From positions 5,051 to 69,050 of the forward strand of contig JAUCBJ010007707.1 of assembly GCA_032718475.1 (NCBI GenBank): DNA of 64,000 nucleotides, read 5' to 3'. The translations under genes were made by a program, and so were the position numbers. The DNA is from Nemertoderma westbladi. Lineage: Eukaryota > Animalia > Xenacoelomorpha. Positions 1 to 64,000 of the stretch are shown piece after piece (position 1 is the first letter of the stretch; each line of letters begins with the position of its first letter). Below the pieces are notes generated by a model. That model had not been told where the DNA came from. It made no database searches and saw only the letters and a program-made list of their open reading frames with translations.

Positions 1-690
1 GATGGAGGCAGTGTTGCCGATGAGAATGGCGTTGTAGGCGGAACTGATGGGATCGTGGCTCCTGAGTGGTGGCATGGAGACGAGTTCCAATCTCCTTAAT
101 GAATGCCGCCGTCTCAGGGCCAGGGCGACCGAGGTTCTCAAAGGCAACAGGGTAGAAGGAGAACCCTCAGTCAATCAGTTCCTGGTACTTCCAAGTCTTT
201 AGGGATTCTGCCCACTCGACGACACGTTCCCCAGCCAATGGAAGTCTGGGCGAGGTGGCTGGGCACGAGAGGGTCCACGATGGTTGCGTCCAAGACCAGT
301 GTGCGTCCGCGGCTCTACTGGTACAAGCTTTACTCCATCAACGCGCTTCCCGTCTTCCTGGCACATCCCTGGTGGTTCGAGTGCGGCAGGGACCCCACAG
401 TTGGCGAGCCACCAGCACACGATGTCATTGACCATCGAGTGACGGGGATGGTGGCCAGCGCTACTCATGCAAGACAGGCCGTGAAGCCTGTCCTTAAAAC
501 AGTGTGCGCAGCTGTGGGGCTCGGTAACCTGACAGCCAAGGCGGGTGGCGACGGATATTCGGAACTGGGCTACTGTTAACTTAAGGCGAGCTGACTGGGA
601 TGGCGTCTAGCCAGCAACCGGATACTGGGTCCTCGATGGAGTTGAGGCGAGCATGTCTGAATGCACCATTCCGTATAGCCACGAGGGATA
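1..690 (-). mobile_element. Degenerate 3' part of a CRE-like (restriction-like endonuclease) non-LTR retrotransposon, in a glutamine synthetase intron
   Basis: GC-rich island. The minus strand reads, across stops and frameshifts, SGCWLDAIP...FRISVATRLG..HSCAHC....HGLSC..AGHHPRHSMVNDIV...LEPPG...DGKRVDG...KTWKYQEL..FYPVAFENLG...IKEIG. This is the CCHC finger plus PD-(D/E)xK REL endonuclease pattern of CRE-clade elements. Confidence 0.75.
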
Positions 691-761
691 TTCCTATTAT
701 TATTGTATAATGCAATGTTCTATTTTAAATATCATATAACAATGATTACCATGAACCTTAC

Positions 762-1020
762 CAGGAATAGGTTTGGGATCGAAGCTAACAATTACACCAA
801 AGTCCTCAGCAACACGATGTAAAAGAAACCTCGCCATCCACAGGTGATCACCAATATCAATACCCACACAAGGTCCAACCTGGAACTCCCATTGACTTGG
901 CATGACTTCTGCGTTGGTTCCCGCTATTGTTATACCGGCATAAATGCAGGCTTTATAATGGGCCTCGACAATCTCACGACCGTAGACTTTATCACTACCA
1001 ACACCGCAATAATAGGGACC
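762..1020 (-). CDS. GLUL: Glutamine synthetase (GSII) internal exon
   Basis: Encodes GPYYCGVG...[36 protein letters not shown]...DPKPIP. It has a tttcag acceptor (1021-1026) and a gtaagg donor (756-761) on the minus strand. Confidence 0.95.
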
Positions 1021-1474
1021 CTGAAATGTATACCTGAAATATATTCTTAAAAATATACATGACACCGGTTTATAGAAGGTCAATCAGTGAAATATAGCTC
1101 GTATCTGTAATGAAATATAGTGAATCGATTCATGTGGATCAGACCTGGGAGACGAACTGATTGAAAGTTGTTTGAACTCCTCCATAATTTTTTTATATTG
1201 ATTCATTTAATTTTTAGTTCAAACAATTTTGAGCTAATATTAGTGTTATGATTCTACAATGTACTGTATACAAGTACAGTACAGCCATGATATAATATTG
1301 TAGCCTTCTATCTAAGTAACCAAACCCTCAATTTTCAGTTCAGTATGCCGAAAAAGTGTAAAAAAATTATTTTCTTGAAAATTAGTAATTTATTATAAAT
1401 AAAAGTGTGATTATTTCACTCATTAATACTAGTGATAAAAAGCGGATTTTTCAATTATAATCCATTTAGATGTG

Positions 1475-1534
1475 ACATATATTATTATTAGCTACATATA
1501 TTATTATTAGCTACATATATTATTATTAGCTACA
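1475..1534. repeat. 19-bp tandem repeat x3
   Basis: acatatattattattagct repeated three times. Confidence 0.85.
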
Positions 1535-1785
1535 CAATACTTTATCGTAACATTTCGATTACGTTTTAATCATTCTGCTTATTAATTCTTATACCATTTA
1601 ACCGTTTATGCCTTTATAATGAATTGTAGTGATTTTATTTGGGATACAATTACTTCACTCTTACTAAACTTATATTAAACAACTATAGAACGCCGTTACG
1701 CCTACAATGTCTATGGTAACAGTTCACTGTTTAATATCCTCACTTTAGACTGTAGTCTAAACTTTCATTCAATATTATACTTTAC

Positions 1786-1918
1786 CTGTGGACCAGGAAA
1801 CCCCTGCTTCGGCCAACCGTATGGGTGCCCATCTCTATCGATAAGAGTATATTCCTGCTCAATGCCGAACCAAGGCTCAAGCTTTTTAATTTTTTCCATA
1901 ACTTCATTGCAAGTCTTC
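1786..1918 (-). CDS. GLUL: Glutamine synthetase (GSII) internal exon (not in ORF track)
   Basis: Encodes [44 protein letters not shown]. It has a ttttag acceptor and gtaaag donor, and splices in phase 0 to the GPYYCG exon. Confidence 0.93.
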
Positions 1919-2112
1919 CTAAAATAGAAATTTTAATTTATTTGATTTTTCATCAGCATAATTTATCAAATCACTTAACTTGTTTGATCATAAAGAATTT
2001 GAATACACCTGACCCGTAATTTAGTGTCATTTTCTGATGACACGGACCCCCCCTCCCCAGATTTTTCTACAAATCTTTATCATATTTCTTGAAATTTGAA
2101 ACCCAACTACAG

Positions 2113-2810
2113 TAGTTCCACTCACCGTCGATGACCCCATGAAGCCGATCATCGATTTTATCATTAAACTTTTTTTATAAGAGTTTTTAGAAAGTGTCTT
2201 TGGCGAAATCGCACCCTCCGTATCATGGCCATTCTTCACATTATTAGTGGTAATTAGTGGTAATCATATCATTAGAAAACTTGCGTTGCAAGGATTCGAA
2301 ATATGTAACAATATCTTACTTTCTTTGAGAAACAGCTGAGATATCGGCGTTCATAGATTGCAAGAAATATCGTTCGCTGCAGGCCATTTATTCTATTTAA
2401 TAAATACACGATGTTCTAGAACATTTTGTTTATGTATGAATCGCTACCCAATATATATATATATTGGATAGGAATACCGCTGTTGCCAACCAACTCATAA
2501 AATAAATAACACTTTCTAGAATTTTGTGTATTTATTAAATAGAATAAATGGTCTGCAGCGAACGATAATTCTTTCAATTTTAAACGCCTATTTCTCAGCT
2601 CTTTCTCAACGAAATTCAGATATTGTTACATATTTGGAATCCTTTCAACGCAAGCTTTCTAATATGAAACAATTACGACTAATCTGAAGAATCGCGATGA
2701 AACAGAGGGTGCGATTTCGAAAAGGCACTTTTTTAAAACGCTTATAAAAAAATTTAAAGGCAAAATCGAAAATTCCGGCTTCATGGGGTCATCGACGGTG
2801 AGTGGAACTA
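2113..2810. mobile_element. Foldback/MITE with ~310-bp imperfect inverted arms
   Basis: tagttccactcaccgtcgatgaccccatgaagccg at 2113 mirrors cggcttcatggggtcatcgacggtgagtggaacta ending at 2810. Similarity continues inward to ~2420/~2512, and both ends are TA. Confidence 0.85.
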
Positions 2811-3006
2811 GTTGTATTTCGACGGTATGAAGAAATACGTAATATAAAGTCAAAATGACTTTCTCTATATTCAATTCCCATTATTTGATAGAGGATGATT
2901 GAATAGGGGCCGCAATTTGTACAAACATTTTATTAATTAATATAGGGAAGGGATTGTAATGTATACACAATAATTTTATCCAGGTGCTAAGCCTTACAGA
3001 GGCCCT

Positions 3007-6000
3007 GGTGCTGAGCCTTACCCGGGTAGGACTTAATTTATTTTAATGGGTGTGTGCATGTGCTGAGCCTTACATGGGCAGGACTTAATTTATTTTAATG
3101 GGTGTATCTGCTGAGCCTTACAAGGGAGGGCCTTAATTTATTTTAATGGGTGTATGTGCTGAGCCTTACAGGGACAGGACTTAATTTATATTAATGGGTG
3201 TATGTGCTGAGCCTTGCAGGGGCAGGACTTAATTTATTTTAATGGGTGTATGTGCTGTGCCTTACAGGGGCAGGACTTAATTTATATTAATGGGTGTATG
3301 TGCTGAGCCTTGCAGGGGCAGGACTTAATTTATTTTAATGGGTGTATCTGCTGAGCCTTACAGGGGCAGGACTTAATTTATATTAATGGGTGTATGTGCT
3401 GAGCCTTACAAGGGAGGGCCTTAATTTATTTTAATGGGTGTATGTGCTGAGCCTTACAAGGGAGGGCCTTAATTTATTTTAATGGGTGTATGTGCTGAGC
3501 CTTGCAGGGGCAGGACTTAATTTATATTAATGGGTGTATGTGCTGAGCCTTACAAGGGAGGGCCTTAATTTATATTAATGGGTGTATGTGCTGAGCCTTA
3601 CATGGGCAGGACTTAATTTATTTTAATGGGTGTATGTGCTGAGCCTTACAGGGGCAGGACTTAATTTATTTTAATGGGTGTATGTGCTGAGCCTTACAAG
3701 GGAGGGCCTTAATTTATTTTAATGGGTGTATGTGCTGAGCCTTACAAGGGAGGGCCTTAATTTATTTTAATGGGTGTATGTGCTGAGCCTTACACGGGCA
3801 GGACTTAATTTATTTTAATGGGTGTATGTGCTGAGCCTTACAAGGGAGGGCCTTAATTTATATTAATGGGTGTATGTGCTGAGCCTTACAAGGGATGGCC
3901 TTAATTTATTTTAATGGGTGTATGTGCTGAGCCTTACACGGGCAGGACTTAATTTATTTTAATGGGTGTATCTGCTGAGCCTTACAAGGGAGGGCCTTAA
4001 TTTATTTTAATGGGTGTATGTGCTGAGCCTTACAAGGGAGGGCCTTAATTTATTTTAATGGGTGTATGTGCTGAGCCTTACAAGGGAGGGCCTTAATTTA
4101 TTTTAATGGGTGTATGTGCTGAGCCTTACACGGGCAGGACTTAATTTATTTTAATGGGTGTATGTGCTGAGCCTTACAAGGGAGGGCCTTAATTTATTTT
4201 AATGGGTGTATGTGCTGAGCCTTACAAGGGAGGGCCTTAATTTATTTTAATGGGTGTATGTGCTGAGCCTTACAGGGGCAGGACTTAATTTATTTTAATG
4301 GGTGTATGTGCTGAGCCTTACACGGGCAGGACTTAATTTATTTTAATGGGTGTATGTGCTGAGCCTTACACGGGCAGGACTTAATTTATTTTAATGGATG
4401 TATGTGCTGAGCCTTACAGGGGCAGGACTTAATTTATATTAATGGGTGTATGTGCTGTGCCTTACACGGGCAGGACTTAATTTATTTTAATGGGTGTATG
4501 TGCTGAGCCTTACACGGGCAGGACTTAATTTATATTAATGGGTGTATGTGCTGTGCCTTACACGGGCAGGACTTAATTTATTTTAATGGGTGTATGTGCT
4601 GTGCCTTACACGGGCAGGACTTAATTTATTTTAATGGGTGTATGTGCTGAGCCTTACACGGGCAGGACTTAATTTATATTAATGGGTGTATCTGCTGAGC
4701 CTTACAAGGGAGGGCCTTAATTTATATTAATGGGTGTATGTGCTGAGCCTTACAGGGGCAGGACTTAATTTATTTTAATGGGTGTATGTGCTGAGCCTTA
4801 CACGGGCAGGACTTAATTTATTTTAATGGGTGTATGTGCTGAGCCTTACAGGGGCAGGACTTAATTTATTTTAATGGGTGTATGTGCTGAGCCTTACACG
4901 GACAGGACTTAATTTATTTTAATGGGTGTATGTGCTGAGCCTTACAGGGGCAGGACTTAATTTATTTTAATGGGTGTATGTGCTGAGCCTTACAGGGGCA
5001 GGACTTAATTTATATTAATGGGTGTATGTGCTGTGCCTTACACGGGCAGGACTTAATTTATTTTAATGGGTGTATGTGCTGAGCCTTACACGGGCAGGAC
5101 TTAATTTATATTAATGGGTGTATGTGCTGTGCCTTACACGGGCAGGACTTAATTTATTTTAATGGGTGTATCTGCTGTGCCTTACATGGGCAGGCCTTAA
5201 TTTATTTTAATGGGTGTATGTGCTGAGCCTTACACGGACAGGACTTAATTTATTTTAATGGGTGTATGTGCTGAGCCTTACAGGGGCAGGACTTAATTTA
5301 TTTTAATGGGTGTATGTGCTGAGCCTTACAGGGGCAGGACTTAATTTATATTAATGGGTGTATGTGCTGTGCCTTACACGGGCAGGACTTAATTTATTTT
5401 AATGGGTGTATGTGCTGAGCCTTACAGGGGCAGGACTTAATTTATATTAATGGGTGTATGTGCTGTGCCTTACACGGGCAGGACTTAATTTATTTTAATG
5501 GGTGTATGTGCTGAGCCTTACACGGACAGGACTTAATTTATTTTAATGGGTGTACATGCTGAGCCTTACAAGGGAGGGCCTTAATTTATTTAATGGGTGT
5601 ACATGCTGAGCCTTACATGGGTAGGTCTTAATTTATTTGAATTGGTGTACATCCTGAGCCTTACAAGGGAGGGCCTTAATTTATTTTAATGGGTGTACAT
5701 GCTGAGCCTTACAAGGGAGGACCTTAATTTATTTTAATGGGTGTACATGCTGAGCTTTACAAGGGAGGGCCTTAATTTATTTTAATGGGTGTACATGCTG
5801 AGCCTTACAAGGGAGGACCTTAATTTATTTTAATGGGTGTACATGCTGAGCTTTACAAGGGAGGGCCTTAATTTATTTTAATGGGTGTACATGCTGAGCC
5901 TTACAAGGGAGGACCTTAATTTATTTTAATGGGTGTACATGCTGAGCCTTACAAGGGAGGGCCTTAATTTATTTGAATGGGTGTACATCCTGAGCCTTAC

Positions 6001-9000
6001 AAGGGAGGACCTTAATTTATTTTAATGGGTGTACATGCTGAGCTTTACAAGGGAGGGCCTTAATTTATTTTAATGGGTGTACATGCTGAGCCTTACAAGG
6101 GAGGACCTTAATTTATTTTAATGGGTGTACATGCTGAGCTTTACAAGGGAGGGCCTTAATTTATTTTAATGGGTGTACATGCTGAGCCTTACAAGGGAGG
6201 ACCTTAATTTATTTTAATGGGTGTACATGCTGAGCTTTACAAGGGAGGGCCTTAATTTATTTTAATGGGTGTACATGCTGAGCCTTACAAGGGAGGACCT
6301 TAATTTATTTTAATGGGTGTACATGCTGAGCTTTACAAGGGAGGACCTTAATTTATTTTAATGGGTGTACATGCTGAGCCTTACAAGGGAGGACCTTAAT
6401 TTATTTTAATGGGTGTACATGCTGAGCTTTACAAGGGAGGGCCTTAATTTATTTTAATGGGTGTACATGCTGAGCCTTACAAGGGAGGGCCTTAATTTAT
6501 TTGAATGGGTGTACATCCTGAGCCTTACAAGGGAGGACCTTAATTTATTTTAATGGGTGTACATGCTGAGCTTTACAAGGGAGGGCCTTAATTTATTTTA
6601 ATGGGTGTACATGCTGAGCCTTACAAGGGAGGACCTTAATTTATTTTAATGGGTGTACATGCTGAGCCTTACAAGGGAGGGCCTTAATTTATTTTAATGG
6701 GTGTACATGCTGAGCCTTACAAGGGAGGGCCTTAATTTATTTTAATGGGTGTACATGTTGAGCCTTACACGGGCAGGACTTAATTTATTTTAATGGGTGT
6801 ATGTGCTGAGCCTTACAGGGACAGGACTTAATTTATATTAATGGGTGTATGTGCTGAGCCTTACAAGGGAGGGCCTTAATGTATTTTAATGGGTGTACAT
6901 CCTGAGCCTTACAAGGGAGGACCTTAATTTATTTTAATGGGTGTACATGCTGAGCTTTACAAGGGAGGGCCTTAATTTATTTTAATGGGTGTACATGCTG
7001 AGCCTTACAAGGGAGGACCTTAATTTATTTTAATGGGTGTACATGCTGAGCTTTACAAGGGAGGGCCTTAATTTATTTTAATGGGTGTACATGTTGAGCC
7101 TTACACGGGCAGGACTTAATTTATTTTAATGGGTGTATGTGCTGAGCCTTACAGGGACAGGACTTAATTTATTTTAATGGGTGTATGTGCTGAGCCTTAC
7201 AAGGGAGGGCCTTAATTTATTTTAATGGGTGTACATGCTGAGCCTTACACGGGCAGGACTTAATTTATTTTAATGGGTGTGTGTATGTGCTGAGCCTTTC
7301 ACGGCCAGGACTTAATTTATTTTAATGGGTGTATGTGCTGAGCCTTACCCGGGTAGGACTTAATTTATTTTAATGGATGTATGTGCTGAGCCTTACAAGG
7401 GAGGGCCTTAATTTATTTTAAGGGGTGTATGTGCTGAGCCTTACAAGGGAGGGCCTTAATTTATTTTAAGGGGTGTATGTGCTGAGCCTTACAAGGGAGG
7501 GCCTTAATTTATTTTAATGGATGTATGTGCTGAGCCTTACAAGGGAGGGCCTTAATTTATTTTAATGGATGTATGTGCTGAGCCTTACAAGGGAGGGCCT
7601 TAATTTATTTTAATGGATGTATCTGCTGAGCCTTACACGGACAGGACTTAATTTATTTTAATGGGTGTATCTGGTGAGCCTTACACGGACAGGACTTAAT
7701 TTATTTTAATGGGTGTATCTGCTGAGCCTTACACGGACAGGACTTAATTTATTTTAATGGGTGTATGTGCTGAGCCTTACAGGGGCAGGACTTAATTTAT
7801 TTTAATGGATGTATGTGCTGAGCCTTACACGGGCAGGACTTAATTTATTTTAATGGGTGTATCTGCTGAGCCTTACACGGACAGGACTTAATTTATTTTA
7901 ATGGGTGTATGTGCTGAGCCTTACCCGGGTAGGACTTAATTTATTTTAATGGATGTATGTGCTGAGCCTTACAAGGGAGGGCCTTAATTTATTTTAAGGG
8001 GTGTATGTGCTGAGCCTTACAAGGGAGGGCCTTAATTTATTTTAAGGGGTGTATGTGCTGAGCCTTACAAGGGAGGGCCTTAATTTATTTTAATGGATGT
8101 ATGTGCTGAGCCTTACAAGGGAGGGCCTTAATTTATTTTAATGGATGTATGTGCTGAGCCTTACAAGGGAGGGCCTTAATTTATTTTAATGGATGTATCT
8201 GCTGAGCCTTACAAGGGAGGGCCTTAATTTATTTTAAGGGGTGTATGTGCTGAGCCTTACAAGGGAGGGCCTTAATTTATTTTAAGGGGTGTATGTGCTG
8301 AGCCTTACAAGGGAGGGCCTTAATTTATATTAATGGGTGTATGTGCTGAGCCTTTCACGGGCAGGACTTAATTTATTTTAATGGGTGTATGTGCTGAGCC
8401 TTACATGGGCAGGACTTAATTTATTTTAATGGGTGTATGTGCTGAGCCTTACAAGGGAGGGCCTTAATTTATTTTAATGGGTGTATGTGCTGAGCCTTAC
8501 ACGGGCAGGACTTAATTTATTTTAATGGGTGTATGTGCTGAGCCTTACATGGGCAGGACTTAATTTATTTTAATGGGTGTATCTGCTGAGCCTTACACGG
8601 GCAGGACTTAATTTATTTTAATGGGTGTATGTGCTGAGCCTTACATGGGCAGGACTTAATTTATTTTAATGGGTGTATCTGCTGAGCCTTACACGGGCAG
8701 GACTTAATTTATTTTAATGGGTGTATGTGCTGAGCCTTACAAGGGAGGGCCTTAATTTATTTTAATGGGTGTATGTGCTGAGCCTTACATGGGCAGGACT
8801 TAATTTATTTTAATGGGTGTATCTGCTGAGCCTTACACGGGCAGGACTTAATTTATTTTAATGGGTGTATGTGCTGAGCCTTACATGGGCAGGACTTAAT
8901 TTATTTTAATGGGTGTATCTGCTGAGCCTTACACGGGCAGGACTTAATTTATTTTAATGGGTGTATGTGCTGAGCCTTACAAGGGAGGGCCTTAATTTAT

Positions 9001-12000
9001 TTTAATGGGTGTATGTGCTGAGCCTTACATGGGCAGGACTTAATTTATTTTAATGGGTGTATGTGCTGAGCCTTACACGGGCAGGACTTAATTTATTTTA
9101 ATGGGTGTATGTGCTGAGCCTTACACGGGCAGGACTTAATTTATTTTAATGGGTGTATCTGCTGAGCCTTACACGGACAGGACTTAATTTATTTTAATGG
9201 GTGTATCTGCTGAGCCTTACACGGACAGGACTTAATTTATTTTAATGGGTGTATGTGCTGAGCCTTACAGGGGCAGGACTTAATTTATTTTAATGGATGT
9301 ATGTGCTGAGCCTTACACGGGCAGGACTTAATTTATTTTAATGGGTGTATCTGCTGAGCCTTACACGGACAGGACTTAATTTATTTTAATGGGTGTATGT
9401 GCTGAGCCTTACAGGGGCAGGACTTAATTTATTTTAATGGGTGTATCTGCTGAGCCTTACACGGACAGGACTTAATTTATTTTAATGGGTGTATGTGCTG
9501 AGCCTTACAGGGGCAGGACTTAATTTATTTTAATGGGTGTATGTGCTGAGCCTTACACGGGCAGGACTTAATTTATTTTAATGGGTGTATCTGCTGAGCC
9601 TTACACGGACAGGACTTAATTTATTTTAATGGGTGTATGTGCTGAGCCTTACACGGGCAGGACTTAATTTATTTTAATGGGTGTATGTGCTGAGCCTTAC
9701 AGGGGCAGGACTTAATTTATTTTAATGGGTGTATGTGCTGAGCCTTACACGGGCAGGACTTAATTTATTTTAATGGGTGTATCTGCTGAGCCTTACACGG
9801 ACAGGACTTAATTTATTTTAATGGGTGTATGTGCTGAGCCTTACAGGGGCAGGACTTAATTTATATTAATGGGTGTATGTGCTGAGCCTTACAAGGGAGG
9901 GCCTTAATTTATTTTAATGGGTGTATGTGCTGAGCCTTACAAGGGAGGGCCTTAATTTATTTTAATGGATGTATGTGCTGAGCCTTACACGGGCAGGACT
10001 TAATTTATTTTAATGGGTGTATGTGCTGAGCCTTACAGGGGCAGGACTTAATTTATATTAATGGGTGTATGTGCTGAGCCTTACAAGGGAGGGCCTTAAT
10101 TTATTTTAATGGGTGTATGTGCTGAGCCTTACAAGGGAGGGCCTTAATTTATTTTAATGGGTGTATGTGCTGAGCCTTACAAGGGAGGGCCTTAATTTAT
10201 TTTAATGGGTGTATGTGCTGAGCCTTACAGGGGCAGGACTTAATTTATATTAATGGGTGTATGTGCTGAGCCTTACAAGGGAGGGCCTTAATTTATTTTA
10301 ATGGGTGTATGTGCTGAGCCTTACAAGGGAGGGCCTTAATTTATTTTAATGGATGTATGTGCTGAGCCTTACACGGGCAGGACTTAATTTATTTTAATGG
10401 GTGTATCTGCTGAGCCTTACACGGACAGGACTTAATTTATTTTAATGGGTGTATGTGCTGAGCCTTACAAGGGAGGGCCTTAATTTATTTTAATGGATGT
10501 ATGTGCTGAGCCTTACACGGGCAGGACTTAATTTATTTTAATGGGTGTATGTGCTGAGCCTTACAGGGGCAGGACTTAATTTATATTAATGGGTGTATGT
10601 GCTGAGCCTTACAAGGGAGGGCCTTAATTTATTTTAATGGGTGTATGTGCTGAGCCTTACAAGGGAGGGCCTTAATTTATTTTAATGGATGTATGTGCTG
10701 AGCCTTACACGGGCAGGACTTAATTTATTTTAATGGGTGTATCTGCTGAGCCTTACACGGACAGGACTTAATTTATTTTAATGGGTGTATGTGCTGAGCC
10801 TTACAGGGGCAGGACTTAATTTATTTTAATGGGTGTATGTGCTGAGCCTTACACGGGCAGGACTTAATTTATTTTAATGGGTGTATCTGCTGAGCCTTAC
10901 ACGGACAGGACTTAATTTATTTTAATGGGTGTATGTGCTGAGCCTTACACGGGCAGGACTTAATTTATTTTAATGGGTGTATGTGCTGAGCCTTACAGGG
11001 GCAGGACTTAATTTATATTAATGGGTGTATGTGCTGAGCCTTACAAGGGAGGGCCTTAATTTATTTTAATGGGTGTATGTGCTGAGCCTTACAAGGGAGG
11101 GCCTTAATTTATTTTAATGGGTGTATCTGCTGAGCCTTACAAGGGAGGGACTTAATTTATTTTAATGGGTGTATGTGCTGAGCCTTACACGGACAGGACT
11201 TAATTTATTTTAATGGGTGTATGTGCTGAGCCTTACAGGGGCAGGACTTAATTTATATTAATGGGTGTATGTGCTGAGCCTTACAAGGGAGGGCCTTAAT
11301 TTATTTTAATGGGTGTATGTGCTGAGCCTTACAAGGGAGGGCCTTAATTTATTTTAATGGGTGTATCTGCTGAGCCTTACAAGGGAGGGACTTAATTTAT
11401 TTTAATGGGTGTATGTGCTGTGCCTTTCACGGGCAGGACTTAATTTATTTTAATGGGTGTATGTGCTGAGCCTTACAAGGGAGGGCCTTAATTTATTTTA
11501 ATGGGTGTATCTGCTGAGCCTTACAAGGGAGGGCCTTAATTTATATTAATGGGTGTATGTGCTGAGCCTTACACGGGCAGGACTTAATTTATTTTAATGG
11601 GTGTATGTGCTGAGCCTTACACGGGCAGGACTTAATTTATTTTAATGGGTGTATGTGCTGAGCCTTACACGGGCAGGACTTAATTTATATTAATGGGTGT
11701 ATGTGCTGTGCCTTACAGGGGCAGGACTTAATTTATTTTAATGGGTGTATGTGCTGAGCCTTACAAGGGAGGGCCTTAATTTATTTTAAGGGGTGTACAT
11801 GCTGAGCCTTACCCGGGTAGGACTTAATTTATTTTAATGGGTGTGTGCATGTGCTGAGCCTTTCACGGGCAGGACTTAATTTATTTTAATGGGTGTATGT
11901 GCTGAGCCTTACAAGGGAGGGCCTTAATTTATTTTAAGGGGTGTACATGCTGAGCCTTACCCGGGTAGGACTTAATTTATTTTAATGGGTGTATGTGCTG

Positions 12001-15000
12001 AGCCTTACAGGGACAGGACTTAATTTATATTAATGGGTGTATGTGCTGTGCCTTACATGGGCAGGACTTAATTTATTTTAATGGGTGTATCTGCTGAGCC
12101 TTACAAGGGAGGGCCTTAATTTATTTTAATGGGTGTATGTGCTGAGCCTTACAGGGACAGGACTTAATTTATTTTAATGGGTGTATCTGCTGAGCCTTAC
12201 AAGGGAGGGCCTTAATTTATTTTAATGGGTGTATGTGCTGAGCCTTACACGGGCAGGACTTAATTTATTTTAATGGGTGTATCTGCTGAGCCTTACAAGG
12301 GAGGGCCTTAATTTATTTTAATGGGTGTATGTGCTGAGCCTTACAGGGACAGGACTTAATTTATATTAATGGGTGTATGTGCTGTGCCTTACATGGGCAG
12401 GACTTAATTTATTTTAATGGGTGTATGTGCTGAGCCTTACAGGGACAGGACTTAATTTATTTTAATGGGTGTATCTGCTGAGCCTTACAAGGGAGGGCCT
12501 TAATTTATTTTAATGGGTGTATGTGCTGAGCCTTACACGGGCAGGACTTAATTTATTTTAATGGGTGTATCTGCTGAGCCTTACAAGGGAGGGCCTTAAT
12601 TTATTTTAATGGGTGTATGTGCTGAGCCTTACAGGGACAGGACTTAATTTATATTAATGGGTGTATGTGCTGTGCCTTACATGGGCAGGACTTAATTTAT
12701 TTTAATGGGTGTATGTGCTGAGCCTTACAGGGACAGGACTTAATTTATATTAATGGGTGTATGTGCTGTGCCTTACATGGGCAGGCCTTAATTTATTTTA
12801 ATGGGTGTATCTGCTGAGCCTTACAAGGGAGGGCCTTAATTTATTTTAATGGGTGTATGTGCTGTGCCTTACATGGGCAGGCCTTAATTTATTTTAATGG
12901 GTGTATCTGCTGAGCCTTACAAGGGAGGGCCTTAATTTATTTTAATGGGTGTATGTGCTGAGCCTTACAGGGGCAGGCCTTAATTTATTTTAATGGGTGT
13001 ATCTGCTGAGCCTTACAAGGGAGGGCCTTAATTTATTTTAATGGGTGTATGTGCTGAGCCTTACAGGGACAGGACTTAATTTATATTAATGGGTGTATGT
13101 GCTGTGCCTTACATGGGCAGGCCTTAATTTATTTTAATGGGTGTATCTGCTGAGCCTTACAAGGGAGGGCCTTAATTTATTTTAATGGGTGTATGTGCTG
13201 AGCCTTACAGGGACAGGACTTAATTTATATTAATGGGTGTATGTGCTGTGCCTTACATGGGCAGGCCTTAATTTATTTTAATGGGTGTATCTGCTGAGCC
13301 TTACAAGGGAGGGCCTTAATTTATTTTAATGGGTGTATGTGCTGTGCCTTACATGGGCAGGCCTTAATTTATTTTAATGGGTGTATCTGCTGAGCCTTAC
13401 AAGGGAGGGCCTTAATTTATTTTAATGGGTGTATGTGCTGAGCCTTACAGGGGCAGGCCTTAATTTATTTTAATGGGTGTATCTGCTGAGCCTTACAAGG
13501 GAGGGCCTTAATTTATTTTAATGGGTGTATGTGCTGAGCCTTACACGGACAGGACTTAATTTATATTAATGGGTGTATGTGCTGTGCCTTACATGGGCAG
13601 GCCTTAATTTATTTTAATGGGTGTATGTGCTGAGCCTTACAGGGACAGGACTTAATTTATATTAATGGGTGTATGTGCTGTGCCTTACAGGGACAGGACT
13701 TAATTTATATTAATGGGTGTATGTGCTGTGCCTTACATGGGCAGGCCTTAATTTATTTTAATGGGTGTATCTGCTGAGCCTTACAAGGGAGGGCCTTAAT
13801 TTATTTTAATGGGTGTATGTGCTGAGCCTTACACGGGCAGGCCTTAATTTATTTTAATGGGTGTATGTGCTGAGCCTTACATGGGCAGGACTTAATTTAT
13901 TTTAATGGGTGTATGTGCTGAGCCTTACAGGGGCAGGCCTTAATTTATTTTAATGGGTGTATCTGCTGAGCCTTACAAGGGAGGGCCTTAATTTATTTTA
14001 ATGGGTGTATGTGCTGAGCCTTACAGGGACAGGACTTAATTTATATTAATGGGTGTATGTGCTGTGCCTTACATGGGCAGGACTTAATTTATTTTAATGG
14101 GTGTATCTGCTGAGCCTTACAAGGGAGGGCCTTAATTTATTTTAATGGGTGTATGTGCTGAGCCTTACAGGGACAGGACTTAATTTATATTAATGGGTGT
14201 ATTTGCTGAGCCTTACACGGGCAGGCCTTAATTTATTTTAATGGGTGTATGTGCTGAGCCTTACATGGGCAGGACTTAATTTATTTTAATGGGTGTATGT
14301 GCTGAGCCTTACACGGGCAGGCCTTAATTTATTTTAATGGGTGTATGTGCTGAGCCTTACATGGGCAGGACTTAATTTATTTTAATGGGTGTATGTGCTG
14401 AGCCTTACAGGGGCAGGCCTTAATTTATTTTAATGGGTGTATCTGCTGAGCCTTACAAGGGAGGGCATTAATTTATTTTAATGGGTGTATGTGCTGAGCC
14501 TTACAGGGACAGGACTTAATTTATATTAATGGGTGTATGTGCTGTGCCTTACATGGGCAGGACTTAATTTATTTTAATGGGTGTATCTGCTGAGCCTTAC
14601 AAGGGAGGGCCTTAATTTATTTTAATGGGTGTATGTGCTGAGCCTTACAGGGACAGGACTTAATTTATATTAATGGGTGTATTTGCTGAGCCTTACACGG
14701 GCAGGCCTTAATTTATTTTAATGGGTGTATGTGCTGAGCCTTACACGGGCAGGCCTTAATTTATTTTAATGGGTGTATGTGCTGAGCCTTACATGGGCAG
14801 GACTTAATTTATTTTAATGGGTGTATGTGCTGAGCCTTACAGGGGCAGGCCTTAATTTATTTTAATGGGTGTATCTGCTGAGCCTTACAAGGGAGGGCCT
14901 TAATTTATTTTAATGGGTGTATGTGCTGAGCCTTACAAGGGAGGGCCTTAATTTATTTTAATGGGTGTATGTGCTGAGCCTTACAGGGGCAGGCCTTAAT

Positions 15001-18000
15001 TTATTTTAATGGGTGTATCTGCTGAGCCTTACAAGGGAGGGCCTTAATTTATTTTAATGGGTGTATGTGCTGAGCCTTACAGGGACAGGACTTAATTTAT
15101 ATTAATGGGTGTATTTGCTGAGCCTTACACGGGCAGGCCTTAATTTATATTAATGGGTGTATGTGCTGAGCCTTACACGGGCAGGCCTTAATTTATATTA
15201 ATGGGTGTATGTGCTGAGCCTTACACGGGCAGGCCTTAATTTATATTAATGGGTGTATGTGCTGAGCCTTACAGGGGCAGGACTTAATTTATATTAATGG
15301 GTGTATGTGCTGAGCCTTACACGGGCAGGCCTTAATTTATTTTAATGGGTGTATGTACTGAGCCTTACACGGGCAGGCCTTCATTTATTTTAATGGGTGT
15401 ATGTGCTGAGCCTTACAGGGACAGGACTTAATTTATATTAATGGGTGTATTTGCTGAGCCTTACACGGGCAGGCCTTAATTTATTTTAATGGGTGTATGT
15501 GCTGAGCCTTACAAGGGAGGGCCTTAATTTATTTTAATGGGTGTATGTGCTGAGCCTTACAAGGGAGGGCCTTAATTTATTTTAAGGGGTGTATGTGCTG
15601 AGCCTTACAGGGGCAGGACTTAATTTATTTTAATGGGTGTATCTGCTGTGCCTTACACGGGCAGGCCTTAATTTATTTTAATGGGTGTATGTGCTGAGCC
15701 TTACAAGGGAGGGCCTTAATTTATTTTAAGGGGTGTATGTGCTGAGCCTTACAGGGACAGGCCTTAATTTATTTTAATGGGTGTATGTGCTGAGCCTTAC
15801 AAGGGAGGGCCTTAATTTATTTTAAGGGGTGTGTGAATGTGCTGAGCCTTTCACGGGCAGGACTTAATTTATTTTAATGGGTGTATCTGCTGAGCCTTAC
15901 AAGGGAGGGCCTTAATTTATTTTAATGGGTGTATGTGCTGAGCCTTACAGGGACAGGACTTAATTTATATTAATGGGTGTATCTGCTGAGCCTTACAAGG
16001 GAGGGCCTTAATTTATTTTAATGGGTGTATGTGCTGAGCCTTACAGGGACAGGACTTAATTTATATTAATGGGTGTATCTGCTGAGCCTTACAGGGGCAG
16101 GCCTTAATTTATTTTAATGGGTGTATGTGCTGAGCCTTACACGGGCAGGACTTAATTTATATTAATGGGTGTATCTGCTGAGCCTTACAGGGGCAGGACT
16201 TAATTTATATTAATGGGTGTATGTGCTGTGCCTTACAGGGACAGGACTTAATTTATTTTAATGGGTGTATGTGCTGTGCCTTACACGGGCAGGACTTAAT
16301 TTATATTAATGGGTGTATCTGCTGAGCCTTACAAGGGAGGGCCTTAATTTATTTTAATGGGTGTATGTGCTGAGCCTTACAAGGGAGGGCCTTAATTTAT
16401 TTTAATGGGTGTATGTGCTGAGCCTTACAGGGGCAGGACTTAATTTATATTAATGGGTGTATCTGCTGAGCCTTACATGGGCAGGACTTAATTTATTTTA
16501 ATGGGTGTATGTGCTGAGCCTTACAAGGGAGGGCCTTAATTTATTTTAATGGGTGTATGTGCTGAGCCTTACACGGGCAGGACTTAATTTATATTAATGG
16601 GTGTATCTGCTGAGCCTTACATGGGCAGGACTTAATTTATATTAATGGGTGTATGTGCTGAGCCTTACACGGGCAGGACTTAATTTATTTTAATGGGTGT
16701 ATGTGCTGAGCCTTACAAGGGAGGGCCTTAATTTATTTTAATGGGTGTATGTGCTGAGCCTTACAAGGGAGGGCCTTAATTTATTTTAATGGGTGTATGT
16801 GCTGAGCCTTACAGGGACAGGACTTAATTTATTTTAATGGGTGTATGTGCTGTGCCTTACAAGGGAGGGCCTTAATTTATTTTAATGGGTGTATGTGCTG
16901 AGCCTTACAAGGGAGGGCCTTAATTTATTTTAATGGGTGTATGTGCTGAGCCTTACATGGGCAGGACTTAATTTATATTAATGGGTGTATGTGCTGAGCC
17001 TTACAAGGGAGGGCCTTAATTTATTTTAATGGGTGTATGTGCTGAGCCTTACAAGGGAGGGCCTTAATTTATTTTAATGGGTGTATGTGCTGAGCCTTAC
17101 AAGGGAGGGCCTTAATTTATTTTAATGGGTGTATGTGCTGAGCCTTACAGGGACAGGACTTAATTTATTTTAATGGGTGTATCTGCTGTGCCTTACAAGG
17201 GAGGGCCTTAATTTATTTTAATGGGTGTATGTGCTGAGCCTTACAAGGGAGGGCCTTAATTTATTTTAATGGGTGTATGTGCTGAGCCTTACAGGGACAG
17301 GACTTAATTTATTTTAATGGGTGTATCTGCTGTGCCTTACAAGGGAGGGCCTTAATTTATTTTAATGGGTGTATGTGCTGAGCCTTACAAGGGAGGGCCT
17401 TAATTTATTTTAATGGGTGTATGTGCTGAGCCTTACAGGGACAGGACTTAATTTATTTTAATGGGTGTATGTGCTGTGCCTTACACGGGCAGGACTTAAT
17501 TTATTTTAATGGGTGTATGTGCTGAGCCTTACAAGGGAGGGCCTTAATTTATTTTAATGGGTGTATGTGCTGAGCCTTACAGGGACAGGACTTAATTTAT
17601 TTTAATGGGTGTATCTGCTGTGCCTTACAAGGGAGGGCCTTAATTTATTTTAATGGGTGTATGTGCTGAGCCTTACAAGGGAGGGCCTTAATTTATTTTA
17701 ATGGGTGTATGTGCTGAGCCTTACAGGGACAGGACTTAATTTATTTTAATGGGTGTATCTGCTGTGCCTTACAAGGGAGGGCCTTAATTTATTTTAATGG
17801 GTGTATGTGCTGAGCCTTACAAGGGAGGGCCTTAATTTATTTTAATGGGTGTATGTGCTGAGCCTTACAGGGACAGGACTTAATTTATTTTAATGGGTGT
17901 ATGTGCTGTGCCTTACACGGGCAGGACTTAATTTATTTTAATGGGTGTATGTGCTGAGCCTTACAAGGGAGGGCATTAATTTATTTTAATGGGTGTATGT

Positions 18001-18586
18001 GCTGAGCCTTACAGGGACAGGACTTAATTTATTTTAATGGGTGTATCTGCTGTGCCTTACAAGGGAGGGCCTTAATTTATTTTAATGGGTGTATGTGCTG
18101 AGCCTTACAAGGGAGGGCCTTAATTTATTTTAATGGGTGTATGTGCTGAGCCTTACAGGGACAGGACTTAATTTATTTTAATGGGTGTATCTGCTGTGCC
18201 TTACAAGGGAGGGCCTTAATTTATTTTAATGGGTGTATGTGCTGAGCCTTACAAGGGAGGGCCTTAATTTATTTTAATGGGTGTATGTGCTGAGCCTTAC
18301 AGGGACAGGACTTAATTTATTTTAATGGGTGTATGTGCTGTGCCTTACACGGGCAGGACTTAATTTATTTTAATGGGTGTATGTGCTGAGCCTTACAAGG
18401 GAGGGCCTTAATTTATTTTAATGGGTGTATGTGCTGAGCCTTACAGGGGCAGGACTTAATTTATTTTAATGGGTGTATGTGCTGAGCCTTACAGGGACAG
18501 GACTTAATTTATTTTAATGGGTGTATCTGCTGTGCCTTACAAGGGAGGGCCTTAATTTATTTTAATGGGTGTATGTGCTGAGCCTA
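3007..18586. repeat. 48-bp tandem array (~320 copies)
   Basis: Consensus gctgagccttac(aagggagggc|acgggcagga)cttaatttattttaatgggtgtatgt. The register recurs every 240 bp (5 units), and all six frames contain stops. Confidence 0.98.
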
Positions 18587-21109
18587 TTCGACTGACAGTA
18601 TTATATAATCTCTGACAATATTATTCACCTTCGGGGAATATTAACAGTTCCTTTAGGACGTGGCGCTCTATCTATATAAACAGAGTTATGACTTAAACTA
18701 CTCACAACGATATGGCTTAGTTATAATTCACATATATGTCGCATTCTTTAGGAAATGCTTCTTTATCAGTTTCACTCATACACAATGCTGCACAATACTG
18801 CACACTAATATGCACTGTACAATGCGGAAATGTAATATGCGGAAAGCACTGTACACTAAACCCTAAATTAGGTACAAGTACCGGTATAACAAATAATCAG
18901 TAGTTAAATATACTTGAACAGTTAAAAGAACCACGGCATCTGCTGGAGTGACCGAAGCACAAAATCTCCAGTCTTTACCTACGCCGAGCAGCCCTGATGT
19001 AGTACCGGGGTTAGTTTAACTATAACGGTATGTTATGTATAACAAGCACAATTACTGTAGGAATAAACTTGGGGACATGAATGTTGCGAATAATCGCATA
19101 AACTCTGAATAATAAATATTACGCTACCCGTACAGAATACTCAAACAAAATACAAACCAAACGCTGGCAGACTACTATCAAGCCTAAACAAACTACAGTA
19201 TGTGCAGATTCTGAAACTGTTAGTTAGTATGCGTTCTAACACGGTAGTACGACTTACTCTTTAAGAGGGGATTGACCTTACAGCTTATGGCTGCCCCAAC
19301 TTACTAACGGCACTTTATCAGACCAACTCTACACACGCAGCAATCCCTTCAGACCTAAAAATAGCTAGACAACAATCCAGCCTACAAATATTTGAGTAAT
19401 AACTATTACGGTACCTGAACAGACCACACAAACAAACACAGGCTAAAACACTGGCAGACTACGATCAAGCCTAAATAAACTACAGTATATGCAGACTCTG
19501 AAACTGTTAGTTAGTATGCGTTCTAACACGGTAGTACGACTTATTCTTTAAGAGGGGATTGACCTTACTGCATATGGCTGCCCCAACTTACTAACGGCAC
19601 TTTATCAGACAAACTCTACACACGCCGTAATCTCTCCAAACTCAACAACAGTCAGACAGCAGCTCAGCCTACAATTATCTGAACAATCTGAGCAGGGTCA
19701 CACGCCTTCTGCTCAATATTAGCCTACTAGTAAATAAAACCGACAGAAATAAGTAGAATCTCAAATAAAAATCAGGGCGGCCGTTCCCTGATTAAGTACC
19801 AAGACCTACCGGTATACAATAATCAAAATCGAATAATACTAATGTACCTATACAGCAGTACCGGTTCTGGCAGTTGGGCCTACTGACCTACAGAAGTACC
19901 GGTTACTACGGTATCTTGCAACCTTATTGCCTACTGCAATAAGATCGTAACTGTTACTGTTCGCGCTTTTGAAGACCTTTAGCAGTTTAACCTGCCAAAA
20001 TTTATATGTCTTTTAGTTAATTAACACACCTTTAGCATACGACAATATTTTATGCTAATAAACAAAACATTAGCCGAAGCCAGCCCATGCGCGATCATTC
20101 ACCCGATGGATCTACACCTGGGAGGCTGAATTCGGATGCTTAGATTTTATTATTGCAGTGTAAGGTTGCAGTGTAAGCCTACTGTATTATTCGATTGATC
20201 GCTAATATGTAATTTCTGACAGATATTATTAACTTTCGGGAAATATTAACAGTTCCTTTAGGACGTGGCGCTCTATCTATTTAAACAGAGCTAGGACTTA
20301 TACTAAACGCAACGATAAGGCTTATGATTAAAGTATAAGTCGCATTCTTTAGGAAATGCTTTGTTACCAGTCACATCACACTCACAATCATGCACACTAT
20401 TCTGCCGACCGTCAGTATATTTGATCACACATAAAGAGAACAGCAATTGACTCAGGTAGTGTCTACTAAATAACATTAGATTCAATACACACCACATTGA
20501 TATAAATCGCAATTGTTATATATAGCCTGTCTCTCTAACCTGTAGTGTATCAAGAAATTGGGAAATTTGGGTGATTTATCAATATTCTCCAAATGACAAT
20601 ATTTCATCAACAAATCGATACAATTAATAACTGACGGTAAATAGCAGTACAAACAATATGATTAGTGCAGTTAAATTAAGTGAGGTAACACCGCCGGTAA
20701 CAGTTATACTTTCTATAATCTAAGCAGTTTTTGCTAGAGTTGTTCCAAAAGCCGGTGTTATGGCGAAAAATGGGAACACAACAACAGAAACATGTGACTA
20801 CTACCACTATACGAGTATACCAAAAACCTTTATTCCACGAAGCCCCGTTCAACACAGAGGATGAGCATAGAGATAGGAAATTCAGTTCAGTAGCGCTGGG
20901 ATAGGTCGAAATCAACGCCTACGCAAATTCTATTGGCCGACACGAACAGCAAGGCTAAGGCAACCTCTCTAAGCTAGTTGGCCGATTAAACTGAGCCCAG
21001 ATATCTCCGTACAGCACATCAGCCAATAAGCTGGTAGCTTGCACTATTTTAGTTATAAATCCCTTTGAGAGTATTCTAGCGACTCAGTTATCCCACAAAA
21101 GCTTTTACA
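18586..21109 (-). mobile_element. Truncated, rearranged Bel/Pao copy (C'): 5' LTR, part of the leader, and a fragment of a different LTR subfamily
   Basis: 18840-21109 is the reverse complement of the LTR plus leader at 59846-62185. 18586-18810 matches the reverse complement of 42670-42892. Confidence 0.88.
19958..21109 (-). repeat. 5' LTR of copy C' (~1.15 kb)
   Basis: Same termini as the other LTRs (sense TGTAAAAGCTTTT...GCGCGAACA); highly similar to 59846-61053. Confidence 0.9.
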
Positions 21110-21412
21110 AAAAAATTTCGCTCGCTTCGCTCGCGTTTGTTTACGTTTTGCATTGTCATATTGCTCAAATGTCTAAATTTCGCTCGCTTTGAGTTTTGCT
21201 TGCGTTCTGGTGTTTCATTTTCCATTGTGAATTAAAAAATTTTGCTCGCTTCGCTCGCGTATGTTTTTCGTTTTTTTTTTGTTCAAATGTGGTATGCGTG
21301 TTTTTTTTGGTGCATGCGCGGTGGCAGTATATTGTCCAATATCGCGCAGCTGAAAAATTGTGCGCGGTTCAGTGGTAGTTTGCAGCCTGGCCCCAGTTCG
21401 ACCCACAGCACA

Positions 21413-23189
21413 TGTTCGCGCTTTTAGACCTTTAGCAGTTTAACCTGCCAATTTTAGTTGTCCTCTTGTTTATAAATCGACTTTAGCCTATATCGATTAT
21501 TTAGTGCACTGAAGTTACATCAGCCGAAGCCAGTCTGTGCGCGATCATTCACCCACAGTTAAGGGAGACGGGATTCGGGAGCCTTGAGAGTTATTGCAAT
21601 GTAGACCTACTGTATTATTCGATTGATCGTTACTATATAATCTCTGACAATATATTTACTTTCGGGGAAATATTAACAGTTCCTTTTGGACGTGGCGTTT
21701 TAAGTATAAAACAGAGTTATGACTTATACTAATCACAACTAGATGGCCACAGAGTTTCATAAATAGCGCATTCTTTAGGAGATGCTTTATTATCCTTCAC
21801 ACTACTTCACACGACTTCACACTACTTCACACTACTGCGCACTAATCTGCCGACCGTCACTGAATTTATCATATATAAGGAAGATCGCAACTGACACTTG
21901 TAGGGATTATGAAATAGCATTTAATTCACACAAAAACCACTATAATTTAAGTCGCAGTTGCTACCGGTAACCTGTTCCTCTTACCTTCAGTAATCAAGAC
22001 GATTGGGGGTTTTATGATTATTTATCGGTATTCTCCAAATATATCAGCAATATACATCAATATAACAACAATTAATAACAGACCGTAAACAGAAGTAAAA
22101 TAATGCGGTGAACAGTCAGTATGTGTTACGTAATGCATTGGGTTCAGTAATGAGATACAGTACAGGCCACCAGAAACAGCAGATTTCATCCAATGTGATC
22201 ACATGTGAACACATTTGTTCAAGTCATCTGATTGGCAGGTTATGGCGTGTTATCTTCTAGATCACACAGCAGGAGGCTAACTTGCTGGGACCGAAAAAGG
22301 CTTTGTGTGCGGTGCGCCGTATGTCTGATATCAGGTGTATGAGAGAGCCCCCAGGGCGTAACATTGCGGACATGGGCTGTATTGGTAGAGAGAGAACTGC
22401 ATACAAGACCACATGGAATGTATGGGAGTGGATGGATATGTGGATGGAGGAGCCTAGACCATTGAATAATTAATTTAGTGCAGGGAGATGTCACGCCATT
22501 AGTCTGACACTGAGAGGGCACAGAGAAACACGAGAAGATGCCTTGAGATCACTAACTATAGGCCTGCCTACTAGACAGAGAGTTTCCAGATTACTAAGCG
22601 TTTCAAAAGTATTCAATTGCATCCTTTGGCGAAAAAATTTTGGTTGTTGCCAATTCAGATTATGTTCAATTGTCCCGTTCAACAACATTACATTACACTG
22701 GTACACATTTGATAAAATTTGTTCACAATTGTACAAATCTGCGTTTTCTGGTGGCCTGTACTGTAGGTGTCGGGTAATGTTACGAGATAATAGATTTACG
22801 TTCTTGTAATCAAAGCCATCTGATGTTTAGGCCAAAGTCTGAAACTTCCACACAGAAGTACAGAAGAATTCCAAGCCGGTTCTGAGGCTCAGAAAGGTAA
22901 ACAAAGACCGTAATGCATTGCGCGGGGTTCCATAGGCCTCTGTAAGACATAAAGTGAAAATCGCTCTGATTGGCTGAGCAGAAGAAAGAAGTTCCACGTC
23001 CACAAAGAATCAGCTGAGAGATTTCGTCATCTGGGCTCGGATTCCTCCCTTTCACGTAGTTGGATAGATTCAGGGCTATTTTAGAGTATTCTGCGCATTG
23101 CGGCAAAAATGACTTGTTATGTCCTCAAAAGCACCTACACTGCGCATTGCGGGAAAAAATGACTTATTATGTCCGCAAAAGCTTTTACA
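21413..23189 (-). repeat. 3' LTR of copy B (contains a MITE)
   Basis: Direct repeat of 35546-36717 apart from a ~608-bp insertion. Confidence 0.93.
22158..22763. mobile_element. Tc1/mariner-type MITE inserted in the 3' LTR
   Basis: TIRs cagtacaggccaccagaaa...tttctggtggcctgtactg with duplicated TA. The empty site gagaTAggtgtc is present in the 5' LTR (~36290). Confidence 0.92.
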
Positions 23190-23266
23190 CCGCTCCCAGA
23201 AAATGGGATTTAAGTCTATAAAATATAAAAATCATAGTTTCTAAAATATAAAAATACTCTAAACGA

Positions 23267-25829
23267 TTAGTCCTTCTTGCGTGAACGGCGTTTACGAAGT
23301 TTTTTGAGGCTAGCAAGAGTCCTTTTCTCTTTGGGGAGAGCCACTTTACTAGGAGGGCTATAACTCCTGGGTGAGGGGTGCAATACGATTGCATCGGAAG
23401 GTTTAGGGTTACGGTCGGTGTATCCGCCAGTCGAGGTACCCGGTTGATCGATATCAACCTCAGTGGAACGTGGTCGAACAACCTTTAGAGCGCGTTTCAA
23501 GACAGCAGCTCTTACTGGTCCCTGACGGGTCGTTTGCACGAGAGAGAGTGGTAGGCAGACCGTGAGTAGTGAGAAATTTCCTCGGTTTGATGGTTCTTTC
23601 TAACTCGCGTTCTCTGGCTCTATATTCATAGGGTCATCTATGAACTTCCTGTAGTTCTGGATGCGAGTTGATGAACAAGTCACCATATTCCGGATCTTGA
23701 CGGATGAAGTTGATCAAGTTATAGGAATTAAGGTCGTTAGGATTAATGTTCCTGAGGTACTTGCGAACAAATTTGGTTGAAATATTCTCGCCAACACGCT
23801 TCATTAGCTCGTAGCTCGGTGTGCGAGATTTTTGCTCAACGGAAGCAAAGAGATACGGGTGAAACGCATAGACTCTTTCATTGGCACGTCCAGGGTAGTA
23901 TCGATGACATGACTCGCAATGGAGATCCGCGTTAGCTTCCCAGGCTCGATTGTAGCGCAGGGCAACCATTTTGTCTACGCTTTCCAGATCTCGGTTGAAA
24001 GGGCAATTGAAACTTGCATGTCCTTTAAACTGGCAATGATGGCATTGAGTCATAAATCGAGGGCAGACTGCGAAGATGTGTAAGTTATTGAGTCTACAAT
24101 ACGCACAATAGATCTCCATGGTAGGTTGATCTTGAAAGTAGGAGCAGGGTACGCTGGAGTCCACCGGGGTGAAGTGGTCTCGTGATGCGCATAATCGGCA
24201 ACGTTTCCTAGAAACATAATTGGCATGCCGATAATCGTATGCGGTGAGACATTGTGGACTTTGATACCATTCCAGGACGTAGTCGTTGTCACTGCTCCTG
24301 GGCGCTGTGGGTTGAATCTCCTCGGACTCTAAGCAAATTGGTTCGTCTTCCAATTGCATAACTGAGGTAGGTGTAGCTGTCTCCTCAAGCGAACCCACTG
24401 TTTGCACTTCCACGATAGAATAACCTGTGGGGATTCGGGGTCTTTGTATGACAGAGGAATGTAAGTTCTGTATACAAACGTCCTTGAAAATAGCGAAGCC
24501 AGCGCTGTCTAACTTCTCAGCAGCTGAGTCTCTTAGGCTGAGCTTAGTCAGAGCGCGGTCCTTGAACTGACTATCAACGTTACGGAACGGAGTCAGAAAG
24601 CGCCTAAAGCATTAGAATCGGAGGAATTGATTGTATTCCTATTATGTCTTCCATTGATGGTAGAGAGCAGGGGAAGGCCTATGTCGTATTCAGAAATATT
24701 CAGAAATACGATCTCAGTAGGAGGATTCAACATTCGAAGACCATCTCCAAATGAATTTATCCCCAATCACTAAGGGAGGTGAACAACCAGATTTATGACA
24801 CATAATGGTATCAGTTGTTCACAGACTATTAACGTGTCCTTTCAGTCCTTGTATCAATGGCCGTGGACTTGAGGAAATTATTGGTGGTTGATTATCTAAT
24901 CAACAACAAGAGGAGTGGTAGTTGATACTATGAATATCAACACAATGGTACATGGGCTGGAGGTGCAGACACCAATATAAGCATCCAGATCAATAGTAAG
25001 GGATGGGGAGGTTTAGTAGGAGGCGGTATGATCAATACCACGATACCACTATGATTGATCGATCATCTCCCAAAAGCTCCGAGCGCGTTGGGTAGAGAAG
25101 ATGGGAAGAAGAGGGTTTCTCTATCGACGTCTTGTATCCTCGATAGCGATAGATAGAGGGAGAATAGTAGTAGGGAGGAGGAAGGATATGTGGGTAGTAT
25201 CTATAAGATACCACAATGGACATGTTTTCCTTTTACATCCTTACTCATTCTTATTCTTTGATTGTGATACTGATCACAATAATTGCAGGAAGAGGATGAT
25301 GTAAGAGGAAATTACAGCCTCCCGAAGGAGACTGCCTGCGAGCACCCGCGCCCCGGGGAAAACTATTCACATTATGGACCCTGGACATTAACGTATGGTT
25401 TTTCTTCAGCTGGTTCTCCTCTACTTGTCTTTACAAACATTCTTACACATTCTCTCTTTCGAGTCGGTTTCGAATATAATTTTTGTGTTCTATTCTCAGT
25501 TTATCTTTCCGACTCTGCTGGGTATGATATTTAAATAGGATCATTTCCCTTTCGGTATCTGCATCGTCTGTATCGTGTAAATCGATAGGATGACCAGTAG
25601 TTAAGAAGTCCATATACGTACCATTACAATGCGTATAGCGAGCGGTGAATTTTCTATAGTCCGATTCATGCGGAAGCTGTTCCTTCGACATTGGCGGTTC
25701 GATATAACGGCCATCGTCCTCTGTAGTGGGTTGACTAGCGTCACCGCTTATTAAACTATCAACAAACGCTTGAAATGGTAGGGTATATCGCTCCCTGATA
25801 CCAAGATCATCTTCTATCAACTCCGTCAT
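23267..25829 (-). pseudogene. Fragmented extra ORF between pol and the 3' LTR (zinc knuckles, basic C-terminus)
   Basis: Pieces at 25443-25829, 23634-24413 (CRLCASRDH, CAYCRLNNLHIFAVC, CHHCQFKGHASFNC) and 23267-23539 (KKLRKRRSRKKD*). The first and last pieces have homologues in copy A. Confidence 0.65.
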
Positions 25830-27583
25830 AGCTGCTACATGAGTTTATCGATATTATAATTAATTATAATTTAGGCTAGCGGTCGTCGCTGCCTCCCCCT
25901 CAATGCCCCCGGACAGCGCAAGATCCTCAGCGCTGATGTACTGTCATCGCTGTGCCACTCACCAACGTAGTAGCTACACAACGACAACAATAACCAGCGC
26001 GAGTCACTCCACTGTCCGTCCCAAGGGCTTAGAATTACTTCAGGTTCTTGCTACAGAGGCAGGGTAACTTTCACAACTGCGACTCGCTACTGTAAACACA
26101 CTTTAGTAGTAACATTCACCTATAAATGCACAAATTCCATACAACTGTCACAAATTATACACATTCGGGCCATTTGTCCGTTAGTCAAGTGCCTTCCAGA
26201 ATGCCACGTTATTATTATGTATCCCTGGATACTAGCAGTGTGCTATTTATTCCGTATGCTATTCAATGGGGCAAGCTTTCTATTGTTCTTTTAACTCGCT
26301 TCTAATTCTAGCGTGGTTGTTGCTATGGTGACATTATGGAAAGCTAGCAGTAGAATTAGGGTAATTCTTATGCATACAGATCTGGGATGCCATTTAATAG
26401 TAATTCTTTAATTGTCAATATTCCCCTTTATACATGATTTTATGAATTTTATCGGCTATTGACTATACATTGGAGATTCTCTCACACTAATATACTTAAT
26501 AGGGTGAATCTCCGCTCCCATGATCTATTAATTAATGGAATTTTGGGAATGTTATAAATTGTATAAAATGAAAATTTTTCAAATTCATGAGAGGATATGA
26601 ATTTAAATTTATTCCCAGTAAATTTTATTATTTGACACTAAAATAGACACAATTTTATTCCAGAACATGTCTGGGAACTAGGATCCTTAATTCTAGGAAA
26701 TTTGTCTTTTTAAGAGTATCAGTAAGTGCTACGATATCTTAATCGACTAGAATTTTAAAGGATCTGAATTTTAACAGATTTTTGATTTATAGATTTTCTT
26801 GGTTTACAAACTCCTTAGAGTTTATTTGTCTGCTTTTTACTCTATTATAACATTTGTTTTAATAGATTTTATAAATATTTATTAAATATTTAATATTTAA
26901 GATGGGCACCTATTTATTCCAGAACATGTCTGGGGGCGTTAACCACTGATTCTAGAATTTGTCTTTCAAGTATATCGGTGGGTGCCGCGATATCTTAATC
27001 GACTATAATTGCAGATGGTCAAAGGGTTTAAGAGATTTATTTTGCGTTTTACGCTACTGTTAAATGGACATCATTCTACTATATGTATAATTTAATATAC
27101 GGTATGAGAGCAATATTGCAAGAAGCAATGTCAGTGAGAAGAGGCAAATCGTTTCCAAGGTCTACCCAGAGCTTGGTTTAGCCGAGACACGAGGATCTGA
27201 ACTTTGCATTCCTAATACTCTACTTACCAATAATACTTGAGTATAGTAGGGGCGGTATTGTACTTTTAATAAGTATGGACATTTCATCTTACTGTAGTCA
27301 CGTATTTATAATATGATACGGAAGAGAGAAGAGGGAAGAGAGAAGGAAAGAGAAAAAAGAATTATTTCTCGCCATTAAACTAAATATATAATGTTAAGTA
27401 ATTAAGTAATAAACACGAATATATATATTGCACTAATCTACTAAATAATCGCTAAAATAATATTCTACTAAATAAAATTAAAGAAAGCGATTATAATAAA
27501 ATTACATAATAATACATACATAATATAAAAATAATAAAAAACAGATATAAAATAATGTAGTCACACACCCACTCCAGAGGCTG

Positions 27584-29670
27584 TTATGTTGGGGAGTCCA
27601 TAGATGTTTGTTGGATTAGGGAGGTGGTCGTGGGAAGAGTATCTTGCCTTCCATAGTTTCCGGATAGTTCTCTGTCTCTTTCCAGTAAACATAAACGACC
27701 AACTGGGCGATTGAGTTGTTGTGTTTTGAATACAATTCCAGGTTTCTTAAAGTTACGTCGCATGACGACGAGTTCTACCGATCGCACTAAACCATTATCG
27801 GATATATGAGTCTCAATGATACGACCTGTCTGCCACCGCTTTAGTGGAAGATCTGATTCCACAATAAGGACCATGTCTCCGGCGCTGACGTTTTCTTGCT
27901 GCGCAAACCACTTTGTTCGAAGTTGTAGCGTAGGGAGATAATGTTTTTCAAAATGGTCAGCGAAACGACGGGATAATAACTGCATAAGTTACCAAGTTTG
28001 TCGGCAGTATTCATCTCCGTCCGTGATTTCCGATTGCGAGAGCATGGCTACAGGTTTCTTTCGTAGGAAATGCGCGGGTGTTAGCGCTTCTAGGGAGTCG
28101 GGACTCGATGAGACTGGCATAAGCGGTCTCTCGTTAAGATAGGCGGCGATTTCTTCCATTAACGTCCGCAAAAGTTCGTCGGTGAAATACGTGCAGCAAG
28201 GCACTATAAAGTGAAATGCGGTCTTCACGCTCCGTATTAATCTCTCCCAACTTCCTCCCCACCAAGGGGTGTCGGCGGCGTTGAAGGTCCAGCTAGATGC
28301 TGTTACCCTTAGCTGATCGTCCACCTGTCTTTGGTTCCAACCTTTCACGTAAGCTTTGATCTCATTATTGGCGCCAATGAAGTTCGTTCCCTTGTCGGAT
28401 CTCATCGTGTTGCTAGGTCCAAAACGAGCGATCTGTCGGCGTAAACTCAGTATGAAGCTGTTGGTAGATAGATCGTTCACCATATCTAGATGGATCGCTC
28501 TACAAGTCATACAGACAAAGATGACACACCATCGCTTGACTATAGTCCTAGCACGATATACCTCAATAGGGCCAAATAAATCCACACCAGTATTAGTAAA
28601 GGGTGGTTCATAGAAGCTTACTCGTTCCCTAGGTAATTCTGCCTCTCGCTGTGTTAAAGGCCTACTGAATGCTTTCCTACAGGGTATACAGTTCCTAAGA
28701 ACTTGGTTCAGAGCTCTACGGGGCTTATGGAAATAATAGCGAGTTCGAATTTCGCTAAGAACTCGTTCTCTACCAGCATGGTAAAGCCTACTGTGAACAT
28801 CTACAATCATCTTGATTTGTATTTCAAGATTTCTAATGATTATGGGAAACTTAGTGTCAAAGGATAATGGAGCATTAGTTAATCTCCCTCCGACACGTAT
28901 TAACCCATCTATCATTGTGCTAGAGAAACGATCCCTTAAGCGCATCTGTGGATTTCTCAACAACAGGAAATACTTATCGGAATCTTCATAGCATTGCAGG
29001 AGTCTCAGTATCTGCTTATTGGTTTCTTCATGCTCTTGGTAACTGATCTTCTCCGTCAGAAACCTATCCGACACTTTGTAAGTGGGCAGATCTTTAATAG
29101 CATGGACCTTTTCGGATATTGTTGGAGCGGTATCATTAGCGATCTTCGTCCTGGAATAGTGATGATGGAAACATCTTTTCAGATACACGACGGCCTTACA
29201 AAGCCAATTCCAGGAGCTATAATGATGTATTGCTCTCTGCAGGAGCGGTGAGAGTCCTTGAGCGATGTCTGGTGTTCCAGATTTCCAGTCTCTTTCTCTG
29301 ATTTCTACAACAGATTTGTTCATGGTAGGGGAGTTTAGATCCACAGCGTCATCTCCGGAGATGTTTAGTACAGACAGATCTATCACGGGTTTAAATAACT
29401 TTGATTTACTCGTCCGGGTTTTAGGTTTGACTTTCTCCGCTCCCTTGGCTTGTCTAATCTCAGCCGTGGTAAGATGAGGAGGCCATTCATCCTCTTCTTT
29501 ACTCAGGAAGTTGGGTCCACCTAACCAGTCTGGAGTATCTATCAGTTCTTGAGGAGTTGCTCCTCTAGAGGCGATGTCGGCTGGATTAATCGTCCCAGGG
29601 CAATGTCTCCATTGATCTACATTAGAGCGACTAAGTATAATGGCTACTCTGTTGGTAACGAAGACGCGGT
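27584..29670 (-). pseudogene. Pao pol 3' part: RNase H tail plus integrase, interrupted by one stop at 27989-27991
   Basis: FVTNRVAII..WRHCPGTINPADIASRG (RNase H end), HSRLYHAG..CIPC (HHCC), GVDLFGP, SDKGTNF, WGGSWERLIRSVK (DDE), LTPAHFL, YLPTLQLRTKW. Confidence 0.92.
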
Positions 29671-29848
29671 AGTTGCGCGATTCGTTTTTCCACTAAAGGT
29701 CGGTTATTTATAAAGTTGGGTTCTCGCCGTCTGAACGGAATACCAATCTCATAGTGACCTTCGTCTTTCAGATAACGAGTTGTCGTTTCCTGAATCTGCT
29801 TGGCTCTCTCTTCCTCGACGGACAAAGCTTTGTCGTAGGAATTAGGCT

Positions 29849-32800
29849 CTATGGCTTCTTGAGTAAAGAATCGTACGGCATGTTATCACGGATTTTATTG
29901 TTGTATCGATCTATCACTTCGTTTAATTCGTCATTATATGTGAATTGTCCGCCATATTGATCGATGAGATGGTACAAGTTTACTTGGTTTATCCAAGTTT
30001 GATTCTCGGTGAGGAGGTCGATTGTATTTTCCTCATCATATAATTGGTTAATATCGTCATTATCTGAGGAGTATGGTGTTCCCTCAGTTGTGGTTTCTCC
30101 CTCACTGATTTCTTCTTCCCATTCACTCACCTGATGTATCCTCTCATTAGGGAGTCTTTCCATTAGGGTTCTACGGGAAGGTCTAGTGAAGTACCAACCT
30201 ACTCTCATTCTTCCCGCGTAAGTTTGTAATGGTTGCGGTCGAGCAGGCCGTTTTTCTAATGTCTCCAGCGCTTCGTGCGCATTTTGGCCGATTAATATCT
30301 GCACCCCTGGGTAATCGGTGTTGAATCTAGGGATATCATGTTGCTGGGTAAAATGGTCTTCATCCCAGTTGTAAGGCTCCACTTGGCTAGTAGCAAAGGT
30401 CTTTATAGCCACCATTTTTACCGACCTTACGCTATGTTCTCCTAGTTCATCCTGGGGAGTGGACAACGCACCCACGTAGTAATCTGTAGCTACTGTGGAT
30501 TTCCAAACCTGCATAATTCCTGAAAGGTTCAACTTAGTTCGGAACTTAGGTTGTCCAGCAAAGATGTCTTCGGCTAGTTCTTTGTCAATGAAAGTACCTG
30601 TGCTGCCGGAGTCAAGAAGGGCGTTTACTATGAGGCTCTTCCCTACACCGTGGACTCTCAGTTGCACCACAGGGAATTCCCGGATTCCGACGGAGGAAGT
30701 TGGCGCTTTCCAAGATGGTTGTCGGTCCGGAATAGTCAGTCGAGGATCTTCATTGTCGGTTTCAGTCTCATACGTAAGTGCTCGATACACCGCGGTGTTT
30801 ATCATGTAACAGGATTCATTTTCGTCGGAGAATTCGTCTGTGTAGAATCCTTTCATCTTAGAGCTGTGGTCAGTGTTGTTCACATCACTGAATTGGACAT
30901 GTAGTTCGGGCTCACTTACCTGACTCGTGCAGGTTCTGTCAAATTCTGTGTGCAGCAAGATATGATGTTTCGCGCCACACTTAGCAGACCTAGCATCTGA
31001 GTAACAGGTCCGCCGTTGGTGTCCTCGTCTGAGACAATTATAACACAACCGCTTATCCCACATGACATCACGTCTATCCTTTAGGGATTTCTTCAAGAAT
31101 TCATCACACCCACTCAAGCGATGTGGCCTGTCACACAATGCACATTTGGGTTTGATGATACTTACATTAACCTGTGTTGTGTTGTGCACACTTGTTCTTT
31201 CCTCGGGCTTTCTTCCATGAATTCTCTTAGGAGACGTAGGAGGAGTTGTTACCTGTTCTATCCTGTCACTGGTTCGAGACTTAGATTTACTTACGTCTTT
31301 CCGAGTTTTATTGACATAATAAGATCTTTCGGTGTCTTTCCCGCTGTTCTCCTCGTATGAGGTTTGGCTTTCGCCGTCGTCTGTATAACACACTGGTGTT
31401 ACCTTTCTCCTAGAAACAGGTTTTTCACTCACCTGACTTTCCGGTGTCTTCTCTCTGGACTGCTTTAGGAGCTGTAATCTTACCTCTCCATTTAAAAATG
31501 ACATGAGGTCAGCCATGGTAGGGTCCCTTTGTTGCTGGTCGATCATATAAAGAACCTTTTTGTCCCAACGAGTGCCTACTCCACCCTTTGGCAAAGTAGA
31601 TGCTACGGCTCCAACAACCATAGAACTCTGATATTCTTGAGACTTACCTAGCCAATCCAGCTGTCTACAGATCTCCTGAATCTCATCGGAAAACTCTATA
31701 ATCCTGCTGCTAAGAAACTTTCGGGGCGCTACTAATTTCGCATACAAATACCTAGCTATGTTAGTCCTATTACCATACCTGATGTTTAGTGTATCCCAAA
31801 CTTGTCTTAATCCATCTGGATGTCCAATAAACTTTAACGCCATTAACTTGGGAGGTCCTTCCAGGCACTCGATGAGGAATCTAAGTTTCTCTCCGTTGGA
31901 TAGTACAGAGTTCTGTATGTTATCTTTATAATATTCATTAAAAGGTAACCATTTCATCTCATCTCCATTGAACTTGACGACCTCTCCCACCTTTACCGCT
32001 TGACGGGCTTCAGTTCTAGCCATTTGACGTGTAAAACTTTCTTGAGCCATCGTATTATTTAATATCGAGTTATCGGTATATAGATTTCTCGGATTATGAT
32101 CAGATCTGTATCTGGGATATCATTATCAAAGGGTTTATAATTACCCTTAATAGGGTTTACTATAGGAGTTTCTACTTCACTAGCAGTATAGATGTGTGTA
32201 GGCTCCACAGCTTGCGCATGAAATACTTCAGACCTAACAGGTTGACACATTGTTACAGGGGGTGGTGGTATACCCATTTGTATATTTACTAATTTATCGC
32301 GCTCTAAAGCGATACTTTGTTGCACTTCTTGTAACTCTAACCTACTCTCTCTCACTGTTCCCTTTAACTGCTGAACAGTCCCTTCCAACTCTCGAACCTG
32401 CTGGGTAGAAAGGCGTTTATGTTCTTCTAGCTGCCCAAGCAGGCGATTCATCCCCCGCTGTCCCTCGTCCACCCACTCAACCGCTGCGGCGGGAGCCGCC
32501 AACGTGGTAGCTGGGTGACACGTGGGGACAACGGGAGACAAGTCATTTATGTCTTGCTCGGCGTCCAGGAACGGGAGTGATTCAGGGGCTAGTCTACTGG
32601 GCACAGGTATTTTAGTGCTTTGGAAAGGGAATTTAGAGTTAGGTTCTGGAAGTACAGGTGTCTCTATCACAGAGGGAGTGGCTTCGAGGACAGGCCTAAT
32701 TATTTCAGGCTCATCTACTATAGTAGGGAGTCTTCTACTCTAATAATTTGGTCTGTAGGCTCAGGATTACTTAAATCTACACTAGCTAGTTGCATTCTCA

Positions 32801-34360
32801 CAGCTGGAGGCAAAATAGGCAATTTCTGACGGTGTGGCGTTCTTCTACGTCCTCTAGAACGAGATATATTTCCTCTACCTTCAGGATCTGTTGTATCGCC
32901 TTCATCAGAGGATGTAAATCCCTGTCTCATGGGAGTAGATCGACTTAGCAGCTGCATCTGAGTAGCTGTTCTCTGTTTATTTAAGTAATCTTGCTTCGCT
33001 TGAAGATTTTCCAACTCTAGTTGGGTTGTCTCTTCAGATGCTCGTCTTTCTGCTTCAGCCACTGCTGCTTTTCTTTCAGATTCTGCCGCTGCCGCTGCCG
33101 CTTTCCTTTCAGATTCTGCCGCTGCCGCGGTGCCGCTTTTCTTTCAACCTCTGCCACTTTCCTTTCAGATTCTGCCGCGACCGCTGCCACTTTTCTTTCA
33201 GCCTCTGCCGCTTTCCTTTCAGATTCTGCCACGACCGCTGCCGCTTTCCTTTCAGATTCTGCCGCGGTCGCTGACCTTCGGTCTTCTATTTGCTTTTTCT
33301 TTAGCTGCTCTTCTTGGTCCATAGCGATGAGGATGCTTTCACCAAATTTAGCCTGTTCTGCGGCTAATATTTCTGCATCTAACGAGTCCAACACAAATTT
33401 GGCTCCCTCACTATTAGGGTGAAGTCCAGCTAGCCGTCTCCTTAACTCTTTGTCACCTATAAATTGTTGATAGTCCAACAGATAGATGTCAATAGCATCC
33501 TTCTTCTGAGGTTTCTCGGATGTAAATTCGCCTTCCACCTGAGAAAAGGTAGCGTCTGTTGATTCTCCATGGGTCATGCGCTCGGTTAGCTGAGCTTTCC
33601 ATTGTGTCGTTCCCTGGACTTTAAGAATCACCCGTTGGAACCAAGTTTTTACGGTCACTTGTAACGACGTGTCTTGGCTCCTCTTCGAGGCTTCCTCAAA
33701 GGCCGAAAGGATTAGTCTGATCCGTAAAATTCGTTCTCGCACTTGATAAAGCAGCTCTCCCTGCTCTTGAGGTCCTTGACGTTGTTGAAATAGGTGTTCT
33801 TCTAATCGCTCCAAAGAACTGAAGAATCCCTGGACATATCCTGCTGCCGACCTCTTCCACACAGCTGGATCTCGAGTGTCCCTTACTACTCCCATCCTGT
33901 ATAAGTCCTCCCAGGCAGCTTCCGATAAGTTAAACGGGAGACCGGGTCCGGGGAAGTTCCATTGCGCCTCGACAATAGACCTTAATTCCTCCATCGTGTA
34001 TCCCGCATAACTGTCCCTGGTCGATCGCTTACTTCTCACCCAATCTATTTGATGTTCTTCCACAGCAATCAATACTCTAGTGAGTAAGGCTCCAGGAAGA
34101 ATTAGAAGTGGATCTGGATAAACCGCTTCTGCCATCCTTGCTCCGATCTCGGGCGTCAACTCTACAGTATCTGAACTACTAGAGTTATCGTGCTGTTGAG
34201 AAATAAGTTCTCGGCTCGGGTGCTGCTGCTGTTTAACAGCTGCCTCTTGGTTCCGCTTAACTTGAGCCCTAGTGCCTATGATAGACCTATGGTGCTTTAC
34301 TAGCCTAGGGTGTGATACTACTACTGTAGGGATTACCTTTCTTACAGTAGGAGGGGACTT
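29849..34360 (-). pseudogene. Pao gag-protease of copy B, broken by frameshifts and stops into four ORFs
   Basis: ORFs 33017-34420, 32718-33062, 32059-32670 and 29849-32050 are collinear with the single ORF 47224-51369. Motifs include KFNGD..KW..F, three Cys/His knuckles and ALLDSGS. Confidence 0.92.
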
Positions 34361-35397
34361 GGTTTGAAAACAATAAAGCAGTAGTAAGTAAGTTGCATTG
34401 TCCAGATAAGAAAATACCACCGTCTGACGACTTATAGTCTTAGCTCTATAAGTACTACGTTATGTACCCGGAGTATCCTTACCTAGAGGTTAATTACCGA
34501 AGCCAACCAGAGTTAACGTGCCTATTAACCACGTTACAACACAAATATACTGCCTACACACTAAATTACTTTCGGAAAGCACTGTACTCTAAACCCTAAA
34601 TTAGGTACAAGTACTTATACAACAAATAACCAGCAGTTAAATATACTTGAACAGCCAAAAGAACCACGGTATCTGCTGGAGTGACCGGAGCACAAAATCA
34701 CCAGTCTGTACCTACACCAAGCAGCCATGATGTAGTACCGAGGTTAATTTAACTATTACGGTATGTATAACAAGCACAATTACTGTAGGAATAAACTTGG
34801 GGAATTGGAGGTTGCGAATACTCGCATAGACTCTGAATAATAAATATTACGCTACCCGTGCAGACTATTCAAATAAAATACAGACCAAATGCTGGCAGAC
34901 TACTGTCAAGCCTAAATAAACTACAGTATATGCAGACTCCGAAATGGTTAGTTAGTAGGCGTTCTAACTGAGTAGTACAACTTATTCTTTCGGGGGGGAT
35001 TTACCTTACAGCACTGGATGCCCCCACCTTCCTAACTAGCACTTTATCGGACAGACACTCTACACACACTGCAATCCCTTCAGACCTAACAACAGTTAGA
35101 CAACAATTCGGCCTACAAATTATTTGTACAATCTGAGCAGGCTTACACGCCTTCTGCTCAATATTACACTTACAGATAAATAAAACTGACAGATATAAGT
35201 AAAATCCCAATAAAAAACCAGGGCTGCAGTCCCCGATTAAATATCAAGACCTACTGGTATATAATTATCACAATCGAAATAATACTGCTGTACTTGCCTG
35301 TAAGTACCGGTTCGGGTGGTTAGGCAGTTAGGCCTACAACTTACCGTCCGACCGGTACATTCGACTTTATTGCCTACGGTGCAATAAAGAAACTAGT

Positions 35398-35550
35398 AAA
35401 ATCTATTATTGTTCTTACCAGAACAATAGACAAAATATTTATTGCCTACTGTGCAATCAAGAGTGTAAATCTAATATTGTTCTTACCAGAACAATAGGCA
35501 AAATATTTATTGCCTACTGTGCAATCAAGAGTGTAAATCTATTATTGTTC
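35398..35550 (-). repeat. ~67-bp tandem duplication of the LTR-end/PBS-position/hairpin module
   Basis: Sense gaaca-at(a/t)(a/t)tagattt occurs three times, separated by ...ttgcacagtaggcaataaatattttg(c/t)ctattgttctggtaa. Confidence 0.85.
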
Positions 35551-36717
35551 GCACGTTTAGACCTTTAGCAGTTTAACCTGCCAATTTTAGTTGTCCTCTT
35601 GTTTATAAATCGACTTTAGCCTATATCGATTATTTAGTGCACTGAAGTTACATCAGCCGAAGCCATAGTCTGTGCGCGATCATTCACCCACAGTTAAGGG
35701 AGACTGGATTCGGGAGTTTTGAGAGTTATTGCAATGTAGACCTACTGTATTATTCGATTGATCGTTACTATATAATCTCTGACAATATATTTACTTTCGG
35801 GGAAATATTAACAGTTCCTTTTGGACGTGGTGCTTTAAGTATAAAACAGAGTTATGACTTATACTAATCACAACTAGATGGCCACAGAGTTTCGTAAATA
35901 GCGCATTCTTTAGGAGATGCTTTATTATCCTTCACACTACTTCACACGACTTCACACTACTTCACACTACTGCGCACTAATCTGCCGACCGTCACTGAAT
36001 TTGATCATATATAAGGAAGATCGCAACTGACACTTGTAGGGATTATGAAATAGCATTTAATACACACAAAAACCACTATAATTTAAGTCGCAGTTGCTAC
36101 CGGTAACCTGTTCCTCTTACCTTCAGTAATCAAGAAGATTGGGGGTTTTATGATTATTTATCGGTATTCTCCAAATATATCAGCAATATACATAAATATA
36201 ACAACAATTAATAACAGACCGTAAACAGAAGTAAAATAATGTGGTGAACAGTCAGTATGTGTTACGTAATGCATTGGGTTCAGTAATGAGATAGGTGTCG
36301 GGTAATGTTATGAGATAATAGATTTACATTCTTGTAATCAAAGCCATCTGATGTTTAGGCCAAAGTCTGAAACTTCCACACAGAACTACAGAAGAATTCC
36401 AAGCCGGTTCCGAGGCTCAGAAAGGTAAACAAAAGACCGTAATGCATTGCGCGGGTTTCCATAGGCCTCTGTAAGACATAAAGTGAAAATCGCTCTGATT
36501 GGCTGAGCAGAACAAAGAAGTTCCACGTCCACAAAGAATCAGCTGAGAGATTTCGTCATCTGGGCTCGGATTCCTCCCTTTCACGTAGTTGGATAGATTC
36601 AGGGCTATTTAAGAGTATTCTGCGCATTGCGGCAAAAATGACTTGTTATGTCCTCAAAAGCACCTACACTGCGCATTGCGGGAAAAATGACTTGTTATGT
36701 CCGCAAAAGCTTTTACA
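35546..36717 (-). repeat. 5' LTR of copy B (1172 bp)
   Basis: TG..CA termini, adjacent TSD, direct repeat of 21413-23189. Confidence 0.93.
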
Positions 36718-37801
36718 GCACAGCACGAACACACCCAGACACCCCATCACTCATTCACAGCAGCACAGTCTGACAGTCGCACACACATGGAAATCCGTCT
36801 GGCAGTCTGGTTAATGATTGTTGTTCACTAATGGTGAGCCAATCGCAGTGTCTCGCCCCAGCCCCCTCGCCCCAGCACCACATAATACAATAGTAGCAAA
36901 ATTGTCTGATCACTGGGAGTCTGCAGTCTGGCTGTACAGGATCGTGAGTTTTTCATCGATTTATTCGCCCTCTGTCTGCCAGTCTGCTGATGTGTTTCTT
37001 TTTATGTACAAAAAATTTCTTCTCGCTAGGCTCGAGGTTTTTTTTTTACTAGAATTGATGAAATTAAGGCCTAATCAATCGCCATACTGGCTTAAATAAG
37101 AATAACTACTGGCAAAAATTATACAGTAGGCCTAGTAATGCAGTAATGACTGAATGAGCATACAGTACAGGCAAAGGATGTGGGCAGGTCCATGTGGGAG
37201 AGCAACAGGCTGACAGGCATGGACACCTTACTGCCTTATAGTTATATCGGGCATTCGGGCTCTACAGTCCAGTCTGCAGTCAGAGTCAGACGACAGGACG
37301 AGGGGAAGGAGCCTTATCTGTAAGTATTAGACCTACAGACCGCAAACTAAAATATTTGTAAAATATACACCAAACCCAGTAAATAATATGAAGTAAAGGG
37401 GTTCAAACAATTTTAGATTATAAAATTCAAGAATACACACGCGTTAGGAATTATTTACACCTCGAAATATATAAAATATTTTTTGTCCATGCGCGCCGCA
37501 GTTCGCCCGCTAGTTAGACATTTAGCTAGCAACCCCACCCCATATAAATCACACCGCGGCAAAGTGTAGGAGCGCCTTTTGGTCTGTCAGCCAGTCAGTA
37601 CGATTGTTAGGATTCGCTGCGCGGGATTTTGTATCATCGAAGTTTGTCCGTTCGTAGACTGTTTTCTGCCTCACCGGTTAAAGAGTCCGATACTGCAGTA
37701 GATTTGTTTGCTTAGAGTTTACTGTTTTGGTAAGAAGGTTGGATTTGCCGTAAAACGGAATATGCTTTTGATTTATTGTCTTCTACAGTAGGAATATTGT
37801 A

Positions 37802-38937
37802 CAGTCTTGTTCACAATTAAAATCCATTCTTCAATCTGCATCAATCCGAATCAATCTACTCTCGTAGAAAAATAATAGTTAGATTGATGAAATTGAACCT
37901 ACGTTCAACTTCTTCAATCCAGACTTTCTGTCTAGATTGATCAGATTTAACAGATTGAAAATGTAGAGCCGAAGTATCCCTCTGTGCAGAGATGCCATGG
38001 GTTAGTAGGGCAGTGTAGGGCAGGGGAAGGGGAATAAAGAGCAGGGCGGCTAGGCGGGTAGACTAAGCTCAAAGAGCATGGCAGCTGCATCAAACAACTA
38101 TAGGCCAGGCTACTAATGGGATCCCGCAAAGCCTTAGATTGATTGACAGGCACTGTAACAATACAGTTGGTGTGTGTGTGGTGTTCTACTGAATTGCAGA
38201 GTGTACTGTAGAATACTGTAGTTAAATTCCTCCTTTCCAGTTGCAGTCTATACAATGTACTGTAGATTATTTTACTTGGCTAACCGCACTATTCCCTGCA
38301 TTAAATATTACAATAAACGAATAAACCCCTGGAAAAATGCTTGGTAGAATGTATCGTTCTGTATAAATAATTTTTCAATAAATAATTGTTTATAATTAAA
38401 TATAGTTATGTTAATTATTATTCAATTATTTAATTTAAATATACAAATAAAAGCATGCAAATAACACAACAAGGAATGAATAAATATAATCATTAGATCA
38501 TTATAATGCAATCTCTTATATACAATATTTAATGTGCTGCATGTCCCTTAGATAGTTTATGTTTAGAAAAACCGTTCGTTATCGCTTTAGCCGCTTTAGA
38601 TATTTTAAACGTTTTTATTTTTAAATAGTACATTTATTTGCTATACCATGTTAAATGTAATCAGTTAGTAAACATTTAATTTGTAATATACTGTAAATAA
38701 TGCTTACTAAAATACATTTACTTTATTGGCTTGCAAGTGCCCCATAATTTATCTGATCCCTGCATTAATCTACTCATTCAAATCAACAAACAGCTTTACT
38801 TTGTGGAGCCAACCACGACCGTCTGTCAATCACTCAGTAGGCTAGAAACTTGCGGTGCCATGAAAGAGTTTTACAGATTGAGGAAATTGAACAGATTGAA
38901 CAGATTGAAGAATGGACTTTAATTGAGAACACAACTG
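37802..38937. mobile_element. TA-flanked non-autonomous DNA transposon (Tc1/mariner-pogo-like MITE)
   Basis: ~37-bp imperfect TIRs (cagtcttgttcacaattaaaatccattcttcaatctg / cagattgaagaatggactttaattgagaacacaactg), TA on both sides, and internal cagattgaa sub-repeats. Confidence 0.75.
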
Positions 38938-40107
38938 TAGGACTCCCAAATAGTAGGAATGTACCCTACTGCAGTCCCTCCGGAGTGTAATAGGGATAGT
39001 CAGTGCACTTACTCACCAATTTTCAGACCAAAATACTCAAAATTGTAGGAGGAGATACATTTTAAGAACGGACCAATCAAAATTTCGTTTAATTGGCTAT
39101 TAGCCAATCAGAAGCGAGTATTTTAGATGTGTGACCACAGAAATGGAAAGCCCGTCCAATTACCTTTCAGAATATATATATATGTCGTAGTATCCAATGA
39201 TATACTATGGTGTATTTGAAACATTACCAAAATGTTGCCAAATCCGACTACCCCCCCCCCCCCCCCCCCCCCTTAAAAAAACCAGACCTACAAGGGGACC
39301 CTCATGGAAACGAGGTTATACCTCATGAGGCTATCCTCTACACCAAGTAACTTGACAAATTTTTATACTTGTAAATATCACGTACCTAATGTTTTTACTT
39401 CATATATCGCCTACTGTAAATATCTAATCGGATCAATTGTGCATATCTTTACTTATTGTGCCTTGTGATGTATGCGATCGTTGCTACTGTACCTATGTGA
39501 TCTTCTTAACGTATTATTGTATTTTACTCCAGTATCACTTATATTTTAATGAGTCTTTGGTGTAAATAAAAAACTTCAACTTCATTGGAAGAAGCCGTTG
39601 AATCTGTGAATATAACGCTGGCCCTGCACGCTTTCAGCTTTCTAAAAGAATCAATCAGTGTCTGATGCCGGCTGGTGGAACCTATCTAATTGATACTGTG
39701 TAGGAGGTAGATTGCAGATTATAAATTTACAATAGATCGGACCAGAAAGTACTTATTCTTATCGTAATTTTCCTCGACGTTGACATGACATATTTGGTCG
39801 TGTAACTCAGAATTTGAGGAAGTCGACATTACTATAGTCGACAATTAACGCTTACCTTAAGGCACAATCCGAATTGAGTATGCAAGTGAAGGAGGGTCTT
39901 ATTGAATTTATTGTGTATAATTAATTAATTATTCTGTTATTAAATAATTTAAATTTGATTGTTCGTGCTTTAATATTGTATTGCCTTTGATTGTTACATT
40001 ATAACGGTTGTTTTTATATTATGTTTAATAGTAATATATTGCTAGGAATTCGGAGAAAGCAGTACGGTAGTTAGTATTGGCAGGTCGATCTCACAAACCA
40101 GTAAAAT

Positions 40108-40415
40108 GTTTAATAGACTCAGAATCGAAGCCATCGTTTAGGTTTAATAGTTTCCGCCGTCATCGTCCCGTGTTTAATAGACTCCGTCCAGCCGTCGCAT
40201 CGTCCCGGGTTTAATAGACTCCGTCCAGCCGTCGCATCGTCCCGGGTTTAATAGACTCCACTGTGATCTTCCCGGGTTTAATAAACTCAGTCGCCATCGT
40301 TCCGGGTTTAATAGGCTCACCCAGCCCGCCGTCACCGTCCCGGGTTTAATAGACTCCGCCGCCATCGTCCCGGGTCGCGATCGATACAGGGTTTCCATTT
40401 AATAGACTCCGTCGC
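40108..40415. repeat. Degenerate ~31-39-bp minisatellite (~9 units)
   Basis: Recurrent gtttaatagactccg...catcgtcccgg. Confidence 0.85.
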
Positions 40416-41671
40416 CCTCTTTCTGATCCGGGAGTCCGGATCGGCTGATCGGCTGATCGGCATCGTTCTGCTGTTCAGTGTTTTTAACAAACGCCAGAAA
40501 TCTGGCACTACTATTTCTGTATTTATTTATTTAAATTTATTATAAGCAATATTTATTTATTTACCGGTAGCCTAGATTTCAATTTAATGAATTACAATTC
40601 ATTAAATTATGAACACCGGTACTTCTTTACCGTGTGTACTCTGGCTTCCGGTACTGTCATTCATTGCTGCATTGAATACAACTACCGGTACGCAAAATAC
40701 TGCAATCTATAAACACTATAAACCCAGATACCTGCTACTGGTAGGCCTACTGGTAAAAGGAGTACAGCAGTGTTTTATGTGAAGCAAGTAATCTTAATTT
40801 AGCGACATCTTATACTGTTATAAGCAACTAAATTTATAATGTATGAAAAGACCAATTGAAATTCAATATTAATTTTCACCTGTCTGCATGGATGGTTGTT
40901 TTTAGGTTGTCTTTCATTTGGCGGTCCAGTTCGCCACTCTTTCGATCCAGTTCGGTCCAGATTCGTGTACCGGTACAGTATTATCCCATTTAATAAATGT
41001 CAGTCAATAACATTTTACCACTGCAGAAGGCTTATACCCATACCTGTTTTTTCCTCATAAATATTAGGCTTATTATTTTTTGATGGGATTTCTTTGTAGT
41101 TGAATTGTCGAAGTTTTTACACTGAGCCATTAACAGAGGGTACTGGTATTAAATTAATTATTTGAATATCATTACTGCATCGACTGCATTTAGTACTGCG
41201 TTCTGCGTTGATTATATTCCTATAAACCATACGTGGCTTCGCATATTGAATGCATGGATAGTTATAAAGATTGTCAGTCTGCGTTTAGAAAATATATTAG
41301 ATAATAACGGATAGGCCTACTGGGATCGAGCTCGAACTCGAGATCATGAATTTAGACTGCCGCGTTATGTGAACACAATAATGGCGACCATAACAGCATT
41401 ACAATTTTAAGCAGTCCACATGGAAATAAAATGCACGACCTTTGTTTAATAGGGCAAAATAATTGTCGCCTCAACCAACATCTTCCGTATTGAGGATGTT
41501 GGTTGAGGCAAAATAATTGTCGCCTCAACCAACATCTTCCGTATTGAGGATGTAGGTTTCTCAATACATGCAGTACATTATCATTATTACCCAATAACAC
41601 ATTTCCCCATATGGCAGGGGGTAGTAAGCGTATAGTGTATATCCATTCTCTTGGCATAAACAATGTCTATC

Positions 41672-43096
41672 TGTAAAAGCTTTTACTGAATTGTCCGGTT
41701 ATTTTGCCTTATTTTTCCCGTAAAGTACTCTGTAGTTGGTTTACCAGGCATAAAAAGGCCGTGTCCTTGCTGTACTGGTGTTTTAGCGGACATAAGAGCT
41801 ATTTCTTCTGTATTTGTACTTTAGAGGACATAATCCGTAATTCCGTGACGTAAAAGCTCGATACTCTTGAAAACAGTGTCGCTACTGTAAAAGCCTTTGC
41901 TGAATTGCCCCGTTATTTTTATTATCTTTTACATTAAAATACTCCGTAGTTGATTTAATAAGTGTAAGAGACCGTATTATTGCTGTATCTGTGTTTTTAG
42001 AGGATCTAAGACCTATTTCCTCTGTATGTGTACTGTGAAAGGCATATTTTATGATTCTATGGCAATTCGTGACGCAAAAGGGTGATAGCTACTCTTGAAC
42101 AGTAGTTACTATGACTACGGTTAACAGCTGACATTCATACGTGTTGATTTCCTTTGTTCTACGGCGTCTCTCAGCTCAGTCAGCCAATGAGAGCGTTTTT
42201 GTGGCTCCTTGTACAGAGAATTTCCGAGAAATGACGCAATGCCTATGTGCAGTGCTTACATTCAGTCTTGAGCCAAAGAAAGAACGGCTTAGAAATATTT
42301 TGTGCTGTACTGCTTTTTAGTCGTACACTGGTAGGTTTAATTATAAAGGGCATATATCCTTTAACAAACGGACTGACGGAACTGCATGCCTATGTGCACT
42401 GACATACCGGTACTGATTTGTTGTTTTATACTGCTATTTGCTGTCAGTTCTTCATAATATGGTTGATGAATTATTATATTTGGAATAACGATAAACAACC
42501 CCGAAACCCAATGTTCTTGATATACCGAAGGTAAGAGAGAAGGGTTACAGATAAACGATTGTGACTTATGTTAAAGTGGTTTGAAGTGAATCTAATGTTA
42601 TTTGATAGACCCTACATGAGTCAGCCTGTGTTCCTTTTATATGTGACTAAAATCAGTGAAGATTGGCAGATTAGTGTGCAGTATTGTGCAGCATAGTGTA
42701 TGAGTGAGTCTGTTAAAGAAGCAATTCCTAAAGAATGCGCCATATATGTGGATTATAATTAAGCCATATCGTTGCGAGTAGTTTAAGTCATAACTCTGTT
42801 TATGTAGATAAAGCGCCACGTCCTAAAGGAACTGTTAATATTACCGAAGGTGAATAATATTGTCAGAGATTATATAATACTGTCAGTCGAATAATACATT
42901 AGGCTTACATAGCAATAAAAATTAAACCGTCGAACCCAATCTCCCGGGAATTTCCAGCGGGTGAATGGTCGCGCACGGATTGGTTTCGACTAGTGTAGTG
43001 AATCAAATACTTGTCATAGACTAAAAAGCAGATTTATTATCTAGAAGACATTCTAATTTGGCGGGTTAAACTGCCAAAGGTCTGAAAGCGCGAACA
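41672..43096 (+). repeat. 5' LTR of copy A
   Basis: TGTAAAAGC...GCGCGAACA; direct repeat of 54387-55811. Confidence 0.96.
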
Positions 43097-43108
43097 TTAA
43101 AGGATATA
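43097..43108 (+). promoter_or_regulatory. Non-tRNA primer-binding-position sequence, complementary to LTR-internal 42353-42364
   Basis: ttaaaggatata versus tatatcctttaa. There is no TGG start. An equivalent pairing exists in the three other copies. Confidence 0.7.
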
Positions 43109-45011
43109 GCTTCTTTATTGCAGTAAGCAATAAAGTCGAAAGTACCGGTCGACCGGTAACCAGTAGGCCTGACTGCCTGATCATCCGGACCGGTACCTAC
43201 AGCAGTATTATTCGATTTTGATTGTTATATACCAGTAGGTCTTAATAATTAATCGGGGACGCCTGGTTTTTATTGAGATTTTACTTATTTCTGTCAAGTT
43301 TTATTTATTTGTAGGCCAGTATTGAACAGAAGGCGTGTAAGCCTGATCAGATTGTACAGACAATTTGTAGGCTGAGCTGTTGTCTGATTGCTGTTAAGTC
43401 CGAACGAATTGCAGTGTGTGTAGAGCACTTGTCCGATTAAGTACGGTTAGGAAGTAGGGGCAGTGAACACTGTAAGGTAAACCCCCAACTAAAGAATAAG
43501 TCGCACTACTGGGTTAGAGCGCATACTCCCTAATCATTTCGGAGTCTGCATGTCCTGTAGTTTATTTAGGCTTGAGAGTAGTCTGCCATCGTTTAGTCTG
43601 TACTTTGTTTGTGTAAGTCTGTACGGGTAGCGTATAATTTTATTTAAATAATTTGTAGGCTGGATAGTTGTCTGGCTGTTATTAGGTCTGAACGGATTGC
43701 CGCGTGTGTAGATCATCTGTCCGATTAAGTACGATTAGGCAGTAGGGGCAGTGAACACTGTAAGGTAAACCCCCAACTAAAGAATAAGTCGCACTACTGG
43801 GTTAGAGCGCATACTCCCTAATCATTTCGGAGTCTGCATATACCGTAGTTTGTTTAGGCTTGATAGTAGTCTGTCAGTGTTCGGTCTGTATTTTGTTTGA
43901 GTAGTTTGTACGCGTAGCGTAATATTTATTATTCAGAGTTTATGCGATTATTCGCAACATTCAAGTCCCTAAGTTTGTTCCTACAGTAATTGTGTTTGTT
44001 ATACATACCGTTATAGTTAAATTAACCCCGGTACTACACGGGCTGCTCGGCGTAGGTAAAGACTGGTGATTTTGTGCATCGGTCACTCCAGCAGATGCCG
44101 TGGTTCTTTTAGCTGTTCAAGTATATTTAATTACTGATTATCTGTTATACAAGTACTCGTACCTAATTTAGGGTTTAGTGTACGGTACTTTCCGAAGTAA
44201 TTATTGTAGGCATTATATTTGTGTTGTAAAGTGGTTGATAGGCACATTCGATTAGCTCTATTAACTTCTAGGTAGGAACACTCCGTGATACATAACGTAG
44301 AACCTATAGCGATACGGCTATAGGTCGTCAGGCGGTGGCATTTTCCTATCTAGACAACGCAGTGTATTTACTACTACTTATTATTTCAAATACCGTAGTA
44401 CCCTGTCCGCTGTAATAATCAGATTTCTAACCCTTTGTTAGGCTGGTTTGTAGACTTCTTGTAAAATTACCCTAAAAATTCGTATTTGCGTTTTTGTAAA
44501 TTTTTGCGTTTATTTAGAGATTGTAATCTCACCCGAATTGTACGTAATTTGTAGTATTAAGTAACTTAGGTAAATTAGAATTATTTGTTTTAGTGTCTCA
44601 TAAGTAACACTTCACTGAAAGCGCACCGCTTTGTGTAGTGATTACCCCCAGAAATAATAACATTTATTTCAAACATTGACAAAACCCATTAAAACGGGTA
44701 TATATATATTATAAATCAAATCTAACGATTTATAAATCGTAGGCCTACAATACAAACATTAGGTCTCAATATAAGTTGGACTACTGCTCAAATAACGGTA
44801 ATAAAGTAAGTAAGTAACCAAGTAACCCTAAAGTTCAGAAATTCAGTTATTTTAAAATAATTGATATACCGGTATTTACGATAGGCCTATTATCTTTATT
44901 CCTATAAATCTAGGCTGAAATTATACCGGTACGTGTAATTAATTCTATTTCAGAATTATATATCCTACAGACTGTAAGCTGTATACCGGTATTCCAGATA
45001 GGCCTATTATA

Positions 45012-46996
45012 TCTATATATATAAATATCATGTGTCTGTCTGTCTGTCTGTCTGTCTGTCTGCTTGTCTGTCCAAGCTATACGTTTCTACACACAAGCAC
45101 CAATCTGAGCTCGCGATACATCGAACGAAAGCTCTCGTCACGAGCACGTGCACTGTCGCTATCTCGAGTCTTATTTTACGCGTTTGTTTGCGTGAATGCA
45201 GATTTCGTGAATTTGGTACCGGTAGCGCAGTAGGCCTAGCAGTTCATTCTGTAGGAAACTCTATAACAGCGGTTGCACCATCAGACTCAATCTGTTCTAA
45301 ATGATACTTTGCAGATACGTTCCTGACCATAGACTGTGTGTTTGGGAAGACACTGATCAATCTGCAGTTCTCCAGTCTGCCGCTAGGGGGCGAAATGTCA
45401 GAAACTGAAAACCTTCTCCCATTTCGTTATTATTAATGCCTTTTAGCTGATACGTGGCAGAGGTCTACTACACCATAGGCTGTGTGTTTTCGGAGGATGC
45501 TGACCAATCTGCAATTCCTCAGTCTGCCGCTAGGGGGAGCAATATCTGAAAGTGAAAACCTTATCCCATTTCGTTGTTTATAATGCTTTTTTGCTGATAC
45601 TTGGCAGAAGTCGACTACACCATAGACTGCGTGTTTGTAGAGAACTCTGAATAATCTGAAATTCCTCTGTCTGCCGGTAGGGGGCGCAATGTCTGAAAGT
45701 GAAAACCTTCACCCATTTCGTTCTTTATACTGATTTTTTGCTGATACTTGGCAGAGGTCTACTACACCAAGACTCCGTGTTTGGGGAGGAGCTAGAACCA
45801 GTCTGCATTTCTCCAGTCTACCACTAGGGGGCCAAATGTCTGAAAGTGAAAACCTTATCCCATTTCGTTATTAATAATGCTTTTAGGCTGACACTTGGCA
45901 GATTTGTATTACACCATAGGGAGTGTGTCTAGGTAAGACGCCGAACAAACTGCAGTTCTCCATTTGGCCGCTAGGGGGCGAAATGTCTGAACGTGAAAAC
46001 CTTATGCCATTTTTATGTTTATAATGTTTTTAGGCTGATACTTGTCAGAGGTCTACTACATCAAAGACTGCGTGTTTGTGGAGAACTAAGACCAATTTGC
46101 AATAGCTCTCTCTGCCGCTAGGGGGCGCAATGTCTGAAAGTGAAAACCTTCATGCATTTCATTGTTTATAATTCTTTTTTGCTGATACTCGACAGAGGTC
46201 TACTACACCATAGACTGTGTGTTTGGGGAGGAGCTAGAACCAGTCTGCATTTATCCAGTCTACCGCTAGGGGGCCAAATGTCTGAAAGTGAAAACCTTAT
46301 CCCATTTCGTTATTAATATGCTTTCAGGCTGACACTTGCCAGATGTGTAGTACACCATAGGGTGTGTGTCTAGGTAAGACGCCGAACAAATTGCAGTTCT
46401 CCATTCGGCCGCTAGGGGGCGAAATGTCTGAAAGTAAAAACCTTATCCAGTTTCGTTGTTTCTAATGCTTTTAGGCTGATAATTGTCAGAGGTCTACTAC
46501 ACCATAGACTGCGTGTTTGTGGAAAACTCTGACCAATCTGCAATTTCTCAGTCTGCCGCTAGAGGGTGAAATGTCTCAAGTGAAATCCCTCTCCCATTTC
46601 TTTGTTTCTAATGCTTTTTTGCTTATACTTGGGAAAGGTATGCTTGACCATAGGCTGTTTGTATGGGGAGGACGCTAACCAGTCTCTGGATTTCCAGTCT
46701 ACTGCTAGGGTGCGAAATATCTGAATCTGAAAAGTAAAAACATTCTCACATTTATTTATTAAAAATGCTTTTACGCTTATAATTGTCAGAGGTCTACTGT
46801 ACTACATCATGTGAAGGACGTTGACCAGTGTAGATATCTGAAAAAGTAAAACAGCATCAGTCTTTTGTTTGAGAGAACACTCTCAATCAAATGAAGTTTT
46901 GTTAAGTTAATTAATTAATTAATTAATTAATGTTTGGAATGGTGAATAGGCTTGTGAACTAGAAAGCCGTGGCCCGAAGGGCCACTGGCTTTCTAG
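45012..46996 (+). mobile_element. Non-autonomous Helitron nested in the leader of copy A
   Basis: A|TCTATATATATAAA start, (TCTG)n microsatellite, subterminal hairpin agaaagccgtggccc-gaa-gggccactggctttct, CTAG|T end and no TSD. The empty site ggcctattata|tatttatatat is seen in copy C (~63002-63023). Confidence 0.9.
45303..46810 (+). repeat. ~147-bp tandem repeat, ~10 diverged units, inside the Helitron
   Basis: ccgctagggggc-like cores recur near 45380, 45527, 45673, 45821, 45968, 46115, 46263, 46409, 46556 and 46702. Confidence 0.92.
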
Positions 46997-47223
46997 TATT
47001 TATATATATTTGTGCTAAAATTATACCGGTATTCGGTGATAAACCTAGTCTGTAATAATAGTTATATATACTATAAGCATACCGGTATTCTAATATATTA
47101 TATATATCACGCTACACTGAGTAGCAGTACCGGTGATTAATTACTAGGCTAGCAGTTAATACTGAGTTACTAGACTTGCTCAGACTGTAATACGGCAGTA
47201 GACATTCAACTGTACACATAAGC

Positions 47224-50200
47224 ATGTCTGACGCAAAGCAGAACCTGTCAGACAGTCTACTAGATACAACCGAGAGTGAAGTGACAGCAGAGAAACCGCA
47301 TAAGAGGGATGCCATTGACATCTATCTGTCAGACTATCAGCGTTTTTTGGGAGATGAAGAGTTGAGGAGAAGGCTAGAGGGACTTAGCCCTAATAGCGAA
47401 GGAGCCAAACTCGTGTTAGATGCGATTGATGTGGATAGGTTAGCGGCGAACCAAGCTAAATTCGATGAACAACTCCGCATCGCTAGAGAACAAGAAGAAC
47501 AAGTAAAGAAAAAACGTATAGAAGACAGAAAGATAGCAGCAGTGGCAGAGGCGGAAAGAAAAGCGACCTTGGCAGAAGCAGCGGCAGAGGCAAAAGCGGC
47601 AGCAGCAGAAGCAGAGGCAAAGGCAACAAAAGCAGCAGCAGAAGCAAAGGCAGAGGCAAAAGCGGCAGCGGCAAAAGCGGCAGCGGCAGAGGTAAAAGCG
47701 GCAGCGGTGGCGGAAGCAGAACGGAGAGCATCTGAAGAGGCAACCCAACTAGAGTTGGAAAATCTTCAAGAGAGGCAAGACAACTTCAATAAACAGTTAA
47801 CAGCTAGTAATATGCAGATGATGAGTCGATCTACTCCCAAAAGACAGGGATATACATCATCGGAGGAAGGCGATACCACCGATACTGAAGGCAAAGGAAA
47901 TAGATCTCGTCTAAGCAGACGTAAAAGAACATTCCACCGTCAGAAATTGCCTGATTTGCCTCCAGCTGTTAGAAGGCAACTAAATAACACCAACTTAGGT
48001 AGTACAGAGCCCACAGACCAAATAATTAAAATAGAAAGACTCCCTACTATAGTGGATGAGCCTGAAATAAGTAGGCCTGTTCTTGAAATCACCCCTACGG
48101 TAATAGATACATCTGTGCTCCCTGAAGCTACCTATAAATTCCCTCTACATAGCACTAAGCTACCTGTGCCCCGTAGGACTGCCCGAGAGACAGTTCAGGT
48201 CCTGGACCCCGAGCGAAATATTCCGAATTTGTCGCCCGTTGTCCCTTGTCTGCCCGCTACGACGTTGGCGGATCCCGTTTCGGCGGTTGATTGGGTAGAC
48301 GAGAGACGGCGGTGGATGGATATTCTCCTCGGAGAGATGAAGGAGAATCGGATACGCTCCTCCCAACAGGTCCGAGAGTTGGAAGGGACTGTCCAACATT
48401 TAAAGGGAACAGTGAGGGAAAGCAAGTTGGAGTTGCAAGAAGTGCAGCAAAATATCGCGCTAGAGCGCGATAAATTAGTAAGTTTACAAAAGGGTATACC
48501 ACCACCCTCTGTAACAATGTGTCAACCTGTTAGGTCTGAAGTATTGCATGCGCAAGGTGTGGAGCCTACACGCATATATACTGCTAGCGAAGTAGAAACT
48601 CCTATAGTGAACCCTATTAAGGGTAATTATAGACCTGTTGATAATGATATTCCCTATAGAACTGATCATAATCCGAGAAATTTATATACCGATAACTCGA
48701 TATTAAATAGCACGATGGCCCAAGAAAGTTTTACGCGTCAAATGGCTAGAACCGAAGCCCGGCAAGCGGTAAAGGTTGGAGAGATTGTCAAGTTCAATGG
48801 AGATGAGATGAAATGGTTACCTTTTAATGAATATTACAAAGATAACATACAGAACTCTGTACTATCTAATGGAGAGAAACTTAGATTCCTCATCGAATGT
48901 TTGGAAGGACCTCCCAAGTCAATGGCGTTAAAATTTATTGGACATCCAGATGGATTAAGACAAGTTTGGGATACACTAAACATCAGGTATGGTAATAGGA
49001 ATGACATAGCTGGGTATTTGTATGCAAAATTAATGGCGCCCCGAAAGTTTCTTAGCAGCGGGATTATAGAGTTTTCCGATGAGATTCAGGAGATCTGTAG
49101 ACAATTAGATTGGCTAGGTAAGTCTCATGAATACCAGAATTCTATGGTTGTAAGAGCCTTAGCATCTGCTTTGCCCAAGGGTGGAGTAGGTACACGCTGG
49201 GATAAGAAGGTGTTATATATGATGGAACAACAACGACGAGACCCTACCATGACTGATCTCATGTCATTCTTAGATAGAGAAGTGAAATTACAGCTCCTAA
49301 GGCAGTCCAGAGAGAAGACATTGGAAAACAAGGTAAGTGAGAAACCCGTTTCTAGGAGAAGGGTAACACCAGTATGTTATACCGACGACGGTGAAAGCCA
49401 AACCTCTCAAGGAGAGGACAGCGGGAAAGACACTGACAGACCTTATTATGTCAATAAAATGCCTAAAGAACAGGTAAGTAAATCCAAGTCTCGACCCAAT
49501 GACAGAAGGGAACCGATACAAAAAACCCCTCCTACGTCTCCTAAAGGAATTCAGGTGAGAAAGCCCGAGGAAAGAACAAGTGTGCACCACATAGCACAGG
49601 TTAAAGTAAGTAACATCAAGCCGAAATGTGTGCTGTGCGACGGGCCCCACCGTTTAAATGCGTGTGATAAATTCCTGAGGAAATCACTCGAGGATAGACG
49701 TGAAGTCATGTGGGATAAGCGGTTGTGTTATAATTGCCTCAGACGAGGACACCAACGGCGAACCTGTAACTCCGACGCAAGGTGTGCAAAGTGCGGCGCA
49801 AAACATCATATCTTGTTGCACACGGAATTCGAACGAAACAGCCCGAGTCAGGTAAGTGAGTCCGAACCACATGTCCAATTCAGTGATGTGAACGACACTG
49901 ATCAATCTGAGATGGAAGGATTCTATACGGACGAGTTCTCCGACCAAAACGAATCCTGTTACCTAATAAACACCACCGCAGTGTATCGAGCACTCGTGTA
50001 TGAGAAAGACACAGACGGCGACCTTACCTTAACTACTTCCGATCAACAACCATCTTGGAAAGCGCCAACTTCCAATATAGGGATCCGAGAGTTTCCTGTG
50101 GTGCAGGTAAGGGTGCACGGACCTAAACGGAGTTATGTAGTGAACGCCCTCCTGGACTCCGGCAGCACAGGAACATTCATCGATAAAGAGCTAGCCGAAG

Positions 50201-51369
50201 ATATATTTGCTGGACAGCCCAAGTTCCAAACTAAGCTCAACATGTCTGGCATTATGCAAGTTTGGAAATCTACAATAACAGCTGCTGATTATTATGTAGG
50301 CGCGTTGTCCACCCCACAAGACGAACTAGGAGAACACAGCATAAGGTCAGTGAAAATGGTGGCTATAAAGAACTTCGCTACTACTCAAGCAGACCTTTAT
50401 AATTGGGACGAGGATGAGAGCATACAACATCTTAACATACCTCGATTCCAGACTGATTATCCTGGAGTGCAAATACTCATCGGCCAAAACGCGCATGAGG
50501 CGCTGGAGACATTAGAGAAACGACCTGCTCAACCGCAGCCACTACAGACCTATGCGGTAAGAACTAGAGTAGGTTGGTACCTTACTGGACCTTCCCGTAG
50601 AACGCTCAGGGAAAGACTGCTTCAAGATCGTGTCTGCCAGGTGAGTGAATGGGAAGACGATACTAGTGAGGGAGACGACCCAACTGAGGGAACACCACAC
50701 TCCTCAGATAATGACAATCTTAGCTCCAATGTAGATCAATGGAGATATTGCCCCAAGAAGTTTAATCCAACGGACATCGCTTCCAGAGGAGCAACTCCTC
50801 AAGAACTGACAGATACTATAGACCGGTTAGGTGAACCCGACTTCCTGAGTAAGGAGAATGAATGGCCTCCCCATCTTACTCCGACTGAGATTAGACCAGC
50901 CAAGGGAGCGGAGAAAGTCGAACCTGAAACCCGGACGGGTGGATCGGAGTTATTTGAACCCGGGATAGATCTGTCGGTATTACATGTTGCCAGGGACGAC
51001 GCCGTGGATCTGGGCCTCCCCTCCGCGAGTGGATCCTTCATGAAGATCAGAGAGAGCGATTGGAGCTCTGGAACATCAGACGTCTCGCAGGGACTCTCAC
51101 CTCTCCTGCAGAGAGCGACGGACCACTATAGCTCCTGGAATCGGCTTTGTGACGCCGTCATATACTTTGAGCGATGTTTCTATCGTCACTATTCCAGGAC
51201 GAAGAGGAAACCTGGAATTGTATTCAGGATGCAGCGACTCAATCACCCAGTCGGTCGTTTGTGTTTATCGGAAGGGAATGGAGGACTCTCCGGAAACTGT
51301 GGAAGACAAGATTCTCTTCCCACGACCACCTCCCTAATCCTTCAAACATCTAGGGACTCCATAACGTAA
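47224..51369 (+). CDS. Pao Gag-protease polyprotein (1381 aa), fused in frame to RNase H-tail and integrase C-terminal remnants
   Basis: Ala/Glu/Lys helical repeat, KFNGDEMKW, CVLCDGPHRLNAC, CYNCLRRGHQRRTC, CAKCGAKHHILLH, ALLDSGS and WRYCPKKFNPTDIASRG. No YxDD and no DDE core. Confidence 0.93.
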   Translation: MSDAKQNLSDSLLDTTESEVTAEKPHKRDAIDIYLSDYQRFLGDEELRRRLEGLSPNSEGAKLVLDAIDVDRLAANQAKFDEQLRIAREQEEQVKKKRIEDRKIAAVAEAERKATLAEAAAEAKAAAAEAEAKATKAAAEAKAEAKAAAAKAAAAEVKAAAVAEAERRASEEATQLELENLQERQDNFNKQLTASNMQMMSRSTPKRQGYTSSEEGDTTDTEGKGNRSRLSRRKRTFHRQKLPDLPPAVRRQLNNTNLGSTEPTDQIIKIERLPTIVDEPEISRPVLEITPTVIDTSVLPEATYKFPLHSTKLPVPRRTARETVQVLDPERNIPNLSPVVPCLPATTLADPVSAVDWVDERRRWMDILLGEMKENRIRSSQQVRELEGTVQHLKGTVRESKLELQEVQQNIALERDKLVSLQKGIPPPSVTMCQPVRSEVLHAQGVEPTRIYTASEVETPIVNPIKGNYRPVDNDIPYRTDHNPRNLYTDNSILNSTMAQESFTRQMARTEARQAVKVGEIVKFNGDEMKWLPFNEYYKDNIQNSVLSNGEKLRFLIECLEGPPKSMALKFIGHPDGLRQVWDTLNIRYGNRNDIAGYLYAKLMAPRKFLSSGIIEFSDEIQEICRQLDWLGKSHEYQNSMVVRALASALPKGGVGTRWDKKVLYMMEQQRRDPTMTDLMSFLDREVKLQLLRQSREKTLENKVSEKPVSRRRVTPVCYTDDGESQTSQGEDSGKDTDRPYYVNKMPKEQVSKSKSRPNDRREPIQKTPPTSPKGIQVRKPEERTSVHHIAQVKVSNIKPKCVLCDGPHRLNACDKFLRKSLEDRREVMWDKRLCYNCLRRGHQRRTCNSDARCAKCGAKHHILLHTEFERNSPSQVSESEPHVQFSDVNDTDQSEMEGFYTDEFSDQNESCYLINTTAVYRALVYEKDTDGDLTLTTSDQQPSWKAPTSNIGIREFPVVQVRVHGPKRSYVVNALLDSGSTGTFIDKELAEDIFAGQPKFQTKLNMSGIMQVWKSTITAADYYVGALSTPQDELGEHSIRSVKMVAIKNFATTQADLYNWDEDESIQHLNIPRFQTDYPGVQILIGQNAHEALETLEKRPAQPQPLQTYAVRTRVGWYLTGPSRRTLRERLLQDRVCQVSEWEDDTSEGDDPTEGTPHSSDNDNLSSNVDQWRYCPKKFNPTDIASRGATPQELTDTIDRLGEPDFLSKENEWPPHLTPTEIRPAKGAEKVEPETRTGGSELFEPGIDLSVLHVARDDAVDLGLPSASGSFMKIRESDWSSGTSDVSQGLSPLLQRATDHYSSWNRLCDAVIYFERCFYRHYSRTKRKPGIVFRMQRLNHPVGRLCLSEGNGGLSGNCGRQDSLPTTTSLILQTSRDSIT

Positions 51370-53023
51370 CAACATATGGAGTGGGTGTGTGACTCTATTA
51401 TTTTATATTATTTTATTATTTTTATATTTCTGTATGTATTACTATGTAATTTTATTATAATCGTTTTCTTTAATTTTATTCAGTAGAATGTTATTTTAGC
51501 GATTATTTAGTAGATTAGTGCAATATATATTCGCGTTTATTACTTAATTACGTATATATTATATTTAATGCGACGGCAAGAAATAATTCTTTTCCTCTTT
51601 CCTTACTGTCCGTATCATATTATAAATACGTGACTACAGTAAGATGAAATGTCCGTACTTATTAAAGTACAATAAAGCCACTACTATATTTAAGTATTAT
51701 TGGTAGGCAGAGTATTAGGAATGCAAAGTTCAGATCCTCGTGTCTCGGCTAAACCAAGCTCTGGGTAGACCTTGGAAACGACTTGCCTCTTCACACTGAC
51801 ATTGCTTCGTGCGATATTGCTCTCATACCGTATATTAAATAATACATATAGTAGCGTGATGTCTCTTTAACAGTAGCGTGTAACGCAAAATAAATCTGTT
51901 AAACCCTTTGACCATCTGTAATTCTAGTCGATTAAGATATCGCGGCACCCACCGATATCCTTGAAAGACAAATTCTAGAATCAGTGGTTAACGTCCCCAG
52001 ACAAGTTCTGGAATAAATCGGTGCCCATCTCAAATATTAATTAGTTAATATTTACAAATCAAATAAGTCAAAATCTGTAAAATCCAGATCCTTCAACAAT
52101 TCTAGTCAATTAAGATATCGTAGCATTTACCGATATTCTTAAAGAGACAATTTCTTAGAATTAAGGATCTTGTGCCCCTAGACATGTTCTAGAATCAAAA
52201 TATGTCCATTTAATTATCAAATAATAAAATTTCAGGGAATAAATTTAAATTCATGCCTTTTAATGAATTTAATAAATTGCCATTTTACGCAATTTATAAA
52301 GTTCCCAAAATTCCATTAATTAATAGATCAAGGGAGCGGAGATTTATCTTATCATGCGTATGAGAGTGTGAAAGTCTCCCAAACATAGTTAATAGCCGAT
52401 AAAATTCTTAAAGTCATGTATAAACAGGACATTGACTATTAAAGAATTCCTATTAAATAACATCCCAGATCTGTATGCATTGGAATTACTCTAATTCTAC
52501 CGCTAGCTTTGCATAATGTCACCATAGCAACAACCACGCTAGAATTAGAATTGAGTTAAAAGAACAATAGAAAGCTTGTCCCATTGAATAGCATAGGGAA
52601 TAAATAGCGCACTACTAGTATCCAAGGATACATAATAATACAGTGACATTCTGGAAGGCATTGACTAACGGACAAATGGCTCGAATGTGTGTAATTTGTG
52701 ACAAGTTGTGTGTGTGGTATTTGTGAGTTTATAGGTGAATGTTACTGCTAAGGTGTGTTTACAGTAGCCAGTAGCAATCGTAAAGTAACCTAACTCTCCA
52801 AGGAATACCTGAAGTACATCTAAGTCTTTGGGACGGACAGTCGAGTGACTTGTGCCGGTTGTCGTTGTCGTTGTGCGGCTACGTCGTTGGCGAAAGTACA
52901 GCGGCGACGACACATCGGCGCTGAGGATCTCGTACTGTCCGGGGGTTAATTGGAGTAGGCAGCGACGCTCGCTAGCCTGAATATAAACTCCTTATAATGT
53001 GGATAAACTCATATATAGCAGAC

Positions 53024-54308
53024 ATGACGGAGTTGATGGAAGATGTTCTTGGTATCGGGGAGCGATATACTCTACTTTTGCAAGCGTTTGTTGATAGCTT
53101 AATACGCGGCGACGTTAGTCCAACTGCTGCGGAGGACGATGGTCGTTATATCGAACCGCCAATGTCCCAAGAGCAGCTCACGCGTGAGTTGGACTATAGA
53201 AAATTCGCTGCTCGATATACGCGGCGTAATGGTATGTATATGGGCTTCTTAACTACTGGTCATCCTATCGATTTACACAATACGGACTATGTCGACTATA
53301 TATCCTGCCCAGCGGAGTCGGAACCATAAACGGAAATTCGAATGCGAAAATTCTATTCGAAATCGACTCGAAAGAAAAGACACTTAAGAAACAAATGGAC
53401 GCGGTAACTCCAAAGTATATTTGGAATTCTTGATAGAAGCATTGTAACAACAAATAAATGTCACCCGCGTTTACCCTACCAGACGTGCGTCTTTGGTATT
53501 ATTACGATAAAAGCCCTAGACCCAAATAATAAACGGAAAGACATAAACATCCATGTAAACCGAAACTTGTTGACGTATCACCTATGCTCACTCGGCTCGA
53601 ACGATCCTGGAGTAAACCTACGATCAGAGTCCCGGAATACTCGGTCAAACCTCCTCATTCCTTAGTTGGACCTCAGACCTGCGATCCTGGTGGTGTCGCG
53701 GATCCTCGCGGACGGTATTCACTGTTCAAGATCTAGTGCTACCCTAACAATTAATCGGTAACACTCCGACAGTGATTTCTAGCTAGCCGCCCATCTTACC
53801 TAGCTGGATTATGACGCAGACACCTAATATCATTATCCAATCGTATGGTCGTCCACGTTTAACGCGATACAACCCCTCATCAAGGTGAAGGAGAGCGTTG
53901 TACGAAACGAGTTAAACGCTATTTTATAAAGATCAAAAGGGAAACCTGCGTTTGTTTAGATAAACGTAAGTTATAACAGTAAGTCCAATCGATAAACGAA
54001 TTGGCCTTATCTCAATTCGATTGGGAAATCCAGAATCTCTAAGAAGTTATCGAACTTGGACGATCCTATTCTCTGCGAGAGTTTTTGGATGAACGTATCC
54101 AGCTACGAGCGGAGGAAAATCAGCTCGAGGAGAAGCATATCGAAACGGCAGATACCCCGACCACAATCCTACACCTTCTGATGCAATCATATTGCACCCT
54201 TCACCCAGGAGTTATGGCCCTCCTAGTAAAGTGGCTCCCCCCAAAGAGAAAAAGACTCTTGCTAGCCTCAAAAAACTGCGTAAACGCCGTCTGCGTAAAA
54301 AAGACTAA
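53024..54308 (+). pseudogene. Remnant of the extra ORF in copy A
   Basis: The MTELMEDVLGIGERYTL... start and ...PSPRSYGPPSKVAPPKEKKTLASLKKLRKRRLRKKD* end match the copy B pieces; the middle is disrupted. Confidence 0.65.
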
Positions 54309-54386
54309 CTGTTTAGAGTATCTTTATGTTTTAGAAACTGTGATTTTTATATTTTATAGACTGAAAATCCCATTTTCTGGGAGCGG

Positions 54387-55811
54387 TGTAAAAGCTTTTA
54401 CTGAATTGTCCGGTTATTTTGCCTTATTTTTCCCGTAAAGTACTCTGTAGTTGGTTTACCAGGCATAAAAAGGCCGTGTCCTTGCTGTACTGGTGTTTTA
54501 GCGGACATAAGAGCTATTTCTTCTGTATTTGTACTTTAGAGGACATAATCCGTAATTCCGTGACGTAAAAGCTCGATACTCTTGAAAACAGTGTCGCTAC
54601 TGTAAAAGCCTTTGCTGAATTGCCCCGTTATTTTTATTATCTTTTACATTAAAATACTCCGTAGTTGATTTAATAAGTGTAAGAGACCGTATTATTGCTG
54701 TATCTGTGTTTTTAGAGGATCTAAGACCTATTTCCTCTGTATGTGTACTGTGAAAGGCATATTTTATGATTCTATGGCAATTCGTGACGCAAAAGGGTGA
54801 TAGCTACTCTTGAACAGTAGTTACTATGACTACGGTTAACAGCTGACATTCATACGTGTTGATTTCCTTTGTTCTACGGCGTCTCTCAGCTCAGTCAGCC
54901 AATGAGAGCGTTTTTGTGGCTCCTTGTACAGAGAATTTCCGAGAAATGACGCAATGCCTATGTGCAGTGCTTACATTCAGTCTTGAGCCAAAGAAAGAAC
55001 GGCTTAGAAATATTTTGTGCTGTACTGCTTTTTAGTCGTACACTGGTAGGTTTAATTATAAAGGGCATATATCCTTTAACAAACGGACTGACGGAACTGC
55101 ATGCCTATGTGCACTGACATACCGGTGCTGATTTGTTGTTTTATACTGCTATTTGCTGTCAGTTCTTCATAATATGGTTGATGAATTATTATATTTGGAA
55201 TAACGATAAACAACCCCGAAACCCAATGTTCTTGATATACCGAAGGTAAGAGAGAAGGGTTACAGATAAACGATTGTGACTTATGTTAAAGTGGTTTGAA
55301 GTGAATCTAATGTTATTTGATAGACCCTACATGAGTCAGCCTGTGTTCCTTTTATATGTGACTAAAATCAGTGAAGATTGGCAGATTAGTGTGCAGTATT
55401 GTGCAGCATAGTGTATGAGTGAGTCTGTTAAAGAAGCAATTCCTAAAGAATGCGCCATATATGTGGATTATAATTAAGCCATATCGTTGCGAGTAGTTTA
55501 AGTCATAACTCTGTTTATGTAGATAAAGCGCCACGTCCTAAAGGAACTGTTAATATTACCGAAGGTGAATAATATTGTCAGAGATTATATAATACTGTCA
55601 GTCGAATAATACATTAGGCTTACATAGCAATAAAAATTAAACCGTCGAACCCAATCTCCCGGGAATTTCCAGCGGGTGAATGGTCGCGCACGGATTGGTT
55701 TCGACTAGTGTAGTGAATCAAATACTTGTCATAGACTAAAAAGCAGATTTATTATCTAGAAGACATTCTAATTTGGCGGGTTAAACTGCCAAAGGTCTGA
55801 AAGCGCGAACA
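54387..55811 (+). repeat. 3' LTR of copy A
   Basis: Same length as the 5' LTR. I noticed only one difference by eye (ccggtActg vs ccggtGctg). Confidence 0.96.
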
Positions 55812-57192
55812 CTATCTGTGTTTACAGAACAATAATATTTTGTATTACTGTATGTACAATGTACATAGCAGAAAGATAATCCATTAACATTAACATATTA
55901 CATTATGCATTATTGTCATCTATATAGATCATCATTATATTAGTATCAGTTTGGGCCAACGTTATATAATTTGCACATTATTCTATATTTTCACCTTGCT
56001 ACTGTAGTGTATGTTTTAATGTTTCTGTTTGGGCAATTGTAACGGGCTATATTCCTTATGTTTTATTTAATATCTACTATTGATTTGTCGGATCTGCCTG
56101 TCCGAATTAAATATATATGATATGATATTATTCATTAAGTTAACTAATTAGTTAATAATATGCTATAACTATTCTGACAATATTCTGTATCATTTGGGGG
56201 CCGGGCCTACAAACATGCTGAGACTCGGAATAGATGTTGAGCCATCATATAACAAACAAAACATGGGAATTCTACATCGGTGACCCGACGCCCCAAAACG
56301 GATTTTTGAGTTGGAACATGGCTGAACCACTCGCCAACTCGGTTTCACTTAAACTGCGAACGTGCCGCCCGACTCTGGGACTCGAATAGCCTCATTGACC
56401 GACGACCGACACTGTATTTTTTGTGTTAAACATGAGAGTTCTACAGTACAATGTACAGTACATTATTATTATCTAATATCTCATAGTAACAAGGATTTGG
56501 TGGTAGGTGTGTTTTCGATGTGTTTGTTATCATAACTTTTTATACAGGTGAGACTTGTTCATAGGGCTCTTGACATTGAATGATAAAGTATTCTACCGAA
56601 AATAACTTGTGTATTTTATATATTTATGTTTAATATAGATTTTCAAAAAGAGTCAAGTAATAATAAAGCACTCAAAGATGGCTCAAATAGTCCTAAGAAG
56701 AATATCTGTAAAAATAATACAAATAATGTTAATAGTTTGTTAGGATAATGTATATAAAAATAAAGTGTGTCTACTTTAAATGTGGAAATAATGCATACAG
56801 TAGTATGTCGTTAATATAATAAAGATAGTCGTTCAATTTTATACTAATAAGGTGATAATTCGCATAATGTACATAATATATTTAGGTGTATTGTTTGTCA
56901 TTAAATAAATATATATAATCAATCATGTCGATCTTTAAATGAGAAAATAATACCAATCTTATTCTGGGATAATATATACAGATATATTCTGGGATAATGT
57001 ACAAAGGTCTACATCTACTCTTATTAGGAAATAAAAGTCAGCTCACGGCTCATACATGTCAGTACTCGTCTCACTATAAACTAAGGTGTTACTTTTATAC
57101 ATACTGTAGTTTACTGCCATGTAGCTTATATACGGTACTTATTAATTTACGTTTTGCCGTCGTATATTTTGGTATCAATTAACTGTTTGATT

Positions 57193-58941
57193 ATGACGTC
57201 ACAATACATATTCCGGCAATTAACTAGAAAACTTTCTTCAATCAAAGGACAGCCTAAATATCATAAAAATGTTCCCTTGACAACCAGTTACCTCCATCAT
57301 CCCAAACAGACGCCTTATATGAGAAAAACCTTGGGGTTGTTACTGGAGGAGCGAGCTTTGAAAGGGAGAGATAAGGAAGCTTTTGTGTTCGTATCTGAAA
57401 ACGTGCGGCTAACATTTGGCGAGATTCTAGAATCAGCTGATGAACTTGCGGCTGGATTCATAGAACTAGGGTTGGTACCTGGTGATCGTATTGGGATATA
57501 TGGCCCCAGCTCGAAACACTGGATGATCGGGGCGTATGCAGCGGCCCGCTGCGGTTTGGTGGTTCTTAATCTTAATATAGCTAGTCCACCGCTGGAATTA
57601 GAAGCCGCATTGAAAGTTATGGGGGCCAAAGCAATACTTGCTGATACAGGAATAAAAAATATCGATTATTACCAAAATCTAACGTCCATTTGCCCCGAAC
57701 TGTTAGATTCAAAACCTGGAAATTTGATTTCTGCACGTTTACCCGAATTACAACATGTTATTTTTATGGATGAAGTTCAACGGCCTGGCTGTTTGATTCT
57801 AGACGAGATCCGTAATGCATCTGGCTCGGACTCAACGGAAAAAATATCGAAACTCCAATCAAAGATAAACCCAGACTCCACCTTGAATATACAATTAACC
57901 TCAGGAACAACAGGAGTACCGAAAGGAGTTCTTTTAACTCATCATCAACTTCTAGATAACATGTCTACCTTTGCGCGATGTATTGGATGCGATACGATTG
58001 ATCACACAATAGCCTCACCATTACAATTCTTCCACGGATTCGGGTACGATGGTGTTATCTGCATGAGCTTGGTGGCTAATGCACGAACCGTAGTCGCCAC
58101 ACCTATGTTTGATGCCATCAAGTTGATGGAAAGTATTGAGAAGGAGAGCGCGACGTTGTTGTTTGCTACTCCTACGATGTGTATGGACATGTACAACGAC
58201 TCACGCAAGTACAATTTGTCCTCACTTGTTACTGCTGCCATCGGCGCTGCTCCTGTAGGGAAGGAGTTCTTTGCAAAAATCGCCAAGGAATGGGATATGC
58301 CATCAGCAGTACGCGGTTATGGAATGACGGAAGCTTCTATGGTAATAACTTGTGGAGATTACGATGATGTGGAAGAAATGAGATCTACGAAGGATGGCTA
58401 TCCTCTTGAAGGAACTGAAGTTCAAATAGTAGCAGCTGATGGTAACGTGGCTGCGGTTGACACAATAGGAGAGTTGTGTGTACGGAGTTATATAATAAGT
58501 CAAGGCTATTGGGCTAATGAAGAGAAGACCAAAGCGGCGTTAAGTCCCACTGGTTGGTGGCGTACCGGTGACTTGGCATCCATGGACTCCAACGGTTATG
58601 TAACTATTTGCGGACGCCTCAAAGATCTTATCATACGGGGTGGAGCCAATATATATTCCTTGGACTTGGAAGATTTGCTTTTAAGTCACCCAAAGATTCA
58701 ACAGGCGTATGTTTTCGGCGTTCCAGACGAGCGATTGGGTGAGAAAGTAGCCGTGTCAGTTAAACTGACCCCAGGAGAGAATATGACGGAGGTTGAGGTG
58801 AAGAAATTCATGGAAGGTAAAGTATCCTATTACAAAGTGCCAGAACATGTCGAATTTAGAGAAGATTTTCCTATGACCGCATCTGGTAAGGTAAAAAAGC
58901 ATGCTCTTTGTGATGAGATGGTTAAGAAATTTAATTTGTAA
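57193..58941 (+). CDS. ACSF2: ACSF2-like medium-chain acyl-CoA synthetase (AMP-binding/ANL superfamily), intronless, probable mitochondrial presequence
   Basis: First ATG at 57193. Motifs: NIQLTSGTTGVPKG, GYGMTE, TGDLA, GRLKDLIIRGG, FGVPDERLGE, PMTASGKVKK. The N-terminus is basic and lacks acidic residues. Confidence 0.88.
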   Translation: MTSQYIFRQLTRKLSSIKGQPKYHKNVPLTTSYLHHPKQTPYMRKTLGLLLEERALKGRDKEAFVFVSENVRLTFGEILESADELAAGFIELGLVPGDRIGIYGPSSKHWMIGAYAAARCGLVVLNLNIASPPLELEAALKVMGAKAILADTGIKNIDYYQNLTSICPELLDSKPGNLISARLPELQHVIFMDEVQRPGCLILDEIRNASGSDSTEKISKLQSKINPDSTLNIQLTSGTTGVPKGVLLTHHQLLDNMSTFARCIGCDTIDHTIASPLQFFHGFGYDGVICMSLVANARTVVATPMFDAIKLMESIEKESATLLFATPTMCMDMYNDSRKYNLSSLVTAAIGAAPVGKEFFAKIAKEWDMPSAVRGYGMTEASMVITCGDYDDVEEMRSTKDGYPLEGTEVQIVAADGNVAAVDTIGELCVRSYIISQGYWANEEKTKAALSPTGWWRTGDLASMDSNGYVTICGRLKDLIIRGGANIYSLDLEDLLLSHPKIQQAYVFGVPDERLGEKVAVSVKLTPGENMTEVEVKKFMEGKVSYYKVPEHVEFREDFPMTASGKVKKHALCDEMVKKFNL

Positions 58942-59845
58942 TAATTTAGATGCAGTTGATAGCGAATAATAATAGTTATAAATAAATAATTTGCCTTACT
59001 GTTAGCCCAGTCTATCTAGCATATGACTCAAATTAAATAATCAATACAAACCAGATTATCTTGATTCGTAATTACGTTTTGTTTCCATATAAATAATGCG
59101 CCTACAATAAGTCTACGTCAGTCGGCGAACTATTAATACAGTAGTACCGTAGGCCTACTGTACTGTAGTACTACTGTGTAGGCCCTATACTGTATCTGTT
59201 ATGTAATCTATCGTCCCATAAAACTATCATTTTCATTTACTGTTTATACAAGAACCCAGTGACGCGTAGTGTGTCAAAGGTTTGTGTTTTATGCGTCTGT
59301 TTTTTAAAATGGTTTTTAATTTTGAAATTATAAGACCCATTTAAAACTACTGTAGTGGAATACAGTCCTATCTTCATTATCTACGGCTCTTTAATACAAT
59401 GTTTGATTACATTGTGATGTATAGGCCGGCCTACCACCTGTTGTATATCTTATTTTTAGTCTTATTGAGTGTGTTTGTGGTGAGCTCAAAAGTTCGATAG
59501 ATAGTGAATGTAATTAATGTTTATCGGCAAATAATAAAGACAGTTTATTTACTTGTTTCATATCTCAGATTTGGTCATTATTTAATTATGGTATTATTAT
59601 AATATTAGTAGATTTATTTTAATTTCATATAAGAATTCAATAATCAAATAAAAATAATATTATTAAAAAATAATATTGTATTTGTATAATTATTGTTCAT
59701 ACCTGTGAGCGGATTCAATTCCGCCGCATTACCCTCATAAAGTTGGGAAGTGGCACCTTTTCAGCAATATTGGAGATACGAGATTGGCAATAACCAATCT
59801 CGTATCACAACCAACACTGGGGAGAACACAAACCCCAAAGCCACA

Positions 59846-62800
59846 TGTAAAAGCTTTTGTGGGATAACTGATACGTTTGCCTTTGCTGGCCAGTTCCCCC
59901 CCAGTCGCTAGAATACTCTCAAAGGGATTTATAACTAAAATAGTGCAAGCTACCAGCTTATTGGCTGATGTGCTGTACGGAGATATCTGGGCTCAGTTTA
60001 ATCGGCCAACTAGCTTAGAGAGGTTGCCTTAGCCTTGCTGTTCGTGTCGGCCAATAGAATTTGCGTAGGCGTTGATTTCGACCTATCCCAGCGCTACTGA
60101 ACTGAATTTCCTATCTCTATGCTCATCCTCTGTGTTGAACGGGGCTTCGTGGAATAAGGGTTTTTGGTATACTCGTATAGTGGTAGTAGTCATATGATTT
60201 TATATGATTCTGTTGTTATGTTCCCATTTTTCGCCATAACACCGGCTTTTTGGGAAGAACTCTAGTAAAACTGCTTAAATTATCGAAAGTATAAACTGTT
60301 ACCTACTCACCGAATCTTAACGCATCTTAACATACTTACTTAATTTAACTGCATTAATCATATTGTTTGTACTGTTATTTTACTGTCAGTTATTAATTGT
60401 ACCTATTTGTTGATGGAAATATTGCTCTTTGGATAATACGGATAAATCACCCAAATTTCCCAATTTTCTTGATACACTACAGGTTAGAGAGGCGGGCTAT
60501 ATATAACAATTGCGATTTATATTAATGTGGTGTGTATTGAATCTAATGTTATTTAGCAGACCCTACATGAGTCAATTACTGCTCTCTTTATGTGTGATCA
60601 AATATACTGACGGTCGGCAGAATAGTGTGCATGATTGTGATTGGTAACAAAGTATTTCCTAAAGAATACGCTTTATACTTTAATCATAAGCAGTATCGTT
60701 GCGTTTAGTATAAGTCCTAGTTCTGTTTAAATAGATAGAGCGCCACGTCCTAAAGGAACTGTTAATATTTCCCGAAAGCCAATAATATCTGTCAGAAATT
60801 AATTATTAACGATCTATCGAATAATACAGTAAGTTTACACTGCAACCTTACACTGCAATAATAAAATTTAAGCATCCGAATTCAGCCTCCCGGGTGTAGA
60901 TCCATCGGGTGAATGATCGCGCATGGGCTGACTTCGGCTAATGTTTTGTGTATTAGCATAAAATATTGTCGTATGCTAAAGGTGTTTTAATTAACTAAAA
61001 GACATATAAATTTTGGCAGGTTAAACTGCTAAAGGTCTTCAAAAGCGCGAACAGTAACAGTTTATAATCTTATTGCAGTAGGCAATAGGGTTGCAAAATA
61101 CCGTAGTGACTGGTAAAACTGAACCGGTACTTTTGTAGGTCAGTAGGCCTAACTGTCATCACCGGTACCGGTACTGCTGTACAAGTACATTTAGTATTAT
61201 TCGATTTGATTATTGTATACCGGTAGGTCTTAGTACTTAATCAGGGACTGCAGCCCTGAATTTTTATTGAGATTCTACTTATTTCTGTCGGTTTTATTTC
61301 CTAGTAAGTTAATATTGAGCTGAAGACGTGTAAGTCTGCTCAGATTGTTCAAATAATTGTAGGCTGAACTGCTGTCTGACTGTTGTTGAGTTTGGAGAGA
61401 TTACGGCGTGTGTAGAGTTTGTCTGATAAAGTGCCGTTAGTAAGTTGGGGCAGCCATATGCGGTAAGGTCAATCCCCTCTTAAAGAATAAGTCGTACTAC
61501 CGTGTTAGAACGCATACTAACTAACAGTTTCAGAGTCTGCATATACTGTAGTTTATTTAGGCTTGATCGTAGTCTGCCAGTGTTTTAGCCTGTGTTTGTT
61601 TGTGTGGTCTGTTCAGATACCGTAATAGTTATTACTCAGATATTTGTAGGCTGGATTGTTGTCTAGCTATTCTTAGGCCTGAAGGGATTGCTGCGTGTGT
61701 AGAGTTGGTCTGATAAAGTGCCGTTAGTAAGTTGGGGCAGCCATATGCTGTAAGGTCAATCCCCTCTTAAAGAGTAAGTCGTACTACCGTGTTAGAACGC
61801 ATACTAACTAACAGTTTCAGAATCTGCACATACTGTAGTTTGTTTAGGCTTGATAGTAGTCTGCCAGCGTTTGGTTTGTATTTGTTTGAGTATTCTGTAC
61901 GGGTAGCGTAATATTTATTATTCAGAGTTTATGCGATTATTCGCAACATTCATGTCCCCAAGTTTATTCCTACAGTAATTGTGCTTGTTATACATACCGT
62001 TATAGTTAAACTAACCCCGGTACTACATCAGGGCTGCTCGGCGTAGGTAAAGACTGGAGATTTTGTGCTTCGGTCACTCCAGCAGATGCCGTGGTTCTTT
62101 TAACTGTTCAAGTATATTTAACTACTGATTATTTGTTATACCGGTACTTGTACCTAATTTAGGGTTTAGTGTACAGTGCTTTCCGAAGTAATTAGTGTAG
62201 GCAGTATATTTGTGTTGTAAAGTGGTTGATAGGCACATTCGTTAGCTCTATTAACTTCTGGGTAGGAACAATCCGTGATACATAACGTAGTACCTATAGC
62301 GATACGGTTATAGGTCGTCAGGCGGTGGTATTTTCCTATCTGGACAGTACAGTATATTTACTACTACTTATTATTTCAAATACCGTAGTACCCTGTCCGT
62401 TGTAATAACCAGAATTCTAACCCTTTGTTAGGCTGGTTTGTAGACTTCCTGTAAAATTACCCTAAAAATTTCGTACGTAATATTTTGTTGTGTTTAATTA
62501 GAGAATTAATCTCACCAATATCGTAAGTAATTTGTAGTATTAAGTAACTTAGGTAAATTAGAATTATCAGTTTTAGTGTCAAATAAATAGCACTTCACTG
62601 AGAGCGCACAGCTTCCGTGTAGTGACCCCCAGAAATAATAACATTTATTTCAAATATTGACAAAACCCCTTTTAAACGGGTATATATCTATTATAAATCA
62701 ACTCAAAAGATTTATAAATAGTAGGCCTGTCATACAACAACTAGGTCTCACTACCAGTTGGACTACTGCTTAAATAACGGTAATAAAGTACGTTAAAGTA

Positions 62801-64000
62801 ACTAAGTAACCCTGAAATATTCAGGAATTCAATTATTCTAAAAATAATTGACATACCGGTACTTACTATAGGCTTATTATATTTATTTCTATAAATTTGA
62901 GCTGAAATCATACCGGTACTCTGTAATTAATTCTAGGTCATAATTATACTTATATATACTACAGTACTATAAGTGTAAACTGTATACCGGTATTCACGAT
63001 AGGCCTATTATATATTTATATATATCTGTGCTAAATTTATATACCGGTACTCTGTGACAAACCTAGTTCACAATACTTATATATATTATAAGTGCATACC
63101 GGTATTCTAATATACTGCAATAAATTACCGGTACTAGGCCAGTGGTTATACTGAATTACTAGACTTGCTTTAACTGTAACTATAGCAGTAAGCCTTCAAC
63201 TGTATAGCTAAACATGTCTGACACTCAGCAAAACCTGTCAGACAGTCTGATCGATACAACTATCTGTGATTCAGATAGGAGTGTGGAGCGAATAAGAAAG
63301 GAGTTCGGCTCACCTCCTACTGTAAAAAAGGTCATCCCTCCAGTAGTATCAGACCCTAGGCTAGTCCACCATAGGTCCATCATAGGCACTCGGGCGCAGG
63401 TCAAACGGAACCAAGAGGCAGCTGTCCTATCGCAGCAACATCTTGGTCAAGAACCTACTTCCCAGCGATCCGATAGCTCCAGCAGTTCGGATACTGTAGA
63501 GCTGACCCCCGAAGGCGGAGTGCAGATGGCTGCTACAGTCTACTCGGACCCCCTTCTTACCCTTCCTGCTGCAGTGCTAACTACTATATTCATTGCGGTT
63601 GAAGAACATCAAGCCGACTGGGCGAGGAATAAGCGAGCGACCCAAGACAATTACGCGGGATACGCCAGGGAAGAATTGATATCTATTGTTGAATCACAAT
63701 GGAACTTTCCCGGACTCGGACTCCCGTTGGATCTGTCTGAGGCTACTTGGGAAGATATACACAGGATGGGAGTGGCTAAAGATACAATGGATCCAGCTGT
63801 TTGGAAGAGGTCAGCAGCAGGATATGTGCAGGGATTCTTCGGATCCTTGGATCGATTGGAAGAACAACTGTTTCGACAACCTCACGGACCTCAAGAGCAG
63901 GAAGAACTGCTATATCAAATACGCGAAAGAACCCTACGCATACGACTAATCCTCTCAGCCTTTGAGGAAACTTCCAAAAGAAGACAGGACACGTCGCTGC
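59846..64000 (+). mobile_element. Bel/Pao copy C, 5' part (LTR 59846-61053, ~2.2-kb leader, gag start), running off the window
   Basis: Family LTR termini, a leader collinear with copy A minus the Helitron, and a gag ORF. Confidence 0.92.
63214..64000 (+). CDS. N-terminus of Pao Gag (open to the window edge, absent from ORF track)
   Basis: MSDTQQNLSDSLIDTT (cf. copy A MSDAKQNLSDSLLDTT) continues into SPPTVKKVIP..HHRSIIGTRAQVKRNQEAA (cf. copy B). Confidence 0.88.
   Translation, partial: MSDTQQNLSDSLIDTTICDSDRSVERIRKEFGSPPTVKKVIPPVVSDPRLVHHRSIIGTRAQVKRNQEAAVLSQQHLGQEPTSQRSDSSSSSDTVELTPEGGVQMAATVYSDPLLTLPAAVLTTIFIAVEEHQADWARNKRATQDNYAGYAREELISIVESQWNFPGLGLPLDLSEATWEDIHRMGVAKDTMDPAVWKRSAAGYVQGFFGSLDRLEEQLFRQPHGPQEQEELLYQIRERTLRIRLILSAFEETSKRRQDTSL

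Follow-up and report, generated by a model that had tools for sequence, protein, structure and literature searches.

A candidate self-primer within the LTRs of a Bel/Pao retrotransposon family of Nemertoderma westbladi

What primes minus-strand DNA synthesis in a Bel/Pao retrotransposon whose 5' LTR is followed by no tRNA-type site? The question is raised by a 64,000-nt stretch of Nemertoderma westbladi DNA (hereafter the window), which contains four related LTR elements, A, B, C and C'. Bel/Pao is one of the main animal LTR-retrotransposon groups, and its replication is described as 'poorly understood' and assumed to be tRNA-primed (PMC8742986). The first-pass annotation had reported that no TGG-type tRNA PBS follows the 5' LTRs, and we found none after any of the four. 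Neither tRNA genes nor Rfam families were found in the window.

The window elements and the complement between PBS and LTR

Element A (41672-55811, plus strand) presents both LTRs and a 5-bp TSD. Its 5' LTR (41672..43096, plus strand, 1425 nt, TG...CA) and its 3' LTR (54387..55811, plus strand), which is preceded by a short purine tract and followed by the TSD CTATC, exhibit a single difference in 1425 nt, so that the arrangement seen in element A has been replicated recently. Element B (36717-21413, minus strand) also has both LTRs, about 98% alike, and a 5-bp TSD (TGTGC); the 5' LTR (35546..36717, minus strand) measures 1172 nt, and the 3' LTR (21413..23189, minus strand) carries a 606-nt insertion (22158-22763) that, with its terminal inverted repeats and TA site, looks like a MITE. 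Element C is represented by a 5' LTR of 1208 nt (59846..61053, plus strand) and continues beyond the window, while C' has a 5' LTR of 1152 nt (19958..21109, minus strand) and is truncated near 18840. The 5' leader of the window elements is very long, about 3-4 kb; a 288-nt tandem pair lies in the leader of A (43362-43921) and of C' (19104-19687), with similar ones in B and C, and the leader of A also holds a 147-nt array (45326-46733). Elsewhere in the window, a 48-nt tandem array of about 324 copies with 91% matches (3008-18585) abuts an inverted A-type LTR fragment (18585-18813), and an apparently intron-less acyl-CoA synthetase frame of 618 aa (57085-58941), with only 35-39% identity to the best matches listed, is situated between elements A and C.

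The coding regions assign these elements to a superfamily. In A, the gag (DUF1759, zinc knuckles) and protease frame (47191..51369, plus strand) is joined to a C-terminal remnant of RNase H. In B, a gag (DUF1759) and protease frame (29849..32119, minus strand) is accompanied by a frame with the C-terminal part of RNase H and the integrase (27989..29692, minus strand), upstream of which the RT is missing. Searches for an RT, with six relatives as tblastn queries and with an active-site motif, yielded nothing anywhere in the window, and no integrase was found in element A. Both RT-less elements resume in the C-terminal RNase H at nearby points (A, 50725-50868; B, 29480-29692). The RNase H-integrase frame of B gave 613 protein matches, and most of the top 120 carry PF05380 and/or PF18701. 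A Cys-His cluster and an LLDSG motif, Pao hallmarks according to the accessible part of the Sinbad paper (PMC554778), are visible in the window proteins. A and B further exhibit the LTR features of Bel/Pao elements (paired TG...CA LTRs, 5-bp TSDs and a short purine tract), and B presents PR, the C-terminal part of RH and IN in this sequence, where Bel/Pao pol reads PR-RT-RH-IN, the RT being absent from the window. The scanned frames of the window elements gave no chromodomain match. As judged from protein homology, the window elements are filed as Bel/Pao, outside the typical ICTV profile of a semotivirus; with Bel/Pao-like proteins and no Ty3/gypsy chromovirus ancestry found, they are, on the same footing, not members of Tf1/sushi. 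Two further coding regions were observed: a 325-aa Cys/His-rich frame after the B integrase (23634-24611), with only a weak zinc-knuckle match (E 0.026), and, before gag in A, B and C, a long region with an Ala/Glu/Lys repeat (33017-34459 in B, 47191-48650 in A, 63208-63999 in C) that gave no Pfam match.

We then compared the bases following each 5' LTR with the LTR itself. The longest complement anchored at the first post-LTR base is exact in all four copies: 12 nt in A (PBS position 43097..43108, segment 42353..42364, plus strand), 14 nt in B (35532..35545 and 36315..36328, minus strand), 13 nt in C (61054..61066 and 60290..60302, plus strand) and 10 nt in C' (19948..19957 and 20697..20706, minus strand). 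The segment recurs in the 3' LTR of A (55068-55079, plus strand) and of B (22787-22800, minus strand), where the first base differs from that of the 5' copy. Dinucleotide shuffles of the LTR reached the observed length in 3 (A), 0 (B), 0 (C) and 14 (C') of 5000 trials, and a chance origin of the complements was rejected on these counts. In the controls, the flanks of the two 3' LTRs gave a complement of 5 nt and cross tests of PBS against LTR between A, B and C/C' gave 4-6 nt. The four exact reverse-complement pairs of the first-pass annotation are thus real, as is their geometry: pairing halts exactly at the LTR end, and the distance from partner end to LTR end, announced as ~730-770 nt, is 732 nt in A, 769 nt in B, 751 nt in C and 739 nt in C'. 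The partners occupy the same columns of the LTR alignment and are therefore homologous in position. In A and B, imperfect pairing continues for another 5-8 nt on the 5' side.

The pair of sites changes in concert. The annotation had described the subfamilies as largely unrelated in sequence yet still paired; the pairing is retained, but the sequences are diverged homologues, with PBS letters in common at 8 (A/B), 5 (A/C) and 7 (B/C) of 12 positions. The proposed covariation was confirmed: between subfamilies of the window the PBS varies at 7 of its 12 positions, always with a matching change in the partner. Between C and C', one base has been lost from both the primer segment and the PBS, a compensated indel that leaves both sites of C' one base shorter than those of C. 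Pairing is kept over all four copies as had been claimed, but C and C' are 93% alike and form one subfamily, so that the window gives three independent cases. In B, a 68-nt tandem unit in 2.7 copies (35366..35550, minus strand) repeats the LTR end and the PBS, yielding three PBS-like sites of which the second and third are slightly changed. No splice-junction primer with consensus sites was found in the window LTRs, the candidates in C adding only 2-3 letters to the contiguous match. The element is deeply covered by contigs from four sequencing runs, the family thus existing in many varied copies; these contigs are too short to link primer and PBS sites, and no splice joint from the donor-like site of the LTR appeared in them, the one run marked as possible RNA perhaps being DNA. 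None of the runs recorded as RNA was listed as containing the element. The conserved LTR-end pattern gave 0 matches in the viral and metagenome contigs searched.

tRNA-type sites and self-matches among Bel/Pao relatives

From an integrase alignment, 101 loci were fetched, 100 of them with an integrase match; the metagenome part comprises the best 80 of 456 confirmed stretches. The 5' LTR end could not be read for most loci, and 28 related elements, among them four near-duplicate pairs (L005/L006, L070/L077, L030/L034 and L053/L054), were tested. A relative was called tRNA-type when a TGG-type site, a motif taken from general knowledge, followed the LTR. Eight relatives presented such a site and no self-match (0-7 nt), 19 presented a self-match, and one (L057) fell into neither class at its guessed LTR end. 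The 19 self-matches measure 10-16 nt, start 0-6 nt after the LTR and were reached by at most 3 of 200 shuffles, counts that are optimistic for the 15 of them in which the LTR end was chosen by the match. In the subset with the LTR end fixed by two copies (n = 10), 6 are tRNA-type and the other four all self-match. Among classified relatives, self-match and tRNA-type site are mutually exclusive. The self-priming proposed by the first-pass annotation therefore finds backing in the covariation within the window and in the same geometry in 19 of 28 relatives, a geometry absent from the 8 tRNA-type ones.

Most relatives differ from the window elements in how the match is built. In 15 of the 19 it exists only across a GT-AG junction inside the LTR, and 4 (L007, L049, L061 and L085) are contiguous like the window elements. 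The loop measures 23-216 nt in the 19 relatives, versus 732-769 nt in the window. Of 17 relatives, 16 have a match of 10-13 nt, with exactly 11 nt in 11 of them, and the PBS starts with GT in 14, as it does in C and C'. L087 and L100 covary across the splice junction. Outside the 28, L055 presents a 15-nt split match, and L002 an 11-nt split match by eye that scored 6, its acceptor failing the filter, and that is not counted in the 19.

In a tree of the RNase H-integrase region, 16 classified self-matching relatives form one clade (UFBoot 98; SH-aLRT 99), which leaves out the 6 tRNA-type rows and the window element, the latter on a long branch; the self-matching L055 also lies outside it. A tree joining the window element with the 6 tRNA-type rows is 4.5 log units better than the free tree, with an AU p of 0.61. 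As the joined tree is not rejected, the phylogeny does not discriminate between inheritance from the self-matching clade and a separate origin. The independent origin put forward in the first-pass annotation for this family was not established, the trait being widespread in Bel/Pao relatives and the window element being left unplaced. Contiguous and split forms are intermixed in the tree. The sisters L049 and L053 (UFBoot 100) have the 3' primer part in common; in L049 the primer is contiguous (122-132, 268-285), and in L053 the same primer is split by a 168-nt intron (2140-2155, 2310-2330). This intermixing and this sisterhood point to intron loss or gain at the primer, in either direction.

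Some observations on the relatives stand apart. In the split relatives L087 (1000-1790), L100 (1000-1880), L086 (1563-3225) and L067 (2523-3360), a hexamer resembling a poly(A) signal is found near the acceptor, 1-24 nt below the end of the primer; it could determine whether splicing occurs at the 5' LTR or polyadenylation at the 3' LTR. Twenty contigs from the prokaryotic collection (L082-L101) encode Bel/Pao-type integrases, several as whole elements; they are probably for the most part host DNA binned by mistake, and L092 sits in a 1.4-Mb Wolbachia record.

How the primer would arise, and alternative readings

Considering that the pairing ends where minus-strand DNA must begin, takes the place of the tRNA site and covaries, we propose that the window elements are primed by their own RNA, in a Tf1-like, intron-less manner with a very long loop, and we give own-RNA priming, as judged from sequence comparison, a probability of about 0.8. 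Transcription would start 0-2 nt above the segment, and the 5' end of the RNA would fold back onto the PBS. A cut at the 3' end of the segment, likely by the RNase H of the RT, would then free a 3'-OH, from which minus-strand DNA would begin exactly at the LTR end, copy about 750 nt and jump to the 3' R. An AATAAA poly(A)-signal-like site (42914..42919 in A, plus strand; also in C and C', with AATAAC in the corresponding position of B), about 550 nt below the primer, would give ample R overlap. In the standard retroviral scheme, plus-strand synthesis copies the primer; on that scheme the PBS would be rewritten from the primer in each cycle, so that both sites would drift together, even via an indel as between C and C'. 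The RT would be supplied in trans, since the copies seen are without RT, and element A may have moved recently with borrowed enzymes. In most relatives the mechanism would need splicing to assemble the primer, and the window family looks like its intron-less counterpart.

Whether the primer is a short 5'-terminal stretch of the element RNA is a narrower point, to which we incline by a modest degree. It is favoured by the match length, 11 nt in the majority of relatives as in Tf1, and by the base A two positions above the paired segment, which fits a fixed 5' end. This A was noticed post hoc; it occurs in 16 of 22 elements, the highest count of 50 positions against a background of 24%, and in 11 of 17 after thinning of close kin. 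Promoter motifs argue the other way. A TATA-like match near -30 of the segment occurs in only 2 of 21 elements, and TATA at -30 was rejected as a start-site sign since it is not enriched. In A, a TATAAAG lies 9 nt above the paired segment, so that the transcription start would fall below the segment, and clear TATA boxes are situated 135-240 nt above the paired segment of three split relatives (L030, L087 and L100). The split relatives would, moreover, need a first exon of only about 5-11 nt.

These distant TATA boxes are what one would expect if the own RNA primes with the 3' end of a longer capped fragment, starting at least 100 nt upstream, or if the primer is supplied in trans by another transcript, which may be spliced or derive from a solo LTR. 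This is a possible reading, although we judge it distinctly less probable than a short 5'-terminal primer. It agrees with the imperfect upstream pairing in A and B, and with the CCAAT boxes that A, B and C carry 170-240 nt above the segment. A splice-donor-like site, a candidate at 42531..42536 in A (plus strand) and conserved in B (36120, minus strand), C (60483, plus strand) and C' (20539, minus strand), lies 157-194 nt below the primer end in the four copies, and an acceptor-like site lies just after the PBS in the window elements; together they could give a spliced RNA with the primer and without the PBS. However, the narrow range of match lengths and the A at -2 speak for a defined 5' end. 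Longer 5' ends also lose the helix in a fold model of all four window copies, although this is a weak test: the helix probability is about 0.9 if the RNA starts at the segment and 0-0.04 if it starts 60 nt above, and a start within 20-40 nt of the segment is favoured. Among 10 relatives, the helix persists in 4 whichever start is tried and is never formed in 1, and folding was rejected as a non-diagnostic start-site test because of this inconsistency. As for the donor-like site, the RNA that is copied must leave it unspliced, since otherwise the LTR would lose it; one may speculate that it serves a separate mRNA or poly(A) control.

The primer could instead be a host tRNA half or some other small RNA of the host, with the LTR segment as a mimic or decoy masking the PBS. 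Half-tRNA priming is known in copia lineages, according to the accessible part of PMC6317226. The GT start of the PBS in C, C' and most relatives is also in keeping with this idea, as it recalls what we presume to be a half-tRNA end. Nevertheless, A, B and C disagree at 7 of the 12 PBS positions, C' has an indel there, and the PBS of the relatives varies freely, in every case together with the LTR, so that one host RNA would be unable to fit all; nor would a decoy need to stop exactly at the LTR end. We therefore consider this explanation unlikely.

About as improbable, and if anything slightly more so, is a location of the segment in U3, where it would be transcribed only in its 3' LTR copy and the 3' part of the RNA would pair with the PBS and prime after a cut. 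The segment does start with TATA-like letters in A, C and C', the TATAAAG just above it in A would suit such a location, and the part of the LTR that begins with the segment and ends about 80 nt below it is poorly conserved (58-68%, compared with 74-77% over the last 650 nt). But the TATA-like letters are not kept in B, the split relatives need the junction to be transcribed and spliced, and the cut would remove the 3' R needed for strand transfer, so that a second RNA would be required. Finally, it is likewise very unlikely that the pairing has a purely structural role, in packaging, translation or poly(A) control, or is a side effect of template switching, with priming achieved otherwise: although priming is here deduced from sequence and B shows that LTR end and PBS can be duplicated by slippage, the exact abutment to the LTR end and the mutual exclusion with tRNA-type sites in relatives speak against it.

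Returning to own-RNA priming, a broader scenario may be sketched, which we hold only tentatively and regard as rather less probable than its negation. A large Bel/Pao branch would have replaced tRNA priming by a short capped self-primer, in convergence with Tf1; the majority of its members would build this primer by splicing a first exon of only 5-11 nt, and repeated intron loss would give ready-made primers, including that of the window family with its 750-nt loop. The pair would drift freely as the PBS is rewritten in each cycle, and priming would be tied to host splicing.

Comparison with known systems

Our full-text searches of freely accessible papers listed none on self-priming in Bel/Pao. 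In the parts of the texts that were accessible, a BEL/Pao survey of metazoan genomes makes no mention of primer, PBS, tRNA or priming (PMC3118150), the Sinbad paper none of PBS, tRNA or priming (PMC554778), and PMC3601003, PMC8220671, PMC5443660 and PMC2864245 contain nothing further on the priming of Bel/Pao elements. Should self-priming hold for a large part of Bel/Pao, the description of the family needs revision; the trait would then extend over Ty3/gypsy, copia and Bel/Pao, and annotation that relies on the PBS would overlook such elements. The presence of split and contiguous forms side by side, with sharp predictions of start site and primer length, makes the proposal testable by 5' end mapping.

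According to the ICTV profile (PMC8742986), Belpaoviridae/Semotivirus elements have LTRs of 0.2-1.2 kb and an 18-nt PBS for tRNA-Arg or tRNA-Gly. The window elements resemble this family in their TG...CA LTRs, 5-bp TSD, DUF1759 gag with zinc knuckles, Pao-type protease motif and order of RNase H then integrase, and their best protein matches are Pao-domain proteins. They differ from the profile by the absence of a tRNA-type PBS and, in A, by an LTR of 1.4 kb.

Self-priming is established for Tf1/sushi and has already been proposed outside this group. As far as the accessible part of PMC6317226 goes, the plant copia TAR lineage (Houba, Osr-1) and Tcn1 chromoviruses are predicted self-primers, by a test of at least 10 nt complementary to the 5' LTR and starting 0-5 nt after the LTR. 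The window elements were recognised by the same kind of test. The copia TAR and Tcn1 elements belong to other superfamilies and have plant hosts, and, in contrast with the relatives of the window elements, no split primers are described for them in that part of the source. Other non-tRNA arrangements are those of fungal GalEa (PMC5445492) and Skipper (PMC5006619), to judge from the portions of these two papers at hand.

The closest counterpart in mechanism is Tf1. In the accessible parts of the sources, the first 11 bases of its RNA anneal to the PBS and are cut off by RNase H, which cleaves between bases 11 and 12 (PMC7175516; bioRxiv 10.1101/2022.12.06.519325), and three duplexes around the PBS form a 'pretzel' (bioRxiv 10.1101/2022.12.06.519325). 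In the window, a conserved 9-mer (42966..42974 in A, plus strand; also in B, C and C') can pair at 8 of 9 positions with the last 9 nt of the LTR. Of 40 shuffles each, 2 (A), 12 (B), 2 (C) and 0 (C') attained this LTR-end duplex; for a post-PBS duplex the corresponding counts were 13, 17, 1 and 1. A local hairpin competes with such pairing. No compensatory changes were seen in these flanking duplexes in the four copies. The data thus support only in part possible counterparts of the Tf1-type flanking duplexes, strong in C and C' alone.

Like Tf1 and Tf2 of Schizosaccharomyces pombe and Tf1/sushi, the window elements combine the lack of a tRNA site with a PBS that pairs with an LTR-internal stretch of about 11 nt and with candidate flanking duplexes. 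Unlike the Tf1/sushi group of Ty3/gypsy chromoviruses, they have Bel/Pao proteins, a loop of 732-769 nt and a donor-like site inside that loop. Tf1 differs, too, from the relatives of the window elements, which would assemble the primer across an intron, and start and cleavage are here predicted from sequence. The class of mechanism being already known from Tf1, the window family is best seen as a putative intron-less, long-loop form of a self-priming trait that appears to be common in its Bel/Pao relatives.
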